Origin: a virus
Taxonomy: Duplodnaviria; Caudoviricetes
DNA length: 53,162 nt
IMG/VR virus record: IMGVR_UViG_3300036766_000094
Coordinates: 1-53,162 of that record
Direction: 5' to 3' (one strand)
The notes beneath the pieces were generated by a model. It worked only from the letters and a program-made list of their open reading frames with translations, made no database searches and had not been told where the DNA came from. Positions 1 through 53,162 of this stretch are shown piece after piece (position 1 is the first letter of the stretch; the number at the start of each line of letters is the position of its first letter). The position numbers were made by a program, and so were the translations under genes.

Positions 1-5
1 CCATT

Positions 6-782
6 TCATATTTTAATTTCCTCTAACTCACCCCATCTAGTACCGATTTCTACAGACACAGGAATTGTAAAAGTCTCTCCATTTATAACCAACGGACGTT
101 TCAAATACTTAATGGCGCTTTCTATATAGTCATCACGCATAGAAGGATGAATATCAACAATACAGCTATCATGAGATTGATTGATAATCATACATTTATC
201 GTGCCAATCTCTCCAAATGCATTTCAATCCGCCTTCTATTCCTAATTGGTCTTGAACCATCCCACCAAAATGGTCAGCTACGGTGCTTTGTGGAATGTGA
301 GCTGTTGCTTCCTTAAATAATTCTGTGCCCCATTGTGCAAAGAATGTCCGAACGCGGCCATATGGTGTGGTAATTGTACGTGTTACACTTAATGTTTCTT
401 CAATTTCTGCCCACCAAGATTGCAAGTCATAACGTTTCAACCACATATCACGAAACATATTAGCGGTCTTAATTGCCATCTGAGTAATACCCATATCTAC
501 AGCATCTTTATTGTATACTTGCATAAATCTAGGAGCAGTCATTCTGTATGCGAATGCGTGGTTGCAACGTTTAGCTGTATATCTTTCTAATTTAGATATG
601 GACTCTCTTGGACGGTCATAAAATACTACTGCTGTGTCATAATGAATGTCGCTGAATTGTAACGATTGTTTCATATTAAGTTCACGCGCACAATAAGCCA
701 CGACCCAAGATTCTGCTTGAGATAAGTCTGATTGGATGAGAATATTACCTGGACTTGCAGTTATAAATGATCTAATCTTCAC
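6..782 (-). CDS. polA: DNA polymerase family A, C-terminal catalytic (palm/fingers) half
   Basis: Motif A QSDLSQAE, motif B RYTAKRCNHAFAY, TPYGRVR, motif C QSHDS. GTG start overlaps the TGA of the upstream ORF. Confidence 0.93.
   Translation of the reverse strand: MKIRSFITASPGNILIQSDLSQAESWVVAYCARELNMKQSLQFSDIHYDTAVVFYDRPRESISKLERYTAKRCNHAFAYRMTAPRFMQVYNKDAVDMGITQMAIKTANMFRDMWLKRYDLQSWWAEIEETLSVTRTITTPYGRVRTFFAQWGTELFKEATAHIPQSTVADHFGGMVQDQLGIEGGLKCIWRDWHDKCMIINQSHDSCIVDIHPSMRDDYIESAIKYLKRPLVINGETFTIPVSVEIGTRWGELEEIKI
16..43. repeat. 28-bp direct repeat shared with the window end (53135-53162); circularisation overlap
   Basis: ATTTCCTCTAACTCACCCCATCTAGTAC is identical at both ends. Confidence 0.95.
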
Positions 783-1039
783 ACTTTATTCTCATCTAAT
801 TTGTGATCCCCACACCAATCACTTACAAATACTGCTGGATAACCACTCATTGTTGGAGCATGACGACGACAACGGCCAAGATTTTGAATTATGTGTTCAT
901 TATCTTTAGTAGGCTCAATCTTAGAGACCAATTTCTCTTTTAACACAAACCACATACAACAAGCACAACTCATCATTTCACTTCTGTGTCTCCAAGGATC
1001 GTTCATTATCAGGCTCCAGTTTAATTTGAACTTTGTCAA
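779..1039 (-). CDS. small Cys-rich phage protein, probably metal-binding; true start may be the later Met of MNDPW
   Basis: CxxC...GRCRR.AP...WCG pattern; coupled to the pol C-half. Confidence 0.65.
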   Translation of the reverse strand: MTKFKLNWSLIMNDPWRHRSEMMSCACCMWFVLKEKLVSKIEPTKDNEHIIQNLGRCRRHAPTMSGYPAVFVSDWCGDHKLDENKV

Positions 1040-1994
1040 ATAACCACTTCAACTTACTTCTCCTGTTAGAATCTTCACAATATAATTGTGCTTGAGATTT
1101 AGCTTCATGACATAATGTTAAATATTGTTCTGATGGTAGGCTTTTAATTCTGTCAACACATTGTTCGACAGTCTGTCCAATTATAGAATTGTCAACAGTA
1201 ATTAAATAATCGCGAATTGTTGCGTATTGTAGAAACCGTTCTAGAAATATACACGGAACTCCCAGTAACATAGATTGTAATACAGTTTGCGCCCAAGTTT
1301 CTGGACGTTTAAAGCTAAGTGTAAATAAGGAATCAACCATTTCATCTTGCACTTTATCTTGAGCCAACCAACCATCTGGACAATTGTAGCCAAATTGAGG
1401 GATTTTACAACGCATTCTATTTTCGAATCTGGAAAATTCAAATCGCTCATCATAAAAGCGTTCGTCTTGGTAATTATTTACGTAGCTTTTAATGAAATTA
1501 CAGCTTTCGTACGAATTATATGCATCCTTAAACATTGCGAAAAGCCTAGAAGCCGCTCGTTCCTCGCGGGGAGCACGAAACATTAACGGTTTTGAGAAGT
1601 AAAGAATTTTATATTTGGCTGTTGTTTTCCTGTAATAATTCAAATCATGTGCGATAATGAAATCAGAACCATTTATATCGAATACACTAATTGACTCAGA
1701 TTGGACCGGCATGAATATTAATGTATCTTGTTTATCTCTCTCTTCATATAGAGTCATTAATGGTTTATACAATTGGTCACAATTGATAATGATAGCCATT
1801 GGTGGCATTTGCATGAATACTTCTTTATCAACTGGTACTACTCGCGACTTACTAAAGTGCTCATCATTAGGAGCGAAGAAATTGCTATTATAAAAATCCG
1901 TCTTTGGCATTAAAACTTCTAAACCTATTGAGCGTAAATCATCTACAAGGCAATGGTTCACAGCGATGTGGTAGTTTGTGACGAAAACTTTCAT
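978..1994 (-). CDS. putative GT-B glycosyltransferase
   Basis: N-terminal beta-alpha start MKVFVTNYH and C-terminal ETWAQTVLQSMLLGVPCI resembling the GT-B E-x-G-x3-EAM-x2-GVP motif; near an epimerase. Confidence 0.6.
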   Translation of the reverse strand: MKVFVTNYHIAVNHCLVDDLRSIGLEVLMPKTDFYNSNFFAPNDEHFSKSRVVPVDKEVFMQMPPMAIIINCDQLYKPLMTLYEERDKQDTLIFMPVQSESISVFDINGSDFIIAHDLNYYRKTTAKYKILYFSKPLMFRAPREERAASRLFAMFKDAYNSYESCNFIKSYVNNYQDERFYDERFEFSRFENRMRCKIPQFGYNCPDGWLAQDKVQDEMVDSLFTLSFKRPETWAQTVLQSMLLGVPCIFLERFLQYATIRDYLITVDNSIIGQTVEQCVDRIKSLPSEQYLTLCHEAKSQAQLYCEDSNRRSKLKWLFDKVQIKLEPDNERSLETQK

Positions 1995-1997
1995 TTT

Positions 1998-2138
1998 TTA
2001 TTCGTTTCCTCCAGGGCCGCCAGTACCCGAGCGGCCTTGCGAGAACTCGCGCCACGTCAGCCAGCGCGTTGAGCGCCACCGCAAACCCAGGACGCAGGCC
2101 AGTACGACGACAATCAGCCAACGGATCGTCAGACTCAT
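1998..2138 (-). CDS. 46-aa small membrane protein (not in ORF track)
   Basis: MSLTIRWLIVVVLACVLGLRW..., GGAGG upstream, stop 3 nt before the next start; inside a GC-rich island. Confidence 0.5.
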   Translation of the reverse strand: MSLTIRWLIVVVLACVLGLRWRSTRWLTWREFSQGRSGTGGPGGNE

Positions 2139-2166
2139 GCTACATGCCCTCCCCGCTCAGTGCGGT

Positions 2167-2349
2167 TCATCGGGACGCTTCCCGCCGAATGCGAAGAAAC
2201 TCCTCCATCTCAGATTCCAGCCACGTGGACGCCCGTGTGCCATCATCACCGTGCTCCATATATTCGTGCCGACCCCGAAGCGTCGGCGTGACGGAGAACC
2301 ATTTCCTCACCAATGCAACGGCACGCGGCGGGTCACAGCACGCGCACAA
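2167..2349 (-). CDS. hypothetical protein in GC-rich island
   Basis: Co-oriented ORF packed between neighbours. Confidence 0.4.
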   Translation of the reverse strand: MCACCDPPRAVALVRKWFSVTPTLRGRHEYMEHGDDGTRASTWLESEMEEFLRIRREASR

Positions 2350-2680
2350 GCCATCCTCCCGCAGAAAACTCCCGTAACTCCCAAGCCAAGCGAGCCCACC
2401 GCAAATACTTCTGCTGAGTCTCGTAGGATGATTCGTCCCACGGTCCCCAATGCAGTTTGGCGGCGAACTTGTCCTCCGCCTCGTTGATCTGCCGTCTCCG
2501 GTCGGCCATGTACATGCGTTCCGCCAACTGTTCGGCGGTGCCGATGTCCGCTGGTGCGGTCTGCGCCTGCTCGGCCTCGCGGACCAGCAATTCGACGGCA
2601 GCGCGTAATGGCGCTATGTCAGACTGGCTCAACGCCACCAACGGCACCAACCGCATGATTTCCTCGCCCCGCGCGCTCAT
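2333..2680 (-). CDS. hypothetical protein in GC-rich island
   Basis: ATGA overlap with the epimerase stop; GC-rich codon usage. Confidence 0.6.
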   Translation of the reverse strand: MSARGEEIMRLVPLVALSQSDIAPLRAAVELLVREAEQAQTAPADIGTAEQLAERMYMADRRRQINEAEDKFAAKLHWGPWDESSYETQQKYLRWARLAWELREFSAGGWLVRVL

Positions 2681-3567
2681 CGTTCAATCTCCATATGTCT
2701 CTTATAATAGAAAATTGTATTATCTAATCCATATTTCCAACCAGCCATATCTGTATAACAAGAATTCATAGCAACAACAACTGACCTTTCATGTTCGCCG
2801 GCGCGCATTGGAACCTCAACAATATCTCCTCGTCCAATACGTTCAATAATGTCATTAGCGATGTCCCAAACTCTCAATCCAATACCAGAACCAACTTCAA
2901 TTGGATTTGGGAATTTTATTCCACTGGCTACTCGTTCCAGTGTTTCAACTAACATACGTGCCACATCAACCACATAAATCAAATCCATTGTTCCACAATT
3001 ATCTACGCCACCATAGACAGTAATTGTTTGGTTACGTAATGCTTGATTAATAAATGTGGGGACTATCTTCTTGATTTTACCCCATTTTTGTCTGGGACCA
3101 TAAGCATTAAATGCTCTAACGACCGCGATAGGAGTATCGAAATTGTGTTGATACATCAAAGCATAACGTTCAGCAGCAGTTTTAGATATGCTATATGTGT
3201 TGTTCTCAAAATGATTACCAACTCCAATAATTACACAAGGAATCTTAAAGTTATTGACAGCATTCAAAATGCTTAATGTTCCATTAACATTAACATCATT
3301 TGTTAGTTTTGCTTGGGATATATTCTCAGAAGTACCTAACAATCCAGCTAAATGGATGACTCCATCTACTGTTTGAACAGCACTATAAATTGCTGCTTCG
3401 TCACGAATGTCGCAAACGAAACAGTTACATTCATCTAAATATTCAGTTTCATCAGTTCGTGCTATTCGTCTTACTGTTGTAGTTACTTCAATACCTAATG
3501 ATAACAATTTCTCAATTACATACCCTGCGATAAATCCTGTGCCGCCTGTTACCAATACACGTTTCAT
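2677..3567 (-). CDS. NAD-dependent NDP-sugar epimerase/dehydratase (extended SDR)
   Basis: TGGTGFIA Rossmann motif, VIHLAG, YSISK (YxxxK), RAFNAYGP, DLIYVVD. Confidence 0.93.
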   Translation of the reverse strand: MKRVLVTGGTGFIAGYVIEKLLSLGIEVTTTVRRIARTDETEYLDECNCFVCDIRDEAAIYSAVQTVDGVIHLAGLLGTSENISQAKLTNDVNVNGTLSILNAVNNFKIPCVIIGVGNHFENNTYSISKTAAERYALMYQHNFDTPIAVVRAFNAYGPRQKWGKIKKIVPTFINQALRNQTITVYGGVDNCGTMDLIYVVDVARMLVETLERVASGIKFPNPIEVGSGIGLRVWDIANDIIERIGRGDIVEVPMRAGEHERSVVVAMNSCYTDMAGWKYGLDNTIFYYKRHMEIER

Positions 3568-3752
3568 TGTGTTTGTCTCCTTAGTTCATTTACTATTTCA
3601 GAACGTGTCATTAGACTAATTGGTTTAATTCTTAACCAATATGGAAGTTCATTAGGAGCTAAATCAAATATATTTTCTCCAAACCAACAGCCGGGTGCAT
3701 ATCTGTGCTTACCATGAACAAAATCATTATAACCATTACCGTGATTCATCAT
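3564..3752 (-). CDS. hypothetical protein
   Basis: Starts 2 nt after the pol N-half stop; ATGA overlap with the epimerase. Confidence 0.6.
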   Translation of the reverse strand: MMNHGNGYNDFVHGKHRYAPGCWFGENIFDLAPNELPYWLRIKPISLMTRSEIVNELRRQTQ

Positions 3753-3754
3753 AA

Positions 3755-5419
3755 TTATATCTCGCCACGGGGAACCGTCTGACTATTAAAGCCGCTTCCA
3801 TCTACATACTTCTCCGCAGCCCATCTTCCAGTCTCAGGACCGGCTACTTTATATGTGGAGCGGATTCTATTGTCAGTAGAAATTTTACAGTTTAGATAAG
3901 ACGAACGTAGTTTCTCTTTTTCATTCAAGCGCATAATTAATGTTATTATTGCTAACTTCAGTCGCCATTCTTGCTTCTTCTCTTCAGTTTTGTATTCGAT
4001 TATTTTGTTATTACATAGGCTTAGTAAACTTACCAAAGCATCTTCATCGACTGTAATTCCACCTTCATGGTTCTTTCGCGCGGGTAATTCTAAGAACTCA
4101 TACAGGATTTCTATTTTCTGGTTGCGGGTTACAGCACTCTTCTGAATTTTCTTATGTGAGGAAACCAAAAATCCATTTGTTAGCGAATCTAACATTTCAC
4201 TATTCTTAGCTATAGATTCATTGACGCTATTTCTCATTAATGTTAATCGTTCATTATCAACCCTCATGCCACTTCTCATAATATGGTGTGCAACTGGTAA
4301 CATTGACAATTCAAATTCAAAGACTTTCTTCCAATTTGGAACTCTATTAATTAGTGGTTCTTGAGCACGTTTGATTTCTAAAGTACAACAAACATCTTTA
4401 ATGTTGTATTGCCATAAGGCTTTTCTATCTATCTTGTCTGACCAAGATTTTCCATCTTCATCATCAGCTCGTCCTTCAAACTTGTAATAAGGTTCGCGGG
4501 TGTAGATTGAGGTTAAGAATGCTAAGCTTTTAGGTAGCTCTGGGAACATAGCGTGGGCAGCTATTAATGTGTCCCAAGCATAGTTATTGACACTAAATCC
4601 ATGCATTGCTAAAAAGTTAACATCATGTGTTCCGAATTGAAATATCTTTGGGATATTTGATTCTAATAAACGTTTCAAGCAACTCATTGTATGAGAGCTA
4701 TTGTCCCATACTATACAATATCCGGCGTTTGGTTCAGCGCTAAATCCAACACAAGCTAAATAAGGACCAAAGTTTTCTATGTCTACAGAGAGTTCAGATG
4801 ACTGCAATAATCGTTCAGTAACTTCCTCTAACAATAATGTATTCTTATCAACTATAACGAATTCTCTTTGTGGTAAGTTGAATTCGTTGAATAGACTATC
4901 ACTCGCAATACGGCGCAAATCATAATCAAATATTGGATATAAAGTTGCATCTCTAACGACGGCGCTTGGATGGTACGTTGGAATAATTTTGACATCTTCT
5001 AAATCCTTCCACGCTGATCTTATTATAGAAGAACGCCAATTGCGTATAGATGGCTTTGGTGGATTTACTAAATACTTTAAGGGGTTGACTCCTAATGGGA
5101 CGACCACCATTGGTTTAGTTTTTCGATTAGCAAAGTATGTCTCCAGCTCTTTAATTCCTTCAGATAAATACGTTGTAGATTCAATAGCAGCAAACTCATT
5201 TCCAGTGGGTTGATAGTGGCATAGGTTCGCCAGACGCACATCTTGCCTTCTAATTCCATTTCGTAAGAGGACAGATTCAAGTTTTTGTCCACTATCACCC
5301 ACAAATGGCCGCTTTTGTTCTCTTTCATTAGTTCCTGGACTTTCTCCAATAAATACAATTGAAGCTTCTTCTGGGCCTTCGTCTGGGACGTATGTGTCTG
5401 AGACGATTGGGCTATTCAT
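3755..5419 (-). CDS. polA: DNA polymerase family A N-terminal half: family-4-like uracil-DNA glycosylase domain + 3'-5' exonuclease + thumb
   Basis: UDG motifs FIGESPG, RPFVGDSG, TYHPSA; Exo I VDIE and Exo III YNIKD; ends with ETGRW...NSQTVPR, equivalent to TGRLSS..NLQNIPR. Confidence 0.92.
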   Translation of the reverse strand: MNSPIVSDTYVPDEGPEEASIVFIGESPGTNEREQKRPFVGDSGQKLESVLLRNGIRRQDVRLANLCHYQPTGNEFAAIESTTYLSEGIKELETYFANRKTKPMVVVPLGVNPLKYLVNPPKPSIRNWRSSIIRSAWKDLEDVKIIPTYHPSAVVRDATLYPIFDYDLRRIASDSLFNEFNLPQREFVIVDKNTLLLEEVTERLLQSSELSVDIENFGPYLACVGFSAEPNAGYCIVWDNSSHTMSCLKRLLESNIPKIFQFGTHDVNFLAMHGFSVNNYAWDTLIAAHAMFPELPKSLAFLTSIYTREPYYKFEGRADDEDGKSWSDKIDRKALWQYNIKDVCCTLEIKRAQEPLINRVPNWKKVFEFELSMLPVAHHIMRSGMRVDNERLTLMRNSVNESIAKNSEMLDSLTNGFLVSSHKKIQKSAVTRNQKIEILYEFLELPARKNHEGGITVDEDALVSLLSLCNNKIIEYKTEEKKQEWRLKLAIITLIMRLNEKEKLRSSYLNCKISTDNRIRSTYKVAGPETGRWAAEKYVDGSGFNSQTVPRGEI

Positions 5420-5588
5420 GTTCTTCGTCTGTAGGAGATTCTACTACGAAAACCAATTTCATAAGCCAATATATTAACATAAATTTCGGTTCACGCTCTT
5501 GTATTAAGAAACTATCTGGTATTGTTAGTATATAATGCGTACATTTATTAACAGCGTCTGTCTCACGTGAAATAGTTGGACTATTCAT
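5412..5588 (-). CDS. 58-aa hypothetical protein (not in ORF track)
   Basis: MNSPTISRETD...EEHE; overlaps the start/stop of both neighbours. Confidence 0.55.
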   Translation of the reverse strand: MNSPTISRETDAVNKCTHYILTIPDSFLIQEREPKFMLIYWLMKLVFVVESPTDEEHE

Positions 5589-5707
5589 TTTTGTAGTAAG
5601 CGTTTTGCAAGTTCATAATCACCAATATGTGCATATTCGCAATAAGCTAGATTTAACAATAGTATTGCCATTTCTTTAAATTGGCCTCTTGTATAAATAC
5701 TATTCAC
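5585..5707 (-). CDS. 40-aa hypothetical protein (not in ORF track)
   Basis: GTG start overlaps the groES end and TGA overlaps the next ATG; fills the gap exactly. Confidence 0.5.
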   Translation of the reverse strand: MNSIYTRGQFKEMAILLLNLAYCEYAHIGDYELAKRLLQK

Positions 5708-6137
5708 TTGCATACAATTCAGCACTACTGGGCTTATGTTCTTTGATTGTTAATTGCCTAAACCAATCAGTTTCCATTGCAGCTTTTGTAATCAGTTGTA
5801 TTGCGAATTCATATGTACAAGGCCAATAGTGTTTTGATTTATCTAAGAAATACAAACCAGGAATTTCATACGAACTAGTCTCAATAATAGCAGATATGAA
5901 CTTTTCTGGAATGATAATAACTAAACCTTCATCTTCCAGCTTCATTAATGTTCCACTATAAGCTGTGAAGATAACGTGGTTGCCGGGTTTGACTAATTCG
6001 ACCTTTGGACCTATATATTTCACAATACCTTGATTAACTCTTGAGCGTGCGGATTCGGGGATGTATATGCCACCCTTTGTTTGGTCGGGGAAGAACATTG
6101 GTTCGCATACTATCATATCACTTAAGGCTCTTAGCAT
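5700..6137 (-). CDS. groES: GroES-like co-chaperonin with C-terminal extension
   Basis: LRALSDMIV, TKGGIYIPESA mobile loop, GIVKYIGP, VKPGNHVIF..YSG. Confidence 0.88.
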   Translation of the reverse strand: MLRALSDMIVCEPMFFPDQTKGGIYIPESARSRVNQGIVKYIGPKVELVKPGNHVIFTAYSGTLMKLEDEGLVIIIPEKFISAIIETSSYEIPGLYFLDKSKHYWPCTYEFAIQLITKAAMETDWFRQLTIKEHKPSSAELYASE

Positions 6138-6307
6138 TATCTATATTTCCACTCTATGATTGTTAATCCTGACCATACAGTAAAACCAAGAACAATGAAT
6201 ATAATACCAAAAGTCTCTACAAATTTATCGTGTATGGCTGAACCTATAATTACGGCTGATATTCCAAATACACAACACATTATTAAGAATGTCCGTTTTG
6301 GGTTCAT
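6137..6307 (-). CDS. 56-aa two-TM membrane protein (not in ORF track)
   Basis: MNPKRTFLIMCCVFGISAVIIG...FGIIFIVLGFTVW; TAATG overlaps on both sides. Confidence 0.6.
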   Translation of the reverse strand: MNPKRTFLIMCCVFGISAVIIGSAIHDKFVETFGIIFIVLGFTVWSGLTIIEWKYR

Positions 6308-6672
6308 TATTTACTCCAATCCACATTTCTAATGTTGAACACTTGCTTAAGTGCAAATTCACAGTGAATACATGGTTTGGCTAATGCTATTACTCCATTA
6401 GTTCTAATTCTATGGACATAAATATCTAAAGTGCGTACTTTCTTATCGAAATAAGTATGATTAATAGCATTTCTGGCCGCGTCTATTTCAGCATGGAGAT
6501 AGGGCCATTTACTATTTGCCTGCTGAAGCGGATGAGTTTTCATACTAGCTATTCCAACGCCAAAAACATACCGCTTATTATACATAATAGCCACAACCCG
6601 CTGATTACGAACGGGTTTTATCTTTAACGCTAAATTGTGTGCCAGACGAATTATTGACGATGGGGTTTTCAT
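6307..6672 (-). CDS. zinc-dependent cytidine/dCMP deaminase-fold protein
   Basis: HAE and PCxxC motifs. Confidence 0.85.
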   Translation of the reverse strand: MKTPSSIIRLAHNLALKIKPVRNQRVVAIMYNKRYVFGVGIASMKTHPLQQANSKWPYLHAEIDAARNAINHTYFDKKVRTLDIYVHRIRTNGVIALAKPCIHCEFALKQVFNIRNVDWSK

Positions 6673-6887
6673 TTCAATATCCCACCAGGTGCATTATATC
6701 TAGCGTGCAATTCTTCCCAAACATCCGGCCAAGCTTCTTGTAATTTTTCGAGATTGTCGGAGTCAGCTTTACGCATTAAAGCCATAACTAATGCGTAAAA
6801 ACTGTAGTCTTTTAATGTTATTTCTCGACTTTCTTTGTACTCATAAAGATATCTTCCTTTGTCAATTTGATTGGATATACTGTCCAT
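6669..6887 (-). CDS. hypothetical phage protein
   Basis: GGAG RBS, ATGA overlap with the deaminase. Confidence 0.7.
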   Translation of the reverse strand: MDSISNQIDKGRYLYEYKESREITLKDYSFYALVMALMRKADSDNLEKLQEAWPDVWEELHARYNAPGGILK

Positions 6888-6915
6888 AATAACTCTCCAT
6901 AAAAAGTAAGAAGTT

Positions 6916-7030
6916 GCGAGCTAACAAGACGAGTCCGGTGTCCGGTCCCCGAAATTTCTCTATTGGACCAGGCTCGGGGTTGGCGGCCTGAATGAGGCTT
7001 CGCGATAGCTCAGTTCGTCTGTTAGCTCGC
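6916..7030 (-). ncRNA. putative structured RNA closed by a 16-bp stem
   Basis: GCGAGCTAACAGACGA pairs with TCGTCT(T)GTTAGCTCGC; internal helices CTGGTCC/GGACCGG and CTGAG/TTCAG; GC-rich intergenic. Confidence 0.65.
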
Positions 7031-7033
7031 CAA

Positions 7034-7127
7034 TATATCGGGTGAGAGTCGAACTCACAATTCACTATTTATTAGAATCGCCATACTAATAAATAGCACT
7101 CCTATCCAATTAGAGTAATCCGATATA
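7034..7127 (-). ncRNA. tRNA-like RNA with a 12-bp extended stem in place of the anticodon arm
   Basis: Acceptor TATATCGG/CCGATATA, D-loop AATTGGAT, T-arm GTGAG-TTCGACT-CTCAC, central GCTATTTATTAG/CTAATAAATAGT. Confidence 0.75.
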
Positions 7128-7135
7128 CCAATCAG

Positions 7136-7633
7136 TTAAGCTGTAACCGGCTGTGGATTGCTAAACTTCTGTTGTGGATTGCCGTTCGTATCAACTTGAA
7201 TATCAGTCTCAAGAGATACCAAACGACCCTTTGCTTTCATCCAAGTTTCACCACAAGCGCCAGTCTCAAAATCAATTGACCAGCCAATTCCTGCGAACGT
7301 CTTGTTGAAATCGTTCTCGGAATTCATATCCCGAGGATTGTAACCAAGAGCCGCCATCAGGAACTGCTTGGTAAATCCAACGGAACCTTCTGTGTGAACC
7401 ATTCCGTTGTAAATCTGGCGCTGGTCCCTGTGTGTTGGGTCAATACATTTCAGACCGAAATAAATACCAAGCACCTTCTCTTCTGGAAACTTCGGCGCTC
7501 CGCTTGCGTCTTTCTTAGTTCTGCTGTAACCCTTCACACTTGTAACCTCAAAAGTGCGACGACCCTTCTCGAATGACCCCAATGCGACTTGAACTGCTGT
7601 TGGGTCAAAATTAAAGATTGCTGCCTCAGTCAT
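7136..7633 (-). CDS. putative single-stranded DNA-binding protein (DUF669-like OB fold)
   Basis: Size, beta-rich pattern and position after the exonuclease and AAA ATPase; AAGGAG RBS. Confidence 0.55.
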   Translation of the reverse strand: MTEAAIFNFDPTAVQVALGSFEKGRRTFEVTSVKGYSRTKKDASGAPKFPEEKVLGIYFGLKCIDPTHRDQRQIYNGMVHTEGSVGFTKQFLMAALGYNPRDMNSENDFNKTFAGIGWSIDFETGACGETWMKAKGRLVSLETDIQVDTNGNPQQKFSNPQPVTA

Positions 7634-7651
7634 AAAAACTCCTTAAATGGG

Positions 7652-8545
7652 TTAACTGCTAGGAACCGACAAATCTCTAATTTCTTTTAACATGACAGAT
7701 ATGTTAGGACCATTTGGATACTTCAATTTATGTGCGGCTGAACCGTCTGGAATCACATCTGTAAACAATCCAGCATTACGAGATGAAGCCAGGAACTCTC
7801 CATCTCCTTGAGTATATAGGCGAAATACACCAAAACCAACCCTTTTCATGTACCAAACATTACTGAAGGCTTGTGTTATGTTGTCAGGTTGTGCTCTCCC
7901 TGTTACGGCGGGGCGTATTCCATTGTAATCCTCAACACCTGTAGCTTTGTTTTTGGCATACATAAGCCTTTCGTGAGCTGTGACGATTAAGGTCTTGTTA
8001 TACTTCTTACAATTGGAAATAAGCAAATCAATAAGCTGTTGTACTAAACTCATCTCTGTACCATAATCTTGAATTGCAGGTAATAAGGCGTTCAACTTCT
8101 CTACGATGTTAATCTTCGTTTGGGACTTTCTAGTAGTAGCATTTACATCTAGGGCTTTCAACAAGCTAGCTCTACTTAATGTAGTTAAACTATCAATTGA
8201 AACGAAATCAAATTCATCAATATAATTTTTGAATGCGTAATCTAACACATGATAAATCTTATCATACACTTGAGATTCTGTTGGGATGTGAAAACCTTCT
8301 TGAGCTAGTTCTTCAAAAATTTCAATGACAAAAGGATTGACAACTCCATAGCTTTTCTTGAACCACGGAGATTGGGCTACAGCGTAGCCGTCTGCGTCTA
8401 AACAAATCCAAAGATTTCTATTTCCAAGCGTAGCAATTTGTACAGACTTGCCAGCTTTGGAGCCGTAGATTAATACTGAGGTTGATTGTGCTTCTTTCTT
8501 ATCGCTTAAACGTTGGAACATAGAATTTACGTCTGGCGTTGACAC
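7652..8545 (-). CDS. AAA_24/Sak4-like ATPase (recombination)
   Basis: LIYGSKAGKS P-loop, VSIDSLT Walker B, IVTAHE; exo-ATPase-SSB order. Confidence 0.8.
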   Translation of the reverse strand: MSTPDVNSMFQRLSDKKEAQSTSVLIYGSKAGKSVQIATLGNRNLWICLDADGYAVAQSPWFKKSYGVVNPFVIEIFEELAQEGFHIPTESQVYDKIYHVLDYAFKNYIDEFDFVSIDSLTTLSRASLLKALDVNATTRKSQTKINIVEKLNALLPAIQDYGTEMSLVQQLIDLLISNCKKYNKTLIVTAHERLMYAKNKATGVEDYNGIRPAVTGRAQPDNITQAFSNVWYMKRVGFGVFRLYTQGDGEFLASSRNAGLFTDVIPDGSAAHKLKYPNGPNISVMLKEIRDLSVPSS

Positions 8546-9511
8546 TTAGTCCTCTTCACCAATTGATGTAAAATCCCAAGGCTTACGAATAAATTCCGTT
8601 TGTAAAGAACTTTTAATTCCTTCTTCGGAAGCGCTACAACAAGTCTTTCTAAATGGACAACGATAACAAGACTTCTCATTCATGGGCCAAACATCTGTTT
8701 CACGACAACGTTCTAGCGATTTATGATACTCAATTTGTTCTTTCTCCCACATTTCCAATTGCCAAGCGGAACGTGTTGTTAAGAATTGTTTCAAATATGG
8801 GCCTGGATTTGGTTTATTAGAACCGTCTCCAATGTCTGTTTTGTTGTTAGCAATAACTAAAACAAATTGCCCTAGTACAACTTCTCCATGATTCTTGCCT
8901 TGAATGTATGTATAACGAGAGAATTGGTCGTTTGGTTCTAATGATCTTTCAAAATACTTTAACTTTTGACTAGTTGTTTTGAAGTCGCGGCCTACTAATC
9001 TTCCATTCCATCTAACTATTTGGTCGGAACGCCCACCAATTGTATTACCGTCTGGAAGAACTGTGTTGATAATTTGTTCAGAAGCAATTACTTCTACTTT
9101 ACCTAATTTCTGTTCTTCGACGAAGAAATCTATTAACAATTTACATGAGAGAATTAGACGTTGTAATGATAAGAAATCATACTTGGCTCCAGGTTGAATC
9201 ATCAATGGACTGATGTTCTTATTATGATAATCCATTGCAGCTTTGAATGCTAGTTTATTACGAGCGTCTACTGGAAGATCTATATTCTTAAACCACAATT
9301 CTACGCACAAATGAAGAGCGCTTCCAAATGCAAAATACGGTGGAGACTCCCTGTCTGCAAAACCAAGAACCATTCGATAGAAATACTTTCTAGGACACGT
9401 TTTGTATTCATTCAAGGCACTAGAATCTATCATTATTGGTTCACATCTAGGTAAATCCTTTAAGAATGTTATGTTTTTATGTTCTTTAAATTGGTTCAAC
9501 TTCTCCTCCAA
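8546..9511 (-). CDS. PD-(D/E)XK Cas4/RecB-like exonuclease
   Basis: CPRKYFY, FGSALH, GRSD, DFKT and C-terminal CxxCP.R..C. Confidence 0.88.
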   Translation of the reverse strand: MEEKLNQFKEHKNITFLKDLPRCEPIMIDSSALNEYKTCPRKYFYRMVLGFADRESPPYFAFGSALHLCVELWFKNIDLPVDARNKLAFKAAMDYHNKNISPLMIQPGAKYDFLSLQRLILSCKLLIDFFVEEQKLGKVEVIASEQIINTVLPDGNTIGGRSDQIVRWNGRLVGRDFKTTSQKLKYFERSLEPNDQFSRYTYIQGKNHGEVVLGQFVLVIANNKTDIGDGSNKPNPGPYLKQFLTTRSAWQLEMWEKEQIEYHKSLERCRETDVWPMNEKSCYRCPFRKTCCSASEEGIKSSLQTEFIRKPWDFTSIGEED

Positions 9512-9885
9512 ATTACATTTAAGTATTCTTGAACACGTGGGTGATTTATGTTGTATTCATTATCAAACTTAGATGAACCTAACCATTGATTACAAAGATT
9601 TATGTACTTTACACGGAGCCTTTTTGCATTATACTTTGTAATGTACGTTAATATCAAGAATTCATAAATTGTATGAATAATTGCATGACAATTTCTACAA
9701 ATCTTTACACAGTGAAAAAATCGTCTGTAATTACGCCTAATTGAATGATTATAACGGCCTAATAATCTGTCATTTCCTTTGTGGTGTCGAATTATATCTG
9801 TTGTACTACTACACTTAGCACAACGTTTTATTGTTATTGTACTTAAATCAAACTTCTGCTTCTCCTTCTTCTTCATAATTAGCAT
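9496..9885 (-). CDS. HNH endonuclease
   Basis: CAKC...RHH...CRNCHAIIH. Confidence 0.7.
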   Translation of the reverse strand: MLIMKKKEKQKFDLSTITIKRCAKCSSTTDIIRHHKGNDRLLGRYNHSIRRNYRRFFHCVKICRNCHAIIHTIYEFLILTYITKYNAKRLRVKYINLCNQWLGSSKFDNEYNINHPRVQEYLNVIWRRS

Positions 9886-10102
9886 CTACACTTCCAGATG
9901 TGATAGATTTCTTAAGTTCTGCTGCACCAATCTCAGCTAGTTCTACTGGAGTGTGTTGGTGTGTTTTCCTGAACGCGGCTAGTAGCAATCCCATAATTCT
10001 ACTGAAATTGCGTTTGCCATAAGCTATTTCAGCCCATTTTACGTCGGATTCTGGTAAATCAATATAACGTCTTAATGTTCCAGCTTTAAGGGTTGCGCTC
10101 AT
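9848..10102 (-). CDS. small hypothetical protein, possibly ribbon-helix-helix DNA binder
   Basis: RRYIDLPE strand followed by two predicted helices; weak. Confidence 0.5.
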   Translation of the reverse strand: MSATLKAGTLRRYIDLPESDVKWAEIAYGKRNFSRIMGLLLAAFRKTHQHTPVELAEIGAAELKKSITSGSVDANYEEEGEAEV

Positions 10103-10233
10103 TTATTGTTATTGCCATCCATGATGAGTAATATAGTGTAAACGCCACACTAATCTAGTCCAAAATGGTACTTCTTTCCATCCGTTCCAACAATGAGAGC
10201 AGCTACAAAAATCATAGCATGGGCCAATATCAA

Positions 10234-10797
10234 TCATTTTGGTTCCCAAGCCAAATTATCTTTATCTTCAATAGTTATGGTGATACCGGCTTCTTCTTGA
10301 TTTATGATAAACAAATTATTCTTCTTACAATACTCATAAAGTTGTTTCATTTGAACATCGTTTAGTACAACTTGTGGAAAGTATACTTCTTTTGGATTGT
10401 TTTGCACAAGAAACCCAACAATCTGTTCAACAGACAAGGCTTCTTCCAGTATTTGCTTTCCCATTCTAAGAGCTTTTTGTGATTCTCTTTCGATAGGTGT
10501 TCTTGCTCTTGGTTTGACAATTAACCATTCATTTTGTGTACAAATTTTGAAGGTTAATGTTAAGTCTTTGTATTGTTCATAACCCTTTACCTTGCTACAA
10601 AACATAATAGCTGTCCGTAACGCACGAGCTAAAGTTTGAGCATTAGTTTCAACTTTCCACTTTAATTCCTGCGTCCGGTTTGCATTCATCGCCTCCAGAT
10701 ATGGAAGCAGGCGTTGTATCAAAAGTTCTCTTGTCGTCATAATATCCAACGCCTTTATTTCCAATAGAGTGATATTGTAATAGCTTAAGAGCTTCAT
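10234..10797 (-). CDS. hypothetical protein (start probably MTTRELL at 10740)
   Basis: Long ORF in the minus-strand operon. Confidence 0.65.
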   Translation of the reverse strand: MKLLSYYNITLLEIKALDIMTTRELLIQRLLPYLEAMNANRTQELKWKVETNAQTLARALRTAIMFCSKVKGYEQYKDLTLTFKICTQNEWLIVKPRARTPIERESQKALRMGKQILEEALSVEQIVGFLVQNNPKEVYFPQVVLNDVQMKQLYEYCKKNNLFIINQEEAGITITIEDKDNLAWEPK

Positions 10798-10987
10798 TCA
10801 TTGAATTGATTGCGTCTTGTTCTACTAACTTTATCATTGTTTTGTAAGCCGATTTGATATTAACATTATCTTCATTGTGTTCTCTGTCTTCTAACCAATG
10901 CTTCAAATCTCGTATTCGTACAACCTCATCGAATACTCGGATAATCTGCCACAAGCCTGGTGCGTTTGTAGTAGTTACTTGGATCAT
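10649..10987 (-). CDS. hypothetical protein
   Basis: ATGA overlap with the upstream gene. Confidence 0.55.
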   Translation of the reverse strand: MIQVTTTNAPGLWQIIRVFDEVVRIRDLKHWLEDREHNEDNVNIKSAYKTMIKLVEQDAINSMNEALKLLQYHSIGNKGVGYYDDKRTFDTTPASISGGDECKPDAGIKVES

Positions 10988-11259
10988 TCTTTCTTCTCAA
11001 ACTCAATGAATCCATGATTAACATAATGTGCAATGTATAACCATTTTGTGATAACTTGTGCGGCTTTCATCAGTATTGGTTGTTGTAAGCTCATTAGTCC
11101 CATGTATTCAACTGCAAAACACAGTATGTCCCAATTAGTTAGTTCTTTGTTCTGTCTTAATATTAGTAATACTTTTTGAGCCCTTTGTCCAGGGTCCAAT
11201 GTAGTCTTATCTACTTCTTTCATTAACTCTTCGGTTATTTCGTTTGATTCTTCAGTCAT
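10984..11259 (-). CDS. hypothetical protein
   Basis: Packed ORF in operon. Confidence 0.6.
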   Translation of the reverse strand: MTEESNEITEELMKEVDKTTLDPGQRAQKVLLILRQNKELTNWDILCFAVEYMGLMSLQQPILMKAAQVITKWLYIAHYVNHGFIEFEKKE

Positions 11260-11485
11260 TTTCTTTAAATGAGAATGAGTTAATATGACTGGCTAATCTT
11301 TCAGCATATTGTTGGTGGAATTCCTTCAATAATGAATCCGGAACTCCAAGCCAACCAATTGGTTCATTATTATGGTCTACAAATACTCCAGTTGAGCCCA
11401 TCCTTCTTTCTACTCTAGCTGTCAGCTTCAAGCCGTTTAATGAATCCACGGCGTTCTTTGGTCTGTCCTGTTCCATATTTCTCAT
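11252..11485 (-). CDS. hypothetical protein
   Basis: Packed ORF in operon. Confidence 0.55.
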   Translation of the reverse strand: MRNMEQDRPKNAVDSLNGLKLTARVERRMGSTGVFVDHNNEPIGWLGVPDSLLKEFHQQYAERLASHINSFSFKEND

Positions 11486-11816
11486 GTTCTTTCTCTTTTA
11501 GATATGTTAAAAATGCTTGTACTAATCCGTCTGGACCGCTGTAAATTGGAATACCAGAACTAACTGTGAGCTTGTCTGCTTTAATGTCACACAGCGTTTC
11601 TAACATATCATAGATGTTAGCGGCCTTTTGTAGTCCTAGACTAATCAATAAAGCTGCACAACTAGACCAAGCTTGTAATGGACCTCCAGCTTTACCAATG
11701 TTCAGTCTAACTTCTACTGGATTGCCTTCATCATCTTCAATAATATGTACGAATAACGTACCGTCTGGTGTTTCTACTCGTACACTATATGTTTGCATTG
11801 AATCACTGATAGTCAT
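11415..11816 (-). CDS. stand-alone TSCPD-like domain (class II ribonucleotide reductase C-terminal module)
   Basis: VETPDGTLFVHI...PVEV.LNIGKAG...ISLGLQ...I.SGPD. Confidence 0.72.
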   Translation of the reverse strand: MTISDSMQTYSVRVETPDGTLFVHIIEDDEGNPVEVRLNIGKAGGPLQAWSSCAALLISLGLQKAANIYDMLETLCDIKADKLTVSSGIPIYSGPDGLVQAFLTYLKEKEHEKYGTGQTKERRGFIKRLEADS

Positions 11817-12043
11817 AAAAATGATAATTGCTTTCTTTCTTTTTCAAATTTTATTGTTTTTGTAATGGTTTCTTTGATTGTATATTGTTTGTTTGGTATT
11901 GACTTGTAAATGTAACCTTTTCTTGGTTTGAAGCCGAAAATTAATTTGAAGTCTAAAATATTGAAGTCTATAAATTCTGTAGTATGAGGCAGCGTAAGAA
12001 AAACTTGAGTGTTTACTCGTTCTAATGTAATATGAGGTCTCAT
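11813..12043 (-). CDS. hypothetical protein
   Basis: Start/stop overlaps with both neighbours. Confidence 0.5.
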   Translation of the reverse strand: MRPHITLERVNTQVFLTLPHTTEFIDFNILDFKLIFGFKPRKGYIYKSIPNKQYTIKETITKTIKFEKERKQLSFL

Positions 12044-12387
12044 TATTCAAGCTCAATTTCTGGAAGCTTAAGCTCCTCGACTTCTGCAATTTCCAACTTC
12101 TCTGGTTCTTCATCAATTATTGGCGGCTTAACATCTTCAACAACTTCCGGAATGTCTTCATCTTTATCTAGTTGATTAATTAGATTTTGCAATTCAGAAG
12201 CCGAGCTTTCAGAACGACTATTGGGCGACCAATAGCATTCATCCAAGTCGGATTCCATTTTGAATATTAGTTTATCAACGAGCGTGCGAATTACTGGCTC
12301 GCTGAATTTGGCATGAACTAAAGCGGCTTTGAGACTACCGAAGATACTATTACGGACATCTTCGTCTTTCTTTTCATCATTTGGCAT
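12043..12387 (-). CDS. acidic hypothetical protein
   Basis: AGGA RBS; Glu/Asp-rich C-terminus. Confidence 0.6.
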   Translation of the reverse strand: MPNDEKKDEDVRNSIFGSLKAALVHAKFSEPVIRTLVDKLIFKMESDLDECYWSPNSRSESSASELQNLINQLDKDEDIPEVVEDVKPPIIDEEPEKLEIAEVEELKLPEIELE

Positions 12388-12445
12388 TTAAGTATTTCCT
12401 ATTTATGATATGGTATTTCTGCGTCAGTATCATCTATTACTTTAA

Positions 12446-12916
12446 CTAACCAACCGTCGTTCTAGTGATAGTACCGCCTTGTTTGTCTAAGAAAGCATCT
12501 CGTATGATGCGTCTACCTTTATTACCAGGAAGTGGAATTTGAAAGTGCAACCAATGAGCACCATCTTTAGCGCTTTCTTCTAATATCAAATCAAAATCAA
12601 TGTCAGGATTATTACCTATTAAATGTTGCGCTGTATCAAATCCAATTCCTTGAGGTGGATGAAAGTCAAACGCACATCCTTGCATATGATAACTATTCTT
12701 AGAACCACCTACATGAGTATTTAATTCTAAACAACGATAACCACTTAGAATCTTAATAGGTTGATTGCCTAGTGAAGCTCGTATTTTTTCATATTGAATT
12801 GCTAATCTATCAAAATTGTTACGTTCGATTGGTCCTGGCAAATTCAAAATACCCAAACGTTTAGCTGTTGGGCTTTTTGTCATTTCTTCTAGAGTTAGAT
12901 TTGGACTTAAGTTCAT
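12446..12916 (-). CDS. peptidase M15A-type endolysin (Zn D-Ala-D-Ala peptidase fold)
   Basis: LSPNLTLEEM, SGYRC..LN..VGG..NS.H..G.A.D, WLH. Confidence 0.9.
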   Translation of the reverse strand: MNLSPNLTLEEMTKSPTAKRLGILNLPGPIERNNFDRLAIQYEKIRASLGNQPIKILSGYRCLELNTHVGGSKNSYHMQGCAFDFHPPQGIGFDTAQHLIGNNPDIDFDLILEESAKDGAHWLHFQIPLPGNKGRRIIRDAFLDKQGGTITRTTVG

Positions 12917-12938
12917 TTTAATTCTCCATTTTTGTGAA

Positions 12939-13021
12939 TGCCGCGAGAAGGAGTCGAACCTTCAAGCCATTTCTGGCGACGGATTTTGAGTCCGTTGCGG
13001 TTGCCTTTTCGCCACCGCGGC
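12939..13021 (-). tRNA. tRNA-Leu (anticodon CAA), no encoded CCA
   Basis: Acceptor GCCGCGG/TCGCGGC+A, anticodon arm ACGGA-CTCAAAA-TCCGT, long variable arm GCCA-GAAA-TGGC, T-arm GAAGG-TTCGACT-CCTTC. Confidence 0.95.
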
Positions 13022-13024
13022 TTT

Positions 13025-13095
13025 TTGTGGGAGGTATGCAGGGATAATCTTTCGATTATCGGCTCGTCTCCGGGATAAGTCCACGCCTCCCACAA
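13025..13095 (-). ncRNA. putative structured RNA immediately 5' of tRNA-Leu
   Basis: TTGTGGGAGG/CCTCCCACAA closing stem; internal GATAATC-GAAA-GATTATC tetraloop hairpin. Confidence 0.6.
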
Positions 13096-13102
13096 TTTTT
13101 TG

Positions 13103-13312
13103 CTAGACTGTGCCTTGTAAAGCTATTGCGGCGTTAGCTGTCATTACTGCTTCACGTATCTTCCGAATAGCCGCCGTTTGATCTGCACAAGCTGGTGTGT
13201 TAATAAGAACAACAGTTGCAAATTCCCTGGCGGCTGCTCTAATATTGTTGTACAATGGAATTTGTTCAGGCCGTGGAGAATGATATGTGAAAATCTCTTC
13301 CACGTTAATCAT
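13103..13312 (-). CDS. Acb2/Tad1-like cyclic-nucleotide sponge (anti-defence), putative
   Basis: FTYHSP..EQ..Y..IR..A...AIRKIREAVMTANAAIA helical hairpin pattern recalled for this family. Confidence 0.6.
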   Translation of the reverse strand: MINVEEIFTYHSPRPEQIPLYNNIRAAAREFATVVLINTPACADQTAAIRKIREAVMTANAAIALQGTV

Positions 13313-13566
13313 GTGGTTGTGTCCAACCTTTCAGCCTTATGAGCCAATCCTAAAGCCGCCAAAGCACCACCAATATTAGCGACGATTGTACTAATTCTAT
13401 CAGCTTGCGTTGGAGCAACTAAACCAACGGTGGCAGTTACTAGTCCAGCGTGAGCAACCGACCAAAGTATTGCCCCGGTAATCGTCTTCCAGCCACGACC
13501 CAAAAATGAAAACATTTTATTCTCCCTTTTAAATGATCCATGCATCTTCTCGCACAATGTATCCAA
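13309..13566 (-). CDS. small two-helix membrane protein, holin candidate (start probably MFSFLG)
   Basis: GWKTITGA motif, two hydrophobic segments, LGLAHK end; near the endolysin. Confidence 0.6.
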   Translation of the reverse strand: MDTLCEKMHGSFKRENKMFSFLGRGWKTITGAILWSVAHAGLVTATVGLVAPTQADRISTIVANIGGALAALGLAHKAERLDTTT

Positions 13567-13975
13567 TTAGTGCTGATGTTACGTTATATTCTCTCGCCAG
13601 CCGCCTGTAAAATCTTTTGTAGTATCCTTTTGTAAGACCACAAGCTACTACACGCCTTCTAATTTCTGTTACTTGGCTAACTGTCAACTTTGCTGAAATC
13701 CCGCGTCTTACATTTTCTTTGTGAGAAACTACTTCTAAGTGCATTGGATTGCAACAAGAGTGATTTCTGCATAGATGATCTAACTCCATTCCTTCGGGTA
13801 TAATTTCTTGAAGCGCTTCATACATAACTCTGTGTGTACGTCGTAATTTTCTATGAGATCTTATATAACCATAGCCATCTTTTGTGGCGCCTTGCCACAC
13901 CCAGCATTCGTTTTCATTAACAACGCAACGAGACTTGATAATTTCTGGTAATTGAGATTTAAAGTTAGTTTTCAT
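13529..13975 (-). CDS. HNH endonuclease (HNH_3 type)
   Basis: CWVWQG...GYG...HRV...LDHLCRN..C.NP.HL....EN. Confidence 0.92.
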   Translation of the reverse strand: MKTNFKSQLPEIIKSRCVVNENECWVWQGATKDGYGYIRSHRKLRRTHRVMYEALQEIIPEGMELDHLCRNHSCCNPMHLEVVSHKENVRRGISAKLTVSQVTEIRRRVVACGLTKGYYKRFYRRLAREYNVTSALIGYIVREDAWII

Positions 13976-15306
13976 AAATACAACATCTGTTTAACCGCTT
14001 CACTTTCAACATGAACCAGTCTTTCATTAAACACTTGTGATAATGTCATCTCCCTCATTGGAGGCTCATTTAGAGCGTGTTTGATAATTATATTAAACTC
14101 GGCTGCTATAGAAGGCCATTCTCTTAGGGTTATAACTGGGTTAGTTCTTAATCTAGACAAATTGCAAATCTTATTAACTAAATCACTAACAGATATGCGT
14201 CCGTGCATTGTGTTTACATTACTATAATGAAAACCATGTGGCTTGGTACGAATCCTAGCATCCTCTGACCAGATTTCTCTTGTTGCTGACCAATCTGGTA
14301 CTAATTGAGGTACTCCAACTTGCCAACCTTCAATTGCAGGGAGTCCCCAACCTTCACCAGTTGATGTATTAATTTGAACGTCTGCACACTTATACAACAT
14401 AAATAATTCAATTTCTGTTAGCTTATCTGTGAATATAGTAATGTTGTCATTTGTTAAATTGAGTAACTTTATCAATTGCTTCAAATCCCAACCAGTTGTT
14501 TGGTCGCCTTGCGCGTGGAGAACTAAGTGAGCATCAGGAATGAAATCCAAAACTCGGCTGAATGCTACTAATGTTAAGTCTAGGCGTTTACGAAAACTAT
14601 TCGTATTAACGTTTAGAATGATGAAAGCATCTTTAGGTAAATTGACTTGTTCACGAGCTTTTGCTTTTGTTATAATGTCTGGAACAGGATTAATTCCAAT
14701 TGGAACAACATTGATGTTAGTCTCATTCTGAAAAGCTGCTAATCTATCTAGACGAACCACTACATTATGAGCCGAATCCTTTAGACTAATTGTTCGCGTT
14801 GGTTCAGTTTCGCTCAAGCCAGGTTTCATTTCAGTTAATGCTGATTGAACACTTGCTACTAATTCTCTAGCACCAAAATGCGTTGGAGTTACTACATTAC
14901 TATGAAGACCTAAACCAAAACCATAAATCCACTTTAGATTTGGACTGTCCGGTAATGTATATATTACGGATGGTAAGTCAATTGGTTTTTTTGCTGCTAA
15001 AGGTAAAACATTCCAAACGTCTTGGATGAATAGAATTACATCTGGTTCGGTTTCTTCGAGAATATTATTGAAATAACCCAAACCCATGAAATCTTTAGAT
15101 GGATTTAACGTAGCGGGAATTACGGGAAATGTATAGTAAGCAACATCACGTTGTCCATAATAACCAATACCAGCTACAGTTAAATCGTAATAGTCCATTA
15201 AATTAGTAGCCAAACCGCGTGTGATTTTTTCAAATCCGGTGGGTTGGCCGGCATCGGCATAAATTAATAGTTTAGGCTTACTCATTATTACTCTCAAAGT
15301 AAGCAC
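13972..15306 (-). CDS. GT-B (GT4-like) glycosyltransferase; start probably MSKPKLL
   Basis: PTGF, N..RKR, ADV.IN.S.GEGWGLP.IE...GVP. Confidence 0.9.
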   Translation of the reverse strand: MLTLRVIMSKPKLLIYADAGQPTGFEKITRGLATNLMDYYDLTVAGIGYYGQRDVAYYTFPVIPATLNPSKDFMGLGYFNNILEETEPDVILFIQDVWNVLPLAAKKPIDLPSVIYTLPDSPNLKWIYGFGLGLHSNVVTPTHFGARELVASVQSALTEMKPGLSETEPTRTISLKDSAHNVVVRLDRLAAFQNETNINVVPIGINPVPDIITKAKAREQVNLPKDAFIILNVNTNSFRKRLDLTLVAFSRVLDFIPDAHLVLHAQGDQTTGWDLKQLIKLLNLTNDNITIFTDKLTEIELFMLYKCADVQINTSTGEGWGLPAIEGWQVGVPQLVPDWSATREIWSEDARIRTKPHGFHYSNVNTMHGRISVSDLVNKICNLSRLRTNPVITLREWPSIAAEFNIIIKHALNEPPMREMTLSQVFNERLVHVESEAVKQMLYL

Positions 15307-15449
15307 TTAGGATTACTGTTCCAAAGATGGCTATTAGAGCGACGATAATTATAACTAGGACTTTCATTTTGCGTTGTTCGCTTTATAGATGTTTGAAATA
15401 TTCATAGCAAAACTACAGACAAACGCGATTATAAGGCAGACCATTATTA

Positions 15450-15662
15450 TCATATCTTCGGCTTCTCAATCTTATCAATAAGTTCACAACAAGGATTGTT
15501 ACAGAATACTACTTTGGAAACTTCTGTTGGAAAACCACCTTTTGCTAAAAACTTGTTGTCTCCAATTGTACGGACTGGAACGACTAGATTCTTAGCAGCA
15601 ATTTTTATCTTGTGAGCACGTGGAGTTATTTCTAGGTGTTGTTCGATTTGGAGTAATTTCAC
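15450..15662 (-). CDS. hypothetical protein
   Basis: GTGA overlap with the upstream ORF. Confidence 0.5.
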   Translation of the reverse strand: MKLLQIEQHLEITPRAHKIKIAAKNLVVPVRTIGDNKFLAKGGFPTEVSKVVFCNNPCCELIDKIEKPKI

Positions 15663-15880
15663 ATCGTCCCTACTCTAATTTCAGATTTTGGCCTGCCAGA
15701 AAGAATTCTGTCCAGCTCTAAGCGAAATGATTCTGGATACACTACTTGTTTCTTAAATGGCCGATTTGTGTAAGCACGGAATAAGTCTCTAATATCTTCG
15801 TTTGTGATTGTATATTTAATCATTGTGCCGCGTCTAAATAAAGAGAGTCGCGGAATGAACGAGTAAACAAAGCACCACAT
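15659..15880 (-). CDS. hypothetical protein (start probably MIKYT at 15823)
   Basis: Packed ORF. Confidence 0.5.
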   Translation of the reverse strand: MWCFVYSFIPRLSLFRRGTMIKYTITNEDIRDLFRAYTNRPFKKQVVYPESFRLELDRILSGRPKSEIRVGTM

Positions 15881-16110
15881 TCAGGTCTGGCTAACAACAT
15901 GTTGATTAATTCATCTTTAGTTGTAACGTGATGGAACAAAGGATTGCAAGGAATTACTGTTGGAGCTTTGTGTAACACAAAAGGCCGCCTCGTTTGAAGA
16001 AAAGCGGCAATTGCTGTGATTACTAGAATTGTGAATAACATACCAAATAGCACTGTTATGTTGTGTTCTTTATTATTTCGTTTGACTGTAATATTAAATG
16101 GCTGAATCAT
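15820..16110 (-). CDS. single-TM hypothetical protein
   Basis: Hydrophobic stretch ITVLFGMLFTILVITAIAAFL; GGAG RBS. Confidence 0.6.
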   Translation of the reverse strand: MIQPFNITVKRNNKEHNITVLFGMLFTILVITAIAAFLQTRRPFVLHKAPTVIPCNPLFHHVTTKDELINMLLARPECGALFTRSFRDSLYLDAAQ

Positions 16111-16141
16111 ACTTAGGAACTCCGGTAGCTATTGAAGAAAA

Positions 16142-16282
16142 AAGAATCGTGTAGCACCAATCTTGTTTGCACGTAATTCTTTTGACAACAAGAGTTTGAT
16201 ATAATTGGTCCGGTTTTCAGTTGTTCCATTACGTTGGGTAGACTGAGTGGTGCCAATTACCTATGATGCTACACGAATTCTT
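16142..16282 (-). ncRNA. structured RNA unit 6: multi-stem junction with kissing loops
   Basis: Closing stem TCGTGTAGCATCA/TGGTGCTACACGA; inner stems TAATTGG/CCAATTA, TCAGT/ACTGA, TCTTGTT/AACAAGA; loops ACGTAAT and ATTACGT are complementary. Confidence 0.75.
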
Positions 16283-16292
16283 GTATTTTAGA

Positions 16293-16393
16293 TTGAGGGA
16301 GAATAACTAGACCAGTTATGCAATTTTGGTCAAGCCACGTCCACTATAGCTTATTGCACTTCACTATAGTTACTAGGTTACATTCTCCCTCAA
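16293..16393 (-). ncRNA. structured RNA unit 5: three-way junction with kissing loops
   Basis: TTGAGGGAGAAT/ATTCTCCCTCAA; hairpins ACTATAG/CTATAGT and GACCA/TGGTC; loops GTGCAAT and ATTGCAT can pair. Confidence 0.75.
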
Positions 16394-16394
16394 A

Positions 16395-16467
16395 TGACGC
16401 CCGTGGGAATTGAACCCACAACTTCCTGATTAAAAGTCAGGTACTCTACCGATTGAGTTAGAGCGTC
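16395..16467 (-). tRNA. tRNA-Lys (anticodon TTT), no encoded CCA
   Basis: GACGCTC/GGGCGTC+A, D-arm ACTC-AATCGGTA-GAGT, CCTGA-CTTTTAA-TCAGG, GTGGG-TTCAATT-CCCAC. Confidence 0.96.
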
Positions 16468-16479
16468 TTTTACTTTTGT

Positions 16480-16577
16480 AAGGCAGCTTGACAGGTTATG
16501 ATAACTCTTTTTCCCTGTTAACTCTATTAGATGTTATCATTTTACGCCAGGTGCGAGGATACAACCTGCCAAGCCTT
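16480..16577 (-). ncRNA. structured RNA unit 4
   Basis: GCTTGGCAGGTTGT/ATAACCTGTCAAGC (14 bp, two G-U pairs on the minus strand); inner ATGATAAC/GTTATCAT. Confidence 0.7.
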
Positions 16578-16583
16578 TTTACT

Positions 16584-16713
16584 TTGGAGAGTGTGAGTTT
16601 TTGTTGACCGTTTTGACTCACTAGGCGAGTCGTGGCAGGAATTCACCAACGGGATACGCGCCGCCGCTATAGCTCAAGTCATTATTATAAGACGCGGCTT
16701 TTTGACTCTCCAA
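16584..16713 (-). ncRNA. structured RNA unit 3 (multibranch)
   Basis: TTGGAGAGT/ACTCTCCAA; inner GCCGC/GCGGC, CCGTT/AACGG, GACTCGC/GTGAGTC. Confidence 0.68.
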
Positions 16714-16725
16714 TTTTCAAAGAAC
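16714..16725 (-). promoter_or_regulatory. boxA-like antitermination site
   Basis: GTTCTTTGAAAA resembles rrn boxA and directly follows a hairpin (16730-16770). Confidence 0.6.
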
Positions 16726-16729
16726 AATT

Positions 16730-16770
16730 GTGGGGATGTTACTGACACCGTTTTATTGGTACATCCCCAC
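16730..16770 (-). ncRNA. hairpin unit 2 (boxB-like position)
   Basis: GTGGGGATGT/ACATCCCCAC. Confidence 0.65.
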
Positions 16771-16777
16771 GGGCAAC

Positions 16778-16864
16778 AAACTTGTGTGGAACACTACATG
16801 GAATCCTTACAACTTTGTTGTGTTATCTCCAGTAGTCGCGTTTTAGACTCGCCCACACAAGTTT
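16778..16864 (-). ncRNA. structured RNA unit 1
   Basis: AAACTTGTGTGG/CCACACAAGTTT; inner ACTAC-TGGA/TCCA-T-GTAGT and ACAAC/GTTGT. Confidence 0.7.
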
Positions 16865-16934
16865 TGTTTCTACTGTTTTAGATTCCTCAAGTTTCCTCAC
16901 TTTCAATTAGTTTGTTTTCCCTATTGTGCCTCTC

Positions 16935-16963
16935 AATCTAACATGACCAGCCCAAAAACGCAA
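16935..16963 (-). promoter_or_regulatory. sigma70-type promoter for the RNA array
   Basis: TTGCGT-17 nt-TAGATT with extended TG; same TGyTAGATTGA core as the promoters at 21167 and 22536. Confidence 0.75.
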
Positions 16964-16972
16964 GGGCCAATC

Positions 16973-17075
16973 CTAGAGCCTCTAGGGCGGTCTAGGCTCC
17001 AATCTTCATACTTGAATCTACCTAGCGGCCCTTGCCAATCCGTCGTGCGCCCTAGAGGCTCCTAGAGCGTTCTAG
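16973..17075. repeat. seven helically phased CTAG tetramers in a symmetric array
   Basis: CTAG at 16973, 16982, 16992, 17022, 17052, 17062, 17072. Confidence 0.8.
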
Positions 17076-17089
17076 ACCCCTTGCGGGAG

Positions 17090-17106
17090 CGTGTCAAAAT
17101 GACACG
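17090..17106. promoter_or_regulatory. palindromic operator-like site
   Basis: CGTGTCA-AAA-TGACACG; near copy at 21217-21232. Confidence 0.6.
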
Positions 17107-17110
17107 GAAT

Positions 17111-17437
17111 TCACGGTATTACTTTGGCTGCTTCCTTATCTTGCCACCTTAAATAACGCTTGAAAATACGTTTGGCTCGATTGGTTAATTGATAGCCATA
17201 TTCATCTTGCATTAGTTCTCGTAATTCTTGACGCTTTCGGCTAATTGATTCATTAATAGACGACATACTCAAAATCTCTTTCATTCGCTTTCCATTCTTA
17301 CGCCAATCTCTTCCTTTGTTTTTTGCGTTGCGGAATATTTCCGCTGCACTATCTCCGGTTAGTTTGTGTTTAGCAATCGTTATGATTGCTGCTATTAGTC
17401 CGGCTTTGCGTAGTCTGGAACCGCCTTTTATGGACAT
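17111..17437 (-). CDS. basic hypothetical protein
   Basis: Arg/Lys-rich ORF; GGAG RBS. Confidence 0.6.
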   Translation of the reverse strand: MSIKGGSRLRKAGLIAAIITIAKHKLTGDSAAEIFRNAKNKGRDWRKNGKRMKEILSMSSINESISRKRQELRELMQDEYGYQLTNRAKRIFKRYLRWQDKEAAKVIP

Positions 17438-17671
17438 TTATAGTTGCTCCTGACAATGTGATAAATCTTTACGTAGTTGTATGTTGTAATTTCGTAGGCG
17501 GACATTCTCCATCATGGCCTCGTCGTAGAGGGCACAAACTTCGTTGAATGAATCTGTGACTTGTACGATGTTATGCCGAACGTTTGCATGTTCAGCCGCG
17601 CCGTAGGCGGCCAGCGCCTCGCGGAAGGGGTCAGACATTTTAACTCCTCCTGAAAAAGTTATTCTTCGCAT
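17438..17671 (-). CDS. hypothetical coiled-coil protein (start probably MSDPF after AGGAGGAG)
   Basis: Strong RBS; locally GC-rich. Confidence 0.6.
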   Translation of the reverse strand: MRRITFSGGVKMSDPFREALAAYGAAEHANVRHNIVQVTDSFNEVCALYDEAMMENVRLRNYNIQLRKDLSHCQEQL

Positions 17672-17859
17672 ACTTCATAATGTGAGTCACGAATAACAAC
17701 ATTAGCACCGTTTGATACTTTGGTCATCACATCTGCAAGAGCTTTAGCACACGCAAAGGTTGGTTGTGGGCCGCTACGTGATTCTTGTGGAACATAAGTA
17801 CAAACATAAAATGGTGGTTGCGGTGGCATAGTAAGTTTTTGATTAGTATAATGTATCAT
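17659..17859 (-). CDS. hypothetical protein
   Basis: AGGAGGT RBS. Confidence 0.6.
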   Translation of the reverse strand: MIHYTNQKLTMPPQPPFYVCTYVPQESRSGPQPTFACAKALADVMTKVSNGANVVIRDSHYEVCEE

Positions 17860-17861
17860 AA

Positions 17862-18152
17862 TTACCTCCTGAAAAAGTTGAATCCCAAAGCTTCTTGTTC
17901 TTTGGACCTATCTTTACTAGATGGACTTTGTATTTCTATCATCTTCCAAACTGGAAGGTATACACAATTACTGTTAGCTAACCACCAGTTATGGATAATT
18001 CTCAAACGCAAATTCAAATACGGTTCACTTTTGAAATGCAACATTGTTCTGTCATCACTCGTAAACTTCATTAGGAGACCGTTCATTTGGATGGCTCCTT
18101 GAACAGATGAAATATTACTGTCCAAAAAATCCAGCCGAAATGAAATGTCCAC
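17862..18152 (-). CDS. hypothetical protein (start uncertain)
   Basis: Co-oriented ORF. Confidence 0.45.
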   Translation of the reverse strand: MDISFRLDFLDSNISSVQGAIQMNGLLMKFTSDDRTMLHFKSEPYLNLRLRIIHNWWLANSNCVYLPVWKMIEIQSPSSKDRSKEQEALGFNFFRR

Positions 18153-18277
18153 TTTTTCTGTGTGTATCCTCCATATCTTAACGGAGGGAAGACTCTAAGA
18201 AATGGTAGAACATCGAAGGCACAACCTCTTGAGCCTTTCTTATCAAAGTTGTATACACTTTCCCAGAAGATTTTCAT
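18083..18277 (-). CDS. aromatic-rich hypothetical protein
   Basis: AAGGA RBS. Confidence 0.5.
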   Translation of the reverse strand: MKIFWESVYNFDKKGSRGCAFDVLPFLRVFPPLRYGGYTQKKWTFHFGWIFWTVIFHLFKEPSK

Positions 18278-18302
18278 TTGACAACTTCCTTTCGGTTTAG
18301 TG

Positions 18303-18512
18303 TCAAAATGCCTCTAAACTCTCTACGTCCATGACGCAATTTATAAACATTTTCGGTGCGTGTAGGTCTGTTCTATCTTTGAGTAAAAATACTTCTTTTT
18401 CGCGAACGTGGCCGAAGTGTTTCAGTACCGTTGCCGCTTCTTCAACGCTTGACGAATTGACTACTACTAAGTTCGTTCCATCTAGTTGATAATTCATTAT
18501 CTTTTCCTCCAA
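18303..18512 (-). CDS. hypothetical protein
   Basis: GGAGG RBS before MNYQL, coupled to the helicase stop. Confidence 0.55.
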   Translation of the reverse strand: MEEKIMNYQLDGTNLVVVNSSSVEEAATVLKHFGHVREKEVFLLKDRTDLHAPKMFINCVMDVESLEAF

Positions 18513-20623
18513 GCTTTCTTGCTCATTTCTTCTTTGAGCATTTTGATTATATCTAAAGCCATAGATGAATTACGAACACTATTCAAATCGTCAATGGTTC
18601 CACTTACTAATGCAAACTTCCTTGCTCTTAAATCCGCTATCCAATCTTCAATTGTGTTGGCGGCATTTAGATAGTAGCTATCTAGTCCGTGCTCATTAGA
18701 TAATCTTCCATACGCGCGCCCTTCGCATTGTTCGTGATAAGCTGGCGCCCACAAAGGGTCAACAAATATAACCGCCATTGCTTTGTCTAAGTCTAATCCT
18801 TCACGAACGGCCATAGAACTACAAACTGCAAAATGAATAGACTTAGAAGTTTGGAACTCTTCAACTAATTTCATACGTTCAGAGAATTCAACTTCACCAG
18901 TTATAGTAATAGCTTCTCCACCCAAACGCTTTGCAATTGCGTGGCAAGTACCTACGAATTGAGAATAGATTAGGATTTTATTCTCTGTTTCGTCGTAATA
19001 ATTCAATGCTGTTTCAACCGCGTGTTCGATTTTATCATCGGAGCAGATTTGTTTTAAACGGGTAATTTGAGCGAGTATTGATGTAATAGACATTTCATTC
19101 ATCAAAGCGCCAGATAGTTTATCTATTTCTTCATAAACTCCAGCTAATGCTTTTTCATATCTCATGCGCGCATTGTCGCTTAATTCGTGAGACTCGTCTA
19201 TTCTATTGATTGGTGGCAAATCTTTCTGGACTTCGGATTTCAATTTTCTTAGCATAAATGGTTTAAGCATTTCCTTAAATGCTGTAGGATTCCGGCAAGT
19301 TCCTGTGTTGTATTCCCATTGATACACGAAACCGTCGTAATTATTAAACATTTCTGGGTTAATGAAACGTAAAGCTGTGAAAGCTTCACGGGGTCTATTA
19401 ATTATTGGTGTTCCGCTTAGTAAAGAACACTTACCTATGTTGCTCATTTGAATTGCGGCTTGTGCTCTAGCTGTAGTTGGGTTTTTCATGTAGTGATATT
19501 CATCGAAAATGATTCTGTCGAAACCAGCTAGATTCAAAACCAGAACCCAAGGCCAAATTGTTTGTTCGGTTACTTTCTTTGTTCCATTATCTGATGATTC
19601 TATGTTACGTTTAATCTTAGCAGCTAGCGAGTCATAACTAATAATGACCCACTTGTAATCTTTCTTTTTCAATATCATGTTAGTTAAATATTCTGTTACA
19701 CGTTCTCCATCTATGATTAAGCTATGTTCATTTGTGAATTTGTAAATCTGGCGAGCCCAATTGATTCTTAGAGAAGCTGGACAAACTACTAGATTGTAGG
19801 ATTGCTCCAAATAAGCAATACTAATTGCCATTGGAGTTTTTCCAAGTCCTGGCTGATGACCTAAAATTCCCCTCTTAGTAACTTGGAGAAACTTACCACC
19901 AACCTTTTGAAACGGTCTTAATGTCATACCATTTGGAAACTTCGGGTCAAACTCTGGACAATCATCTAACTGAGCTATTGTGTCAGCTAGTGCGCGTGTT
20001 TCTAATTCGGAAGTTATTAGCTTATTGGCTTCTTCTGTCCATTGTACCCAAGTTATTGGAAACTTGTGTTCTTCAGCGTGAGAACGTAATGTAGTGAAAA
20101 GAATATAGCCTTGGCTCAACTGGACATTATACTTAGATTCGCCAGTTGAAGCTATATTACCTAGGTGTTTGTAACCATCGACCCTTCTAATTATTCCGCT
20201 ATCGGCTTCTGGACTTATTAAGATTTCCAAATTCTTTTTGGAAGTAGAAACGTCAATTGTGTAGTGTGGACCGTTCAGTATACGATAAAACTTCTTCTTC
20301 AATACATCATCTTTGAAACGGATTTGACTGCTATCAAAATGTTCCATAAATGTCGGCCACATTAAGACATTTACAGCCACATATTCGGGATAGCTGTAAA
20401 TACCTTTCTTATATAGCTCATTATGTAATTCGGAAGATATTGGACGTGAAGGTTTCATATAAAAAACCATTCCACTTATTTGGTACATTCCCAAAAAGAA
20501 TGGTTTCCTAGATTCATCTTCTAGAATAGCTGAATCCCAATCAGCTAAATATTGAGTCTTAATGGCTCTCAATTCAGCTAAACGCTTTTCTAGTTGTTCG
20601 ATTTCTTCGTTTGGATTAGTCAT
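18497..20623 (-). CDS. SNF2-family (SF2) helicase/annealase
   Basis: LRPFQ, QPGLGKT, VVCPASL..NW, DEYH, LSGTP..N, EGLDL, Q.EGRAY.R. Confidence 0.93.
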   Translation of the reverse strand: MTNPNEEIEQLEKRLAELRAIKTQYLADWDSAILEDESRKPFFLGMYQISGMVFYMKPSRPISSELHNELYKKGIYSYPEYVAVNVLMWPTFMEHFDSSQIRFKDDVLKKKFYRILNGPHYTIDVSTSKKNLEILISPEADSGIIRRVDGYKHLGNIASTGESKYNVQLSQGYILFTTLRSHAEEHKFPITWVQWTEEANKLITSELETRALADTIAQLDDCPEFDPKFPNGMTLRPFQKVGGKFLQVTKRGILGHQPGLGKTPMAISIAYLEQSYNLVVCPASLRINWARQIYKFTNEHSLIIDGERVTEYLTNMILKKKDYKWVIISYDSLAAKIKRNIESSDNGTKKVTEQTIWPWVLVLNLAGFDRIIFDEYHYMKNPTTARAQAAIQMSNIGKCSLLSGTPIINRPREAFTALRFINPEMFNNYDGFVYQWEYNTGTCRNPTAFKEMLKPFMLRKLKSEVQKDLPPINRIDESHELSDNARMRYEKALAGVYEEIDKLSGALMNEMSITSILAQITRLKQICSDDKIEHAVETALNYYDETENKILIYSQFVGTCHAIAKRLGGEAITITGEVEFSERMKLVEEFQTSKSIHFAVCSSMAVREGLDLDKAMAVIFVDPLWAPAYHEQCEGRAYGRLSNEHGLDSYYLNAANTIEDWIADLRARKFALVSGTIDDLNSVRNSSMALDIIKMLKEEMSKKAWRKR

Positions 20624-21084
20624 TTTCCTTTTTCCTGAACCAAAAAACCAACAATGTTAGCCGTCTCTTCGTGAATTGCTTGTTTCATTGCTAGTATGTC
20701 GGGGCGATTGCTAGTACGGGATAGTATTAAGCCCGTCCTATGTTTGGCTCTAACAACGTATTCATATGTAAAATCGGATTCAGCTATTGCGACTACGGGA
20801 GTTGTAACGCGGATTGTTTGGGATTGTTTCAACATACCTAAAGCTTGTTTCAACGTGTGGAAAATAGACTGTGCGTCCATTCTTTCCATTGTGCTTATGA
20901 ATTCTTTTCCAAGAATTATTAGAAACTTTTCAACGTTTTCTTGAGTGTATCTATTAACATGGACGCCGGTAAACTCTCCATTTATTACTACACTTACATT
21001 GTCTGCATTGACGTGATACTCTGGAGCCAGGCGCTCTATTAGGACTGTTAGAGCCAAGTTAGACTGTTCGCGTATTGTGGACAT
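20620..21084 (-). CDS. hypothetical early protein
   Basis: First ORF after the 21167-21195 promoter; ATGA overlap with the helicase. Confidence 0.7.
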   Translation of the reverse strand: MSTIREQSNLALTVLIERLAPEYHVNADNVSVVINGEFTGVHVNRYTQENVEKFLIILGKEFISTMERMDAQSIFHTLKQALGMLKQSQTIRVTTPVVAIAESDFTYEYVVRAKHRTGLILSRTSNRPDILAMKQAIHEETANIVGFLVQEKGK

Positions 21085-21166
21085 TTTTACATTTCCCCGG
21101 AGAAATTGTTATGTTCAAACAATCTTCGCAAACGGTCTTTAGAAATAAGCACAATACAAGCTATTC

Positions 21167-21195
21167 AATCTAACATAGTCCCGAACCAGTGTCAA
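21167..21195 (-). promoter_or_regulatory. sigma70-type early promoter
   Basis: TTGACA-17 nt-TAGATT with extended TG. Confidence 0.85.
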
Positions 21196-21216
21196 GTATG
21201 CGCCTTTGGCAGTAGT

Positions 21217-21232
21217 CGTGTCATAATGACAT
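21217..21232. promoter_or_regulatory. palindromic operator-like site upstream of promoter
   Basis: CGTGTCA-TAA-TGACAT, flanked by TTGGCAG/CTGCCAA. Confidence 0.6.
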
Positions 21233-21320
21233 CTGCCAATTCGGCATACATTTAGGTGTTAGTTATTCACATTAACTAGTTTCACAAACTATTATGTTGT
21301 GTTGTGTATTAATGACACAA

Positions 21321-21614
21321 TACCATGTGGTCCGCCCCAGCCTTCCACGCCGGGCCATCCGTGCCGGCAAGGATAGGGGGGGGCCACCGTGGCCCTCGGT
21401 ATTAGTATTGCGGACTAATAGTCCTATGATATAATATATTATCAAATGAGTTAGTTTCTTATTCTTTTCTTTTTTATTTTTTTTTTTAATATATAAGAAC
21501 AACAACCGCCCCAAATATTACTATTTATTTTCAATCTAGGGGGGTAGGGAGCCCCCCCCCATCCGCGCCGGCAAAGTATGCCCGGTAAGGATGGTAAGGG
21601 CGGACCATATGGTA
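21321..21614. repeat. long imperfect GC-rich inverted repeat around an AT-rich core; candidate replication origin or genome end
   Basis: TACCATGTGGTCCGCCC...GGGCGGACCATATGGTA, continuing via CCGGG/CCCGG, GCCGGC, GGAT/ATCC and G-run/C-run; poly-T core. Confidence 0.8.
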
Positions 21615-21632
21615 CGTGAAGATGCTGAAGCC

Positions 21633-21680
21633 AAAGATTAGATTAGAAAAAGATTAGATTAGAAAAAGATTAGATTAGAA
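21633..21680. repeat. three tandem 15-bp repeats AAAGATTAGATTAGA(A), iteron-like
   Basis: Direct reading. Confidence 0.85.
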
Positions 21681-21748
21681 ATTAACTGGATTGAAAAAGA
21701 AATAAAGTTCACATATAGTTGTGTTCGCTGTATTGATTTTGGAATTGT

Positions 21749-21768
21749 CAATTAGAATATTCTAATTG
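21749..21768. repeat. perfect 20-bp palindrome
   Basis: CAATTAGAATATTCTAATTG. Confidence 0.8.
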
Positions 21769-21881
21769 TTCCTATCTTTTTGTCCATTTCGATTTGTCAA
21801 AGAATTGTCAAAGAAAAAAAGGCTCATTTTATCCGTTGAGGATTGACCAAACTAACTAAGGGGCAAGGCAACTAGGTTTAG

Positions 21882-22418
21882 TTAAAACTTCGTTCCCATC
21901 GCATTGAGCGCCAAAACTGCTTCCACAATTGCGGCGTTCTTTGCGGCGCGGTCGGAATCGGAGAGTTCCGACTTGACTTCCGACATAAGGGAGTCAAGTG
22001 TTGCCGAAACTGCCGCTTTCTGTGCGCGAGTCGAAACTTCCGGACGGACTGTCTTATCCGCCGCTGAAGTTGCCGCCTCTTGTGCTTGGCTTGTCCAGTC
22101 CGCCAGCGTTCCGGCGTTAACCAATTCCGTTTCGGGAATCTTCAACTCCGAAACCGCCGCGCGAGCCGCCAAACCCTTCGCTTCGTTAACGGCCCCGGCA
22201 ATCACTTCGGGAACGGAAATGTCGAAGGAAGCGCAGTAGTCTAGCGCGTCCGCGTCGCTCTCGAATTGAATTCCCTCAACGATAAAGGGAATGTTACCGC
22301 GTGCATTGTTCGGAGATTCTTTGCCGGACTTCTTGTCTTTCGTGACTCCAGACGTTGCCGTCACGAATTCCGCAAAATGGTCAAGGGTTGCCTTGACTGC
22401 CAGCTTGATGCTACGCAT
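21882..22418 (-). CDS. GC-rich Ala-rich hypothetical protein, first gene of the early arm
   Basis: GAGGAG RBS and own promoter; no recognisable domain. Confidence 0.8.
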   Translation of the reverse strand: MRSIKLAVKATLDHFAEFVTATSGVTKDKKSGKESPNNARGNIPFIVEGIQFESDADALDYCASFDISVPEVIAGAVNEAKGLAARAAVSELKIPETELVNAGTLADWTSQAQEAATSAADKTVRPEVSTRAQKAAVSATLDSLMSEVKSELSDSDRAAKNAAIVEAVLALNAMGTKF

Positions 22419-22507
22419 AAGAAAAACTCCTCTAGGTGTATGATGATACGGCGCCGTATCGTACCTACCGTGTCACTTCGCTACACCTAGCGCCTTGCCC
22501 CTAGTCA

Positions 22508-22521
22508 GTTGTCAAAGAGCG
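22508..22521 (-). promoter_or_regulatory. boxA-like antitermination site
   Basis: CGCTCTTTGACAAC a few nt downstream of the predicted start site; two more TTCTTTGACAA copies at about 21794-21815. Confidence 0.65.
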
Positions 22522-22535
22522 TTCAAGCCTTCCTC

Positions 22536-22564
22536 AATCTAGCACCAGCCGCGCCGTTTGTCAA
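22536..22564 (-). promoter_or_regulatory. sigma70-type early promoter
   Basis: TTGACA-17 nt-TAGATT with extended TG. Confidence 0.85.
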
Positions 22565-23163
22565 GTGTGGCGCCGGCGCAACGTGCTAGCTCGCTACCTT
22601 TTGCTGAGCGAAAAGCCACCGCGAATGATCAACGTTTCACAGGCGCATTCCGTTACTGGCTTTCTGCACTGTGTACAGACTGGAATCCGCTTTGGGGCTG
22701 GCATCTTTGATACCTCCAGGTTGAAGTCTCAGGACAAAGGAAAACTATTGCAAGTTTAATGCCAAACTCTTCAAGGTGGCTTTTTGCGAAAGGAATTAAT
22801 AAGTATGGCGCGCACGCCTCAACTGTTGCACACGAACGCCACAGTATTTTGCAATGCAAACAATTGCGCGACTCCAGCTTGACTAGTTGAGAATGAAAAT
22901 CAAAATCAACTAGCGCACCGAATGACTGACCAGCGTACAACAATGACTAAGGTCTAATCATATACTCTAGTCAACTTAGACCGGGGGAGGGGTAAAATTC
23001 ATCTATGAAAAACCCCCTAACAGACCTCAACAATTTGTTTAATAAAAATTTTTTGTAGTAAAATTTATTTTTTTGTGTATATTCTTTTTTTCTTTATCTT
23101 AATTCTTCCTATTCCTCTTTTTCTTCTCGTTCCTCTCAATACCTTGAAGCCACCATTTGCCTC

Positions 23164-23192
23164 TTGTGCCGGCGTTCGTATTGTGTTATATT
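23164..23192 (+). promoter_or_regulatory. promoter for the virion arm
   Basis: TTGTGC-17 nt-TATATT followed by GAGAGG, as in the 16935 promoter. Confidence 0.65.
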
Positions 23193-23281
23193 GAGAGGTC
23201 ATCTTTAGAGGTCGCTAGGGACGACGGTCTGGACGGGATGGTACGTTCAGACCCATTCGTGTGTATTATATTGAGGAGAAT

Positions 23282-25657
23282 ATGCATTTTAGTAAATTTC
23301 AAAACGCAGCAAGAAAATTAGGTGGTTCTATATTTACTGTAGTTCCACCTATTAGTGGTAGTGTCGATTCTTCTAAATGCACAGTAGGAGTGTCTGCTTC
23401 TACAGTTGTGTCTGGTTCATTAATTACAGTTACATTAACATTAAAAGACGCCAACAATGTTCAATTAACAAGCGCGGCTGGTTTAACTATAGTCCCAACG
23501 AAAAGTGGTGGTTCTGCAACCGGAACGTTATCAAGTGTAACTGACGTTGGAAATGGTACATTAACTTGGACATATACGGGAGTCTTAAAAGGAACAGCTC
23601 AAACGTTAGGTTGTACAATTAACGACGTTACAGTTACTTCAACATTACCGACTTGTAGTGTTACAGTAGGAGCAATTGATAGAACAGTTTCAGTAGTAAC
23701 TGTATCTGCTACAAGTAGAATAAATGGAGGAGCAGTAATCATATGTACATTACAAGCTAAAGATGCCGCTGGTAATAATCTAACTACTGGCGGCTCTACT
23801 ATTGTTATTAGTAGTTCTGGTGGAACTTCTACAGGTACATTTGGTGCTACAACAGATGTTGGTAATGGAACATACACAAGAACATTTACACCAACTGGTC
23901 CAGCTTTAGGTGATGGTACAGCTACAACATTAACAGCTACAATTGGCGGGCAATCAGTTACTACAACAATGCCTACAATAGTTGTTCGTGGTGCTTCTTT
24001 GAGTTTGAGTACAGTTACGTTAGCATCAAGTTCAGCAGCGGCAGGTGGTTCAAACGTAACAGTAACACTAACAGCAAAAGATTCAACTGGAACCCAAATG
24101 CCAAGTGGTGGATTAACGGCATTGTTCGATCATAGTGGAGGAACAGCAGTTATAAGTATAGGAAGCGTTACAGACAATAATAATGGTACTTACACAGCGT
24201 CAATAACACCAACAACAGAAGGTACAGCAACTACATTAAGCGCAACTTTAAATAGTTCTACAGTAACTAGCAGTATGCCGACGTTCACGGTGACGGCGGC
24301 GTTCGACTACTACCTCGCCACGACCGGCAGCGACGGCAACAACGGAACGAGCCCGTCCACACCGTTTAGGACGTGGGGAAAGATGTGGTCGGTCGTGACG
24401 GCAGGCAAAACCGTGCAGGTGGCAGACGGTTCGTATACCTCAGCGGACCCTTCCGTAGAAAAAGCGGGCACTTCTGGAAGTCCGATTGTTGTTTCGGCGG
24501 CCAATGATGGTGGCGCGGTCATCACGGACGGGCTCGATCTACGCGGTAACGCCTACTTGACATTCCGTGGGTTTAAGATCACGGGCGTCTCGGCTGCGGT
24601 TACTTTGGTAAGCAACGGGGTCGGGAAGCCGACGCACCACTGCATCTTCCAGCGGATTGGGTTCCAGGCGACCGACACGACGCTCAACAACAACGCAGCT
24701 TTCGACCTTAGCGATGGCACGCATCACTGTCTGCTAGAGGATTGTTGGGGCTGGGGCGGCGGGCGTTATGTGGTGATGGCCTACGGCGGCCCCGGCGGCA
24801 GTCCGCCGAACACGACCTGCGACTATAACACGTTCCGGCGCCTCGTGCTCCGTATGGGGCCATCTACGAGTACGTCGGGGAACCCGCAGGCGGCGCTCGC
24901 ACTCTACTACGCCAGCCACAACATCGTGGAAAATTGCATCGCGATAAACGGGCGGCCCGCGAGCGATTCTTCTAACGCCGGCTTCTATCTGACCGGACAC
25001 GCGCCGCCGCCTAACACCGACGACAACAAGTTCTATGGTTGTCTTGTGGTAGATCACGATGGGTACGGCTGGTATGTGGACGAGAGTGGTGCCGTCGCCA
25101 ACGATAACGTACTGGTGGATTGTGTGGCGTGGGACTGTGCCTCGGGTGGCTTTACCACGGGCGGCGGCACGATTAACCCGTTCACTTTGGATCATTGCAC
25201 GGGTGGCGCGAACACACTTGATGGGTTCGAGTTCTTCGCCAGTACTGTGGTCATGACCAATAACGTCTTCAAAGGCAACGGCGGCTTTGGAGCGAAGAAG
25301 TCTAGTAGTACACTTTCAGTTAACGACCATAACGGATATTTTGGGAACGCCTCGGGGGCGCGGTCTGGATTCTCGGCCGGTACGGGCGACCTGACGTCCG
25401 ATCCGGTCCTTTCCTACATTGCACGGATTGAAGCGGGGTCGCCTTACAAGAACGCCGGTTCTTCCGGTGACATCGGCGCGAACGTAGTCAATCGCTACGT
25501 AGATGGCGCGCTCACGGGTGACGCGCTGTGGCCCTGGCCCTACGAGGCGCGGATTCACGCCGACATGGCCGCGGACGATAATCGCGGCTTCGCGGCGGTG
25601 GGCGAAACACTGACGCACTACGTCTGGAATTATCTCGGGAACGGGAGCCCGTACTAA
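23282..25657 (+). CDS. virion surface/receptor-binding protein: three invasin-type Ig-like repeats + right-handed beta-helix domain
   Basis: Repeated TLxxKD...GG...TDxGNGTYTxT modules; YYLATTGSDGNNG.S.STPF.T then pectin-lyase-like repeats; ATG at 23282 follows GAGGAG. Confidence 0.8.
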   Translation: MHFSKFQNAARKLGGSIFTVVPPISGSVDSSKCTVGVSASTVVSGSLITVTLTLKDANNVQLTSAAGLTIVPTKSGGSATGTLSSVTDVGNGTLTWTYTGVLKGTAQTLGCTINDVTVTSTLPTCSVTVGAIDRTVSVVTVSATSRINGGAVIICTLQAKDAAGNNLTTGGSTIVISSSGGTSTGTFGATTDVGNGTYTRTFTPTGPALGDGTATTLTATIGGQSVTTTMPTIVVRGASLSLSTVTLASSSAAAGGSNVTVTLTAKDSTGTQMPSGGLTALFDHSGGTAVISIGSVTDNNNGTYTASITPTTEGTATTLSATLNSSTVTSSMPTFTVTAAFDYYLATTGSDGNNGTSPSTPFRTWGKMWSVVTAGKTVQVADGSYTSADPSVEKAGTSGSPIVVSAANDGGAVITDGLDLRGNAYLTFRGFKITGVSAAVTLVSNGVGKPTHHCIFQRIGFQATDTTLNNNAAFDLSDGTHHCLLEDCWGWGGGRYVVMAYGGPGGSPPNTTCDYNTFRRLVLRMGPSTSTSGNPQAALALYYASHNIVENCIAINGRPASDSSNAGFYLTGHAPPPNTDDNKFYGCLVVDHDGYGWYVDESGAVANDNVLVDCVAWDCASGGFTTGGGTINPFTLDHCTGGANTLDGFEFFASTVVMTNNVFKGNGGFGAKKSSSTLSVNDHNGYFGNASGARSGFSAGTGDLTSDPVLSYIARIEAGSPYKNAGSSGDIGANVVNRYVDGALTGDALWPWPYEARIHADMAADDNRGFAAVGETLTHYVWNYLGNGSPY

Positions 25658-26478
25658 TGGCCTACCGTTCGATAGCCTCGAATGTGGTGAAGGACACCAC
25701 GCTTACCATCACGAAGCCTACGGGTACAGCATCCGGGGATATCCTGGTCTTCGTCATCTGTAATGACTCGAATACCACGCCCGCACCGAGTTGGCCGACA
25801 GGCTTCGTAGAGATTACGGGTTCGCCACAGCACTCGACAGCGGACGGCATGTATTTTAGCGCCGCGATTAAGGTGGCTGGAGGAAGCGAGCCCGCCAACT
25901 ATACTGTAACGGTCGCCACCGCGCACATCGGTGCCATCGTGGCACTCTCGGCCTGCAACAATACCGGGGTGCCTTACCGTTCGAGCGTCGGCGTCAACAG
26001 TTCCGCCAACGCGTCTCCCTGGAGTGCAGTAAGTGCTGCCTTTGGTTCCGTGACGGCACTAGTGTGCGACTTCGTTTTTCTCATGGGTTCGGATGTTACC
26101 GCTGCCGCTGCTGTGGTTGGGACAGCGCCCTCCGGATTCACGAAGCGGGCCGATTTGAATGACAGCGGGCCGGGCTTTCTCAACATTATGGTGGCGACAC
26201 AAGACAGCGTCGCCAGTGGTGCAACCGGCGCACTCACTGGGATAGGCACAGCGGCGGGCAAGTCGGCGGGTTGGGGATGCTTTGCCATCGCGCTGGACCT
26301 CACGAGTCAGCCCCCCGCAGGCGCGGGCGTTGTTCCATTTAATAGAAATATATCATCTGGTGGAATGAGAGAATTTAGTGGTGGAATTAGAGCATATCAT
26401 AGAAGGCATCAAATTGTTGTTCCTCTACTTCCAAAGGGTTGGCAGCGGCGAGCTTCTGGATTATGCGTCCGCGTTTAA
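25657..26478 (+). CDS. putative minor virion protein (beta-rich)
   Basis: TITKPTGTASGDILV start typical of phage tail-associated modules; TAATG coupling. Confidence 0.6.
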   Translation: MAYRSIASNVVKDTTLTITKPTGTASGDILVFVICNDSNTTPAPSWPTGFVEITGSPQHSTADGMYFSAAIKVAGGSEPANYTVTVATAHIGAIVALSACNNTGVPYRSSVGVNSSANASPWSAVSAAFGSVTALVCDFVFLMGSDVTAAAAVVGTAPSGFTKRADLNDSGPGFLNIMVATQDSVASGATGALTGIGTAAGKSAGWGCFAIALDLTSQPPAGAGVVPFNRNISSGGMREFSGGIRAYHRRHQIVVPLLPKGWQRRASGLCVRV

Positions 26479-26491
26479 TGGAGAATGAAAA

Positions 26492-27874
26492 GTGAAAGAA
26501 CTAAAGAAGTTTGCTGCTTTAAGCAATATGGTTCGAGTTTTTATTTTGGACTCCAGTTTAACTACTGGAGCCGGATTAACAGGACTGTTATATAATACGG
26601 CCAGTCTAGTAATTGATGTAATTGCAGACAACGCAGCTTCTGGAGCAACGTATCATTATAAGAGTGCAGCAACAGCTACAATTCAAGACATTGGTACAAG
26701 TGGTTCGACTGCTGGTACTTACAGTGCTCCGTCTGCATCCAATTGTAGATTTGCTCCAGTAGATGCAACAAACTTTCCAGGATTGTATGAACTTCAATTC
26801 TTAGACGGTTTGTTTGATGATTCTGGTGCGACTAAGCTGATTATCAAAGTTTCTGGTCCTACAAACTGTACACCAACGTTTGCTGAAATTCAATTAGTTT
26901 CATTTGATCCTTATGATACAGTAAGATTAGGTCTAACAGCATTACCAGCCGTAGCCGCTGAAGGTTCTGGCGGACTATATACTAGAGGAACAGGTGCTGG
27001 TCAAATTAACCAAGATGCAAATGGTCGTATTGATGTAAATGCAAAAGCTTGGATTGGAACAGCAATAGCAGACGCATTATACACATTCTTTGGAATTACA
27101 GCAAAAGGAACAATGGCTTCTCCTGGAGGCCATTCTACAACTCAAGGCTCTTTTGCAAGTGGTGATGGAGCTAAGTCTAAAGTTGGATTTTATATTTGGG
27201 TTCCAGCTACATATGATGTTCACAGAATTAAGACAATAAGTACAGATGCTTGGACAGTTGATGCTGCTGATGCTTTTGGTACTGATCCGTTTGGAGCTAC
27301 TTATTATATTAGTGCAGTTCCAATTAGTATTCCATTCGTTGCTGCTGATTTCTCAAACGCAGCAATTACAGCACTTGCAACTGGTGTAATTAGTGATGCT
27401 ACTCCATTTCTTGGAGCAAGTGTTGCTACGTTAATTAGCAGAGTTACAGCAGCGGTTGCATTAAATAGTGATATGGCAACATTACTAACTAGAGTAAGTG
27501 CAAACGTTGCTCTTAATAGTGATATGGCAACATTATTGAGTCGAGTAACTGCCGCTGTTGCTTTGAACAGTGATGTTGCAACATTATTGTCAAATGATAC
27601 TACGTTACTAACAAGAATAAGTGCAGCAGTAGCATTAAATTCCGATGAACAAACGCTGCTAACTAATGTTGCAACACTCTTAACAAGAATTAGCGCTAAC
27701 GCTGCTTTGAACAGTGATATGGCTACATTACTAGCTAGAATTACAGCAGCAGTTTCTCTTGATTCTGACTTACAAGCCTTAATTACAACAGTTGGAGTCG
27801 CTGGAGCTGGTTTAACTGATGCTTCTAGTGGAAGTGGTAGTGGAAGTGGTAGTGGAGCTGGAGGAGTTGAATAA
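26492..27874 (+). CDS. putative fibre protein with 17-aa coiled-coil repeats
   Basis: About six copies of (M/V)ATLLxRxxAxVALNSD; Gly-Ser tail. Confidence 0.7.
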   Translation: MKELKKFAALSNMVRVFILDSSLTTGAGLTGLLYNTASLVIDVIADNAASGATYHYKSAATATIQDIGTSGSTAGTYSAPSASNCRFAPVDATNFPGLYELQFLDGLFDDSGATKLIIKVSGPTNCTPTFAEIQLVSFDPYDTVRLGLTALPAVAAEGSGGLYTRGTGAGQINQDANGRIDVNAKAWIGTAIADALYTFFGITAKGTMASPGGHSTTQGSFASGDGAKSKVGFYIWVPATYDVHRIKTISTDAWTVDAADAFGTDPFGATYYISAVPISIPFVAADFSNAAITALATGVISDATPFLGASVATLISRVTAAVALNSDMATLLTRVSANVALNSDMATLLSRVTAAVALNSDVATLLSNDTTLLTRISAAVALNSDEQTLLTNVATLLTRISANAALNSDMATLLARITAAVSLDSDLQALITTVGVAGAGLTDASSGSGSGSGSGAGGVE

Positions 27875-28158
27875 TGACAGTCAAAGAGACATTAAATGGT
27901 AAAGTAAACTGGAGTATGACTAGTGTAATAGTTATCATGGTCGTTCAGTTTACAGTGTTAGTTTGGCACGCGGCAAAAGCTCACGCAACAATTGAGACAA
28001 ATACTATAGCACTTGTTAGATTAACAGAAATTATAAATGATGTAGGCGTTCGTACTAATACAATAGACTCGATTATTAATGCACGACAGCAAGTAAATAT
28101 GTATAGAATTGATAGATTAGAAGACGCAGTTCATTTACGTAGAGTAGAGGTGCATTAG
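27874..28158 (+). CDS. single-TM coiled-coil membrane protein (holin/spanin-like candidate)
   Basis: Hydrophobic VIVIMVVQFTVLVW followed by heptad pattern. Confidence 0.55.
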   Translation: MTVKETLNGKVNWSMTSVIVIMVVQFTVLVWHAAKAHATIETNTIALVRLTEIINDVGVRTNTIDSIINARQQVNMYRIDRLEDAVHLRRVEVH

Positions 28159-28214
28159 TTCAAGGCGTGCGTCTAGATAAAATCCATTCTGCTTGGAGAA
28201 GAGGAAAATAAACA

Positions 28215-28580
28215 ATGTCGGCTCATCGTTGTGGTGTACTAACATTGGCAAATGGAGGCCAGTACAGCAGTTTTATTGACCTTCGCAAAGTTGGTTCAGA
28301 TGCACGTTTCTTTGGATTACTAGGTTTAGACGCCCAAGAAGGTGGTAAAACGTACAGCGTTCAAATTACCGGAGATGCAGAACCGGCTACTGGCGGCAAT
28401 TGGTTTGATTTAGTTAATAGCGCTGCTGTAGCTGTAGATGCTCCAGTAGCAAACGCAGCTAAAACTATGGAATCAATCATGCCTTTTACTGGCGTTCGTA
28501 TCAAAGCTAGTGCAGCCGTCACAACTGGAAGTACGTGGGAGTTAATGAAGTTCGTTTCAACAGAGATGGGCGGAATGTAA
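28215..28580 (+). CDS. hypothetical, probably virion beta-sandwich protein
   Basis: GAGGA RBS; beta-rich. Confidence 0.6.
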   Translation: MSAHRCGVLTLANGGQYSSFIDLRKVGSDARFFGLLGLDAQEGGKTYSVQITGDAEPATGGNWFDLVNSAAVAVDAPVANAAKTMESIMPFTGVRIKASAAVTTGSTWELMKFVSTEMGGM

Positions 28581-28581
28581 A

Positions 28582-29226
28582 GTGAATGAAGCGATTAACA
28601 AGGAAACCACTGTTAGTCCGACTGAAAAAATCAACCGGACTGATGTCCAAGTCAATCAAAGCCCAACTCAAACGCCTCCGGGTCAAGAAATAACCTTCGG
28701 AGTTAGAAGGGCTAAGATTAATCGTTGGATTCCACGTCGTTGGGAAGAGAACTATACACAAATTGTTATTTTAGCTTCTTTAGGATTGAAGTCTAATACG
28801 CAATTAGGTATTCAGTTCAATTTTACACCACAACACATTAGTAACATTCTAAATAGTCCACAAGCAAGCGTAATTCGTAAGCAGATACATGAAACAGTTG
28901 TAGGTACAGTTTCTAAGGACGTACCTGCTTCGTTAAATGCAATGGCGGCTACAGCTCTAGAAAGATTAAAGACAATTATTGAAAATCCAGCATTAGTAGA
29001 AACTAAAACAGAATTCATTGCAAGTTTGTCGCTTAAATTGTTAGCCGCAAGCGGGCAAGTTAAAGATGATTCAGTTTCTCCTATAAATGTAGGAAAAGCT
29101 ATCATATTTACAGCAACCGATGCTGAAGCAATGCGAGAAGCTATTAGAAAGAGCAATGAAGCAGATAGATTAAATGAAGGTAGGTCAATTGAACCTCCAT
29201 TAAGGTTGCTTAGAGAAGCTAAATGA
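28582..29226 (+). CDS. putative terminase small subunit
   Basis: HTH-like SNTQLGIQFNFTPQHISNIL; ATGA overlap with TerL. Confidence 0.55.
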   Translation: MNEAINKETTVSPTEKINRTDVQVNQSPTQTPPGQEITFGVRRAKINRWIPRRWEENYTQIVILASLGLKSNTQLGIQFNFTPQHISNILNSPQASVIRKQIHETVVGTVSKDVPASLNAMAATALERLKTIIENPALVETKTEFIASLSLKLLAASGQVKDDSVSPINVGKAIIFTATDAEAMREAIRKSNEADRLNEGRSIEPPLRLLREAK

Positions 29227-30809
29227 TAAGTTCAGACGAGCAAGTCGTCTCTCAAACTGATATAGATACTGCTCGACGTTTAGCAGAAAAGCGTTATGAG
29301 CATTATAGCACCGATGACATAGCTCATTTGCGTCGTAAATGTCAAGTAGATGGTATGTTTTTAGGTGCAGGTGTCTTAGATTATACTAGATTGAGTCCAA
29401 ATCTTCATGGTCATTTGTTTCGTTGGTTGAAAGCTCACAAAAATGACCGTTTCAAGATGGTTTTGAAGCCGCGTTCACATTATAAGTCTACAGTTAGCCA
29501 CGTTGACAGCATTCAAACAGTTTTACCACCAATAGAAGGGGAGATTTACCCTTACAATTTAGGTCCAGAAGCAAGAATCATGATTGGGCATGAAGTTTTG
29601 GAGAAATCAGCACAATTTATTCATGAATTAACGTCTCACTTCACGTCTAATCACCGTTTAATGGGACTTTTTCCAGAATTAGTACCAAATGCACGTAAAC
29701 AACGCATAAACAAGTATCAATTAGAGCTTCCTAGACAATCACATTGGTCAGAACCTACATTTGAAGCATTTGGTGTAGGTGGAAAATCTCAAGGACGCCA
29801 TTACGACATTTTGAAGTTGGATGACATTTATGGAGAGTCAGCTAGAGATAGTGCAGCAGAAAGAGCAACAACAATTCAATGGTTTAAAGGTATTCAAGCA
29901 TTCTTTACAAGATTAAAGTACTCTCATTTGTGGATGATTGGTACACGTTATGATTTAGACGATGTTTATAGTGTAGCAATGGAGGATTACGGCAGCTTAA
30001 TGCAGTACTACATTAGAAAAGTTGTCGAAGATGGAGTTTACATATTTCCGGAAGAATTCGACAATGATGCAGTTCAAATTCTAAAGAAGGACATTAAGAC
30101 TTGGAACGCTTGGTATCTTAATGACCCATATGAAGGTACAAAGAGATTTGAACAGGACTGGTTAGCATTTTACAACAAGATTGAAGGACGAGATGCATTA
30201 GCTATAATGACTGGTGAGTCAAGGGAGCTAATTGAATACGAGAACTTAGATAGAGTAATCATCTTTGACCCAGCAGTAACAGGTACATTTGGAGTGGTTG
30301 TAACAGGTACAGATTCACAACGAGTTTATGAATTAGAGAGCTTCAGAGGTTCTTTAAAAGTTCCAGACCAGATTAATATGTTGTTCAATCTTGTATTACG
30401 TTACAAGCCTCGTGTAGTTGCAATTGAATCAGTATTATTTAGTGCGCTTTATCAAGATATATTAAGACTTGAAATGCGTGAACGGAGAATTAACTTCAAT
30501 ATAGTTCCAGTTAAGCCAAGAAAGCCTGGAACCGGACGATTAAATAAAACAGAGCGGATTGAAATTTTAAGTCCATATTTTTCAAGTAAGAAGATTTGGT
30601 TTAATCCAGATCACAAAGATATTATTCAAGAGTACAAAGACTACGGAACTACAACAGACATTCATGTGTTAGATGCATTAGCTTATGGTCCAGAATTGTG
30701 GCGCTTCCACGACATTAGACGCTATGAACGTTATAAGAAAATTGAAACTGATATGTTAAAGAATCGTGACGCGGATACAGGATACTCTAGAATATACGCT
30801 GAAGGTTAA
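29223..30809 (+). CDS. terL: terminase large subunit
   Basis: PRSHYKST Walker A, GRHYDILKLDDI Walker B, IGTR, VIIFDPA nuclease, IESV, H.LDALAY. Confidence 0.93.
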   Translation: MISSDEQVVSQTDIDTARRLAEKRYEHYSTDDIAHLRRKCQVDGMFLGAGVLDYTRLSPNLHGHLFRWLKAHKNDRFKMVLKPRSHYKSTVSHVDSIQTVLPPIEGEIYPYNLGPEARIMIGHEVLEKSAQFIHELTSHFTSNHRLMGLFPELVPNARKQRINKYQLELPRQSHWSEPTFEAFGVGGKSQGRHYDILKLDDIYGESARDSAAERATTIQWFKGIQAFFTRLKYSHLWMIGTRYDLDDVYSVAMEDYGSLMQYYIRKVVEDGVYIFPEEFDNDAVQILKKDIKTWNAWYLNDPYEGTKRFEQDWLAFYNKIEGRDALAIMTGESRELIEYENLDRVIIFDPAVTGTFGVVVTGTDSQRVYELESFRGSLKVPDQINMLFNLVLRYKPRVVAIESVLFSALYQDILRLEMRERRINFNIVPVKPRKPGTGRLNKTERIEILSPYFSSKKIWFNPDHKDIIQEYKDYGTTTDIHVLDALAYGPELWRFHDIRRYERYKKIETDMLKNRDADTGYSRIYAEG

Positions 30810-32690
30810 ATGCCCTATCCAAGACAGTTAAATTTAGGCGAAGAGATTGAGAATAAGTTAAAAGCGTTCTTGCAAAATGAGATAACACTTCATCTTGCGG
30901 AACGTACTGATTACATTCAAGATTTGAAGAACTGGCAAAGAGATTATTGGGTTCCGGTTCCCACAGAGAATGCTACTACTCCATTTGTAGGAGCTTCTCG
31001 TATTATCATTCCGTTGACAGCAATTGCTGTAGAAGCAATTCACGCAAGAGTCTGGATGGCATTATTTGGAACAGAACCATTTGCAAGTGCTAAGTTTCAT
31101 GCATTAACAATTGACCATGAGAACGCATTTAGGAAGTTCTATAACTATGAGTTGAAGCACGGGATTAAAGCTCATCATAGTTTGGAAAGTCCAATTTTGG
31201 ATGTTGAGAAGTATGGTACTGGTATAGTCAAGCCAGATTATTGTTACTTGACTAAAACAGCAATGAGACCTTCACCTTTAGACCCGACTAAAGAAGAAGA
31301 AATTCCAATAGTTATTAAGAGAGGTGCAGTTTTCCAACATTGTCCGATTGCAAATTACATACAACCTTATAGTGCTACAGACCCACAAACAGCAGAATGG
31401 TGTGGAGAGATTCATTTAGAGACTCCGTATTACATGACTCAATTAGAAAAGTCTGGATTTTTCATCCCTGGCACACTAGAAAAGTTGAAGTCATATTATC
31501 AAAGAACTGTGGTTGGTCCAACGACTCAAGACGTTCCAGATTCTCAAAAGCGGATGGAACATACAGTTCCAATTTGGCCGAAGCAAGTTGAATGGTTTGA
31601 AATTTGGTTAAGTTTTAATGTAGATGATGACCCGAAAGGCGAGACCAAAGAAATTGTAGTGCATTGGCACAGAGCTTCTAACACACTTATGTCTATTATG
31701 TATAATTGGTATACAGATTTACGTCGTCCTTACGAAATTGGAAATTTCTTCAAAGTTGAAGGTAGATGGAAAGGCATTGGAATTTGTAAGCAGTCTGAGC
31801 AGTTCCAGAAAATCGTTACAACCTTACATCGTCAACGTATTGATGCTGGTACAATTGCAAACATGAGGATGTTTAAGGTTCACAGATTAAGCAATTATGG
31901 TCCGGACGAACCGATATTTCCTGGTAAAATGTGGATTCTAGACGACATGACCCACATTGAACCGATTCAAGCAATGGAAGTTTACACAAGCGCATTTGCT
32001 AATGAACAAGCAGCTTTATTATATGAACAACAAAGAGTAGGAGTTAATGAATTAACACAAGGAATGCCGCAACAAGGTACTCCTGGAACAGCTACAGATA
32101 CAACATTACGATTACAAGAGGGTTCTAAGAAACAAGATTTAAATCTCTATAACATAAGAGATTTCGTAAGCCGTTGTTATGTAGATGGGTTGTTAATAAC
32201 ACAACAATTTGGTAGTAGAACGTTAGATATGTACATGATGACTCATCCTGAAGATGCACAATTGATAGCTCAAGTGTTGAGTGCTCCACCTGAATTGATT
32301 AAAGATTCAGCTTTATTTGAGCTTACTGCTGTAGGTTTAAATAGCAATAAATCTGTAGACAGAACGAATTGGATGCAAATTGGTCAAGTTACTCAACAAT
32401 TCTTAACTGGAATTCTCCAGGCTGCTCAATTAGGTGTTCCGTTAGCAGTAGGACCAATTGCTCAAGAAGGTATATTAGCATCAAGTGAGATATTTGAACA
32501 GTTCTTAGAAACATACGACGTGCGTGATGAAAGCAAGATTTCTATGAAGAAGTTCTTAATTAAGCTCTTTGCTGATTTAGCTCAAGCTCAGTCGAAAGGA
32601 CAAAATGGCGGACCAATTCTTCCAGGACAGCCCGGCCAACCCGTTGGACAACTCGGACCTGGAAACCCTGGCGGCGTTCAGCAAATCTAG
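30810..32690 (+). CDS. portal protein (podovirus type)
   Basis: 626 aa directly after TerL; KYGTGIVK, IFPGKMW, TAT motif; Gly/Gln tail. Confidence 0.85.
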   Translation: MPYPRQLNLGEEIENKLKAFLQNEITLHLAERTDYIQDLKNWQRDYWVPVPTENATTPFVGASRIIIPLTAIAVEAIHARVWMALFGTEPFASAKFHALTIDHENAFRKFYNYELKHGIKAHHSLESPILDVEKYGTGIVKPDYCYLTKTAMRPSPLDPTKEEEIPIVIKRGAVFQHCPIANYIQPYSATDPQTAEWCGEIHLETPYYMTQLEKSGFFIPGTLEKLKSYYQRTVVGPTTQDVPDSQKRMEHTVPIWPKQVEWFEIWLSFNVDDDPKGETKEIVVHWHRASNTLMSIMYNWYTDLRRPYEIGNFFKVEGRWKGIGICKQSEQFQKIVTTLHRQRIDAGTIANMRMFKVHRLSNYGPDEPIFPGKMWILDDMTHIEPIQAMEVYTSAFANEQAALLYEQQRVGVNELTQGMPQQGTPGTATDTTLRLQEGSKKQDLNLYNIRDFVSRCYVDGLLITQQFGSRTLDMYMMTHPEDAQLIAQVLSAPPELIKDSALFELTAVGLNSNKSVDRTNWMQIGQVTQQFLTGILQAAQLGVPLAVGPIAQEGILASSEIFEQFLETYDVRDESKISMKKFLIKLFADLAQAQSKGQNGGPILPGQPGQPVGQLGPGNPGGVQQI

Positions 32691-32967
32691 AGAATTTCGT
32701 TTAGTATATAATGCGGTTCAACGTATAGAACAAGTAGCTCTAAGAGAATTAGCAGAATTCAAAAATAGTGAAGACGCATTAACAAAACGCGGTTACGCAA
32801 AGGGTGTTTCTAGATGTTTGTTCTTACTTAACTCAATCAGGGGAGATTCTAGCAATGCCGGACTTGGGACCGAACCAGAATCAGGACGGGACGTTAATCG
32901 ATCCGTTAAAGAACGCGGACGGAACGTTGATAGTGAAAGTAGAAACGCCTCCACCTGGGCTATCTAA
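32605..32967 (+). CDS. small helical protein between portal and scaffold
   Basis: AAGGA RBS; position typical of podoviruses; overlaps both neighbours. Confidence 0.55.
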   Translation: MADQFFQDSPANPLDNSDLETLAAFSKSREFRLVYNAVQRIEQVALRELAEFKNSEDALTKRGYAKGVSRCLFLLNSIRGDSSNAGLGTEPESGRDVNRSVKERGRNVDSESRNASTWAI

Positions 32968-33628
32968 GGAAGATGCAGCTTTCTTGAAAGAAGCCGCTAG
33001 ATTAGGAAATGAAGCAGCTTCTATTCAATCAAGACGCAATCAAGAATTAGAAGCTGAATTAGAAGCATTAAAGGGTAAAGCAAAAGATGATACTCCAGCA
33101 ATCTCCAAAGATGACTTCTACGCCGACCCTGTTAATGCTGTTAAGAGACTAATGGAAGAAGCAGTTGCTCCTTTAAAGGAAGCAGCGCAAGGTTTGGCTT
33201 ATGGAAGTGCTTATGAGAAGTTGAAGAATAAGTACCGTAACAATCCAAAGTTCAAATCTGTGTTTGAAAAAGCAGAACATTTGATTGATGATGCGATGGG
33301 TAAGGTTGCTCCAACTGAACAGAATTTACAATTCACATTGTATTCAATTCGTGGAGCGGCGGCTTTTGGGGATTTAGGTAATGACATTAATTTTGATGAG
33401 AAACCAATTGCTCCAGTAATACCGCCCGTAAGCGGCGCAATTCCGCCAAGCGCTTCACCTAGACCAGAACCGCAGGTACCGAAAATGCGTCAATTGACAG
33501 AATCTGAAAAGCGTTTAGCTAAGTCAAGAAATCTATCTGATGAGGCATATTTGGCAATAGTAGATGGCACAGATGAAGTTTCGTTTGACCATATTAATGC
33601 TACGTTGAAAACAGGAGAGCAGAAGTGA
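32855..33628 (+). CDS. putative capsid scaffolding protein
   Basis: Charged coiled coil, DFYADP, Pro-rich linker, LTESEKRLAK..LS.E.Y C-terminus; ATG at 32855 follows GGGGAG. Confidence 0.7.
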   Translation: MPDLGPNQNQDGTLIDPLKNADGTLIVKVETPPPGLSKEDAAFLKEAARLGNEAASIQSRRNQELEAELEALKGKAKDDTPAISKDDFYADPVNAVKRLMEEAVAPLKEAAQGLAYGSAYEKLKNKYRNNPKFKSVFEKAEHLIDDAMGKVAPTEQNLQFTLYSIRGAAAFGDLGNDINFDEKPIAPVIPPVSGAIPPSASPRPEPQVPKMRQLTESEKRLAKSRNLSDEAYLAIVDGTDEVSFDHINATLKTGEQK

Positions 33629-34122
33629 GCGAAACTCAGCCAGTTGCCACACCTAAAGGTGCTGTAGTTACATTGACAACTGAAGAAATCCGTGCAGCTA
33701 AAAAGGCTAAATTCGCACAAGTTATGGACAGAGGTTACATTAGTGATAGATTACAAGCTGTAAATTTACCAGATGCTATGCACGGTCAATGGGTACGTTA
33801 TGATGGTAATGATAACATGGAAGTTACTAGAATGCAGCTCTTAGGTTACGAAATTGCAGACCCAAAGAAGTTCGGTCAGAAAGATGCAATGCCTCATGGT
33901 GATGGTACGTCAATGAGAATTGGCGATGTAATTTTTATGGTATGCTCTAAAGAGGACCACGAATTACAAGAGGAAGTTCGCAGGGAACGTTTTGAACATG
34001 CACATATGAAACAACCACGAGAAGGTGTACAGCTTAGGAAGAACATCAGTACATTAGGCCCGGAAGTATCTCTCAAAGATGAATCTACAGCGCAGGTAGT
34101 TACGTCTCCTAAGGAAATTTAA
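33625..34122 (+). CDS. head-module hypothetical protein
   Basis: Between scaffold and capsid genes. Confidence 0.65.
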   Translation: MSETQPVATPKGAVVTLTTEEIRAAKKAKFAQVMDRGYISDRLQAVNLPDAMHGQWVRYDGNDNMEVTRMQLLGYEIADPKKFGQKDAMPHGDGTSMRIGDVIFMVCSKEDHELQEEVRRERFEHAHMKQPREGVQLRKNISTLGPEVSLKDESTAQVVTSPKEI

Positions 34123-34124
34123 TC

Positions 34125-34631
34125 ATGAGTGCTGTACAGATTAGACCAGCACAACTGGGAGGAAAGCGAACTTTCTCAGCTCGCTCTCTTACAGTTAAAA
34201 GTGCTGAAACATTCATTGCTGGCGCTCCGCTTACTGTAGATAGTAACGGACAGCTAGCAGAGTGTGGTACGGATTTTGCTACTACAAAAGGATTTGCTGC
34301 AAATGCTGCATTCAGCGGACCTGGTAGGAGTTTAGCGGATACTGTCATCGCCGTTACTCCGCCTTCTGGAGAACCATACTCCGCTGGACAAGTTTACGTT
34401 GCTGGTGACGATGTTGTATTCGTTGGACAGTTGTATAGTGGTAGCACCTTAATTACACCAACAGAAGCGATGATTGCAGATAATTACGGTATGACTAGGC
34501 TTTCTGATGGAATTTGGACGCTTGACCAAGTTAAGACTACTACTGCATATCAAAGAGTTACAGTTGTAGATATTGACGCCGACTTGTCCCTGATGTTCTT
34601 CAAAGTTATGTCAACCTACATCCAGGCATAA
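34125..34631 (+). CDS. putative capsid cement/decoration protein
   Basis: Small Gly/Ala/Thr beta-rich protein just upstream of the capsid gene. Confidence 0.6.
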   Translation: MSAVQIRPAQLGGKRTFSARSLTVKSAETFIAGAPLTVDSNGQLAECGTDFATTKGFAANAAFSGPGRSLADTVIAVTPPSGEPYSAGQVYVAGDDVVFVGQLYSGSTLITPTEAMIADNYGMTRLSDGIWTLDQVKTTTAYQRVTVVDIDADLSLMFFKVMSTYIQA

Positions 34632-34645
34632 GGGAGATATAACTT

Positions 34646-35560
34646 ATGAACATCGGCCAAGCCAGAATCCTAACTAGGCTCGGACTACGAAGCGACTTCC
34701 GAGACCAGTATGTGTTAGTACCCGCAGAATGGTCACAGTATGCTAAAGATTTAACTATGACCCGTCCAGAGATTGAAGCGGCAGTTATTGCTGGGCCGCA
34801 TCGTATGCTGGAAGTTGGTGATTTGGAAGATACCACGTTCTTTGATGCAAAGCTTCTTGGTAAGATGGTCGGTCTTGTTAAGGAATTCAAGGTTGGTTAC
34901 TTTGTGAGTCGTAGGGCTCTTGAAGATGACCAATACAACAAGATTAATCAAGGCGCCAAGTGGCTAGGTGAAGCAGCTCGTTTGACGAAAGAATATCGTG
35001 CTGCTGCATTCTTAGATGACGCTTTCGCTGGTTCTGTTTACAAGACTTTTGATGGTCTTGCTGTTTTGCATAACGCACACACGCTTTTCAATAGTGAAAC
35101 AAGCGCAACAATGGCAAATACGCCAGCTTCCACAGCTCAAGTTAGCTTTAGTCTAGCAGGCTGGGCGGCTCTTCTTGAATTGGCTGAACTAGCCAAAAAC
35201 TGGAATGGCGACCCTGAACCTCTTATGATTGACAAGGCAATCTATAGCCCGAAGTATATCGGTCTTGCAATGCAGATTTTCGCACAAGGCCGCGAACCGT
35301 TTAGCGGAGCAGATGCTCAAATTAACCAAGTTGCTAAGAGACTTGGGAATTTGACGCAAGTTGTTTCGCATTACAAGTCAAGTGTTGAAACTTACTTTGG
35401 CGTTAGTACAGCCAAGAGTGACTTCCAACATCTAGCTCGTGTTGGTCTTAGCATTAAGGATACAGTTGACGAAGAAGGTACTCTTTATGTTCGCGCTCGT
35501 GAAAGATTTGGTTTCTGGTGCCCGGACTTCCACGGTTGGTTTGGGATGAATCCTTCGTAA
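34646..35560 (+). CDS. major capsid protein (HK97 fold)
   Basis: 304 aa, G..VSR.ALEDDQY, DG.A....H, RARERFGF..PD..G.FG pattern; strong RBS. Confidence 0.85.
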   Translation: MNIGQARILTRLGLRSDFRDQYVLVPAEWSQYAKDLTMTRPEIEAAVIAGPHRMLEVGDLEDTTFFDAKLLGKMVGLVKEFKVGYFVSRRALEDDQYNKINQGAKWLGEAARLTKEYRAAAFLDDAFAGSVYKTFDGLAVLHNAHTLFNSETSATMANTPASTAQVSFSLAGWAALLELAELAKNWNGDPEPLMIDKAIYSPKYIGLAMQIFAQGREPFSGADAQINQVAKRLGNLTQVVSHYKSSVETYFGVSTAKSDFQHLARVGLSIKDTVDEEGTLYVRARERFGFWCPDFHGWFGMNPS

Positions 35561-35567
35561 ATTGTTA

Positions 35568-35649
35568 TTCTTTACGGCGGTTCAATTAAGGGTGACTGGA
35601 CACCATCCTAATTGATGCAAAGAGAAATGCCCTCGCCGCCGTAGAGAAT
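35568..35649 (+). other. intergenic multi-stem RNA structure after the capsid gene
   Basis: ATTCTTTACGGCGG/CCGCCGTAGAGAAT closing stem, inner TCAATTA/TAATTGA; no U-tract. Confidence 0.65.
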
Positions 35650-35672
35650 TTCACATGTAAGGAGAATAAGCA

Positions 35673-36164
35673 ATGGCAGACAGTAAGCAGCCTTACAGAG
35701 GTACAACTAAACCGCAAAGAATGTCGAATTTGTATCTTGCTAGGTTTGGTTGGCCTGCTACAGCAGATACGGAAAATGGACCAGTTATCGTAGCCTTTGC
35801 AGCAGATGGAGCACTTTTAGTCGGTGACGCTGTTGTAGTATCTACAGTAGGAAAAGTTAAAACGGCAACAAGTGGTGCTCCAGTTGGAATCGTTGTTGGT
35901 GGAATTATCAACGGTTCTCCAGCTATCTTTGGATTAGGCTCAGTTGGTTATAGTATTCCTACGGGTTCTGTCGTTTTCGTAGCTATTGCTGGTATTGCAT
36001 TCGCAGTTACTACTGGTACAGTGAATATTGGCGACCAGTTAATTCATGATACTTCAACTGGTGGCAAACTTAAGACAGGTACCACAGCAGGTTCTATTTT
36101 TGGTAAAGCTTTGTCAGCTAGCGCTATTAGTGCTACAGTTACAGTTTTGGTTGCACTTTCTTAA
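35673..36164 (+). CDS. capsid decoration protein (DUF2190-like)
   Basis: A.GA..VGD.V.V...G.V...P.GIV...V..GD.L pattern; AAGGAG RBS. Confidence 0.7.
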   Translation: MADSKQPYRGTTKPQRMSNLYLARFGWPATADTENGPVIVAFAADGALLVGDAVVVSTVGKVKTATSGAPVGIVVGGIINGSPAIFGLGSVGYSIPTGSVVFVAIAGIAFAVTTGTVNIGDQLIHDTSTGGKLKTGTTAGSIFGKALSASAISATVTVLVALS

Positions 36165-36458
36165 TTGGAGAAAGAGATGCGTATTCCGTTATTCTTATCT
36201 GCAAATCCTGAACGCGCATCTCGTAGCGGTATTATAAGATTGACAGACGGTGAATGGGTTGTCGCTGGTGACGATTTGATTGATAGTGTAATTGAAATCG
36301 CGGCTGGTGATGACCCATTTACTATTTTAGCTCAACCTAGAATGTCAATTCCAATTGGTGTACAAGGACCAGCTTATGTACTTGGATTCATAGAGAAAAA
36401 AGGAACCGAGAAGTTTTTCAGTGTTCATGCTACGCGAGTTGAAAGACAACTACAATGA
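36165..36458 (+). CDS. hypothetical virion protein
   Basis: Packed ORF; start probably MRIPLF. Confidence 0.55.
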   Translation: MEKEMRIPLFLSANPERASRSGIIRLTDGEWVVAGDDLIDSVIEIAAGDDPFTILAQPRMSIPIGVQGPAYVLGFIEKKGTEKFFSVHATRVERQLQ

Positions 36459-37138
36459 GTTTGACTTTAAATATTACACAATTGCGAGCTGATTTACTAA
36501 AACATTGTGGAGTATTAACAACTGACCCTGGCTTTAATAATGACGGTTGTGACTTATTACTTAATAGGTCACTCTGGGCATTGATGAATATGTTTCCGTT
36601 TAGACAAACAGAAGATACTAAGTTGTTTGACACTACAATTGGAGAACCACGTTATACATTACCTACATTGTTTGAGGCAGTACGTCAAATAAGCATCGAA
36701 GATGACATTAGTTTTGAACATAGTATACTTGACCCGATGACGATTTTAGAGTATGAGGCTCAATTTATTGATACTATTGCGTCTCGCGCTAAACCAACAC
36801 ATTACATTCGTTATGGTACTACATTAAGATTGTTCCCAACTCCTGATGCTGTATATAGTATAGTTATCAAACACGTAATAACTCTAGCTGATTTGGATGA
36901 TGATAATACAGGTTTTCCAATTCCTAAGAATTGGTACGAGATTGTACTTTATGGCGGCATTTACAGAGGATATTTCTTAATTAAGAATCCAGCAATGGCT
37001 AAAGATTTTGAGGACCAACAGGCAATATGGATTAATGCTGCATTGCCTGTCGAGTCTAAAGAAGAAATAGATAGGCATAAGGCAGGTGTATCTATTAAAG
37101 GTTATGAACCGAATGCTAGCATTTATGGGCCTTCTTAA
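36455..37138 (+). CDS. head-tail adaptor / tail tubular protein A-like
   Basis: Y.LP..F, P.HY, LRLFPTPD..Y, IP..W.E..LYG pattern. Confidence 0.75.
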   Translation: MSLTLNITQLRADLLKHCGVLTTDPGFNNDGCDLLLNRSLWALMNMFPFRQTEDTKLFDTTIGEPRYTLPTLFEAVRQISIEDDISFEHSILDPMTILEYEAQFIDTIASRAKPTHYIRYGTTLRLFPTPDAVYSIVIKHVITLADLDDDNTGFPIPKNWYEIVLYGGIYRGYFLIKNPAMAKDFEDQQAIWINAALPVESKEEIDRHKAGVSIKGYEPNASIYGPS

Positions 37139-38233
37139 ATGGCAGCTACATTACAAGATGGTTTCGCGGGTTCAACAACATTGGGTTCTCACCAAGCTGA
37201 TACAGGACAAGCTTGGAATGTTCCAAGTAGTGGTATAACTTTACAAGTATCAGGCGGAAAGTTATTTGAAGCTGGAGCTTCTACTGCTGGTTTGTATGCT
37301 CCAACAATTCAATCAGGTAGATTCAACTTAGACTTAACTGTAAAAGCTCGTCGTTCTCCATATGGACCATTTAGTGGTACACTTGGAACAATACCATATG
37401 GTGGTTCGCCATATATAACACCAATTACTGATGCTCCATTAATTCCTGGTACTATAACAATCAACATTCCGATAGACGATGGAAGTGGTGGAAATCCAGG
37501 TACAGCAGTTTTTACAGATGATGGTGCTGGAGGTCTACATTCTGTTGATATAGGAACGCCAGGATCAATTAATTATGCAACTGGCTCAATATTAGGTCCA
37601 GGCGGTGCACCAACTATTCCGGGAACTGGATATTCAGATGGTCGTCAGACAAGCGCAATTCAAGGACCAGTAACTGGAAGTTATGTAGGTTATGGGTTTA
37701 ATAAAGCTGGTGGAATTATCGTAAGAGCAATCAACGAAACTGGATTATTAGATAACTTCATTGGTACATATACATTAATACAATGGAACCCAAGCGGTCT
37801 TGATAATGTAACATTAAACAGCATATTAGTCGCTTGGACAATGGATACTTGGAAGCGGATTAGGGTAATAATTAGTAATACTCGTATGTGTATTTATGTT
37901 GCGGACGAAGATGGTTCAAATGAAGTTCAAATTGGTAATGCTGTTTTGGTTAGTGCTGGTGATTCAGGACATACTTATGTAGGATTATTATTCAGTAATA
38001 CGTATGGTGCATTGTATGACGATTTGATAGTCAAACCATTAACAATTACAGCTTCTTTAGATGATAGTTCGTTTACAGATAATGGACTTGTTTTAGCTCC
38101 AAATCCGGCAGTATTAAGCTTCGATAGTGTTCCATCTGGATTTGAGATTGATATTACAGATACTTCAGGAAGTTTTGATGATGGTGACGCTGCGTGGTTT
38201 ACAGTTGAATCTCCACCTGGGCCACCAGTATAA
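37139..38233 (+). CDS. Gly/Thr-rich virion protein, lectin-like beta sandwich candidate
   Basis: Composition and position in the tail module. Confidence 0.6.
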   Translation: MAATLQDGFAGSTTLGSHQADTGQAWNVPSSGITLQVSGGKLFEAGASTAGLYAPTIQSGRFNLDLTVKARRSPYGPFSGTLGTIPYGGSPYITPITDAPLIPGTITINIPIDDGSGGNPGTAVFTDDGAGGLHSVDIGTPGSINYATGSILGPGGAPTIPGTGYSDGRQTSAIQGPVTGSYVGYGFNKAGGIIVRAINETGLLDNFIGTYTLIQWNPSGLDNVTLNSILVAWTMDTWKRIRVIISNTRMCIYVADEDGSNEVQIGNAVLVSAGDSGHTYVGLLFSNTYGALYDDLIVKPLTITASLDDSSFTDNGLVLAPNPAVLSFDSVPSGFEIDITDTSGSFDDGDAAWFTVESPPGPPV

Positions 38234-38787
38234 TGGACCCAAGAAATGTAATTCCAGATCAATCTGTTATTGACACGTTAGTTGGTCCGACGCATACAGC
38301 TGATGTAGTTGTTACTGCCGACGCTGATAATAGTCCATTTAGCGTTCCTGTTACATTAGACATTTCTGTACATATATTGGTATTGTCTGAAAGCGCTTTA
38401 ACATTTGATGCCGAACGTGACAGAGCTGGAACGCCCATTAATCAGTTAATCAATTTGACTAAGAGTACTTTATCTCCTACTCAAATTGCCAGTTTAGTTG
38501 CTGCGATTGTTTATAATGATGCTGTTGTTAATTGGTTAACAGCGGTTTTAGATACTACTACAACCCCAGCAATTTTAACTGTAAATGCAGACGCGGCTTC
38601 TTTATTTTTAGAACCAGTTACATTAACAGCAACAATTCACATTACGTCTGATGCTTTAGAAGCAACGATTAATGTAAGTTTAATCATTAATAAGTTCTAT
38701 AATGATGTAACTCCAATTAATCCTAGCTTTGCCAACGATGTAACTCCAATTAGTCCATCATACGCAAGCGAACCAGCCGCGATATGA
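38233..38787 (+). CDS. Ig-like (BACON-like) virion protein
   Basis: LS.S.LTF...NWLT...TTTPA.LTV pattern; C-terminal NDVTPI repeat. Confidence 0.6.
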   Translation: MDPRNVIPDQSVIDTLVGPTHTADVVVTADADNSPFSVPVTLDISVHILVLSESALTFDAERDRAGTPINQLINLTKSTLSPTQIASLVAAIVYNDAVVNWLTAVLDTTTTPAILTVNADAASLFLEPVTLTATIHITSDALEATINVSLIINKFYNDVTPINPSFANDVTPISPSYASEPAAI

Positions 38788-40076
38788 TAACACGTATTGA
38801 TACACAAGAACGAATCATAGACGCGACAGAAGGTCGCAATGTATTAGAGCGTAGAGTATTTGCGCAATTGTCTAGCGGTCCGACACCAAGCGTATTGAAT
38901 AATGAATATTTTAGTTGTAGTGGAAGCGTAATTACAATTACCAATTTCACAAAAGGCCAAGACGGACAAAAGTTACACATATTTGGTGATGGTAAAACTA
39001 GTATTGCTAATAACGAATTCATACATACTAGTTCGGGAAGCACAGAATTATTGGCAAATAATGTATTCTATGTATTTGTTCAGCACAACGACAAATGGTA
39101 TTCTCAAATTTCATCTGGAAGTACACCTGGTTCATCTGATAGTGGAATCAATATAACCGAATTAGTAAACCAACAAATTGTAATTTACAATCAACCTAAC
39201 AATAGATTGGTTTCATTAACTCCATCTGTTGCTGGTCAAGTTATAGTATCAGATGGAACTAATCCAAATTGGGATTTCGTTACATTAATTACTGGTGTTG
39301 GAGTTATAACTGTAGGAACTTGGACAGCCAATGTTATATCAACTACGTATACTCAAGCTCAAGTTATTAGCGTTGCTGGAACAACTGACAGAATCTCCGT
39401 TGGTGGTACTAGTACTGCTCCTATTATTGATATCTCTACCAATTATGTGGGCCAAACGTCAATCACGACGTTAGGGACTATAACAACTGGATCATTCCCC
39501 TGGGCAAATTTAAGTGGTGTTCCAAGTACATTTCCACCAACAAATCATGATTTAGTTAGTTCAACACATACAGCAAGCGGATTGACAACTGGTTATTTCT
39601 TGAAGTCTCTTTCTGCTACGACATTTGGGTTCGCGGCACATGGGTTGAGTTATGGCGACGTGGGAGCGGCAGCAGCGAGCCATACACATGCGGCGAGTCA
39701 GATTACAGTGGGGACGTTCGGCGGTTCTGGCTCGGCAGTATTTCCAGATCAGGTTCACGCAAGCTCACTGTTTGCAAAGCAAGCGTCCCCCACTCAATTG
39801 TGGCTCGGCTACGACGACAGCAACTATTTCAGTATTAGCATTTCGGCTGCAGGACTTGCAAGCTTCCAGACCGTTGGCGGCGGTAGTGAGGGACCAGGTT
39901 GCAAGTTTCTTGAGTCTATAGACGTTGCATTTGGTAAGGTCTACAAGGTGAACACAGTCCAGGTCCTCGGCGCCCAGGGCGCGGCGGTGGCGGACGCAAC
40001 GGACGCAGCTAGTGTCATCACGCAATTGAATCTTTTACTTGCGCGGGCTCGTACACACGGGTTTATCGCTACATGA
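38784..40076 (+). CDS. tail fibre protein
   Basis: Ser/Thr/Gly-rich; YVGQTSITTLGTITTG, HTH(A) motifs; GC-rich C-terminal third. Confidence 0.7.
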   Translation: MITRIDTQERIIDATEGRNVLERRVFAQLSSGPTPSVLNNEYFSCSGSVITITNFTKGQDGQKLHIFGDGKTSIANNEFIHTSSGSTELLANNVFYVFVQHNDKWYSQISSGSTPGSSDSGINITELVNQQIVIYNQPNNRLVSLTPSVAGQVIVSDGTNPNWDFVTLITGVGVITVGTWTANVISTTYTQAQVISVAGTTDRISVGGTSTAPIIDISTNYVGQTSITTLGTITTGSFPWANLSGVPSTFPPTNHDLVSSTHTASGLTTGYFLKSLSATTFGFAAHGLSYGDVGAAAASHTHAASQITVGTFGGSGSAVFPDQVHASSLFAKQASPTQLWLGYDDSNYFSISISAAGLASFQTVGGGSEGPGCKFLESIDVAFGKVYKVNTVQVLGAQGAAVADATDAASVITQLNLLLARARTHGFIAT

Positions 40077-40100
40077 TTCATAATATAAATTAGCCGCAGT

Positions 40101-40541
40101 ATGAACAAACGTTTAGCCCATCTTAAGAAGAAATGGAGAATCCATATTATGCGTCCGTTAGTTTTCGATATCGAGCAAAAAGACCATGAAATGATTCATT
40201 TACGTTTAGTTCAAGCATGTAATTACGGGCCAAATCAGTCTGGTTCTTATGAAAAGCAAGAACGAACCGTAAAGTTACAAGATTTGTTAGAATCAATTGG
40301 TATCAAATTCATGACTGAAGCTATCAGACCTAATGGTAGCATTGGATTAGTAGAAGCAATTAAATTGAATGTAGGCATTCATAAGTTAGAGTTACATCCT
40401 GAGAATTTGTTTGATACATTGAAGGAGCATTGGAAAGCATTTGCAGAATCAGGTTCCGTACCAGCTAGAGATTCATTGAAAGTAAGAGATTATTTAGCTA
40501 ATATACCTTCAATCGAGTTGGAGAATAAAGATGCCACTTAA
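40101..40541 (+). CDS. hypothetical protein, possible fibre chaperone
   Basis: Follows the fibre gene; start probably MRPLVF. Confidence 0.55.
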
Positions 40542-40674
40542 GAAAGGTTCTTCCAAAAAGACCATTAGTGAAAACATTAGAACAGAAATGCACTCTGGAA
40601 AGCCTCAAAAACAAGCGATTGCTATAGCTGTGTCTAAAGCTGGAATGAGCAAGAAGTACAAGAAAGGTATGTAA
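40531..40674 (+). CDS. 47-aa small basic phage protein (not in ORF track)
   Basis: [38 protein letters not shown], a pattern recalled from many phage genomes; GGAG RBS. Confidence 0.8.
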
Positions 40675-40676
40675 CA

Positions 40677-41276
40677 ATGTCTTACTCATTCTCTATTGAT
40701 GAAGCAGTTCCAAGTACAAGTAACAATGCTAACTTGTTAGGTCAGTACATTACTGATCTCAAGAAGGCTATTCATGAGCGAATGAATACGCTTGTTGTTG
40801 ATTGGACAGCAGACCCAATTGCTCTTAAGTCAGACTTAAGCGGAGCACAAACAGGACGCAAGGTCTTTATTAATTATGGAGACGTGAATCCAGCGTCAGA
40901 TTCTGATAACTGTGAGTATCATCCTGACGGTTGGTTCAAGATGATAACTCCAAATAGCTCAAGTCAATGTCCAATTAGATTGCCGGTAGGCGCTACAATA
41001 ACTAAATTCCGTGTTCTCCATCAGAATATTAGTGGTGGAGCTTACATGGTATTTAGATTGAAAAAGAAGACATTTGCATTACCTACTATCACCACAGAAA
41101 TAAAAGTAATTACTATGACTTCTAGTACAGCGGATGCGATTGGTGATAGCGGAACAATGTCTCATACAGTTGATGAATCTGTATATTATATTGTAAATGA
41201 ACCAGTAAGCGGTGCATATAAGATTTTCGGTTATGAATTTACTATAGATATTCCTGGTATTGGTTCAATGGTATAA
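40677..41276 (+). CDS. putative tail-associated protein
   Basis: N-terminal P...A......I.DLK..I.ER anchor-like segment; beta-rich C-terminus. Confidence 0.6.
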   Translation: MSYSFSIDEAVPSTSNNANLLGQYITDLKKAIHERMNTLVVDWTADPIALKSDLSGAQTGRKVFINYGDVNPASDSDNCEYHPDGWFKMITPNSSSQCPIRLPVGATITKFRVLHQNISGGAYMVFRLKKKTFALPTITTEIKVITMTSSTADAIGDSGTMSHTVDESVYYIVNEPVSGAYKIFGYEFTIDIPGIGSMV

Positions 41277-41278
41277 TA

Positions 41279-42910
41279 ATGGCGAAACTTAATAGCGTAA
41301 TTAGAGCGATTTCGCTTCCACGTAGGCCGCCGCCAACAGACAATGAGTCTAGCATAAATCTTGCTACTCAACGTCTAAATGGTGGTATGATTACGTCTAT
41401 TGACCCTTCTGATTTACCAGATGAAGCTTGTGTCCGATTAGTCAATGGCCGCGTTCGTTATGATAGGTCGTCAAGGCGAAATGGATTCTTAGTTTTAGCT
41501 GTTAATGAGCCTAATTCTGGCGAAATACGAAAGCTAATATTATCTAGAGTGTTTTTTGGTAAGTCAGTATTGCTGCGTGTAACTCAAACAAGCATTCACA
41601 AATTAGGAATTGCTTCTTGGATTGCAATTTCAGGTACTCCAAATCCAATTGGTAAGTACATAGACAGCGCAACAGTATTCAATAGGATTATTATTGCAGA
41701 TGGTACGAACAAGCTTATTTATATCTATAATGGTGCTGTTGAGTCTGCACCAGAAGCACCAATTGCTAAGTTCGTTACAGGTTTCTATAATCGAGTAGTC
41801 TCTGCTCACAGAGTAGATGCTTCCGATGGGTCCATTACTGTTTATTGGAGCGCGGAATTTGAACCTGGAGACCCTGTTCCATTAAAGACGTGGAATCTCA
41901 GTACAAACATTGGTGCTGGTTATGAACCATTAATTGATTCTCCTGGTGATGTTGGAGACCAAATTACTGGAATTAGAGGATTTGCTAATATATTGGTAAT
42001 TCCGCGAGAGAAGTCTATATGGTTAGCTAACAAGCAAGCTTCTAATACTGCACCATTCAGATTTTATAATGCATTACCAGGAACAGGTTGCGACTGTTCT
42101 AATGCTATTGAGATTTCTCGTGATGGTATGATCTTTGCAGATACGCGTACTAAGACTATGTATGTACTGAATCCCGCTGGAGGTATGGATAGATTTAGTG
42201 TCAATGTTGAAACTGATTTGTTTGCTAAGTTAGGTAAGTCAATAGATGCTCGTGATGCGTATGCAAGTTTCGATGCGTTTCGTAACGAGTATCACTTTCA
42301 CATTCCTGATGGTTCCACAAGTCGCAATTGGGTTTTTAACTTTGACACTAAGGCTTTTAGCTACGATGAATCTGCATTGATACAGACGTTAACATCTAGA
42401 CTTTGTACCGACAAACCGTTAGTAATTGGAACTACAATTGGAGAGCTAACTGGAACGATTGGCTATTTGACTGGAACTATTGGAGGTTTAGACGATCCTC
42501 GTAGTGATGCAGCTACGATTTATGTTGGTGATAGTGCTGGTAATATTTATATAGATGATGATTCGTATGATGACGACGATGGTGATGCCTACAATTTCAT
42601 CTACGAAACTAAAGATTTTACAGCTCAACCTGATTATGATATTGACGTACGCAAGTTATTAGTAGAATCTAATGTGGATTTAGCTGCATCAATGAAATTA
42701 GAATGGTCATCTGATAGTGGTTCTAACTGGAATCTTTATCGCGATTGGTTTACAGTAAATGCTGCACAATCTAAAATCACAGTAGCTCTTAGAAATATAC
42801 ATGGTCGTAGAATAAGAATACGAATCACAGTACGTTCTGGAAGATTAGCACTTCTTAAGTTGAACTTAGATGCGCTCCGTGGAGGATTGCAAAGTGACAA
42901 TTCAGCTTAG
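41279..42910 (+). CDS. tail tubular B / P22 gp10-like hub protein
   Basis: 543 aa beta-propeller-like, GG...S.DP start, WSSDSG.NW C-terminal motif; position before ejection genes. Confidence 0.75.
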   Translation: MAKLNSVIRAISLPRRPPPTDNESSINLATQRLNGGMITSIDPSDLPDEACVRLVNGRVRYDRSSRRNGFLVLAVNEPNSGEIRKLILSRVFFGKSVLLRVTQTSIHKLGIASWIAISGTPNPIGKYIDSATVFNRIIIADGTNKLIYIYNGAVESAPEAPIAKFVTGFYNRVVSAHRVDASDGSITVYWSAEFEPGDPVPLKTWNLSTNIGAGYEPLIDSPGDVGDQITGIRGFANILVIPREKSIWLANKQASNTAPFRFYNALPGTGCDCSNAIEISRDGMIFADTRTKTMYVLNPAGGMDRFSVNVETDLFAKLGKSIDARDAYASFDAFRNEYHFHIPDGSTSRNWVFNFDTKAFSYDESALIQTLTSRLCTDKPLVIGTTIGELTGTIGYLTGTIGGLDDPRSDAATIYVGDSAGNIYIDDDSYDDDDGDAYNFIYETKDFTAQPDYDIDVRKLLVESNVDLAASMKLEWSSDSGSNWNLYRDWFTVNAAQSKITVALRNIHGRRIRIRITVRSGRLALLKLNLDALRGGLQSDNSA

Positions 42911-43490
42911 TGAACCAGTTGTTAGTGCAATTTGTGAAGAGCCAGCAGGCAAGATTGAACGTCATGTTTATTTCATGCCTTTGTCTGTCGAGAATCTAAA
43001 AACTCTTTGGGAAAAGTCTAGACATTTTCATAACATATTTGGACAAGAAGTTGAAGGAGACTTTCAGAAATTTGCATCAATTCTTATGAATGGCGATGGC
43101 GTTAAAGATATATCTGCTACTGGATTATTTTGGGTCATAGATGATTTCGTTGGTGTGTTTTACATGACTCGAATTATTCCAAATGTAGACGCGCTAGTTC
43201 ATTATATATTCTTCGACAAGCGTCATCGTGGACGTGAACATTTGATTATGGAGATGATTAGGTTTGGATTCACTAAGTTTGGATTCAATAGGATTAGTGC
43301 AGAGCTACCATCATATGCTAGTCCTAATGCGGCTATCTTATTAGAAAAACATCTAGGCTTTGTTCGTGAAGGTAGGAAGCGCGGAGCTTCACAGAACAAA
43401 CAAGGATGGCAGGATGTTATTCTCTATGGAATGCTTAAGTCTGAAGCGTTTGCCACGAAAGTAGACAAATCAAATGGGAGCGAGATATAG
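42870..43490 (+). CDS. GNAT (RimJ/RimL-like) acetyltransferase
   Basis: RGRE, F...GFNRISA, LGFVREGRKR, D..LYGMLKSE. Confidence 0.85.
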   Translation: MRSVEDCKVTIQLSEPVVSAICEEPAGKIERHVYFMPLSVENLKTLWEKSRHFHNIFGQEVEGDFQKFASILMNGDGVKDISATGLFWVIDDFVGVFYMTRIIPNVDALVHYIFFDKRHRGREHLIMEMIRFGFTKFGFNRISAELPSYASPNAAILLEKHLGFVREGRKRGASQNKQGWQDVILYGMLKSEAFATKVDKSNGSEI

Positions 43491-44184
43491 GGAAGTTGGT
43501 GGTGGTCCGGCAACTGGAGTAGCGGATAGCTGGGCCAATACGTTGCAATCTATGATGGGTGGTGGTTCGACTCCAAGCACCCAAATGAACAATGCTCCAA
43601 ATGCAATGGCTAGAATAATGCAGGAAATATTAAGCCCCGGAGCAGGAGCTATTGGGGGTAATTTTGCATCTCAGATTGAAAGAGGAATTGGTAGAGAACG
43701 TGGTGCATTAACTTCAAGATTCTCCTCAATGAATGGTGGTTATGGAAGTGGAGCTGGTCAAGCTTTAGCACAATTTGGTGCCGAAGTTGCAGATAGAGTT
43801 CCAATGGACATTGCTAATTTGCAAATGGGTACTATTCAACAATTGATGCAAGCAATTGGTCAGTTTTCTCAAAGAGGTGTAAGTCAAAGAAGTACAGTTG
43901 CTGAACCGAATCCTTGGCTACAAGGATTACAAGCATTTGGTGATGTGGCTAAAACTGTTGGTCCGATGATTGCTGGTGCTCCTCCGATGCCTTCTGGTAG
44001 CAATACAAGCCCTGGAAGTTCAACAAGTGGTATTGTATCACCGTTAGGTGTAAATGATACATCACCAATGATGTCTGGCTATAGTGGATTTAGCGGTGGG
44101 CGTGGTGGAGTTCCTTATTTTAACTTGCCGCGTTTGAATTCTCAAAATGCTACTGCCTTCTATATGGGTGGAGGGCGTAACTAA
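43474..44184 (+). CDS. putative ejection/internal virion protein
   Basis: Gly/Ala/Gln/Met-rich; GGYGSGA; position. Confidence 0.65.
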   Translation: MGARYREVGGGPATGVADSWANTLQSMMGGGSTPSTQMNNAPNAMARIMQEILSPGAGAIGGNFASQIERGIGRERGALTSRFSSMNGGYGSGAGQALAQFGAEVADRVPMDIANLQMGTIQQLMQAIGQFSQRGVSQRSTVAEPNPWLQGLQAFGDVAKTVGPMIAGAPPMPSGSNTSPGSSTSGIVSPLGVNDTSPMMSGYSGFSGGRGGVPYFNLPRLNSQNATAFYMGGGRN

Positions 44185-45371
44185 TGGGCGTCTCGATAAT
44201 GCCTAATTGGGGCGAACAGTTAGGTGGAGCATTATCTAATATTGCTAAGGGTGTCCAAAGTATTACTGACCCTGAATTTGAGTTTAGGCGTCAGTTAGAG
44301 CATGAGATGATTACAAATCCAGAGTTAGTACAACATTTAGCAGACCTTGAGTTTCAATCCCCAGGCGCTGTTACTAAGAATTTACGTGCAATGTTGACTC
44401 CAGGTTCTAGCGGTTTAGTTACAGCCGCAGCGCCTAGTATGAATGCTAGAATCGCTGATATGATGAGACGAAATACAGATTTGTTTGTTCAAGACCCAAC
44501 CCTTATGCGTGACATTGTTAGTAGATTGGGTACTGGACAAACTACTAGTCAAAGAGCACAAACCGCTGCTGATGCTTCGATTAGAACGACACAAGCAGGA
44601 GCAGTACGAGATTATGCAACGCAAGCACCCCCAACTGAAATAAAGCAACACGGTGAGAATCTTTTAGACCCGACAGGGGCTAATATTGAAGGACGCTTTC
44701 GTACAGCACAACTGAGATTACAGTATGCTCAAACTCCTGCTGAGAAGATGGCAGCTAGAATGGAATATGCACGTTATGCTGCACAATTAGGGTTAGGTAA
44801 TTCTATGGCTTTATTAGACGCTAGATTCCAAGAAGAAGCTCAAAGAGCTAGACCAGAATGGATTAATGCTCTACGTGGAGCGCAAAGAGATGTATCAACT
44901 GGAATCACACGTTACAATGCTAATCCTAATGACGCGGATTTAGCCATTTTGACTAGTCAAGTTCAATCATTGCGGGATTATTATAGAGTGTTAGGCGAAA
45001 CTCCGCCTGATATTAATATTGGAACAGGTCGTGGTTCGTTAGGTATTGGGCGACGCAGAGTTACATTAGTCAATGCTTCTGGAGAAGAAGTAGACCCGAT
45101 GTCTATTAATATTCCAGCTATTACACAAACGGCTCCTACTGGCTCTAATAGACCAAACAGACCGAATAGACCAGCTAGACCAAATCAACCGGCTGCAACG
45201 AATCAACAAGATGCAGCTTTACGTGGAAGAATGCAGGTACAGGCTGCGGCATTGAGAGCTGATTCCCGCATTACAGACGCGAGTTTACAAGCCGCTGGCT
45301 GGAGTACCGACCAAATTGTACAGTTGCGTCATTTAGCTCGAACTCAACCGAATCGCCGTTCGAGACAGTAG
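44184..45371 (+). CDS. putative ejection/internal virion protein
   Basis: WGEQLGGAL..I.KG start, Ala/Gln/Arg-rich, NRP repeats. Confidence 0.65.
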   Translation: MGVSIMPNWGEQLGGALSNIAKGVQSITDPEFEFRRQLEHEMITNPELVQHLADLEFQSPGAVTKNLRAMLTPGSSGLVTAAAPSMNARIADMMRRNTDLFVQDPTLMRDIVSRLGTGQTTSQRAQTAADASIRTTQAGAVRDYATQAPPTEIKQHGENLLDPTGANIEGRFRTAQLRLQYAQTPAEKMAARMEYARYAAQLGLGNSMALLDARFQEEAQRARPEWINALRGAQRDVSTGITRYNANPNDADLAILTSQVQSLRDYYRVLGETPPDINIGTGRGSLGIGRRRVTLVNASGEEVDPMSINIPAITQTAPTGSNRPNRPNRPARPNQPAATNQQDAALRGRMQVQAAALRADSRITDASLQAAGWSTDQIVQLRHLARTQPNRRSRQ

Positions 45372-45441
45372 AACAACATCCGGGTTGGCTTAATAAAAGA
45401 ATGCCTGCTTTACGACGTGTAATTTCCGAAATTGCGGCCCA

Positions 45442-48400
45442 ATGACACTTCCTCGAATAGTAACATCGCCTACAGAACAAACAGAACAAGATGGCCTGCT
45501 ACCAAGAATAGTTACTGGACATACTACTCCAGATATTCCTGCTCGTCCGCCTCGTCCGCCTGTAGAACCAATTCGCGGCGGAGGGTCTAGGAATTTTGAA
45601 GCGGTTACTGGAACTCACGAAGATGTGACTCCAGAAGAACGTGCTGTCCAACTACGTATTGCAAGACAAATTCCTAGTTATGTTGTTGGAGCCGCTAGAA
45701 TTTTCCCAGCAATTGCTCTTCAACAACTTAACCATCAAATGCTAGCTGGCGCTTATGTTGCTTTCAATAGTCCAGAGTTAATTTATAAAGTTGTATTTGG
45801 TGTACCTTCTGCTGAACAATTACAAGCTCGTAGAGCTGAACTTATAGCTAGTCCGGATTTGATGAGTCGTGAAATACATAGACAATCTTCTACTAGATTA
45901 CAAACAGTTGCGTTATCTAAAGGGGCTGTAACATACGTTCCTGCAACGGCTCAAGATGTAATAAGCGGGTTGGATGCTCAAATAGCCGAACAACACAATG
46001 TTGAATTATCTGCTTCTGCTGAAGACAGGCGTGGCGTAGATGTCTTAAATAGAGTATTACAAAATCGTCCAACAACTTCACGATTACGTGCTGCCACTAA
46101 CCTAGCACGAGAAGTTGGTTCATTTGCTGGACCGCAAGCTCTTTATTTATTTGGGGCTAGAGTAGCTAATGACTTTCGTAATGCTATTAAAATGAGCAAC
46201 GACCCAAATGCAACTGTCGAAGAAACTGCTGATACATTTCATCAAGCAGCACAAGGTACAATTATTCTAGGCGCTTTGGGTGGAGCAGTTAGAACTAGAA
46301 TCAACAGAGCTAGAGGACTTACAGAACAAATTGAAGCCGCACGAATTCCTGGAAATGAAGCAGAAGTTAGTAATATGATTGGTGTCCGTTTAAGTCAAAT
46401 TAGACAAAGCGAAGGATTAGTTGAAACTCCTGTCGCTCAAGCTGAATTAAATCTACCAAGAGCTAACCTTGCGGCTACGTTAATTCGCGCTCATACTGAA
46501 TTAAGGCCAGATGGGCTTACTGTAATTCCTGGTGTTGATAATCCATTAAGCGCATTACGTTTCATGCCAGTAGAAGCTCGTCCAGCATTTAATGAGACGA
46601 TGGCTTATCATAAGAAAAGTCGCACTTTGTATATGTTTGGGCCGCAGAATCCTAATAATACAGCCGCGATTAGAACTCAGATAGCACAAGATGGATTTTA
46701 CACAGGACAAAGAATATCTTATGAAGGTGCTGATTATGTTTATGTTGGGCGTTTAACTAGAAAGACTGCTAGGATTGCAACACGTTACGACAATCCAATT
46801 ACTCCTGTTGGAGAAGCTCAATTACCTGAGCAAGCACTTCCTGAAGTATCTGGAAGACCAATTCCTGGGACGGTTGTTGGTGAGGTTACACCAATTGAAC
46901 CAATTGTTACTCCGCCTCCTGGAATTCCAGAACAACGTACAGTAAACTTGTCAGACATACGTATAACGAACACAAGTGAAAATCTACGTCTAGACCGAGT
47001 GACTCAAGACGCGGCATTCAATCTGTACAAGCAATGGAAATCACAACAACCAGAAGGAATGGGTGATAGGGAGATTAATGCATTAGTAGATTTGTTAGCC
47101 AATACTTTAGGAATTCCAAAAACTCAAGTTCCAGCTTTACGTCATTTCATAGTTGGAAGGGAAGCCACTGAATTAGAACACATGACTCCAGAAGAAGATA
47201 GAGCTTGGATTGAAAATTTCAATAATACTCGCGGTGGGGATTTGGGTGAATCTGGTACTTCTGTAACACGTGAAATTATTAATCCGTCAGGTTTAAGGGG
47301 TCAAGCCGCGATTGATTATCGTACATTAGAACGTGTCAAAGAAATGACACAATTTGAAGCTGAACAATTAAAAGGTACTAAGGTTGTTGACGAGTCCGGT
47401 AAGCCTTTAGTTGTTTATCATGGAACTCCAGAAGTTCGTGAGCAACCATTAGGTCATCCTTCATTAGCGTTTGACCCAACTAAAACTGGCCCTAATAATT
47501 TGTTTGGGCAAGGGGCTGGTTATTTTACAGAAAATCCTAGAGTTGCGGGTGGTGAAGGTGAAAATATAGAATCTGTAGGTTATGCTACTCCGAAAGTGAC
47601 AATCAGCGATAAATATAATGAGAGTTTAATTGGTTTACATTTGGCTGAAGACCTTGTTGATAATACAGGAAGTTTCTATCGCAATCATAAAGTTGGTGAA
47701 TATATCACGTACAATATGTTAAGCGATGCTGATATGCTTGGTTATGATGTTATAAAGACTGTTGAGCAAGGAACTAGAAATATATATCTTAATATGGCTG
47801 GTTCTCAAGTAATCCCAGTTCGTCTTGATATTAGAAATCCGTTTGACATTGAAAGTGATATGAGCTTAACAGAAATTACAAGAATTATGAGAATTGCTCA
47901 GCAAATGTTTACTGCTCAAAATGTACATGACCGTTTAATATATACACTCAATTTATTCCGAAGTAACAAGGCTGAAGATGCTAGCATAGATTTGACAGGT
48001 GAACTTGTATGGAATTCGATTGCGGATGCAGTAGAAATCGAAGGTCGGTATCCAGGAGCTACAAACAAAATTCTTCGAGCTGCCGGCTATGATGGCATCA
48101 CACATATAGGAGGTGTTGGTAAAGTAGAACACCGCGTTTGGATTCCATTTGACCAATCTCAAATTCATTCTGCTTGGAGTCCAGACGTAAGCAAAATTGA
48201 AACGTCACAACGTGACATATTGGAATTTGAAACACTTAAGAATAGTGCGCTTTCAAATGGTCTAGCTGTAACTCAAGTTGGAATTGGTTATGAAATACGG
48301 TCCGGAGATAATGGTGCTTTGTTACATAGAATAGAAACTAATGACCCGAATCAAGTAAGAAGCTTTATCAATAGCGTTAGTCAAGCTAAAGGTGAAGAAT

Positions 48401-50739
48401 TAGTAACTGACTTAAACATACCACCGGAATTCGTTCCTCCTAACTTAATTAAACCATTAGTTCCTGACGGTGGTGACGAAGCTCCAAGAATTCCATATCA
48501 AGTTACAGAACATACATTGACTGAACGTTTTTTGAATCTATTTCGCTCCCCTATATTTACTGGAATGTCTGGGCAATGGAAGCGTATTGCGTCAATGACC
48601 AAGGGAACAATTGACTTAGAAAGTCATGCTCGTTCCTTACAAGAATCTGCACGTTTGACTGATGCGTTAATTCAACAAGAATTTAGAAAAGCTAATATTG
48701 AGCATCTTGAGAAATTAGCAAGAAGTATGACTCAAGCAGAACATGAAAATGTATTTAGGGCGAATGAGACTTTGAGTATTTCAGAAGCAGAAAGGCTTGC
48801 AGGAGAAAATGGAATTGAATATTCTAACGCTCTACTTGATCTACATAGTGTTGAACATCCATTAGATATTAGACGTGTTATAGAATTTACACGGCATCAA
48901 GCGGAACTGAGGAGGCAAGCTAAGAAAGAGGAGTGGACTGATACAAAGCTAGATGAACAAATGCAAAAGCTTGTTAATTTTTATGATTTTAGTCCTAACA
49001 ATCTAGCCGCGTCTGTAATTGTCCAAGCCATTCGTCGTATAAGCATAAAGGATGTTAACTTACACGACGTAGTTAGATTAGTTGAAGCTAGAATGAATCC
49101 TTCAGAAGCTGTGTCTCGCGGCGAGTTTATGGCTCGTAAGCAGTTTGATTCGCAAATGCGAGACTCGGCTGACCGAATCCAAAAGATTCTAGAGACGTTT
49201 GCTGACTACAACAAGATTCCAGACATTCGTAAGATTATGCAATATATGTCTCACTACCGTAAGCAAAGAGCACCAATTGATGATGAAATCAAAGATATTA
49301 TAACTAACAGTCAACCTTATGCTGAAACTATTCCTGGCTTTGAAATGTTCGAGAAACTAGTCAGGACTGGAGAAATTAGTGTTTATGACATGAATCCAGT
49401 TAATATGATTAAACGTTACATTACGTCGTCTGTAATTGAAAAGAACTTCAAGCCTATTTATGACCACACGATAGCTAGAATGAACGAACAAGCTAGTAGA
49501 ATTCCTGATGCCGCTTTACAAAAGTCGGCAAAGGAAAGTATCGCATACTTTGCTCAGGGATTGCTGCACAGAACTGCTCCAGAAGATATGATATTGAATA
49601 GAGTATTCAAGAGTTTCATGACTGAGCTGGGCAGTAGAAGTCCAATTGGTAAGAAGGCAATGCTCAATGTGAGTGATAGAGCTGTTACTAATTTCATTAA
49701 TACTGTTACGATGAATATGATTGGAGCTTTTCAAGGAGGTAAGTGGGGTAATGCTCCTCGTGATGTATTTAATGCTATCCAAATGGCAAATGCTTGGTTT
49801 GGTACACGAGTAGCAATTGATGTATTCAACAAGAGTTTCGGAGATGTTACATTTAAAGATGGACGTTTAGATGTTAATATGTTAGCTAGGAAGAATCGTG
49901 CTCGTGAACTTGGTATAATTGGACAAGAGTTTTACAAGAGAAAGCCTCCAATTCCAAAGGACCATAGAAATCCTGTTGTTCAATTAGCTGAATTATATAA
50001 TAGAGTCAATCACATTGCTGTTGCATTGAGTGGGCAACAAGTTACGCATGATGTTATGTCAGTTGGAATTTATGAATATGGTAGAAGTCGGGCGTTAGAT
50101 ACTCTTAATGAATTAAGAGGTATGGCTAATTTAACAGCAGAAACTAAGACGAAATTCTTAAATGAGCATCTAGACTTGGATGTATTCGGACCTGAGTTTG
50201 GTACGAGATTTGATACACATTATAGTCAAGGAACTGAGTCATCGATAAGTGAAGCGGCACATATCTATGGGCTAGAAATGATACAAAAGATTATGCCTCC
50301 TTATGGTTATGCTGAACAACCGCGTTATTGGAGAAGCGTTTACGGAAGACTATTGGGATTGTACGGAAGGTTCCAAATCCACATCAAAGACCAATTAATT
50401 GATATGGCTAGTTTTGGTGCGACTGGTGCTAAGAGAAGAGCTGCTATTGAACGTCTTTTAGTATCAGAAGGAATACGAATTGGAATTAGTAAAGTATTAA
50501 ATGTTGATTCTCAAAACTGGAGTCCATTAGGAATTTGGCAAGGTTCTCCAAGTGTTCAATTTTATCAAGATATGGCAGATGCTTTGCGCAAGAATGATGA
50601 GAAGAAAGCAATGGGCATTCTAGCACGTATTGGGGCTAGTCAAGTTCCATTTTATAGTTTAATGGACCTTTGGAATCGTGCAGCATCACCTGAAGAAGCT
50701 ATGATGAGAATATTGCTACTTATTAAGCCGGTACAATAA
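45442..50739 (+). CDS. giant ejection protein with embedded ART-PolyVal-like ADP-ribosyltransferase domain
   Basis: KVVDESGKPLVVYHGT, FD, GYFT, PVRLDIRNP, GYDGI, FDQSQIHS at about 47370-48180. Confidence 0.8.
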   Translation: MTLPRIVTSPTEQTEQDGLLPRIVTGHTTPDIPARPPRPPVEPIRGGGSRNFEAVTGTHEDVTPEERAVQLRIARQIPSYVVGAARIFPAIALQQLNHQMLAGAYVAFNSPELIYKVVFGVPSAEQLQARRAELIASPDLMSREIHRQSSTRLQTVALSKGAVTYVPATAQDVISGLDAQIAEQHNVELSASAEDRRGVDVLNRVLQNRPTTSRLRAATNLAREVGSFAGPQALYLFGARVANDFRNAIKMSNDPNATVEETADTFHQAAQGTIILGALGGAVRTRINRARGLTEQIEAARIPGNEAEVSNMIGVRLSQIRQSEGLVETPVAQAELNLPRANLAATLIRAHTELRPDGLTVIPGVDNPLSALRFMPVEARPAFNETMAYHKKSRTLYMFGPQNPNNTAAIRTQIAQDGFYTGQRISYEGADYVYVGRLTRKTARIATRYDNPITPVGEAQLPEQALPEVSGRPIPGTVVGEVTPIEPIVTPPPGIPEQRTVNLSDIRITNTSENLRLDRVTQDAAFNLYKQWKSQQPEGMGDREINALVDLLANTLGIPKTQVPALRHFIVGREATELEHMTPEEDRAWIENFNNTRGGDLGESGTSVTREIINPSGLRGQAAIDYRTLERVKEMTQFEAEQLKGTKVVDESGKPLVVYHGTPEVREQPLGHPSLAFDPTKTGPNNLFGQGAGYFTENPRVAGGEGENIESVGYATPKVTISDKYNESLIGLHLAEDLVDNTGSFYRNHKVGEYITYNMLSDADMLGYDVIKTVEQGTRNIYLNMAGSQVIPVRLDIRNPFDIESDMSLTEITRIMRIAQQMFTAQNVHDRLIYTLNLFRSNKAEDASIDLTGELVWNSIADAVEIEGRYPGATNKILRAAGYDGITHIGGVGKVEHRVWIPFDQSQIHSAWSPDVSKIETSQRDILEFETLKNSALSNGLAVTQVGIGYEIRSGDNGALLHRIETNDPNQVRSFINSVSQAKGEELVTDLNIPPEFVPPNLIKPLVPDGGDEAPRIPYQVTEHTLTERFLNLFRSPIFTGMSGQWKRIASMTKGTIDLESHARSLQESARLTDALIQQEFRKANIEHLEKLARSMTQAEHENVFRANETLSISEAERLAGENGIEYSNALLDLHSVEHPLDIRRVIEFTRHQAELRRQAKKEEWTDTKLDEQMQKLVNFYDFSPNNLAASVIVQAIRRISIKDVNLHDVVRLVEARMNPSEAVSRGEFMARKQFDSQMRDSADRIQKILETFADYNKIPDIRKIMQYMSHYRKQRAPIDDEIKDIITNSQPYAETIPGFEMFEKLVRTGEISVYDMNPVNMIKRYITSSVIEKNFKPIYDHTIARMNEQASRIPDAALQKSAKESIAYFAQGLLHRTAPEDMILNRVFKSFMTELGSRSPIGKKAMLNVSDRAVTNFINTVTMNMIGAFQGGKWGNAPRDVFNAIQMANAWFGTRVAIDVFNKSFGDVTFKDGRLDVNMLARKNRARELGIIGQEFYKRKPPIPKDHRNPVVQLAELYNRVNHIAVALSGQQVTHDVMSVGIYEYGRSRALDTLNELRGMANLTAETKTKFLNEHLDLDVFGPEFGTRFDTHYSQGTESSISEAAHIYGLEMIQKIMPPYGYAEQPRYWRSVYGRLLGLYGRFQIHIKDQLIDMASFGATGAKRRAAIERLLVSEGIRIGISKVLNVDSQNWSPLGIWQGSPSVQFYQDMADALRKNDEKKAMGILARIGASQVPFYSLMDLWNRAASPEEAMMRILLLIKPVQ

Positions 50740-51098
50740 TGTTATATTCATATTCATTAAAAGAATTAGAAGGTGAATTTATCAAAGTTATTGATGGTAA
50801 AACGTCGTATAAAACTGGTATTAGCTATCAAGAAGCTGACGGTGTTACGTTCTTATGTCCTTCTGATTTCAAGAAGAATAATGGAGATATCGGAACATCA
50901 CATGTAATTTGTTGGTTCGTTGGTAAAGTTCCAGATGAATTAGACCCAAAACCCGGAAGGTGGAATCCATCTGGAACGTCCATTGATGATTTAACATTTG
51001 TTGGTCCGGGTTCTTTTAGCATTAAATGTGGTGAATACTGGCATGGATTTATAAAAAATGGTCGTGTTGAAGTTGACCAAGATATTAATACTCCCTAA
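50739..51098 (+). CDS. small Cys/His protein (DUF6527-like, tentative)
   Basis: GV.FLCP...H...W...G...DDLT...S..C..WHGFI.NG. Confidence 0.5.
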   Translation: MLYSYSLKELEGEFIKVIDGKTSYKTGISYQEADGVTFLCPSDFKKNNGDIGTSHVICWFVGKVPDELDPKPGRWNPSGTSIDDLTFVGPGSFSIKCGEYWHGFIKNGRVEVDQDINTP

Positions 51099-51289
51099 CC
51101 ATCATCAGATTCTGTTCTAAGAAAATCCAACTTCTCAATGGGGACATAGATGGATTCTTGAAATCTGTGTCCCCATCCTGCCCACCACCAAACTTTAATT
51201 TCTTGACCAGATTCTATTGCTATTTTAGTATGAGCAATTGACAACTCTGTGTACCAAGTAGCTCCACCACAAGCTATTGCAGTTGCCAC
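51095..51289 (-). CDS. hypothetical protein, last gene of the minus arm
   Basis: Convergent with the virion arm; stop codons overlap. Confidence 0.5.
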   Translation of the reverse strand: MATAIACGGATWYTELSIAHTKIAIESGQEIKVWWWAGWGHRFQESIYVPIEKLDFLRTESDDG

Positions 51290-51627
51290 TATAATACCTC
51301 AGCCTCAGCTTTTAATTTTGAATCTTCATCAATCATCCCTCTAAGTAAAAACATATAAACAATCAAATCATTAATACGCCCTCTTACATCCTCACGTTGA
51401 CTTGTGTATCCATTAACATGAGCAATAATTCCATCCCAGTGTTTACGAGCATATACTAGTAATACTTTTTCTTTAGATATACTTAATTCAGATGCTAAAC
51501 GTTTGAAATTATTGAATGCATCATCAACATCACCATGAGCGTATTCTTTTTGACCGGCTTTTCTTAGTTGTTGTATTTCATCCCTAAAAATTACATCCAT
51601 CAATTGGGCCATTTCTTCTTGTGTCAC
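51289..51627 (-). CDS. Nmad1/DUF1599-like all-alpha nucleotide-modification-associated protein
   Basis: KEYA...D.F.NF.R...KH...I...E...RI.DL..Y..LL pattern. Confidence 0.7.
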   Translation of the reverse strand: MTQEEMAQLMDVIFRDEIQQLRKAGQKEYAHGDVDDAFNNFKRLASELSISKEKVLLVYARKHWDGIIAHVNGYTSQREDVRGRINDLIVYMFLLRGMIDEDSKLKAEAEVL

Positions 51628-51944
51628 GCTAGTTTCCCTCCATGCCTAAATGGTCTAGTTTTGTTGAATTCCATTTTAGCTAACAATGCAGCTTCTAATG
51701 GTATTTTGTGTTGACTACAACTATCAAAGATACGTATCAATACATCCGCGAATTCAACTGCAATTCCTTCTGGCTTTCCATCAACAACATGGTAGTAAGG
51801 ATTTTCAACTCTATATTCTTCAAGTGCTTCTGATAATTCAGAATGCATTAAAGCAATTTCTTCTGGAATTTCCCTTGGTCTGGAATGCCAACCGTGATCT
51901 TCAGCGGTTTGCCAGCATTCGCGGATTAAGGATTCTAAGTTCAT
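51624..51944 (-). CDS. MazG-like nucleotide pyrophosphohydrolase
   Basis: ALMHSELSEALE, EFADVLIRIFD, KM.FN..R...HG. Confidence 0.88.
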   Translation of the reverse strand: MNLESLIRECWQTAEDHGWHSRPREIPEEIALMHSELSEALEEYRVENPYYHVVDGKPEGIAVEFADVLIRIFDSCSQHKIPLEAALLAKMEFNKTRPFRHGGKLA

Positions 51945-53128
51945 TTTTCTACTCCTTCCAATTTGTTCTTCTCGGAATCGCTCAACTCATAATAATCACC
52001 TTCTTGTACATACTTCAATCTATCAAACACAGCGCAAAGCGAAGACGCTAAGTTTACTAATACTTCAGGTGTAGCTATGTGTCTGAATCTAGCTAGTAAT
52101 CGTCTACGCTCAACTCTTCCATGTTGCTTAATAAAATCTACAATATCTTCCATGTCTAACGAATAAGGGTTCTTCCCTACAGATGTAAAAACTGGTAGTA
52201 GTTTCTCTTCTAGTCGTCCTAGTAATGTTAATGACTCATTAAAATCTTCCATTGTTACTCTTAATTCATCTGATTTACTTATATGTAAGATAATAGCAAG
52301 CGCCAATACATGACGTGGCTTTCTCTTTGCATAACCTTGAATCCGCGTATCTAATTTAGGAGCCAACGTACCCATAAAGTGTCTGTTCCAACTACTAATA
52401 TACTCACGTACATCCATATCTATTGTAATTTGACCATGTAATTGTGTAATGTGAATCAAATCGTGAATCAGAACTTGTTTAAGATTGTTCAATGCCTTGT
52501 AATCTAAATGGTCAAAGAATATCTCAAAGTGTCGTAGTTCGATTTCATTAACCCAAATTACACGAGAAGCAAATCCTCCTCCTAAAGCTGCTGGTGTAAA
52601 GTTCTCAGCAATCCACGCTGGGGTTGTAGCGGTGAGAAGGTTTACAGAAGGATTAACTATCTTCTCATGTCCGCGAGCAAATGTGATGTTATCTAATACA
52701 CGATTCTTGTCGAACGCTTTGACTAAGAATTCGATGAAATTGGTTTGAGAACCTTTGTATAAGAATCCAAAATCTCCACTTAATATAGCTAGAGAAGCGT
52801 CTTTTTGATTAACCAACATTGTCATAATTGCTTCTTGACTGCCGCTTTGTGGAGTCTTTGCTATTTCTGGAACACCTTCGTACAACTCCTCTAAAAAATC
52901 CATTGTAGTTGTTTTACGCATTCCTGCCGGGCCAACTAAGAACAAATATAAGTTAGGAAAACATTCCCAGCTTCCTAATAACTCTTGAGGAATATATACG
53001 TTACGCTTTAGTGCGCTAGCTATAGCAAAAATCCCCGTCCAAGTAACATAATTTAGAGGGGCTCCTGTTCGCGGAAGTATCCATCTTTCAAATGTCTGAA
53101 GCCAGTTTGCGGATTGGCGTTTGGTCAC
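51941..53128 (-). CDS. DUF3987-like P-loop ATPase (putative replicative helicase component)
   Basis: PNLY..LVGPAGMRKTT, NP.VNL..ATTP.W, GGGFASR; coupled to the pol 3' end across the circular junction. Confidence 0.8.
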   Translation of the reverse strand: MTKRQSANWLQTFERWILPRTGAPLNYVTWTGIFAIASALKRNVYIPQELLGSWECFPNLYLFLVGPAGMRKTTTMDFLEELYEGVPEIAKTPQSGSQEAIMTMLVNQKDASLAILSGDFGFLYKGSQTNFIEFLVKAFDKNRVLDNITFARGHEKIVNPSVNLLTATTPAWIAENFTPAALGGGFASRVIWVNEIELRHFEIFFDHLDYKALNNLKQVLIHDLIHITQLHGQITIDMDVREYISSWNRHFMGTLAPKLDTRIQGYAKRKPRHVLALAIILHISKSDELRVTMEDFNESLTLLGRLEEKLLPVFTSVGKNPYSLDMEDIVDFIKQHGRVERRRLLARFRHIATPEVLVNLASSLCAVFDRLKYVQEGDYYELSDSEKNKLEGVEK

Positions 53129-53134
53129 ATCTTT

Positions 53135-53162
53135 ATTTCCTCTAACTCACCCCATCTAGTAC
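53135..53162. repeat. 28-bp terminal direct repeat (pol 3' end)
   Basis: Identical to 16-43. Confidence 0.95.

Follow-up and report, generated by a model that had tools for sequence, protein, structure and literature searches.

The gap at positions 16111-17110 of the phage genome analyzed here (IMG/VR virus record IMGVR_UViG_3300036766_000094; the window is the whole record of 53,162 bp, with a completeness rating of 100%) is non-coding, modular and exceptionally structured. Six stem-closed units, U1-U6, are tiled around a tRNA-Lys gene with the anticodon UUU (Table 1). Across distant relatives of this phage the layout of such islands is conserved, but their sequence is not. A modular tiling of this kind had been proposed by an earlier sequence-only reading of the DNA, and it was borne out when each unit was folded alone on the minus strand and compared with 200 shuffles (z -2.98 to -4.79).

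One DNA run, from a sediment metagenome, contains the sequence and is probably where it came from; no RNA run was listed with the stretch. Among the contigs of that DNA run we found no variants of the stretch, and extra read depth was confined to the tRNA and came from other organisms. Minus-strand genes span 6..22943, and plus-strand structural genes follow from 23261 onward. Genes were named with Pfam and PHROGs, with 75 ORFs scanned. In addition to the genes in Table 1, these comparisons named DNA polymerase A pieces, a UDG/exonuclease, Cpn10, an M15 peptidase, an HNH endonuclease, a large terminase and an SU10-type portal and adaptor. Integrase, reverse transcriptase, Cas, Ro60, RtcB and RNase III were all absent from the 75 ORFs. 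The minimum of GC skew coincides with the divergent junction at 22-23 kb, and a replication origin at the tRNA-Lys gap was rejected on this basis. A search for relatives among prokaryote genomes yielded five MAG contigs with mixed labels (one archaeon, three Acidobacteriota and one Bacteroidales), which do not point to a firm host.

The gap is bounded by the stop of ORF 17111..17437 and the ATG of ORF 15820..16110. As had been stated, it has no ORF of at least 60 aa: the longest comprises 59 aa (16702..16881, plus strand, TTG start). None of six small ORFs in the gap matched a PHROG, and a coding role was ruled out on these two grounds. The minus strand of the 841 nt at 16130-16970 folds with a predicted energy of -255.1 kcal/mol (z -6.89), and 0 of 20 shuffles were equally good; the plus strand of the same segment gave -246.1 kcal/mol (z -4.98). 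This is much better than the shuffled sequences, as the sequence-only reading would have it, and coding controls (four stretches of 841 nt each) gave z-scores of -0.75, -1.50, -0.95 and -1.07. Two other intergenic regions of this phage, both without tRNAs, were at -0.33 and -1.24.

Table 1. Structured elements, tRNA genes and selected protein genes of the tRNA-Lys region and its surroundings (z-scores of U1-U6 and of the leader: each folded alone, minus strand, 200 shuffles).
Feature	Position	Strand	Remarks
SNF2 helicase	18497-20623	-	Pfam/PHROGs
Two small hairpins, the second with a GCAA (GNRA-type) tetraloop	17067..17110	-	z -1.78; directly after the stop of ORF 17111..17437
U0, 95-nt stem-closed unit, perfect 14-bp closing stem, CTAG-rich	16972..17066	-	-44.0 kcal/mol, z -4.01
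Proposed promoter, TTGCGT, 17 nt, TAGATT	16935..16963	-	weak match; absent from scan list
Leader, purine-rich, C-poor, unstructured, 63 nt	16868..16930	-	z -0.03
U1, 93-nt three-way unit, 12-bp Watson-Crick closing stem	16775..16867	-	z -3.89
U2, hairpin, 10-bp stem	16728..16773	-	z -3.84
U3, 131-nt four-way unit, 9-bp closing stem	16584..16714	-	z -3.19
U4, 96-nt unit, 15-bp closing stem including three G-U pairs	16481..16576	-	-29.0 kcal/mol, z -2.98
tRNA-Lys, anticodon UUU, no encoded CCA	16395..16467	-	ARAGORN; Rfam tRNA 73.9 bits
U5, 102-nt three-way unit, 13-bp closing stem	16293..16394	-	z -4.32
U6, 141-nt three-way unit, closing stem ~17 bp	16143..16283	-	z -4.79
U-rich run UUUUUCUUC	16134..16142	-	directly 3' of the U6 closing stem; followed by GGAG and the ATG of ORF 15820..16110
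Glycosyltransferase, also a GT4-conflict family match below cut-off	13972-15306	-	Pfam/PHROGs
Acb2/Tad1 hairpin-domain protein	13103-13312	-	Pfam/PHROGs
U7, 71-nt stem-closed unit, 10-bp closing stem, inner hairpin with GAAA tetraloop	13022..13098	-	-28.5 kcal/mol, z -4.69
tRNA-Leu, anticodon CAA	12939..13021	-	ARAGORN and Rfam, 53.1 bits

The closing stems of the units are 9-17 bp long, and the linkers between units measure 1-15 nt and are A-rich on the minus strand. Two further units were found beyond the first six, U0 on the upstream side and U7, which adjoins tRNA-Leu. On the tRNA-Lys itself, U4 ends 14 nt short of the gene and the U5 stem begins 1 nt past its last base; U7 is located 3 nt upstream of tRNA-Leu. 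Repeats common to units were all partial and no longer than 17 nt, in agreement with the earlier statement that the region is neither a CRISPR nor a tandem repeat. The heptamer CTCTAGG has four of its six genomic sites inside U0. Closing stems aside, no complementary or repeated stretch of at least 12 nt was detected elsewhere in the phage.

The central element is a bona fide tRNA-Lys(UUU) on the gene strand, as had been proposed, and the modules are tied to it. It is the orientation of this tRNA and of its neighboring genes, rather than G-U pairing, that assigns the modules to the gene strand. It had been suggested that stem mismatches resolve as G-U on the minus strand, but this failed overall: the energies of U1-U6 sum to -195.1 kcal/mol on the minus strand and to -194.8 kcal/mol on the plus strand (-32.0, -21.1, -42.3, -22.9, -32.0 and -44.5 kcal/mol, respectively), and only U4 and U5 favor the minus strand (the plus-strand value of U4 has a z-score of -1.40). 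Strand preference of the units in related phages gave mixed results. Because the helices are nearly all Watson-Crick and the opposite strand folds equally well, selection at the RNA level on the gene strand is not demonstrated by these folds. GNRA tetraloops, an RNA-specific motif, cap two hairpins on the gene strand (GCAA at ~17080 and GAAA in U7); with only two cases, this is weak evidence for RNA.

Signals for separate transcription were also evaluated. The promoter proposed upstream of U1 matches 7 of 12 sigma-70 consensus positions by manual count, below the scan threshold of 9 of 12, although the promoter type of the host may differ. The scan itself listed four promoter-like sites, with 3.5 expected by chance, and the proposed one was not among them. 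The idea of a dedicated operon is further weakened by the most informative relative, a collinear phage (G001) in which only 6 nt separate the upstream stop codon from the corresponding cassette, too little to accommodate a promoter. It follows from this position that the cassette of G001 would have to be co-transcribed with its neighbors. A terminator scan, which considered loops of 3-8 nt only, returned no sites; U6 with its U-run has a ~17-bp helix closing a 140-nt three-way junction, and the run UUUUUCUUC may be a terminator tail. In the full-length fold, the purine-rich leader pairs with this U-rich 3' tail.

To place the cassette among relatives, we used protein comparisons. The closest protein relatives, all encoded on Logan contigs, were a helicase (P0122, 58% identical, on a contig of 14.8 kb) and two terminases (P0002, 70%, and P0003, 62%). 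Family-level kin have helicases 34-38% and terminases 39-49% identical to those of the phage. An IMG/VR search with the helicase alone found no kin, and kin recovered with helicase and terminase alignments were at most 49% identical. G001, a complete record of 53,730 bp, shares with the phage the order helicase, tRNA-Lys cassette, tRNA-Leu, Cpn10 and UDG/exonuclease; its own Cpn10, used as a query, brought in one further relative, which lacks the Lys cassette. The ORF-free stretch of G001 is ~900 nt long and contains two hairpins (z -5.7 and -5.8), tRNA-Lys(UUU), approximately six stem-closed units (z -2.9 to -0.9) and tRNA-Gln. Folded as a whole, its gene strand has a z-score of -6.59 and the opposite strand one of -5.45.

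Similar arrangements were seen at other tRNAs. In G002, a stem-closed unit of ~122 nt precedes tRNA-Leu by 3 nt, and in L004, tRNA-Arg is flanked by units on either side. Three units surround tRNA-Gln and tRNA-Lys in G026, and tRNA-Pro and tRNA-Ser of L007 are also surrounded by units. When the junctions of the phage, G001, L004, G002 and G026 were read, modules lay 1-6 nt from the tRNA end at most of those examined. The number of units varies among kin from 0-1 up to ~8. In G005, tRNA-Lys is flanked by only ~80-115 nt, and G001 has a second structured intergenic region (z -4.6) with no called tRNA; the link to tRNAs is therefore neither obligatory nor exclusive. Four relatives (L007, L084, L008 and L010) have nothing but coding sequence in the syntenic interval that directly follows the helicase.

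While this modular architecture beside tRNAs recurs, as the check on related loci had asked, no sequence relative of any unit accompanied it. In 47 related phage records, matches with E <0.01 came from four records and all fell in the tRNA part, and a distant blastn search of the phage GenBank collection matched the tRNA only, in one record. The pairwise alignment with G001 (A2) covers the tRNA and only the first 8 nt after it. A pattern composed of the tRNA T-arm and the start of U5 matched G001 alone. A covariance model of U5 (R1) had a best E of 6.8 over 13 loci (165,574 bases), and a best E of 0.26 on G001 with filters off. A design that recurs at tRNAs while its sequences change freely is the pattern expected if the fold itself is selected.

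We then compared the cassette with known RNA families and element classes. With Rfam 15 at the gathering threshold, only the two tRNAs were matched, and at E up to 10 nothing credible except tRNA appeared over 15900-17300, so that no unit was assigned to a family at either level. The central element scored 73.9 bits against a tRNA cut-off of 29. U1-U6 matched no tRNA or tRNA-like model at E up to 10, except for a 10.1-bit tmRNA fragment at 16728-16768. The Rfam result argues against GOLLD, ROOL, Y RNA, known ribozymes, riboswitches and CRISPR repeat families. Membership in GOLLD or ROOL was rejected because their covariance models gave no match at the gathering threshold or at E up to 10, although the setting is theirs: a phage record, an embedded tRNA and a size of ~820 nt (500-800 nt being the range used for these families).

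Several other classes were rejected as well. For a CRISPR array or a solitary-repeat anti-CRISPR RNA, the repeats are too short (no more than 17 nt), the best CRISPR direct-repeat match had an E of 1.4 (21 bits against a cut-off of 44) and no Cas protein is among the 75 ORFs. On the plus strand, a motif at 16866-16884, of which 16278-16294 is a weaker copy, is in our view reminiscent of a class 2 CRISPR repeat handle; this identity was dismissed since no Rfam CRISPR match occurs there and cas genes are absent. A type III antitoxin RNA (ToxI-like) was rejected on the basis of units that are unrelated in sequence and neighbors that include no toxin family. For bacterial Y RNA/YrlA, neither an Rfam match nor a TROVE or RtcB domain in the 75 ORFs was found, and for an integron attC array, neither an integrase/recombinase by Pfam nor common end motifs by eye. 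Elements of the MITE, REP or ERIC type were excluded because the units have no second copy in the phage or the 47 related records; multi-copy repeats of units were also absent from four MAGs, and 301 genomes of one candidate host phylum (the host itself not being identified) contained only three marginal single matches outside tRNA.

The explanation that we tentatively favor is that the modules are co-transcribed and cut free by tRNA processing, with a mainly cis-acting role as caps for processing and stability. The gap would belong to the leftward early/accessory gene block and be transcribed but not translated, and its RNA would consist of self-contained modules closed by long helices, joined by short linkers and tiled around tRNA-Lys(UUU). 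This tRNA, which lacks CCA, would be excised by RNase P and RNase Z. Modules lying 1-14 nt from the tRNA ends would then leave helix-capped ends that may resist 3' exonucleases and 5'-end-dependent RNases, and folding of the whole untranslated stretch would offer no single-stranded entry to Rho and RNase E; capping of ends and exclusion of Rho and RNase E follow from general bacterial RNA decay and polarity. The folding might also insulate the tRNA, embedded as it is in an operon, from mispairing with its flanks. Selection would act on the fold and not on the sequence, and some released modules may in addition persist as stable small RNAs. In this account, we infer that the stretch is transcribed, where it is cleaved, which enzymes do so and that the modules act in cis. 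The same design at the other canonical tRNA of the phage (U7 and tRNA-Leu) counts for a cis role. Against it, one hairpin on each side would suffice as a cap, and six or seven multi-branched modules, which occupy ~1.5% of the genome, are left unexplained.

This large investment, and folds more elaborate than simple caps, would be better accommodated if the modules were released as distinct, stable, trans-acting small RNAs that serve as decoys or sponges for host defense nucleases or RNA-binding proteins, i.e., as a counter-defense kit. We consider this possible, but rather unlikely. Neighboring genes are of counter-defense type (the Acb2/Tad1 protein and the GT4-conflict-like glycosyltransferase), and rapid turnover of sequence fits an arms race. 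The tRNA-Lys of phage T5 is documented as a counter-measure to PARIS, a system that cleaves tRNA-Lys (PMC11464382). Release by RNase P also has a precedent in non-tRNA phage RNAs, e.g., the C4 RNA of P1/P7 (PMC11143913), and phage K is reported to have abundant long non-coding RNAs adjoining tRNA genes (PMC9241854). However, the family searches, the 47 related records and the covariance model gave no relative of any unit, the phage itself has no complementary target of at least 12 nt and none of its 75 ORFs was recognized by Pfam as a partner RNA-binding or RNA-processing protein. The sequence-only view of six small RNAs as decoys, sponges or antitoxin mimics was accordingly left without direct evidence. 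More doubtful still is a broader proposal, in which a soil/sediment phage family would carry fast-evolving islands of modules fused to tRNA genes, with host tRNA-processing enzymes turning these into nuclease-resistant small RNAs that act in trans, for example as decoys for tRNA- or RNA-targeting nucleases, alongside a counter-defense tRNA-Lys.

It is also unlikely, in our judgment, that the palindromes are a feature of the DNA or neutral, gathered at a tolerated non-coding site and lacking any function as RNA. They might be decayed tRNA genes whose flanks were left over from rapid tRNA turnover, products of template switching that gave rise to inverted repeats, or small mobile elements bounded by terminal inverted repeats. 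The closing stems are indeed long and mostly perfect Watson-Crick helices (14, 12, 10 and 10 bp in U0, U1, U2 and U7), and they show no net strand asymmetry, as repeats copied in DNA would. The variable unit count among kin and the lack of sequence conservation would fit such an origin, too. On the other hand, the units are single-copy and do not recur in the phage, in related records or, beyond the marginal matches, in the candidate host phylum; we saw no target-site duplications by eye and no transposase or integrase by Pfam, and GC skew gave no sign of a replication origin here. End-to-end tiling would be unexpected for neutral palindromes, as would abutment to tRNA ends at 1-3 nt in several phages whose units are unrelated in sequence, and the two non-tRNA intergenic regions of the phage are unstructured. 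Finally, it is very improbable that the cassette forms one large RNA of several domains in which the tRNA is embedded, with a function analogous to that of GOLLD or ROOL: its ~800 nt in a phage beside and around a tRNA, the pairing of leader and 3' tail and the GOLLD precedent for an embedded tRNA speak for it, but no Rfam match was obtained up to E 10, the prediction shows independent local domains in a row and no long-range junctions, and no conserved core is common with the syntenic cassette of G001.

Both RNAs of phage tRNA islands and processing hairpins are already known kinds of elements, and the modules can be compared with each. GOLLD and ROOL are likewise borne by phages or prophages, hundreds of nt in size, highly structured, devoid of ORFs and located at tRNA islands, and a tRNA can sit in the linker of GOLLD, as tRNA-Lys is embedded here. 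They differ in having one conserved ornate core, whereas the present cassette strings together separate domains, each closed by its own stem, and is not conserved across kin. The 'species 1 and 2' RNAs of T4 and the stable RNAs of the T5 tRNA region are co-transcribed with phage tRNA operons; these are structured non-tRNA molecules of ~100-140 nt that are freed by tRNA-processing enzymes. The modules resemble them as structured non-tRNA elements in what is predicted to be a phage tRNA transcription unit, but here six to eight modules accompany a single tRNA and there is no relation in sequence.

The CI RNA of P4 is an RNase P-processed phage regulatory RNA. In the C4 RNA of P1/P7 (PMC11143913), which is excised from a longer transcript, the 5' end pairs with the 3' end to give an acceptor-like closing stem; our units are predicted to be similar in their stem closure. 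C4 and CI RNAs act by complementarity between loop and target within the phage, whereas no target of at least 12 nt was found here. Intercistronic hairpins include the RNase III sites of the T7 early region, REP/BIME, ERIC and Correia elements and the processing stems of rRNA operons with their spacer tRNAs. In these systems, long helices in transcribed intergenic RNA direct cleavage and protect ends, and in rRNA operons tRNAs lie between stem-enclosed domains, as here. Such hairpins, however, are simple or form sequence families, whereas the units are unique, multi-branched, 45-140 nt in size and not multi-copy. In the literature that we searched, part of it represented by partial texts and with the older T4/T5 work outside its scope, there was no description of stem-closed modules tiling phage tRNA flanks.

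To our knowledge, none of GOLLD, ROOL and the stable RNAs of T4, all of phage tRNA islands, has a known function. The present observations amount to a rule for a phage lineage that is easy to check: self-closed RNA folds tile the non-coding DNA beside tRNAs, and their sequence is free to turn over. If the modules are caps acting in cis, they would show how phages embed tRNAs in operons while neighboring mRNAs are spared, a principle that annotation and engineering could draw on. If, instead, the modules are set free as small RNAs, they would represent a new class of phage RNA effectors, missed by construction in searches with covariance models because architecture alone is conserved, and, should a role as decoys in trans prove true, a new RNA-based layer of phage counter-defense, defined by architecture rather than by sequence.

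One element was called by ARAGORN without an assigned amino acid. Its predicted fold combines a 10-bp acceptor-like stem with a D-arm and a T-arm, and its anticodon stem, of 12 bp, is topped by a 10-nt loop. At this locus the Rfam tRNA model scored below threshold. The element could be a tRNA that has decayed or, alternatively, a tRNA-like RNA of an unusual kind. In two relatives, tRNA-like units situated beside called tRNAs have a clear T-arm, a long acceptor-like stem and a greatly lengthened middle arm.

Features detected in the phage genome and in two relatives (L003 and L007)
Feature	Position	Strand	Details
tRNA-???	7034-7126	-	93 nt; four-base anticodon; ARAGORN call
tRNA-like unit beside called tRNA	L007, about 5390-5515	+	no ARAGORN call
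tRNA-like unit beside called tRNA	L003, about 2200-2340	+	no ARAGORN call
Acb2/Tad1 hairpin-domain protein	13103-13312	-	69 aa; E 1.2e-12
Glycosyltransferase	13972-15306	-	also matches GT4-conflict family (E 7.6e-05, below cut-off)
16-nt unit, three tandem copies	about 21630-21685	-	UCUAAUCUAAUCUUUU on minus strand
1765-aa protein	45442-50739	+	weak match to polyvalent-protein ADP-ribosyltransferase domain, below cut-off

Four of the six CTCTAGG sites in the genome fall inside 96 nt (16972-17067), where they make a 15-bp perfect palindrome and a 14-bp inverted repeat immediately upstream of the putative promoter. These could be operator sites, or could simply represent the stem of U0, a 95-nt stem-closed unit upstream of the tRNA-Lys cassette. 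Within the cassette, a 17-nt word occurs twice on the plus strand (16866-16884 and 16278-16294, 82% identity). This word is reminiscent of the handle of a class 2 CRISPR repeat; as neither an Rfam CRISPR match at these positions nor any cas gene in the phage was found, such an assignment was rejected.

Both the Acb2/Tad1-type and the glycosyltransferase genes are situated between the tRNA-Lys and tRNA-Leu loci. Hairpin-domain proteins of the former type act as a sponge for cyclic-nucleotide defence signals.

The three tandem repeats lie in an intergenic gap (21515-21881) that also holds a run of nine G, is otherwise unstructured and is close to the GC-skew minimum. They are a candidate iteron or origin region.

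The genome is roughly 36–45% G+C, except for an island of 57% G+C (24001-26000). The protein encoded there, 798 aa long, contains invasin/Big_1 repeats as well as a beta-helix, and the island has the look of a newly acquired gene for a receptor-binding protein or a depolymerase. The 1765-aa protein may be an internal virion protein that is ejected.

Follow-up and report, generated by a model that had tools for sequence, protein, structure and literature searches.

Two adjacent predicted RNA units behind a phage tRNA-Lys(UUU) gene share a stalked three-way junction with complementary 7-nt loops

The window, by which we mean the whole 53,162-nt stretch of DNA that was analyzed, is a complete IMG/VR virus record from an uncultured phage with a 53 kb genome. 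All genes from position 1 to ~22900 are carried on the minus strand, as is a gene for tRNA-Lys with anticodon UUU (16395 to 16467; called by ARAGORN and matched by Rfam RF00005 at 73.9 bits), whose CCA end is not encoded. This tRNA gene sits within a 1 kb non-coding island on the minus strand (16111 to 17110), which the ORF lists place between minus-strand ORFs at 17111 to 17437 and 15820 to 16110. The island is the largest ORF-free gap in the phage and consists of branched RNA modules, each closed by a stalk, plus the single tRNA. The small ORFs within it, such as a 47-aa frame at 16113 to 16256, showed no Shine-Dalgarno sequence when read by eye, and the ORF at 15820 to 16110, which follows the last module, had no match in PHROG. 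The packaging and replication genes of the phage include a large terminase (phrog_38, 29223 to 30809), an SU10-like portal, a primase (phrog_14296), and a DNA polymerase (phrog_17). Sequencing runs containing the stretch came from the probable source sample only, a sediment metagenome, and no RNA run was among those listed. Within the contigs of that sample, a single contig spans the region with no variants, and the remaining contigs match the tRNA alone.

The island is predicted to fold strongly, with a minimum free energy (MFE) of −329.7 kcal/mol on the minus strand vs. −316.6 kcal/mol on the plus strand, and its individual modules have z-scores of −2.5 to −5. Every module is closed by a long stalk of 12–18 bp. 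Units 1–3 (16572 to 17066, minus strand) are long-stem modules recognized from inverted repeats I4, I8, I2, and I13 and from predicted folds, with closing stems of 14 bp (16976–16989 with 17048–17061), 12 bp (16778–16789 with 16853–16864), and about 9 bp, and they contain a 9-bp pseudoknot candidate (17027–17035 with 16960–16968). Unit 4 (16480 to 16584, minus strand; z = −4.2) lies just 5′ of tRNA-Lys and folds as a three-way junction on a stalk of about 15 bp. Long-range complements of 8–9 bp between modules (I13, I15, and I17) were set aside, as by our own estimate about as many are expected by chance per 1 kb. No intrinsic terminator was called in our scan of the region, and promoter-like sites were no more common than in shuffled sequence.

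On the 3′ side of the tRNA, the stalk of unit 5 begins 2 nt from the discriminator base. Unit 5 (16293 to 16393, minus strand) is a 101-nt three-way junction supported by inverted repeats I7 and I23 and by MFE folds, and it is considerably more stable than its dinucleotide shuffles (z = −4.7). Its closing stem, P1, pairs 16381–16393 with 16293–16305 through 13 bp (12 Watson-Crick and one G-U), while P2 pairs 16363–16370 with 16343–16350 and P3 pairs 16327–16331 with 16310–16314. The two arms are alike in length (8 bp in one; 7 bp and a mismatch in the other), and each ends in a 12-nt loop that carries a 7-mer near its center. As the initial annotation had proposed, these 7-mers are complementary and both lie in hairpin loops: GUGCAAU in loop 2 (16353 to 16359) matches AUUGCAU in loop 3 (16318 to 16324) on the minus strand through six Watson-Crick pairs and one G-U, with a predicted duplex energy of −7.9 kcal/mol. 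On the plus strand, the G-U pair becomes an A-C mismatch, and the pairing is thus specific to the minus strand. However, unit 5 also has an alternative, nested rod-like fold in which the same 7 bp form an ordinary stem; at −33.7 vs. −35.1 kcal/mol, this lies within 1.4 kcal/mol of the junction fold and has a pair probability of about 0.4.

Unit 6 (16142 to 16282, minus strand) is larger, a 141-nt three-way junction outlined by inverted repeats I6, I18, and I20 and by MFE folds (z = −5.0). Its P1 joins 16264–16282 to 16142–16160 through about 18 bp with a single bulge, and a U-run follows the stalk directly. P2 comes in two parts (16253–16260 with 16201–16208, then 16242–16246 with 16217–16221), P3 pairs 16187–16193 with 16161–16167, and the loops measure 20 and 19 nt. 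Here, too, the reported complementarity between hairpin loops held: ACGUAAU in loop 2 (16228 to 16234; I19) pairs with AUUACGU in loop 3 (16171 to 16177) at 7/7 positions, all Watson-Crick, with a duplex energy of −7.2 kcal/mol. The loop 2 segment remains accessible in nested folds (P(unpaired) = 0.88). In contrast to unit 5, no nested fold competes in unit 6: imposing one carries a penalty of 6.2 kcal/mol, with a pair probability of 0.00.

The two units therefore share one topology, in which a long stalk leads to a three-way junction with hairpin loops that match over 7 nt, without sharing sequence: MAFFT yielded no real alignment between them, and a covariance model built from each misses the other, in agreement with the initial annotation. 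Nor do their loops appear interchangeable, since the cognate duplexes (−7.9 and −7.2 kcal/mol) are well separated from cross-unit duplexes, which reach only −4.9 kcal/mol or weaker. The loop pairs of the two units differ at several positions (U-A/C-G, C-G/U-A, and G-U/A-U) around a common AAU/AUU, and we considered these differences as possible covariation. This candidate was rejected because paralogy of the units could not be shown. Stem energies favor neither strand.

To gauge how unusual the loop pairing is, we compared it with three controls, bearing in mind that these chance tests were post hoc, the feature having been chosen after it was seen, and that they depend on predicted folds. Trials in which the loop letters were shuffled produced at least 7 contiguous pairs at a rate of 0.8% for unit 5 (p = 0.008, G-U allowed) and 0.5% for unit 6 (p = 0.005, Watson-Crick only). 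When both strands of the whole window were scanned, the predicted three-way junctions contained 380 adjacent-hairpin pairs, only four of which reach 7: units 5 and 6 themselves, and two further junctions (6142–6203 and 31783–31861), both with closing stems of only 5 bp. The same scan in a relative (G001) found none among 365. Excluding units 5 and 6, the background across the window and this relative is 2/743 predicted three-way junctions. By all three controls, the loop pairing is rarer than expected by chance. Likewise, three relatives have 233 adjacent hairpin pairs in their non-coding gaps, not one of which reaches even 6, and among the 43 tRNA trailers that we examined, 7-bp loop pairing is confined to that of tRNA-Lys(UUU). 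By contrast, a suggested weaker version in unit 4 (CCUG/CAGG) did not stand out. Its match is 4 bp only, which is at chance level and not notable because 86/380 of the window junctions reach 4 or more.

We searched widely for homologues of the two units. A 1.5 kb region compared by “distant” blastn with 50,697 phage records matched at tRNA-Lys only, and units 5 and 6 had no match among GenBank phage records at E-values up to 10. A helicase alignment (A1) drew 80 loci each from IMG/VR and the JGI metagenomes, with a best identity of 38–39% among near full-length matches, and one helicase homologue (P0002) is 58% identical to the helicase of this phage. Across 163 fetched loci (about 1.8 Mb), blastn and nhmmer searches with the island matched the tRNA alone. 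Single-query searches of IMG/VR with the helicase and with small flanking proteins found relatives but added no homologue of unit 5 or 6. Single-sequence covariance models of the units (R1 and R2) found only themselves across 35 sources (416 kb of relatives), the next E-values being 0.24 and 0.18, and they gave no second copy of either unit in the window. A loop-anchored pattern had four matches in IMG/VR, which fold differently and are near the number expected by chance on a rough, uncomputed estimate, and a pattern anchored on the tRNA-Lys 3′ end had none. The stalk arms of unit 6 had no copies in 185,579 species genomes. Those of unit 5, scanned against IMG/VR as well, had none there and one in the species genomes, which we read as a chance match within a region coding for an ABC-ATPase Walker A motif. 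The collections searched thus offered no homologue of either unit, and no covariation.

Searches with Rfam gave a similar picture. The window, the island, and a second tRNA-like region yielded tRNA matches only. In the relatives, Rfam found tRNAs and one Twister-P5 ribozyme (L005, 1393–1502; 53 bits), and no match to ROOL, GOLLD, or manA. The Twister-P5 match indicates that the search was able to find ribozymes; around the island, no ribozyme family (hammerhead, twister, or HDV-like/theta) appeared at E-values up to 10, and no CUGAUGA/GAAA core was seen by eye in the junction strands.

What might these units be? Our leading interpretation, held tentatively and at somewhat less than even confidence, is that units 5 and 6 are separate small structured RNAs, co-transcribed with tRNA-Lys, whose arms are clamped intramolecularly by a 7-bp loop-loop helix. 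In this scheme, one minus-strand transcript would carry tRNA-Lys(UUU), unit 5, and unit 6, and the long closing stalk would insulate each unit from its surroundings. A 7-bp loop-loop helix would then tie together two arms of each three-way junction, with the two units using different 7-mers that should not cross-react, and the clamp would produce a compact, nuclease-resistant fold. Maturation of the tRNA on the 5′ side, together with cleavage or pausing at the stalks, could release the RNAs in protected form. The analysis shows the folds, the loop complementarity, the rarity of the pairing, the position, and the strand context, whereas we infer transcription, processing, in vivo loop pairing, and any function. 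In addition to stability, rarity, specificity, strand, and position, the recurrence of stalked modules in tRNA trailers, the arm lengths, and the precedent of ROOL and GOLLD, as far as the available part of the source describes them, point toward a clamp. Against it stand the lack of homologues or covariation, relatives without kissing loops, the rod-like fold of unit 5, and the absence of a strand preference in stem energies, as well as the uncalled terminator, promoter-like sites at shuffle level, and the post hoc nature of the statistics. The initial annotation took the shared topology as a sign of selection on tertiary structure, which is plausible but unproven.

A layout of this kind has a known counterpart. 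In T4, rnaD (species 2) and rnaC (species 1) are stable, processed RNAs at the 3′ end of the tRNA cluster. Like units 5 and 6, they are two small non-tRNA RNAs in tandem, the first starting 1–2 nt past a phage tRNA gene that shares their strand; the T4 annotation places rnaD 1 nt after tRNA-Arg, the last tRNA of the cluster, and rnaC 6 nt further on. The sizes are also comparable, at 119 nt for rnaD and 139 nt for rnaC in that annotation, whereas units 5 and 6 measure about 101 and 141 nt. However, the likeness does not extend to the folds or the sequence. The predicted fold of T4 rnaC has a tRNA-like T-arm (GGUUCGAAUCC) and the folds of units 5 and 6 differ from it; neither T4 RNA has a long closing stalk, whereas both of our units do; and blastn against the phage collection found no sequence similarity between the T4 RNAs and units 5 and 6 at E-values up to 10.

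The alternative that survives best, though we consider it rather doubtful, is that the modules are structured RNAs that act as spacers or in processing, their stalks providing RNase III-type sites or stabilizing elements around the tRNA, with the loop matches being coincidence or, in unit 5, part of a rod hairpin. The stalks of 12–18 bp that close all island modules would suit such a role, and family-level relatives likewise carry stalked, branched modules behind their tRNAs, without loop-loop complementarity. Given that none of the 233 hairpin pairs in relatives reaches 6, this phage group does not conserve the kissing loops. The nearly isoenergetic rod fold of unit 5 and the two chance 7-mers in junctions elsewhere in the window also fit this explanation, particularly for a feature picked after it was seen. 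Still, against a background of 2/743, two hits in adjacent units with long stalks are unlikely, unit 6 lacks a competing nested fold, and the 7-mers of unit 5 lie near the centers of two equal 12-nt loops.

Loop pairing could instead be intermolecular, which we regard as unlikely. Loop 2 of one copy would bind loop 3 of the next, such that units 5 and 6 would each form a homo-oligomer (a dimer, a ring, or a cage), with one 7-bp code per unit and the two codes orthogonal. The phi29 pRNA (RF00044) offers a model for this: its 5′ and 3′ ends pair into a closing helix that leads to a three-way junction, and two of its loops are complementary to each other. Different phages keep this architecture without sequence similarity. 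The initial annotation drew this analogy, and the architecture does correspond, since the same elements are also predicted in units 5 and 6. The rest of the analogy fell short. The phi29 pRNA loop match is 4 bp, compared with 7 bp here; our phage has two different units adjoining a tRNA; and no cmscan match to RF00044 was found in 15800–17300 at E-values up to 10. Moreover, phi29 is a roughly 20 kb, protein-primed phage with a packaging ATPase that lacks a terminase nuclease, whereas the present genome measures 53 kb and encodes a large terminase of the conventional type alongside an SU10-like portal and a primase, genes that make a pRNA-type packaging role unlikely.

Other phage RNAs lend more general weight to intermolecular pairing. 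According to the available part of the source, ROOL and GOLLD are phage RNAs found near tRNA islands in which kissing loops hold tertiary and quaternary structure, and one conserved kissing loop of ROOL, initially taken as tertiary, turned out to make a quaternary contact (PMC12286853). Similarly, manA RNAs of <200 nt are described, in the portion of the preprint available, as assembling into pentamers and 60-mers by means of kissing loops between molecules (bioRxiv 10.64898/2026.07.01.735769). As far as these sources describe them, such RNAs are phage-encoded with a tRNA within or beside them, and our 1 kb island likewise encloses tRNA-Lys. Units 5 and 6 are far simpler, however, with one junction each, and they are known here as predicted folds rather than assemblies. 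ROOL (RF03087), GOLLD (RF01998), and manA (RF01745) had no match in the window at the gathering score or in 15800–17300 at E-values up to 10, and this absence, like that of any pRNA match, homologue, or covariation, counts against oligomerization. On the other side, the clear separation of cognate from cross-unit loop energies is what two orthogonal codes would require, and by our own uncomputed geometric reasoning, a full 7-bp helix between the short arms of one tight junction would be strained and sterically demanding, which favors pairing between molecules. Of the two roles that the initial annotation had suggested, a compact fold resistant to nucleases or self-assembly, we tentatively favor the first, judging an intramolecular clamp more likely than intermolecular pairing. 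A bolder version, which we rate lower again, would cast units 5 and 6 as the building blocks of two RNA-only assemblies, orthogonal to each other and taking the form of rings, dimers, or cages, with a separate 7-bp loop code programming each. The units would then belong to a wider, uncatalogued class of junctions with stalks and kissing loops that phages put into tRNA trailers and arrays.

The remaining explanations fare much worse. Unit 6 could be a cis-regulator of the ORF at 15820–16110, acting as a riboswitch-like aptamer or through a terminator-like stalk, given the U-run behind its stalk and the position of that stalk, whose end lies 18 nt ahead of a GGAG Shine-Dalgarno sequence (16120–16123) with the ATG at 16110. 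The purine-riboswitch fold (RF00167) indeed has the same topology, a three-way junction with a P2-P3 loop-loop contact, and a comparable L2-L3 contact is predicted in units 5 and 6. Yet its contact consists of two G-C pairs plus base quadruples, compared with a 7-bp Watson-Crick helix in our units, which also have a P1 of 13–18 bp, lack a purine-gene context, and stand 3′ of a tRNA rather than in a 5′ UTR. Neither RF00167 nor any other riboswitch family matched at the gathering score or at E-values up to 10 (15800–17300), no terminator was called, and an 18-bp P1 is too stable for switching. Unit 5, in turn, shares the design but has no gene directly behind it. We consider regulation in cis very improbable. 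Least probable of all is a role at the DNA level, as cruciform or hairpin sites where replication starts or DNA is packaged, or as miniature inverted-repeat elements whose terminal repeats form the stalks: folding energies are alike on both strands and inverted repeats bound each unit, but a tRNA gene lies mid-island, direct-repeat iterons are absent, the stalk arms of unit 6 do not recur in the species genomes, nor do those of unit 5 there or in IMG/VR bar the one chance match, the window holds no second copy, and the unit 5 loop pair requires a G-U.

Phage genomes keep yielding structured RNAs beside tRNA genes to which no function has been assigned, including T4 rnaC and rnaD, ROOL, and GOLLD, and recent cryo-EM work has shown that several such RNAs form cages through kissing loops. 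If their 7-bp loop codes are truly used, units 5 and 6, at 100–140 nt with one junction each, would rank among the simplest cases in nature of RNAs built through kissing loops. If the loop matches are instead due to chance, the island would still represent 1 kb of unexplained, strongly folded RNA around tRNA-Lys(UUU), a tRNA that is the target of several anticodon-nuclease defenses.

Junction RNAs with stalks and kissing loops in tRNA trailers may also be a common, unrecognized phage feature. Stalk-closed, branched modules occur ≤4 nt after the tRNA in 5/43 trailers, namely those of tRNA-Lys(UUU), the second tRNA-like gene of the window, a tRNA-Pro (L007, with a 17-bp stalk), a tRNA-Tyr (L087), and a fifth locus (L109). 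The second case in the window (6916 to 7126, minus strand) comprises a gene that ARAGORN reports as “tRNA-???” and that scores 27.9 bits against the Rfam tRNA threshold of 29, together with its folded module. This tRNA-like gene (7034–7126) has a long anticodon arm, and 3 nt on is a 115-nt module with four hairpins, whose closing stem, with the fold read by eye, runs for 11 bp uninterrupted or 16 bp with one bulge.

Directly 3′ of tRNA-Lys(UUU), units 5 and 6 are predicted to fold on the minus strand as three-way junctions in which two hairpin loops carry complementary 7-nt segments. Unit 5 (16293–16393) would be closed by a 13-bp stem of 12 Watson–Crick pairs and one G–U, enclosing an 8-bp first arm with a 12-nt loop (GAA-GUGCAAU-AA) and a 5-bp second arm, reaching ~8 layers across a U–U mismatch, with another 12-nt loop (AA-AUUGCAU-AAC). 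In unit 6 (16142–16282), the predicted closing stem is ~18 bp long and surrounds a two-part arm, whose 20-nt loop contains ACGUAAU, and a 7-bp arm, whose 19-nt loop contains AUUACGU. All seven pairs between the unit 6 loops are Watson–Crick, and those of unit 5 comprise six Watson–Crick pairs and one G–U that occurs on the minus strand only. The initial annotation had described this loop complementarity, and the sequence and predicted folds bear it out to the exact coordinates.

Chance alone would place a 7-mer inverted repeat somewhere within 100–150 nt; the point to test is whether its two arms also fall in the loops of neighboring hairpins. When loop letters were shuffled, seven contiguous pairs were reached in 0.8% of cases for unit 5 (G–U allowed) and 0.5% for unit 6 (Watson–Crick only). 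We also folded both strands of the window in steps of 150 nt, scoring every pair of adjacent hairpins inside a stem of at least 5 bp. A 7-bp loop match was found in 4 of 380 such junctions, namely units 5 and 6 and two others (6142–6203 and 31783–31861) with closing stems of only 5 bp. The identical scan of a relative, G001, yielded none among 365 junctions, and the non-coding gaps of three relatives contained 233 pairs of adjacent hairpins, none of which reached even 6 bp. Taken together, the shuffles, both scans, and the relatives' gaps make a chance origin of two adjacent 7-bp junctions unlikely, as judged by post hoc tests on predicted folds. The feature in units 5 and 6 is real and statistically unusual. 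The same cannot be said of a weaker CCUG/CAGG version proposed earlier for unit 4, the three-way junction just 5′ of tRNA-Lys (16480–16584), as this match spans 4 bp and was equaled or bettered in 86 of the 380 junctions.

The two units take up 250 bases of a non-coding island (16111–17110) that is the largest ORF-free gap of the window and also holds tRNA-Lys (16395–16467, minus strand), which lacks an encoded CCA. The unit 5 stalk, its long closing stem, starts 2 nt past the last tRNA base. Similar modules make up the entire island, each with a long, near-perfect closing stem (14, 12, ~9, ~15, 13, and ~18 bp) around two or three hairpins, and all of them fold better than shuffled sequences, by 2.5 to 5 standard deviations. 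Three more stalk-closed modules, units 1–3, lie 5′ of the tRNA (16572–17066, minus strand). A perfect, GC-rich 9-bp match between 17027–17035 and 16960–16968 is a pseudoknot candidate, and a third copy of the motif (17078–17085) could compete for the same partner. Stem energies leave the choice of strand undecided, but gene and tRNA orientation and the G–U pair of unit 5 point to the minus strand, on which everything from base 1 to ~22900 is read. Promoter-like sites were no more frequent than in shuffled sequences.

The most likely reading is that units 5 and 6 would be two small structured RNAs cut from the tRNA-Lys transcript, each insulated by its own stalk and held together by its own loop–loop helix. 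We infer transcription, processing, loop pairing in vivo, and function for both units. Matching loops of the same unit give duplexes of −7.9 and −7.2 kcal/mol, clearly more stable than any cross-unit pair (−4.9 kcal/mol or weaker), so the units would not interfere with each other. Within this reading, we tentatively favor a stable, processed RNA in which loop pairing acts as an intramolecular clamp, counting in its favor the roughly equal arms and equal loops of unit 5 and the large, slack loops of unit 6, with an internal loop in P2. Somewhat unlikely, yet second in our estimate, is that the units form a real structured spacer whose loop matches reflect chance or an alternative fold. In unit 5, a rod-like fold with both hairpins half-open (−33.7 vs. 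−35.1 kcal/mol for the junction) turns the same 7 bp into an ordinary stem, and this stem has a probability of ~0.4 in the nested ensemble. No such nested alternative is available to unit 6, where an imposed one would cost 6.2 kcal/mol and has a probability of 0.00.

Pairing between copies, leading to intermolecular assembly, seems less probable again. It would relieve the strain of fitting a continuous 7-bp helix between the short arms of a tight junction, and it has precedents in pRNA, ROOL, and manA. According to one report, ROOL and GOLLD occur near phage tRNA islands, kissing loops underlie their tertiary and quaternary structure, and one ROOL kissing loop first taken as tertiary proved quaternary (PMC12286853). 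Similarly, manA RNAs shorter than 200 nt are described as forming pentamers and a 60-mer via intermolecular kissing loops (bioRxiv 10.64898/2026.07.01.735769). A cis-regulator of the next gene is improbable. A U-run follows the unit 6 stalk, with GGAG 18 nt and the ATG of ORF 15820–16110 31 nt past the unit, but our scan called no intrinsic terminator. A DNA-level or mobile element has the least chance of all: the presence of the tRNA, the lack of iterons, and the unit 5 G–U argue against a purely DNA-level element, and against a miniature mobile element is that the scanned collections held no second copy of the stalk arms of unit 6 (species genomes) or unit 5 (species genomes and IMG/VR).

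To place the units among known RNAs, we compared the window with Rfam 15, which at gathering score returned tRNA only. Even with E up to 10, the island gave no purine riboswitch, pRNA, ROOL, GOLLD, manA, Y RNA-like RNA, or self-cleaving ribozyme. Ribozyme-type elements are detectable in this phage group, as a family-level relative of the phage carries a Type-P5 twister ribozyme (L005 1393–1502, plus strand; 53 bits vs. a threshold of 37.6), which lies ~1.1 kb upstream of that relative's tRNA-Met. Phi29 pRNA and the purine-riboswitch aptamer resemble units 5 and 6 in architecture, yet the units did not score as members of either. In lifestyle, the units are reminiscent of ROOL and GOLLD, which phages encode close to tRNA islands. 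In placement, phage T4 offers the nearest known parallel: a 1-nt gap separates tRNA-Arg from rnaD (119 nt), and a further 6 nt separate rnaD from rnaC (139 nt). These two small stable RNAs, which have no known function, are predicted to fold unlike units 5 and 6, with a tRNA-like T-arm in rnaC and a long stalk in neither. Units 5 and 6 fall into an established category, small structured RNAs encoded next to phage tRNA genes. They are easy to test, and recent RNA-cage findings add to their interest.

Single-protein searches of IMG/VR found no close relative of the phage. A helicase search gave one homolog at 58% identity and all others at ≤41%. With the helicase alignment as query, IMG/VR and metagenomes each supplied 80 loci (best near full-length identity 38–39%), in which blastn, nhmmer, and per-unit covariance models found no counterparts of units 5 and 6. 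GenBank phages gave no match, and pattern scans returned nothing above chance. Thus, the units have no detectable relatives in these collections and fit no known family.

What the phage group does share is the habit of a tRNA followed by folded modules, though not their sequence. An 895-nt non-coding stretch of G001 (L082 1410–2312; G001:C1 about 47949–48843) contains tRNA-Lys(UUU), ~670 nt of strongly folded modules, the first cloverleaf-like with three hairpins, and tRNA-Gln; Rfam recognized only its tRNAs. In another relative, the base that directly follows tRNA-Pro opens a 169-nt module whose stalk is 17 bp long (L007 4549–4717, plus strand), and a 117-nt module lies 3 nt past tRNA-Tyr (L087). 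We called 51 tRNAs and examined the trailers of 43, the other 8 being duplicates or lying too close to the end of a locus. Stalked, branched modules of at least 100 nt within 4 nt of the tRNA were confirmed in 5 of the 43, but a loop–loop match of 7 occurred only in the window's tRNA-Lys trailer, with no kissing loops among the other surveyed trailers. The next-best match, of 6, is AU-rich and starts with ATG, so it is probably coding.

At 53,162 bases, the window is a complete IMG/VR virus record, and just one public sequencing run contains it, a sediment metagenome from which it probably came. Gene content identifies a tailed phage, with a large terminase (29223–30809), SU10-like portal (30810–32690), capsid protein (34646–35560), SNF2 helicase (18497–20623), primase (51941–53128), and DNA polymerase, alongside a Sak4-like annealing protein, exonuclease, HNH endonuclease, glycosyltransferase, and endolysin. 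The polymerase (phrog_17) is in two separate minus-strand pieces ~3 kb apart, at 6–782 and 3755–5419 (profile positions 995–1236 and 478–988), separated by unrelated genes, one of which encodes an NAD-dependent sugar epimerase (2677–3567). A 798-aa protein (23261–25657, plus strand) with Invasin-D3/Big_1 and beta-helix domains is probably a tail fiber or depolymerase; it contains a GC-rich segment (0.57 at 24–26 kb vs. ~0.39 elsewhere). In a 1765-aa protein (45442–50739, plus strand), the ART-PolyVal ADP-ribosyltransferase domain is matched only weakly, below threshold.

Besides tRNA-Lys(UUU), the phage encodes tRNA-Leu(CAA) and an odd tRNA-like gene. Anticodon nucleases such as PrrC and the PARIS effector target tRNA-Lys(UUU), and this tRNA (16395–16467, minus strand) and its neighboring RNAs could belong to a counter-defense island. 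The tRNA-like gene (7034–7126, minus strand) was called by ARAGORN as "tRNA-???", with a 4-letter anticodon and an over-long anticodon arm, and scored 27.9 bits against the Rfam tRNA model, just below the 29-bit threshold. A 115-nt module with four hairpins lies 3 nt past it, and its closing stem has 11 uninterrupted pairs, or 16 bp with one bulge as the fold was read. This whole site (6916–7126, minus strand) shows the tRNA-plus-stalked-module theme of tRNA-Lys repeated.

Follow-up and report, generated by a model that had tools for sequence, protein, structure and literature searches.

Why should a probable early gene of a phage lie between flanks that are complementary to each other over 31 bp? 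The question is raised by the complete 53-kb genome of an uncultivated lytic phage, in which we analysed a window of 53,162 nt (the whole stretch of DNA under study). An earlier note on this DNA had claimed that the first early gene is enclosed by a long leader-trailer duplex, in the manner of an rRNA processing stem. The three elements concerned are the following.

22485 to 22515, minus strand: leader arm, identified by a self-search of the window, a shuffle test and cofolding.
21843 to 21877, minus strand: trailer arm, beginning 4 nt 3' of the stop codon and containing three bulges (1, 1 and 2 nt).
21882 to 22418, minus strand: enclosed gene, an ORF with a Shine-Dalgarno sequence that codes for a near-orphan, Ala-rich protein of 178 aa with a pI of 4.9.

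The two arms are indeed inverted copies of each other. On the minus strand, 22515-22485 and 21877-21843 cofold into 31 bp, i.e. 29 Watson-Crick and two G-U pairs, with 31/31 bases of the leader arm paired and four bases of the trailer arm bulged (1+1+2). This complementarity does not extend beyond the 5' UTR on one side and the first 39 nt 3' of the stop codon on the other. When the window was compared with itself by blastn, the leader-trailer pair ranked third among 829 inverted pairs (30.8 bits, 39 columns, 82%, four gap columns), and it is one of only two among the top three whose arms are <1 kb apart. The leader arm used as a query against the whole window gave an E value of 0.004.

The duplex between the two flanks has a predicted energy of -64.0 kcal/mol, as compared with -37.4 +/- 4.4 in dinucleotide shuffles, and 0/1000 shuffles reach -64.0. 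Raw duplex energy was nevertheless rejected as a measure, because in a sliding null the GC-rich windows at 24-26 kb give -65 to -74; the flank pairing thus stands out only when corrected for composition. After that correction, its z of -5.8 is the most extreme among 72 genes, the next value being -3.1. A comparable flank pairing at the gene 2167-2349 was discarded (z -1.0), and so was a second 'gene in a stem' around a 36-aa ORF, formed by 22787-22770 with 22625-22608 (z -0.23; 188/500 shuffles equal or better).

We then have to consider what is enclosed. Three real relatives of the 178-aa protein, at 53, 52 and 32% identity, were found among 1.84 billion representatives; two weak hits were treated as spurious, since P0005 is an RTX-repeat protein and P0006 has Pfam hits only below the threshold. 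The protein has no Pfam, PHROG or PDB match, a word-indexed protein search recovered only the protein itself, and in Atlas it is linked only to unnamed viral clusters (score 0.90), with a poor structural model (pLDDT 0.49). No related locus was obtained in protein-guided IMG/VR scans with the protein, the alignment A1 or the relative P0002, nor in two JGI metagenome scans for its relatives, and when GTDB genomes were scanned with P0002, the only match was partial, covering 36 residues in an unrelated MAG (L003). No related viral contig was retrieved with two other queries, the neighbouring 154-aa protein and the SNF2 helicase. GenBank phages gave no match by blastn or tblastn, and the portal protein matched one GenBank phage record, at 20% identity. 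The enclosed RNA belongs to no Rfam family and, with its 178-aa ORF, Shine-Dalgarno sequence and protein relatives, it does not have the character of a stable structural RNA. Neither arm contains an Rfam family at the gathering threshold or at E <= 5.

The gene sits in an island of 51-63% GC in a genome of 37% GC, and this island reaches ~400 nt past the leader arm, so that the arms are not its boundaries. It is the first sizeable minus-strand gene past a divergent junction near 22950-23260 and the first one behind a strong sigma70-type promoter; the positions of the junction and of the promoter suggest that the label of first early gene, given to it in the earlier note, may be appropriate.

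In the sense transcript, the leader and the trailer are predicted to form the long duplex that the earlier note had anticipated. It is present in both the MFE and the centroid structures of a 721-nt sense RNA. Its 23-nt core, 22514-22492, has a pair probability of ~1.0 in four transcript versions, whatever start or end was tested, and the per-base range with the trailer is P 0.74-1.00. The earlier note had remarked that the substitutions give G-U pairs on the coding strand. The two base differences between the arms (2/2) are G-U on the minus strand, two sites being weak evidence. As both of them are G-U there, the coding strand is ahead by 6 kcal/mol in the core duplex (-47.0 kcal/mol, versus -41.0 on the opposite strand). 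This strand preference rests on two transitions and would arise about one time in four by chance if both are transitions, and when the whole region is folded, the opposite strand pairs nearly as well (-269.5, versus -276.7 for the sense strand).

A duplex that is almost equally good on either strand speaks for an element acting at the level of DNA, whose arms would delimit either an invertible segment or a cassette that is mobile or recombines, under the action of a site-specific recombinase or a transposase. The GC-rich orphan gene, which appears foreign, points in the same direction. Similarly, the Hin/Gin/Cin invertible segments have ~30-bp inverted repeats around a short segment in a phage genome, and the size range of Gin/Hin-type segments includes arms of 31-35 bp around ~600 bp. 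However, recombinase, integrase and transposase families are absent according to Pfam (74 proteins, i.e. 73/74 heuristic ORFs and the 36-aa ORF), and no such family was found with PHROGs (58 proteins, i.e. 57/74 heuristic ORFs and the 36-aa ORF). The arms are not dyad-symmetric and neither folds by itself, no tail-fibre gene lies between them, and they do not delimit the GC island. The window harbours these two copies only, and an IMG/VR scan with the 16-base core returned one unrelated single site. As for the two signs that, according to the earlier note, would betray a DNA element, no direct repeat adjoins the arms as a target-site duplication would, and no flipped form was seen in contigs, which are weak evidence. 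The sole contig spanning 21652-23400 has one orientation and no joints, and contigs drop rare variants; the contigs come from two DNA runs, of which X1 may be the source sample and X2 matches only a low-complexity 31-mer; no RNA run containing the sequence was found. Altogether, we regard a DNA-level element as very unlikely.

If the duplex functions in RNA, the way in which the transcript begins and ends becomes important. The relevant elements are as follows.

22536 to 22564, minus strand: promoter P1, sigma70-type, TTGACA-17 nt-TAGATT with TG before the -10 (10/12 hexamer matches, extended -10).
22525 to 22530, minus strand: 5' strand of helix H1, AGGCUU, the predicted first bases of the transcript, pairing with 21825-21820.
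21814 to 21825, minus strand: 3' strand of helix H1, GAGCCU (21825-21820), running into seven U (21820-21814), as found by folding.
22509 to 22520, minus strand: boxA-like GCTCTTTGACAA, at about +10 relative to the predicted start; it shares its final seven bases with the beginning of the leader arm.
21794 to 21815, minus strand: two tandem TTCTTTGACAA units, weaker boxA-like elements (period 11, 2.0 copies, 100% match).

P1 precedes the leader arm by 20 nt, and its spacing predicts a transcript start near 22530-22528 (about 22529). The pattern TTGACA-N16-18-TAGATT occurs twice in the window versus 0.05 expected, the other copy being at 21195-21167. H1 has a pair probability of 0.68-0.90 with a start at 22530 and of 0.74-0.82 with a start at 22529; its six bp possibly pair by chance, and the pairing depends on the predicted start.

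The leader arm starts inside a boxA-like site, as had been noticed earlier: GCTCTTTGACA, at 22520-22510, overlaps the first bases of the arm and matches 10/11 positions of GYTCTTTAANA, a gamma-proteobacterial consensus that may not be that of the host, whichever this is (consensus as given in the accessible part of PMC5725501). Its sole departure from that consensus is a G instead of an A at position 8, where the Bacillus subtilis boxA consensus has a G (PMC13753749). The core of GCTCTTTGACAA matches 8/9 positions of the core of the B. subtilis consensus (PMC13753749), which may not be that of the host either. In the model, positions 22524-22516 are predicted to be unpaired, between H1 and the main helix, which leaves the boxA-like site single-stranded. 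The additional boxA-like copies reported 3' of the trailer are also present. There are two of them, weaker, each with 9/11 matches to GYTCTTTAANA and devoid of the 5' G, and these tandem units open an untranslated stretch of ~800 nt. The sequence CTTTGACAA has three copies in the window, all of them on the minus strand at this locus (22517-22509, 21813-21805 and 21802-21794); this count is not significant, as 12/100 shuffles reach three, and it is the clustering that is the outlier. The relaxed pattern GYTCTTTRANA has four matches in the window versus 0.96 expected. Another strict match to GYTCTTTRANA is found on the transcribed strand, 3' of a hairpin, in another untranslated stretch, upstream of tRNA-Lys. 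No boxC-like motif was recognized in the leader arm by eye, by comparison with the motif quoted in the accessible part of PMC10250234.

This arrangement might constitute a transcription switch. Once it emerges, the trailer would pair with UUGACAA, which makes up the 3' portion of the boxA-like site, and also with the extreme 5' end, up to U7; this would strip any Nus complex or terminate transcription near 21814 with the helix as the stem, unless the fresh boxA-like copies reload antitermination. Several features are in line with such a device: the predicted 5'-terminal AGGCUU pairs with GAGCCU right before U7 (P 0.7-0.9), the leader arm shares 7 nt with the boxA-like site, two boxA-like copies begin directly after the U run, and there is no ordinary terminator 3' of the gene (no short-loop, GC-rich hairpin directly before a U run was found on the minus strand in 21000-23400). 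Nevertheless, H1 is only 6 bp long and rests on the predicted start, a 10 x 18-nt internal loop separates it from the main helix, and we know of no terminator with a 700-nt loop. We therefore attach little probability to a switch.

The same repeats could also be read as DNA sites bound by a protein, the arms and the TTGACAA repeats being operators of a phage or host regulator that possibly loops DNA around the gene. In the window, 5/18 TTGACAA sites are on the minus strand in 21745-22564, only one of them with a usable -10, and two tandem copies are 11 bp apart, which is one helical turn. The motif GGCAAGG..GCTAGGT is found again near a second promoter, and other palindromes are present at early promoters. 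Operators are nonetheless quite improbable in our opinion, since the spacing between the motif halves is 1, 2 and 3 nt in the three copies, which a helix tolerates as bulges but a DNA-binding protein usually does not. Moreover, no regulator gene was found with Pfam or PHROGs, and operators would leave the exact placement of the arms in the UTRs unexplained.

A new observation is that the core motif of the leader arm recurs once, in a second early leader.

17020 to 17036, minus strand: second copy of the leader-arm core motif, GGCAAGG-3 nt-GCTAGGT, in a promoter-proximal structured leader.

The composite motif GGCAAGG..GCTAGGT is thus present twice in the window (17036-17020 and 22499-22485) versus 0.00 expected from 100 shuffles. 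The 131 nt around the 17036-17020 motif fold with a z of -3.0, and the complements of this copy lie <=60 nt away. In addition, the promoter type TG-n-TAGATTGA and the stem motif recur at 22.5 kb, 21.2 kb and 17.0 kb. The recurrence in the second early leader fits a family of RNA stem elements. It is also reminiscent of PeSLs, which are direct repeats mediating recombination. In T4-type phages, PeSL cassettes, which combine early promoters with stem-loop motifs, are found repeatedly in early or variable regions, where they border novel ORFs (according to the accessible parts of PMC2839356 and PMC4122927). The resemblance lies in the promoter type and stem motif that recur at the three places. 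In contrast with PeSLs, inverted, complementary copies surround the gene here, only two or three copies exist, and their overall similarity is low.

The second copy also bears on the idea that the pairing is real but unused. The arms would then be a remnant of an ancestral promoter-proximal stem, akin to the compact one at 17105-16945, with a gene inserted or captured in its loop, or the product of an inverted duplication that occurred when the GC-rich cassette was acquired. The GC content of the island relative to that of the genome, the near-orphan status of the gene and the presence of the leader core motif in the compact stem region are all in keeping with a relic, and the arms differ by two substitutions and three indels, as drifting copies might. 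However, the arms are sharply limited to the UTRs, and the trailer, 4 nt past the stop codon, would just clear the footprint of a terminating ribosome. The trailer is also unusually free of rival structure: alone, its region is less structured than shuffles (z +1.24; 184/200 shuffles fold at least as well). Furthermore, all four indel bases bulge on one side, and therefore each base of the leader remains paired. Lastly, because the alignment of the 22.5-kb and 17.0-kb leaders is poor beyond short motifs, overall homology between them was rejected and their common ancestry does not follow. A relic is thus an unlikely, albeit not far-fetched, explanation.

Does the helix control translation of the enclosed message? 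Two further elements must be considered here.

22432 to 22490, minus strand: local 5' UTR hairpin closed by CTAGGTGTA/TACACCTAG (9 bp), P 0.90-1.00 in all transcripts tested.
22427 to 22431, minus strand: Shine-Dalgarno sequence AGGAG; the ATG is at 22418-22416.

The alternative pairing of the leader close to the ribosome-binding site, which the earlier note had pointed out, is borne out: CTAGGTGTA (22490-22482) and TACACCTAG (22440-22432) form nine perfect bp, and the hairpin ends 1 nt 5' of AGGAG. The segment CTAGGT (22490-22485) is contested by this hairpin and by ACCTAG of the trailer, and it favours the hairpin (P 0.92 versus 0.08). Nevertheless, the proposal that end-to-end pairing controls translation found no support. 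Base by base, the probability that AGGAG is unpaired is 0.79/0.04/0.02/0.04/0.20 when the trailer is present and 0.80/0.05/0.03/0.05/0.21 when it is absent, i.e. its predicted accessibility is equal in both situations, and the arm, which lies 54-84 nt upstream of the Shine-Dalgarno sequence, misses the ribosome-binding site. A different situation prevails in icaR of Staphylococcus aureus, whose pairing reportedly acts by covering the ribosome-binding region. The 3' UTR of that message pairs with its own 5' UTR, RNase III is involved, and translation is controlled (according to the accessible part of PMC3868564). The two systems have in common that the 5' and 3' UTRs pair within one message; they differ by the distance between arm and Shine-Dalgarno sequence in the phage, and by the predicted pairing of the latter, which ignores the trailer.

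The reading that we tentatively prefer, with somewhat less than even confidence, is that the leader-trailer RNA helix is an RNase III-type processing or end-protecting element, possibly in conjunction with Nus and boxA. What remains of the analogy with an rRNA processing stem is the predicted duplex, its placement in the UTRs and the order of the boxA-like site; control of translation is not supported. Host RNA polymerase would initiate at P1, near 22529, and the 5' leader (22514-22492, extendable to 22485) would stay mostly free until the polymerase clears the stop codon. It would then anneal to 21877-21843, giving 25-31 bp of bulged helix whose loop contains all of the coding region. Host RNase III would cut this helix, freeing a message of a single gene from the RNA on either side. 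Whether cut or uncut, the message would have base-paired ends, which would protect it both from decay that depends on the 5' end and from 3' exonucleases. The single-stranded boxA-like element may load NusB/S10 and hold the leader close to the polymerase up to the moment when the trailer appears, as has been proposed for rrn operons, and such Nus loading would also carry transcription into the following ~800-nt untranslated stretch. A difficulty of this helix model is that the 600-nt loop must close while ribosomes are translating it. We consider it improbable that the phage has applied the rrn scheme in its entirety to an early gene that codes for a protein, i.e. a boxA-Nus tether, a helix, a 'panhandle' message excised by RNase III with protective paired ends, and antitermination through a long structured untranslated stretch.

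Textbooks describe long leader-trailer helices in rRNA precursors; the RNase III sites of phages, by contrast, are local hairpins. A helix as long as the one described here is of the type that RNase III uses as a substrate in rRNA precursors and in T7 early RNA. The rrn helices have 25-40 bp around 16S rRNA and 27 bp around 23S rRNA, and the order in rrn operons is promoter, boxA, leader strand (both from the accessible part of PMC10250234). The same order is found here with a boxA-like site, and the 31-bp helix is similarly long, is formed by complementary flanks of an enclosed RNA and includes G-U pairs. The boxA-like copies after the trailer have their counterpart in the second set of box elements upstream of 23S in rrn. 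In contrast, the enclosed RNA is a protein-coding message and not a stable RNA, and the boxA-like site has a G at position 8. Moreover, boxA is 18-19 nt upstream of boxC in the rrn operons of Enterobacteriaceae, whereas here there is no boxC-like motif and the boxA-like site overlaps the arm.

Among phages, the first early gene of T7 lies between two RNase III sites. In T7 early RNA, the RNase III sites (R0.3, R0.5, R1.1 and others) serve to cut transcripts of the host polymerase into units, as might also be the case here. However, the T7 sites are local hairpins of ~50 nt between two genes, whereas the phage described here would have one site, made of half-sites 600 nt apart, and both ends of its message would be cut or tied together at once. 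The stems that remain after cleavage protect T7 messages, as at R1.1 (according to the accessible part of PMC8708148).

In a literature search, with subscription journals outside its coverage, none of the papers listed describes a phage message enclosed by a leader-trailer helix. If the processing or end-protection model is true, one long-range site allows a phage both to excise an individual early message and to protect its ends, and boxA/Nus loading may aid the formation of a leader-trailer helix on an RNA that is being translated. The locus would then be a compact natural part for message stabilization and would offer a test of the rrn 'looping' model outside the ribosome. If the helix is only a relic, it would still record how an orphan gene ended up within a regulatory stem.

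The minus strand carries imperfect inverted copies at 22515-22485 (leader arm, 5' untranslated region) and 21877-21843 (trailer arm, 3' side), on either side of an orphan ORF at 22418-21882; the leader-trailer inverted repeat described in the earlier note is thus confirmed. Cofolded as RNA, the arms form 31 bp (29 Watson-Crick and two G-U), with all leader bases paired and four trailer bases bulged (1+1+2). In a blastn comparison of the window with itself, the pair ranks 3rd of 829 inverted pairs and is one of two among the top three with arms <1 kb apart; a search of the whole window with the leader gave E = 0.004. The duplex between the flanks of the gene (127 nt upstream and 82 nt downstream of the ORF) reaches -64.0 kcal/mol, compared with -37.4 +/- 4.4 kcal/mol for dinucleotide-shuffled flanks (0/1000 reach -64.0). 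Over 72 genes, the flank-duplex z-score is -5.8 for the enclosed gene and -3.1 for the next most extreme, with a median of -0.14. The raw energy is unexceptional, as GC-rich segments at 24-26 kb give -65 to -74. The gene at 2167-2349 was discarded as a candidate: its raw flank pairing is -64.1, yet z = -1.0.

Transcription probably starts near 22530-22528, and transcripts from this position were used for folding. The promoter and the predicted transcript comprise, from 5' to 3':

22564-22536, minus strand: P1, sigma70-type promoter of the enclosed gene, TTGACA-17-TAGATT with extended -10 (motif match)
First six bases, AGGCUU, paired with GAGCCU at 21825-21820, minus strand (P 0.7-0.9)
Between AGGCUU and the main helix: ~10 unpaired bases, the 5' part of a boxA-like site (predicted fold)
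22514-22492 with 21870-21843, minus strand: main helix (P 0.74-1.00)
3' of the leader strand of the main helix, minus strand: local hairpin closed by CTAGGTGTA/TACACCTAG (P 0.92)
22418, minus strand: ATG, preceded by Shine-Dalgarno AGGAG (sequence)
3' of the ATG at 22418, minus strand: enclosed ORF, 178 codons (ORF call)
From 4 nt past the stop codon, minus strand: trailer (sequence)

The P1 hexamer pair has one other copy, at 21195-21167 (P2), ahead of the next gene block (two found vs 0.05 expected). The leader-trailer helix is present in both the MFE and the centroid structures of the 721-nt RNA, and the 3' region folded alone has less structure than its shuffles (z +1.24). The alternative pairing proposed for the leader, CTAGGTGTA/TACACCTAG, indeed makes nine perfect bp beside the Shine-Dalgarno and beats the trailer ACCTAG as partner (P 0.92 vs 0.08). 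Gating of translation by end-to-end pairing found no support, because the Shine-Dalgarno bases are predicted to be unpaired with the same probabilities whether or not the trailer is present. GAGCCU abuts a run of seven U on its 3' side, and no terminator was found on the minus strand around the gene. As a reading of the arms, a transcription switch or long-range terminator appears improbable. Just upstream of P1, a 36-aa ORF (22594-22704, minus strand) combines a strong GGAGG site with a CxxC...CxC pattern. An inverted repeat around it (22787-22770 with 22625-22608) was rejected as not significant (z -0.23).

The genome (IMG/VR virus record, 53,162 bp) is rated 100% complete, and its GC content is ~37%, with GC-rich islands at 2-3 kb, 21.9-22.7 kb and 24-26.5 kb. 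Heuristic calling gave 74 ORFs. Minus-strand genes run leftward from ~22.9 kb (SNF2 helicase, nucleases, family-A polymerase in pieces, primase and two tRNAs), and plus-strand structural genes rightward from 23,261 (tail fibre, terminase, SU10-type portal and adaptor, capsid protein). The Pfam scan covered the 36-aa ORF and 73 of the 74 others, and the PHROGs scan 58 proteins, namely the 36-aa ORF and 57 of the 74. Since none of the proteins scanned matched an RNA polymerase, sigma factor, integrase, invertase or transposase family, this looks like a lytic, podovirus-like phage that is dependent on the host polymerase. The closest GenBank phage matches its portal protein at just 20% identity; the enclosed 178-aa protein has three relatives (53, 52 and 32% identity). 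The islands at 2001-3000 (55% GC) and 24001-26000 (56-59%) stand out from the 37% of the genome; the latter takes in the beta-helix part at the C terminus of the tail fibre (798 aa) together with the gene that follows, suggesting that modules were exchanged. Other genes include:

7034-7126, minus strand: tRNA-like gene with four-base anticodon (atta), 93 nt (ARAGORN)
13103-13312, minus strand: 69-aa protein with an Acb2/Tad1 hairpin domain (E 1.2e-12)
13529-13975: HNH endonuclease gene, adjoining the Acb2/Tad1-domain gene

Rfam gave no confirmation of the tRNA-like gene at gathering score. The Acb2/Tad1 family comprises sponges of defence signalling nucleotides.

Several features count for an element of the sense-strand RNA: the arms are confined exactly to the untranslated regions, the trailer is without competing structure and every indel between the arms is a one-sided bulge. 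Both base differences give G-U pairs on the coding strand, as previously noticed, and the core is favoured there by 6 kcal/mol, a preference that rests on just two transitions. Antisense RNA also forms the duplex (whole region -269.5 vs -276.7 for sense). That the arms serve as protein-binding DNA sites is a reading to which we give little credence. DNA inversion or a mobile cassette is similarly quite unlikely. The Pfam and PHROGs scans detected no recombinase or transposase, no direct repeat flanks the arms as a target duplication of transposon ends, and the GC island is not bounded by the arms. The window carries only two copies of the arm sequence, and an IMG/VR scan for its 16-base core returned one match, at an unrelated site. 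The single spanning contig has one orientation and shows no flipped form; this is weak evidence, and its sequencing run could be that of the source sample.

The leader-arm core, GGCAAGG + 1 nt + GCTAGGT, has a single further copy on the minus strand, at 17036-17020, in which the spacer is 3 nt (two composite motifs in the window vs 0.00 expected), some tens of nt 3' of a promoter-like TTGACA-17-TAGAAC. Complements of both motif halves lie within 60 nt of this copy, and its 131-nt region has a z-score of -3.0. The 22.5-kb and 17.0-kb leaders align poorly overall; they have in common the 9-mer GAACGCTCT as well as a promoter flavour, GGCTGGT..G-TAGATTGAG. The recurrence points to a small family of stem elements close to promoters, of which the one around the enclosed gene has its two halves on opposite sides of the gene. 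Such a family is compatible with T7-like stems in RNA and also with a relic, left when a gene landed within a stem; a functionless relic is possible but on the unlikely side. The promoter-proximal region 16945-17105 (minus strand), which includes this second motif copy, is structured; it also has a perfect stem of 14 bp (17061-17048 with 16989-16976) and, as a further feature, the T-rich run GTTTTTGGG. Another TG-n-TAGATTGA promoter-like site (16952-16932) comes after it.

The window also holds other repeats. A second large inverted repeat (21321-21384/21551-21614) has 64-nt GC-rich arms (48/64 Watson-Crick) and a 166-nt spacer, with 18% GC across 21400-21499. Either strand folds into a giant hairpin (z -7.8, -7.2), without strand bias in G-U pairs (5 vs 3). 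The repeat might act as a replication origin, or else as a large hairpin in the RNA of the untranslated stretch that separates the two early promoters. Beside it, a 16-nt tandem repeat has 3.1 perfect copies (21633-21681). The palindromes are:

17091-17105 and 47333-47350: GTGTCA-N-TGACAC (two found vs 0.02 expected)
21750-21767: 18-bp perfect palindrome AATTAGAAT/ATTCTAATT, overlapping the -10 of TGGACA-16-TAGAAT (21786-21759)

The GTGTCA-N-TGACAC palindromes look like operators; that at 17091-17105 overlaps a -35 hexamer, and an imperfect copy (21217-21231) lies ~20 nt upstream of P2.

The boxA-like GCTCTTTGACAA (22520-22509, minus strand) overlaps the start of the leader arm, as claimed, and CTTTGACAA has three copies in the window, always on the minus strand at this locus. 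The leader site GCUCUUUGACA has one mismatch to GYTCTTTAANA, the gamma-proteobacterial consensus (PMC5725501), which may not be that of the host. The mismatched base is G, as in the B. subtilis rrn consensus AUGAUCUUUGAAA (E. coli, UGCUCUUUAACA; both from PMC13753749). The relaxed GYTCTTTRANA has four matches in the window vs 0.96 expected (3/100 shuffles reach four), and two of them are on the transcribed strand within untranslated leaders, namely the leader site and:

16725-16715, minus strand: boxA-like GTTCTTTGAAA, 5 nt 3' of a 10-bp hairpin (16732-16770)

The other two fall inside the terminase and portal ORF coordinates, the portal one antisense, and are probably due to chance. GTTCTTTGAAA lies in a ~500-nt untranslated stretch upstream of tRNA-Lys (16467-16395), near a strongly structured segment (16775-16870, z -4.7). 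The further boxA copies reported 3' of the trailer are there as two copies of TTCTTTGACAA, 11 nt apart, although both are without the 5' G. They begin a ~800-nt untranslated stretch, where protection from Rho would make sense.

For rrn operons, PMC10250234 gives the order promoter, boxB, boxA, boxC, with boxC within the leader strand of a 25-40-bp helix cut by RNase III and a second set of box elements ahead of 23S; in a model, NusB-bound boxA retains the leader close to the RNA exit channel up to the point where the trailer emerges. The layout in the phage is similar, yet it is not a member of the family: it is without boxC, its spacing is different and what it encloses is a coding gene. The best reading, tentatively favoured by folding and statistics for a single genome, is an RNA leader-trailer helix that may serve in processing or in protecting the ends, possibly with coupling to Nus/boxA.
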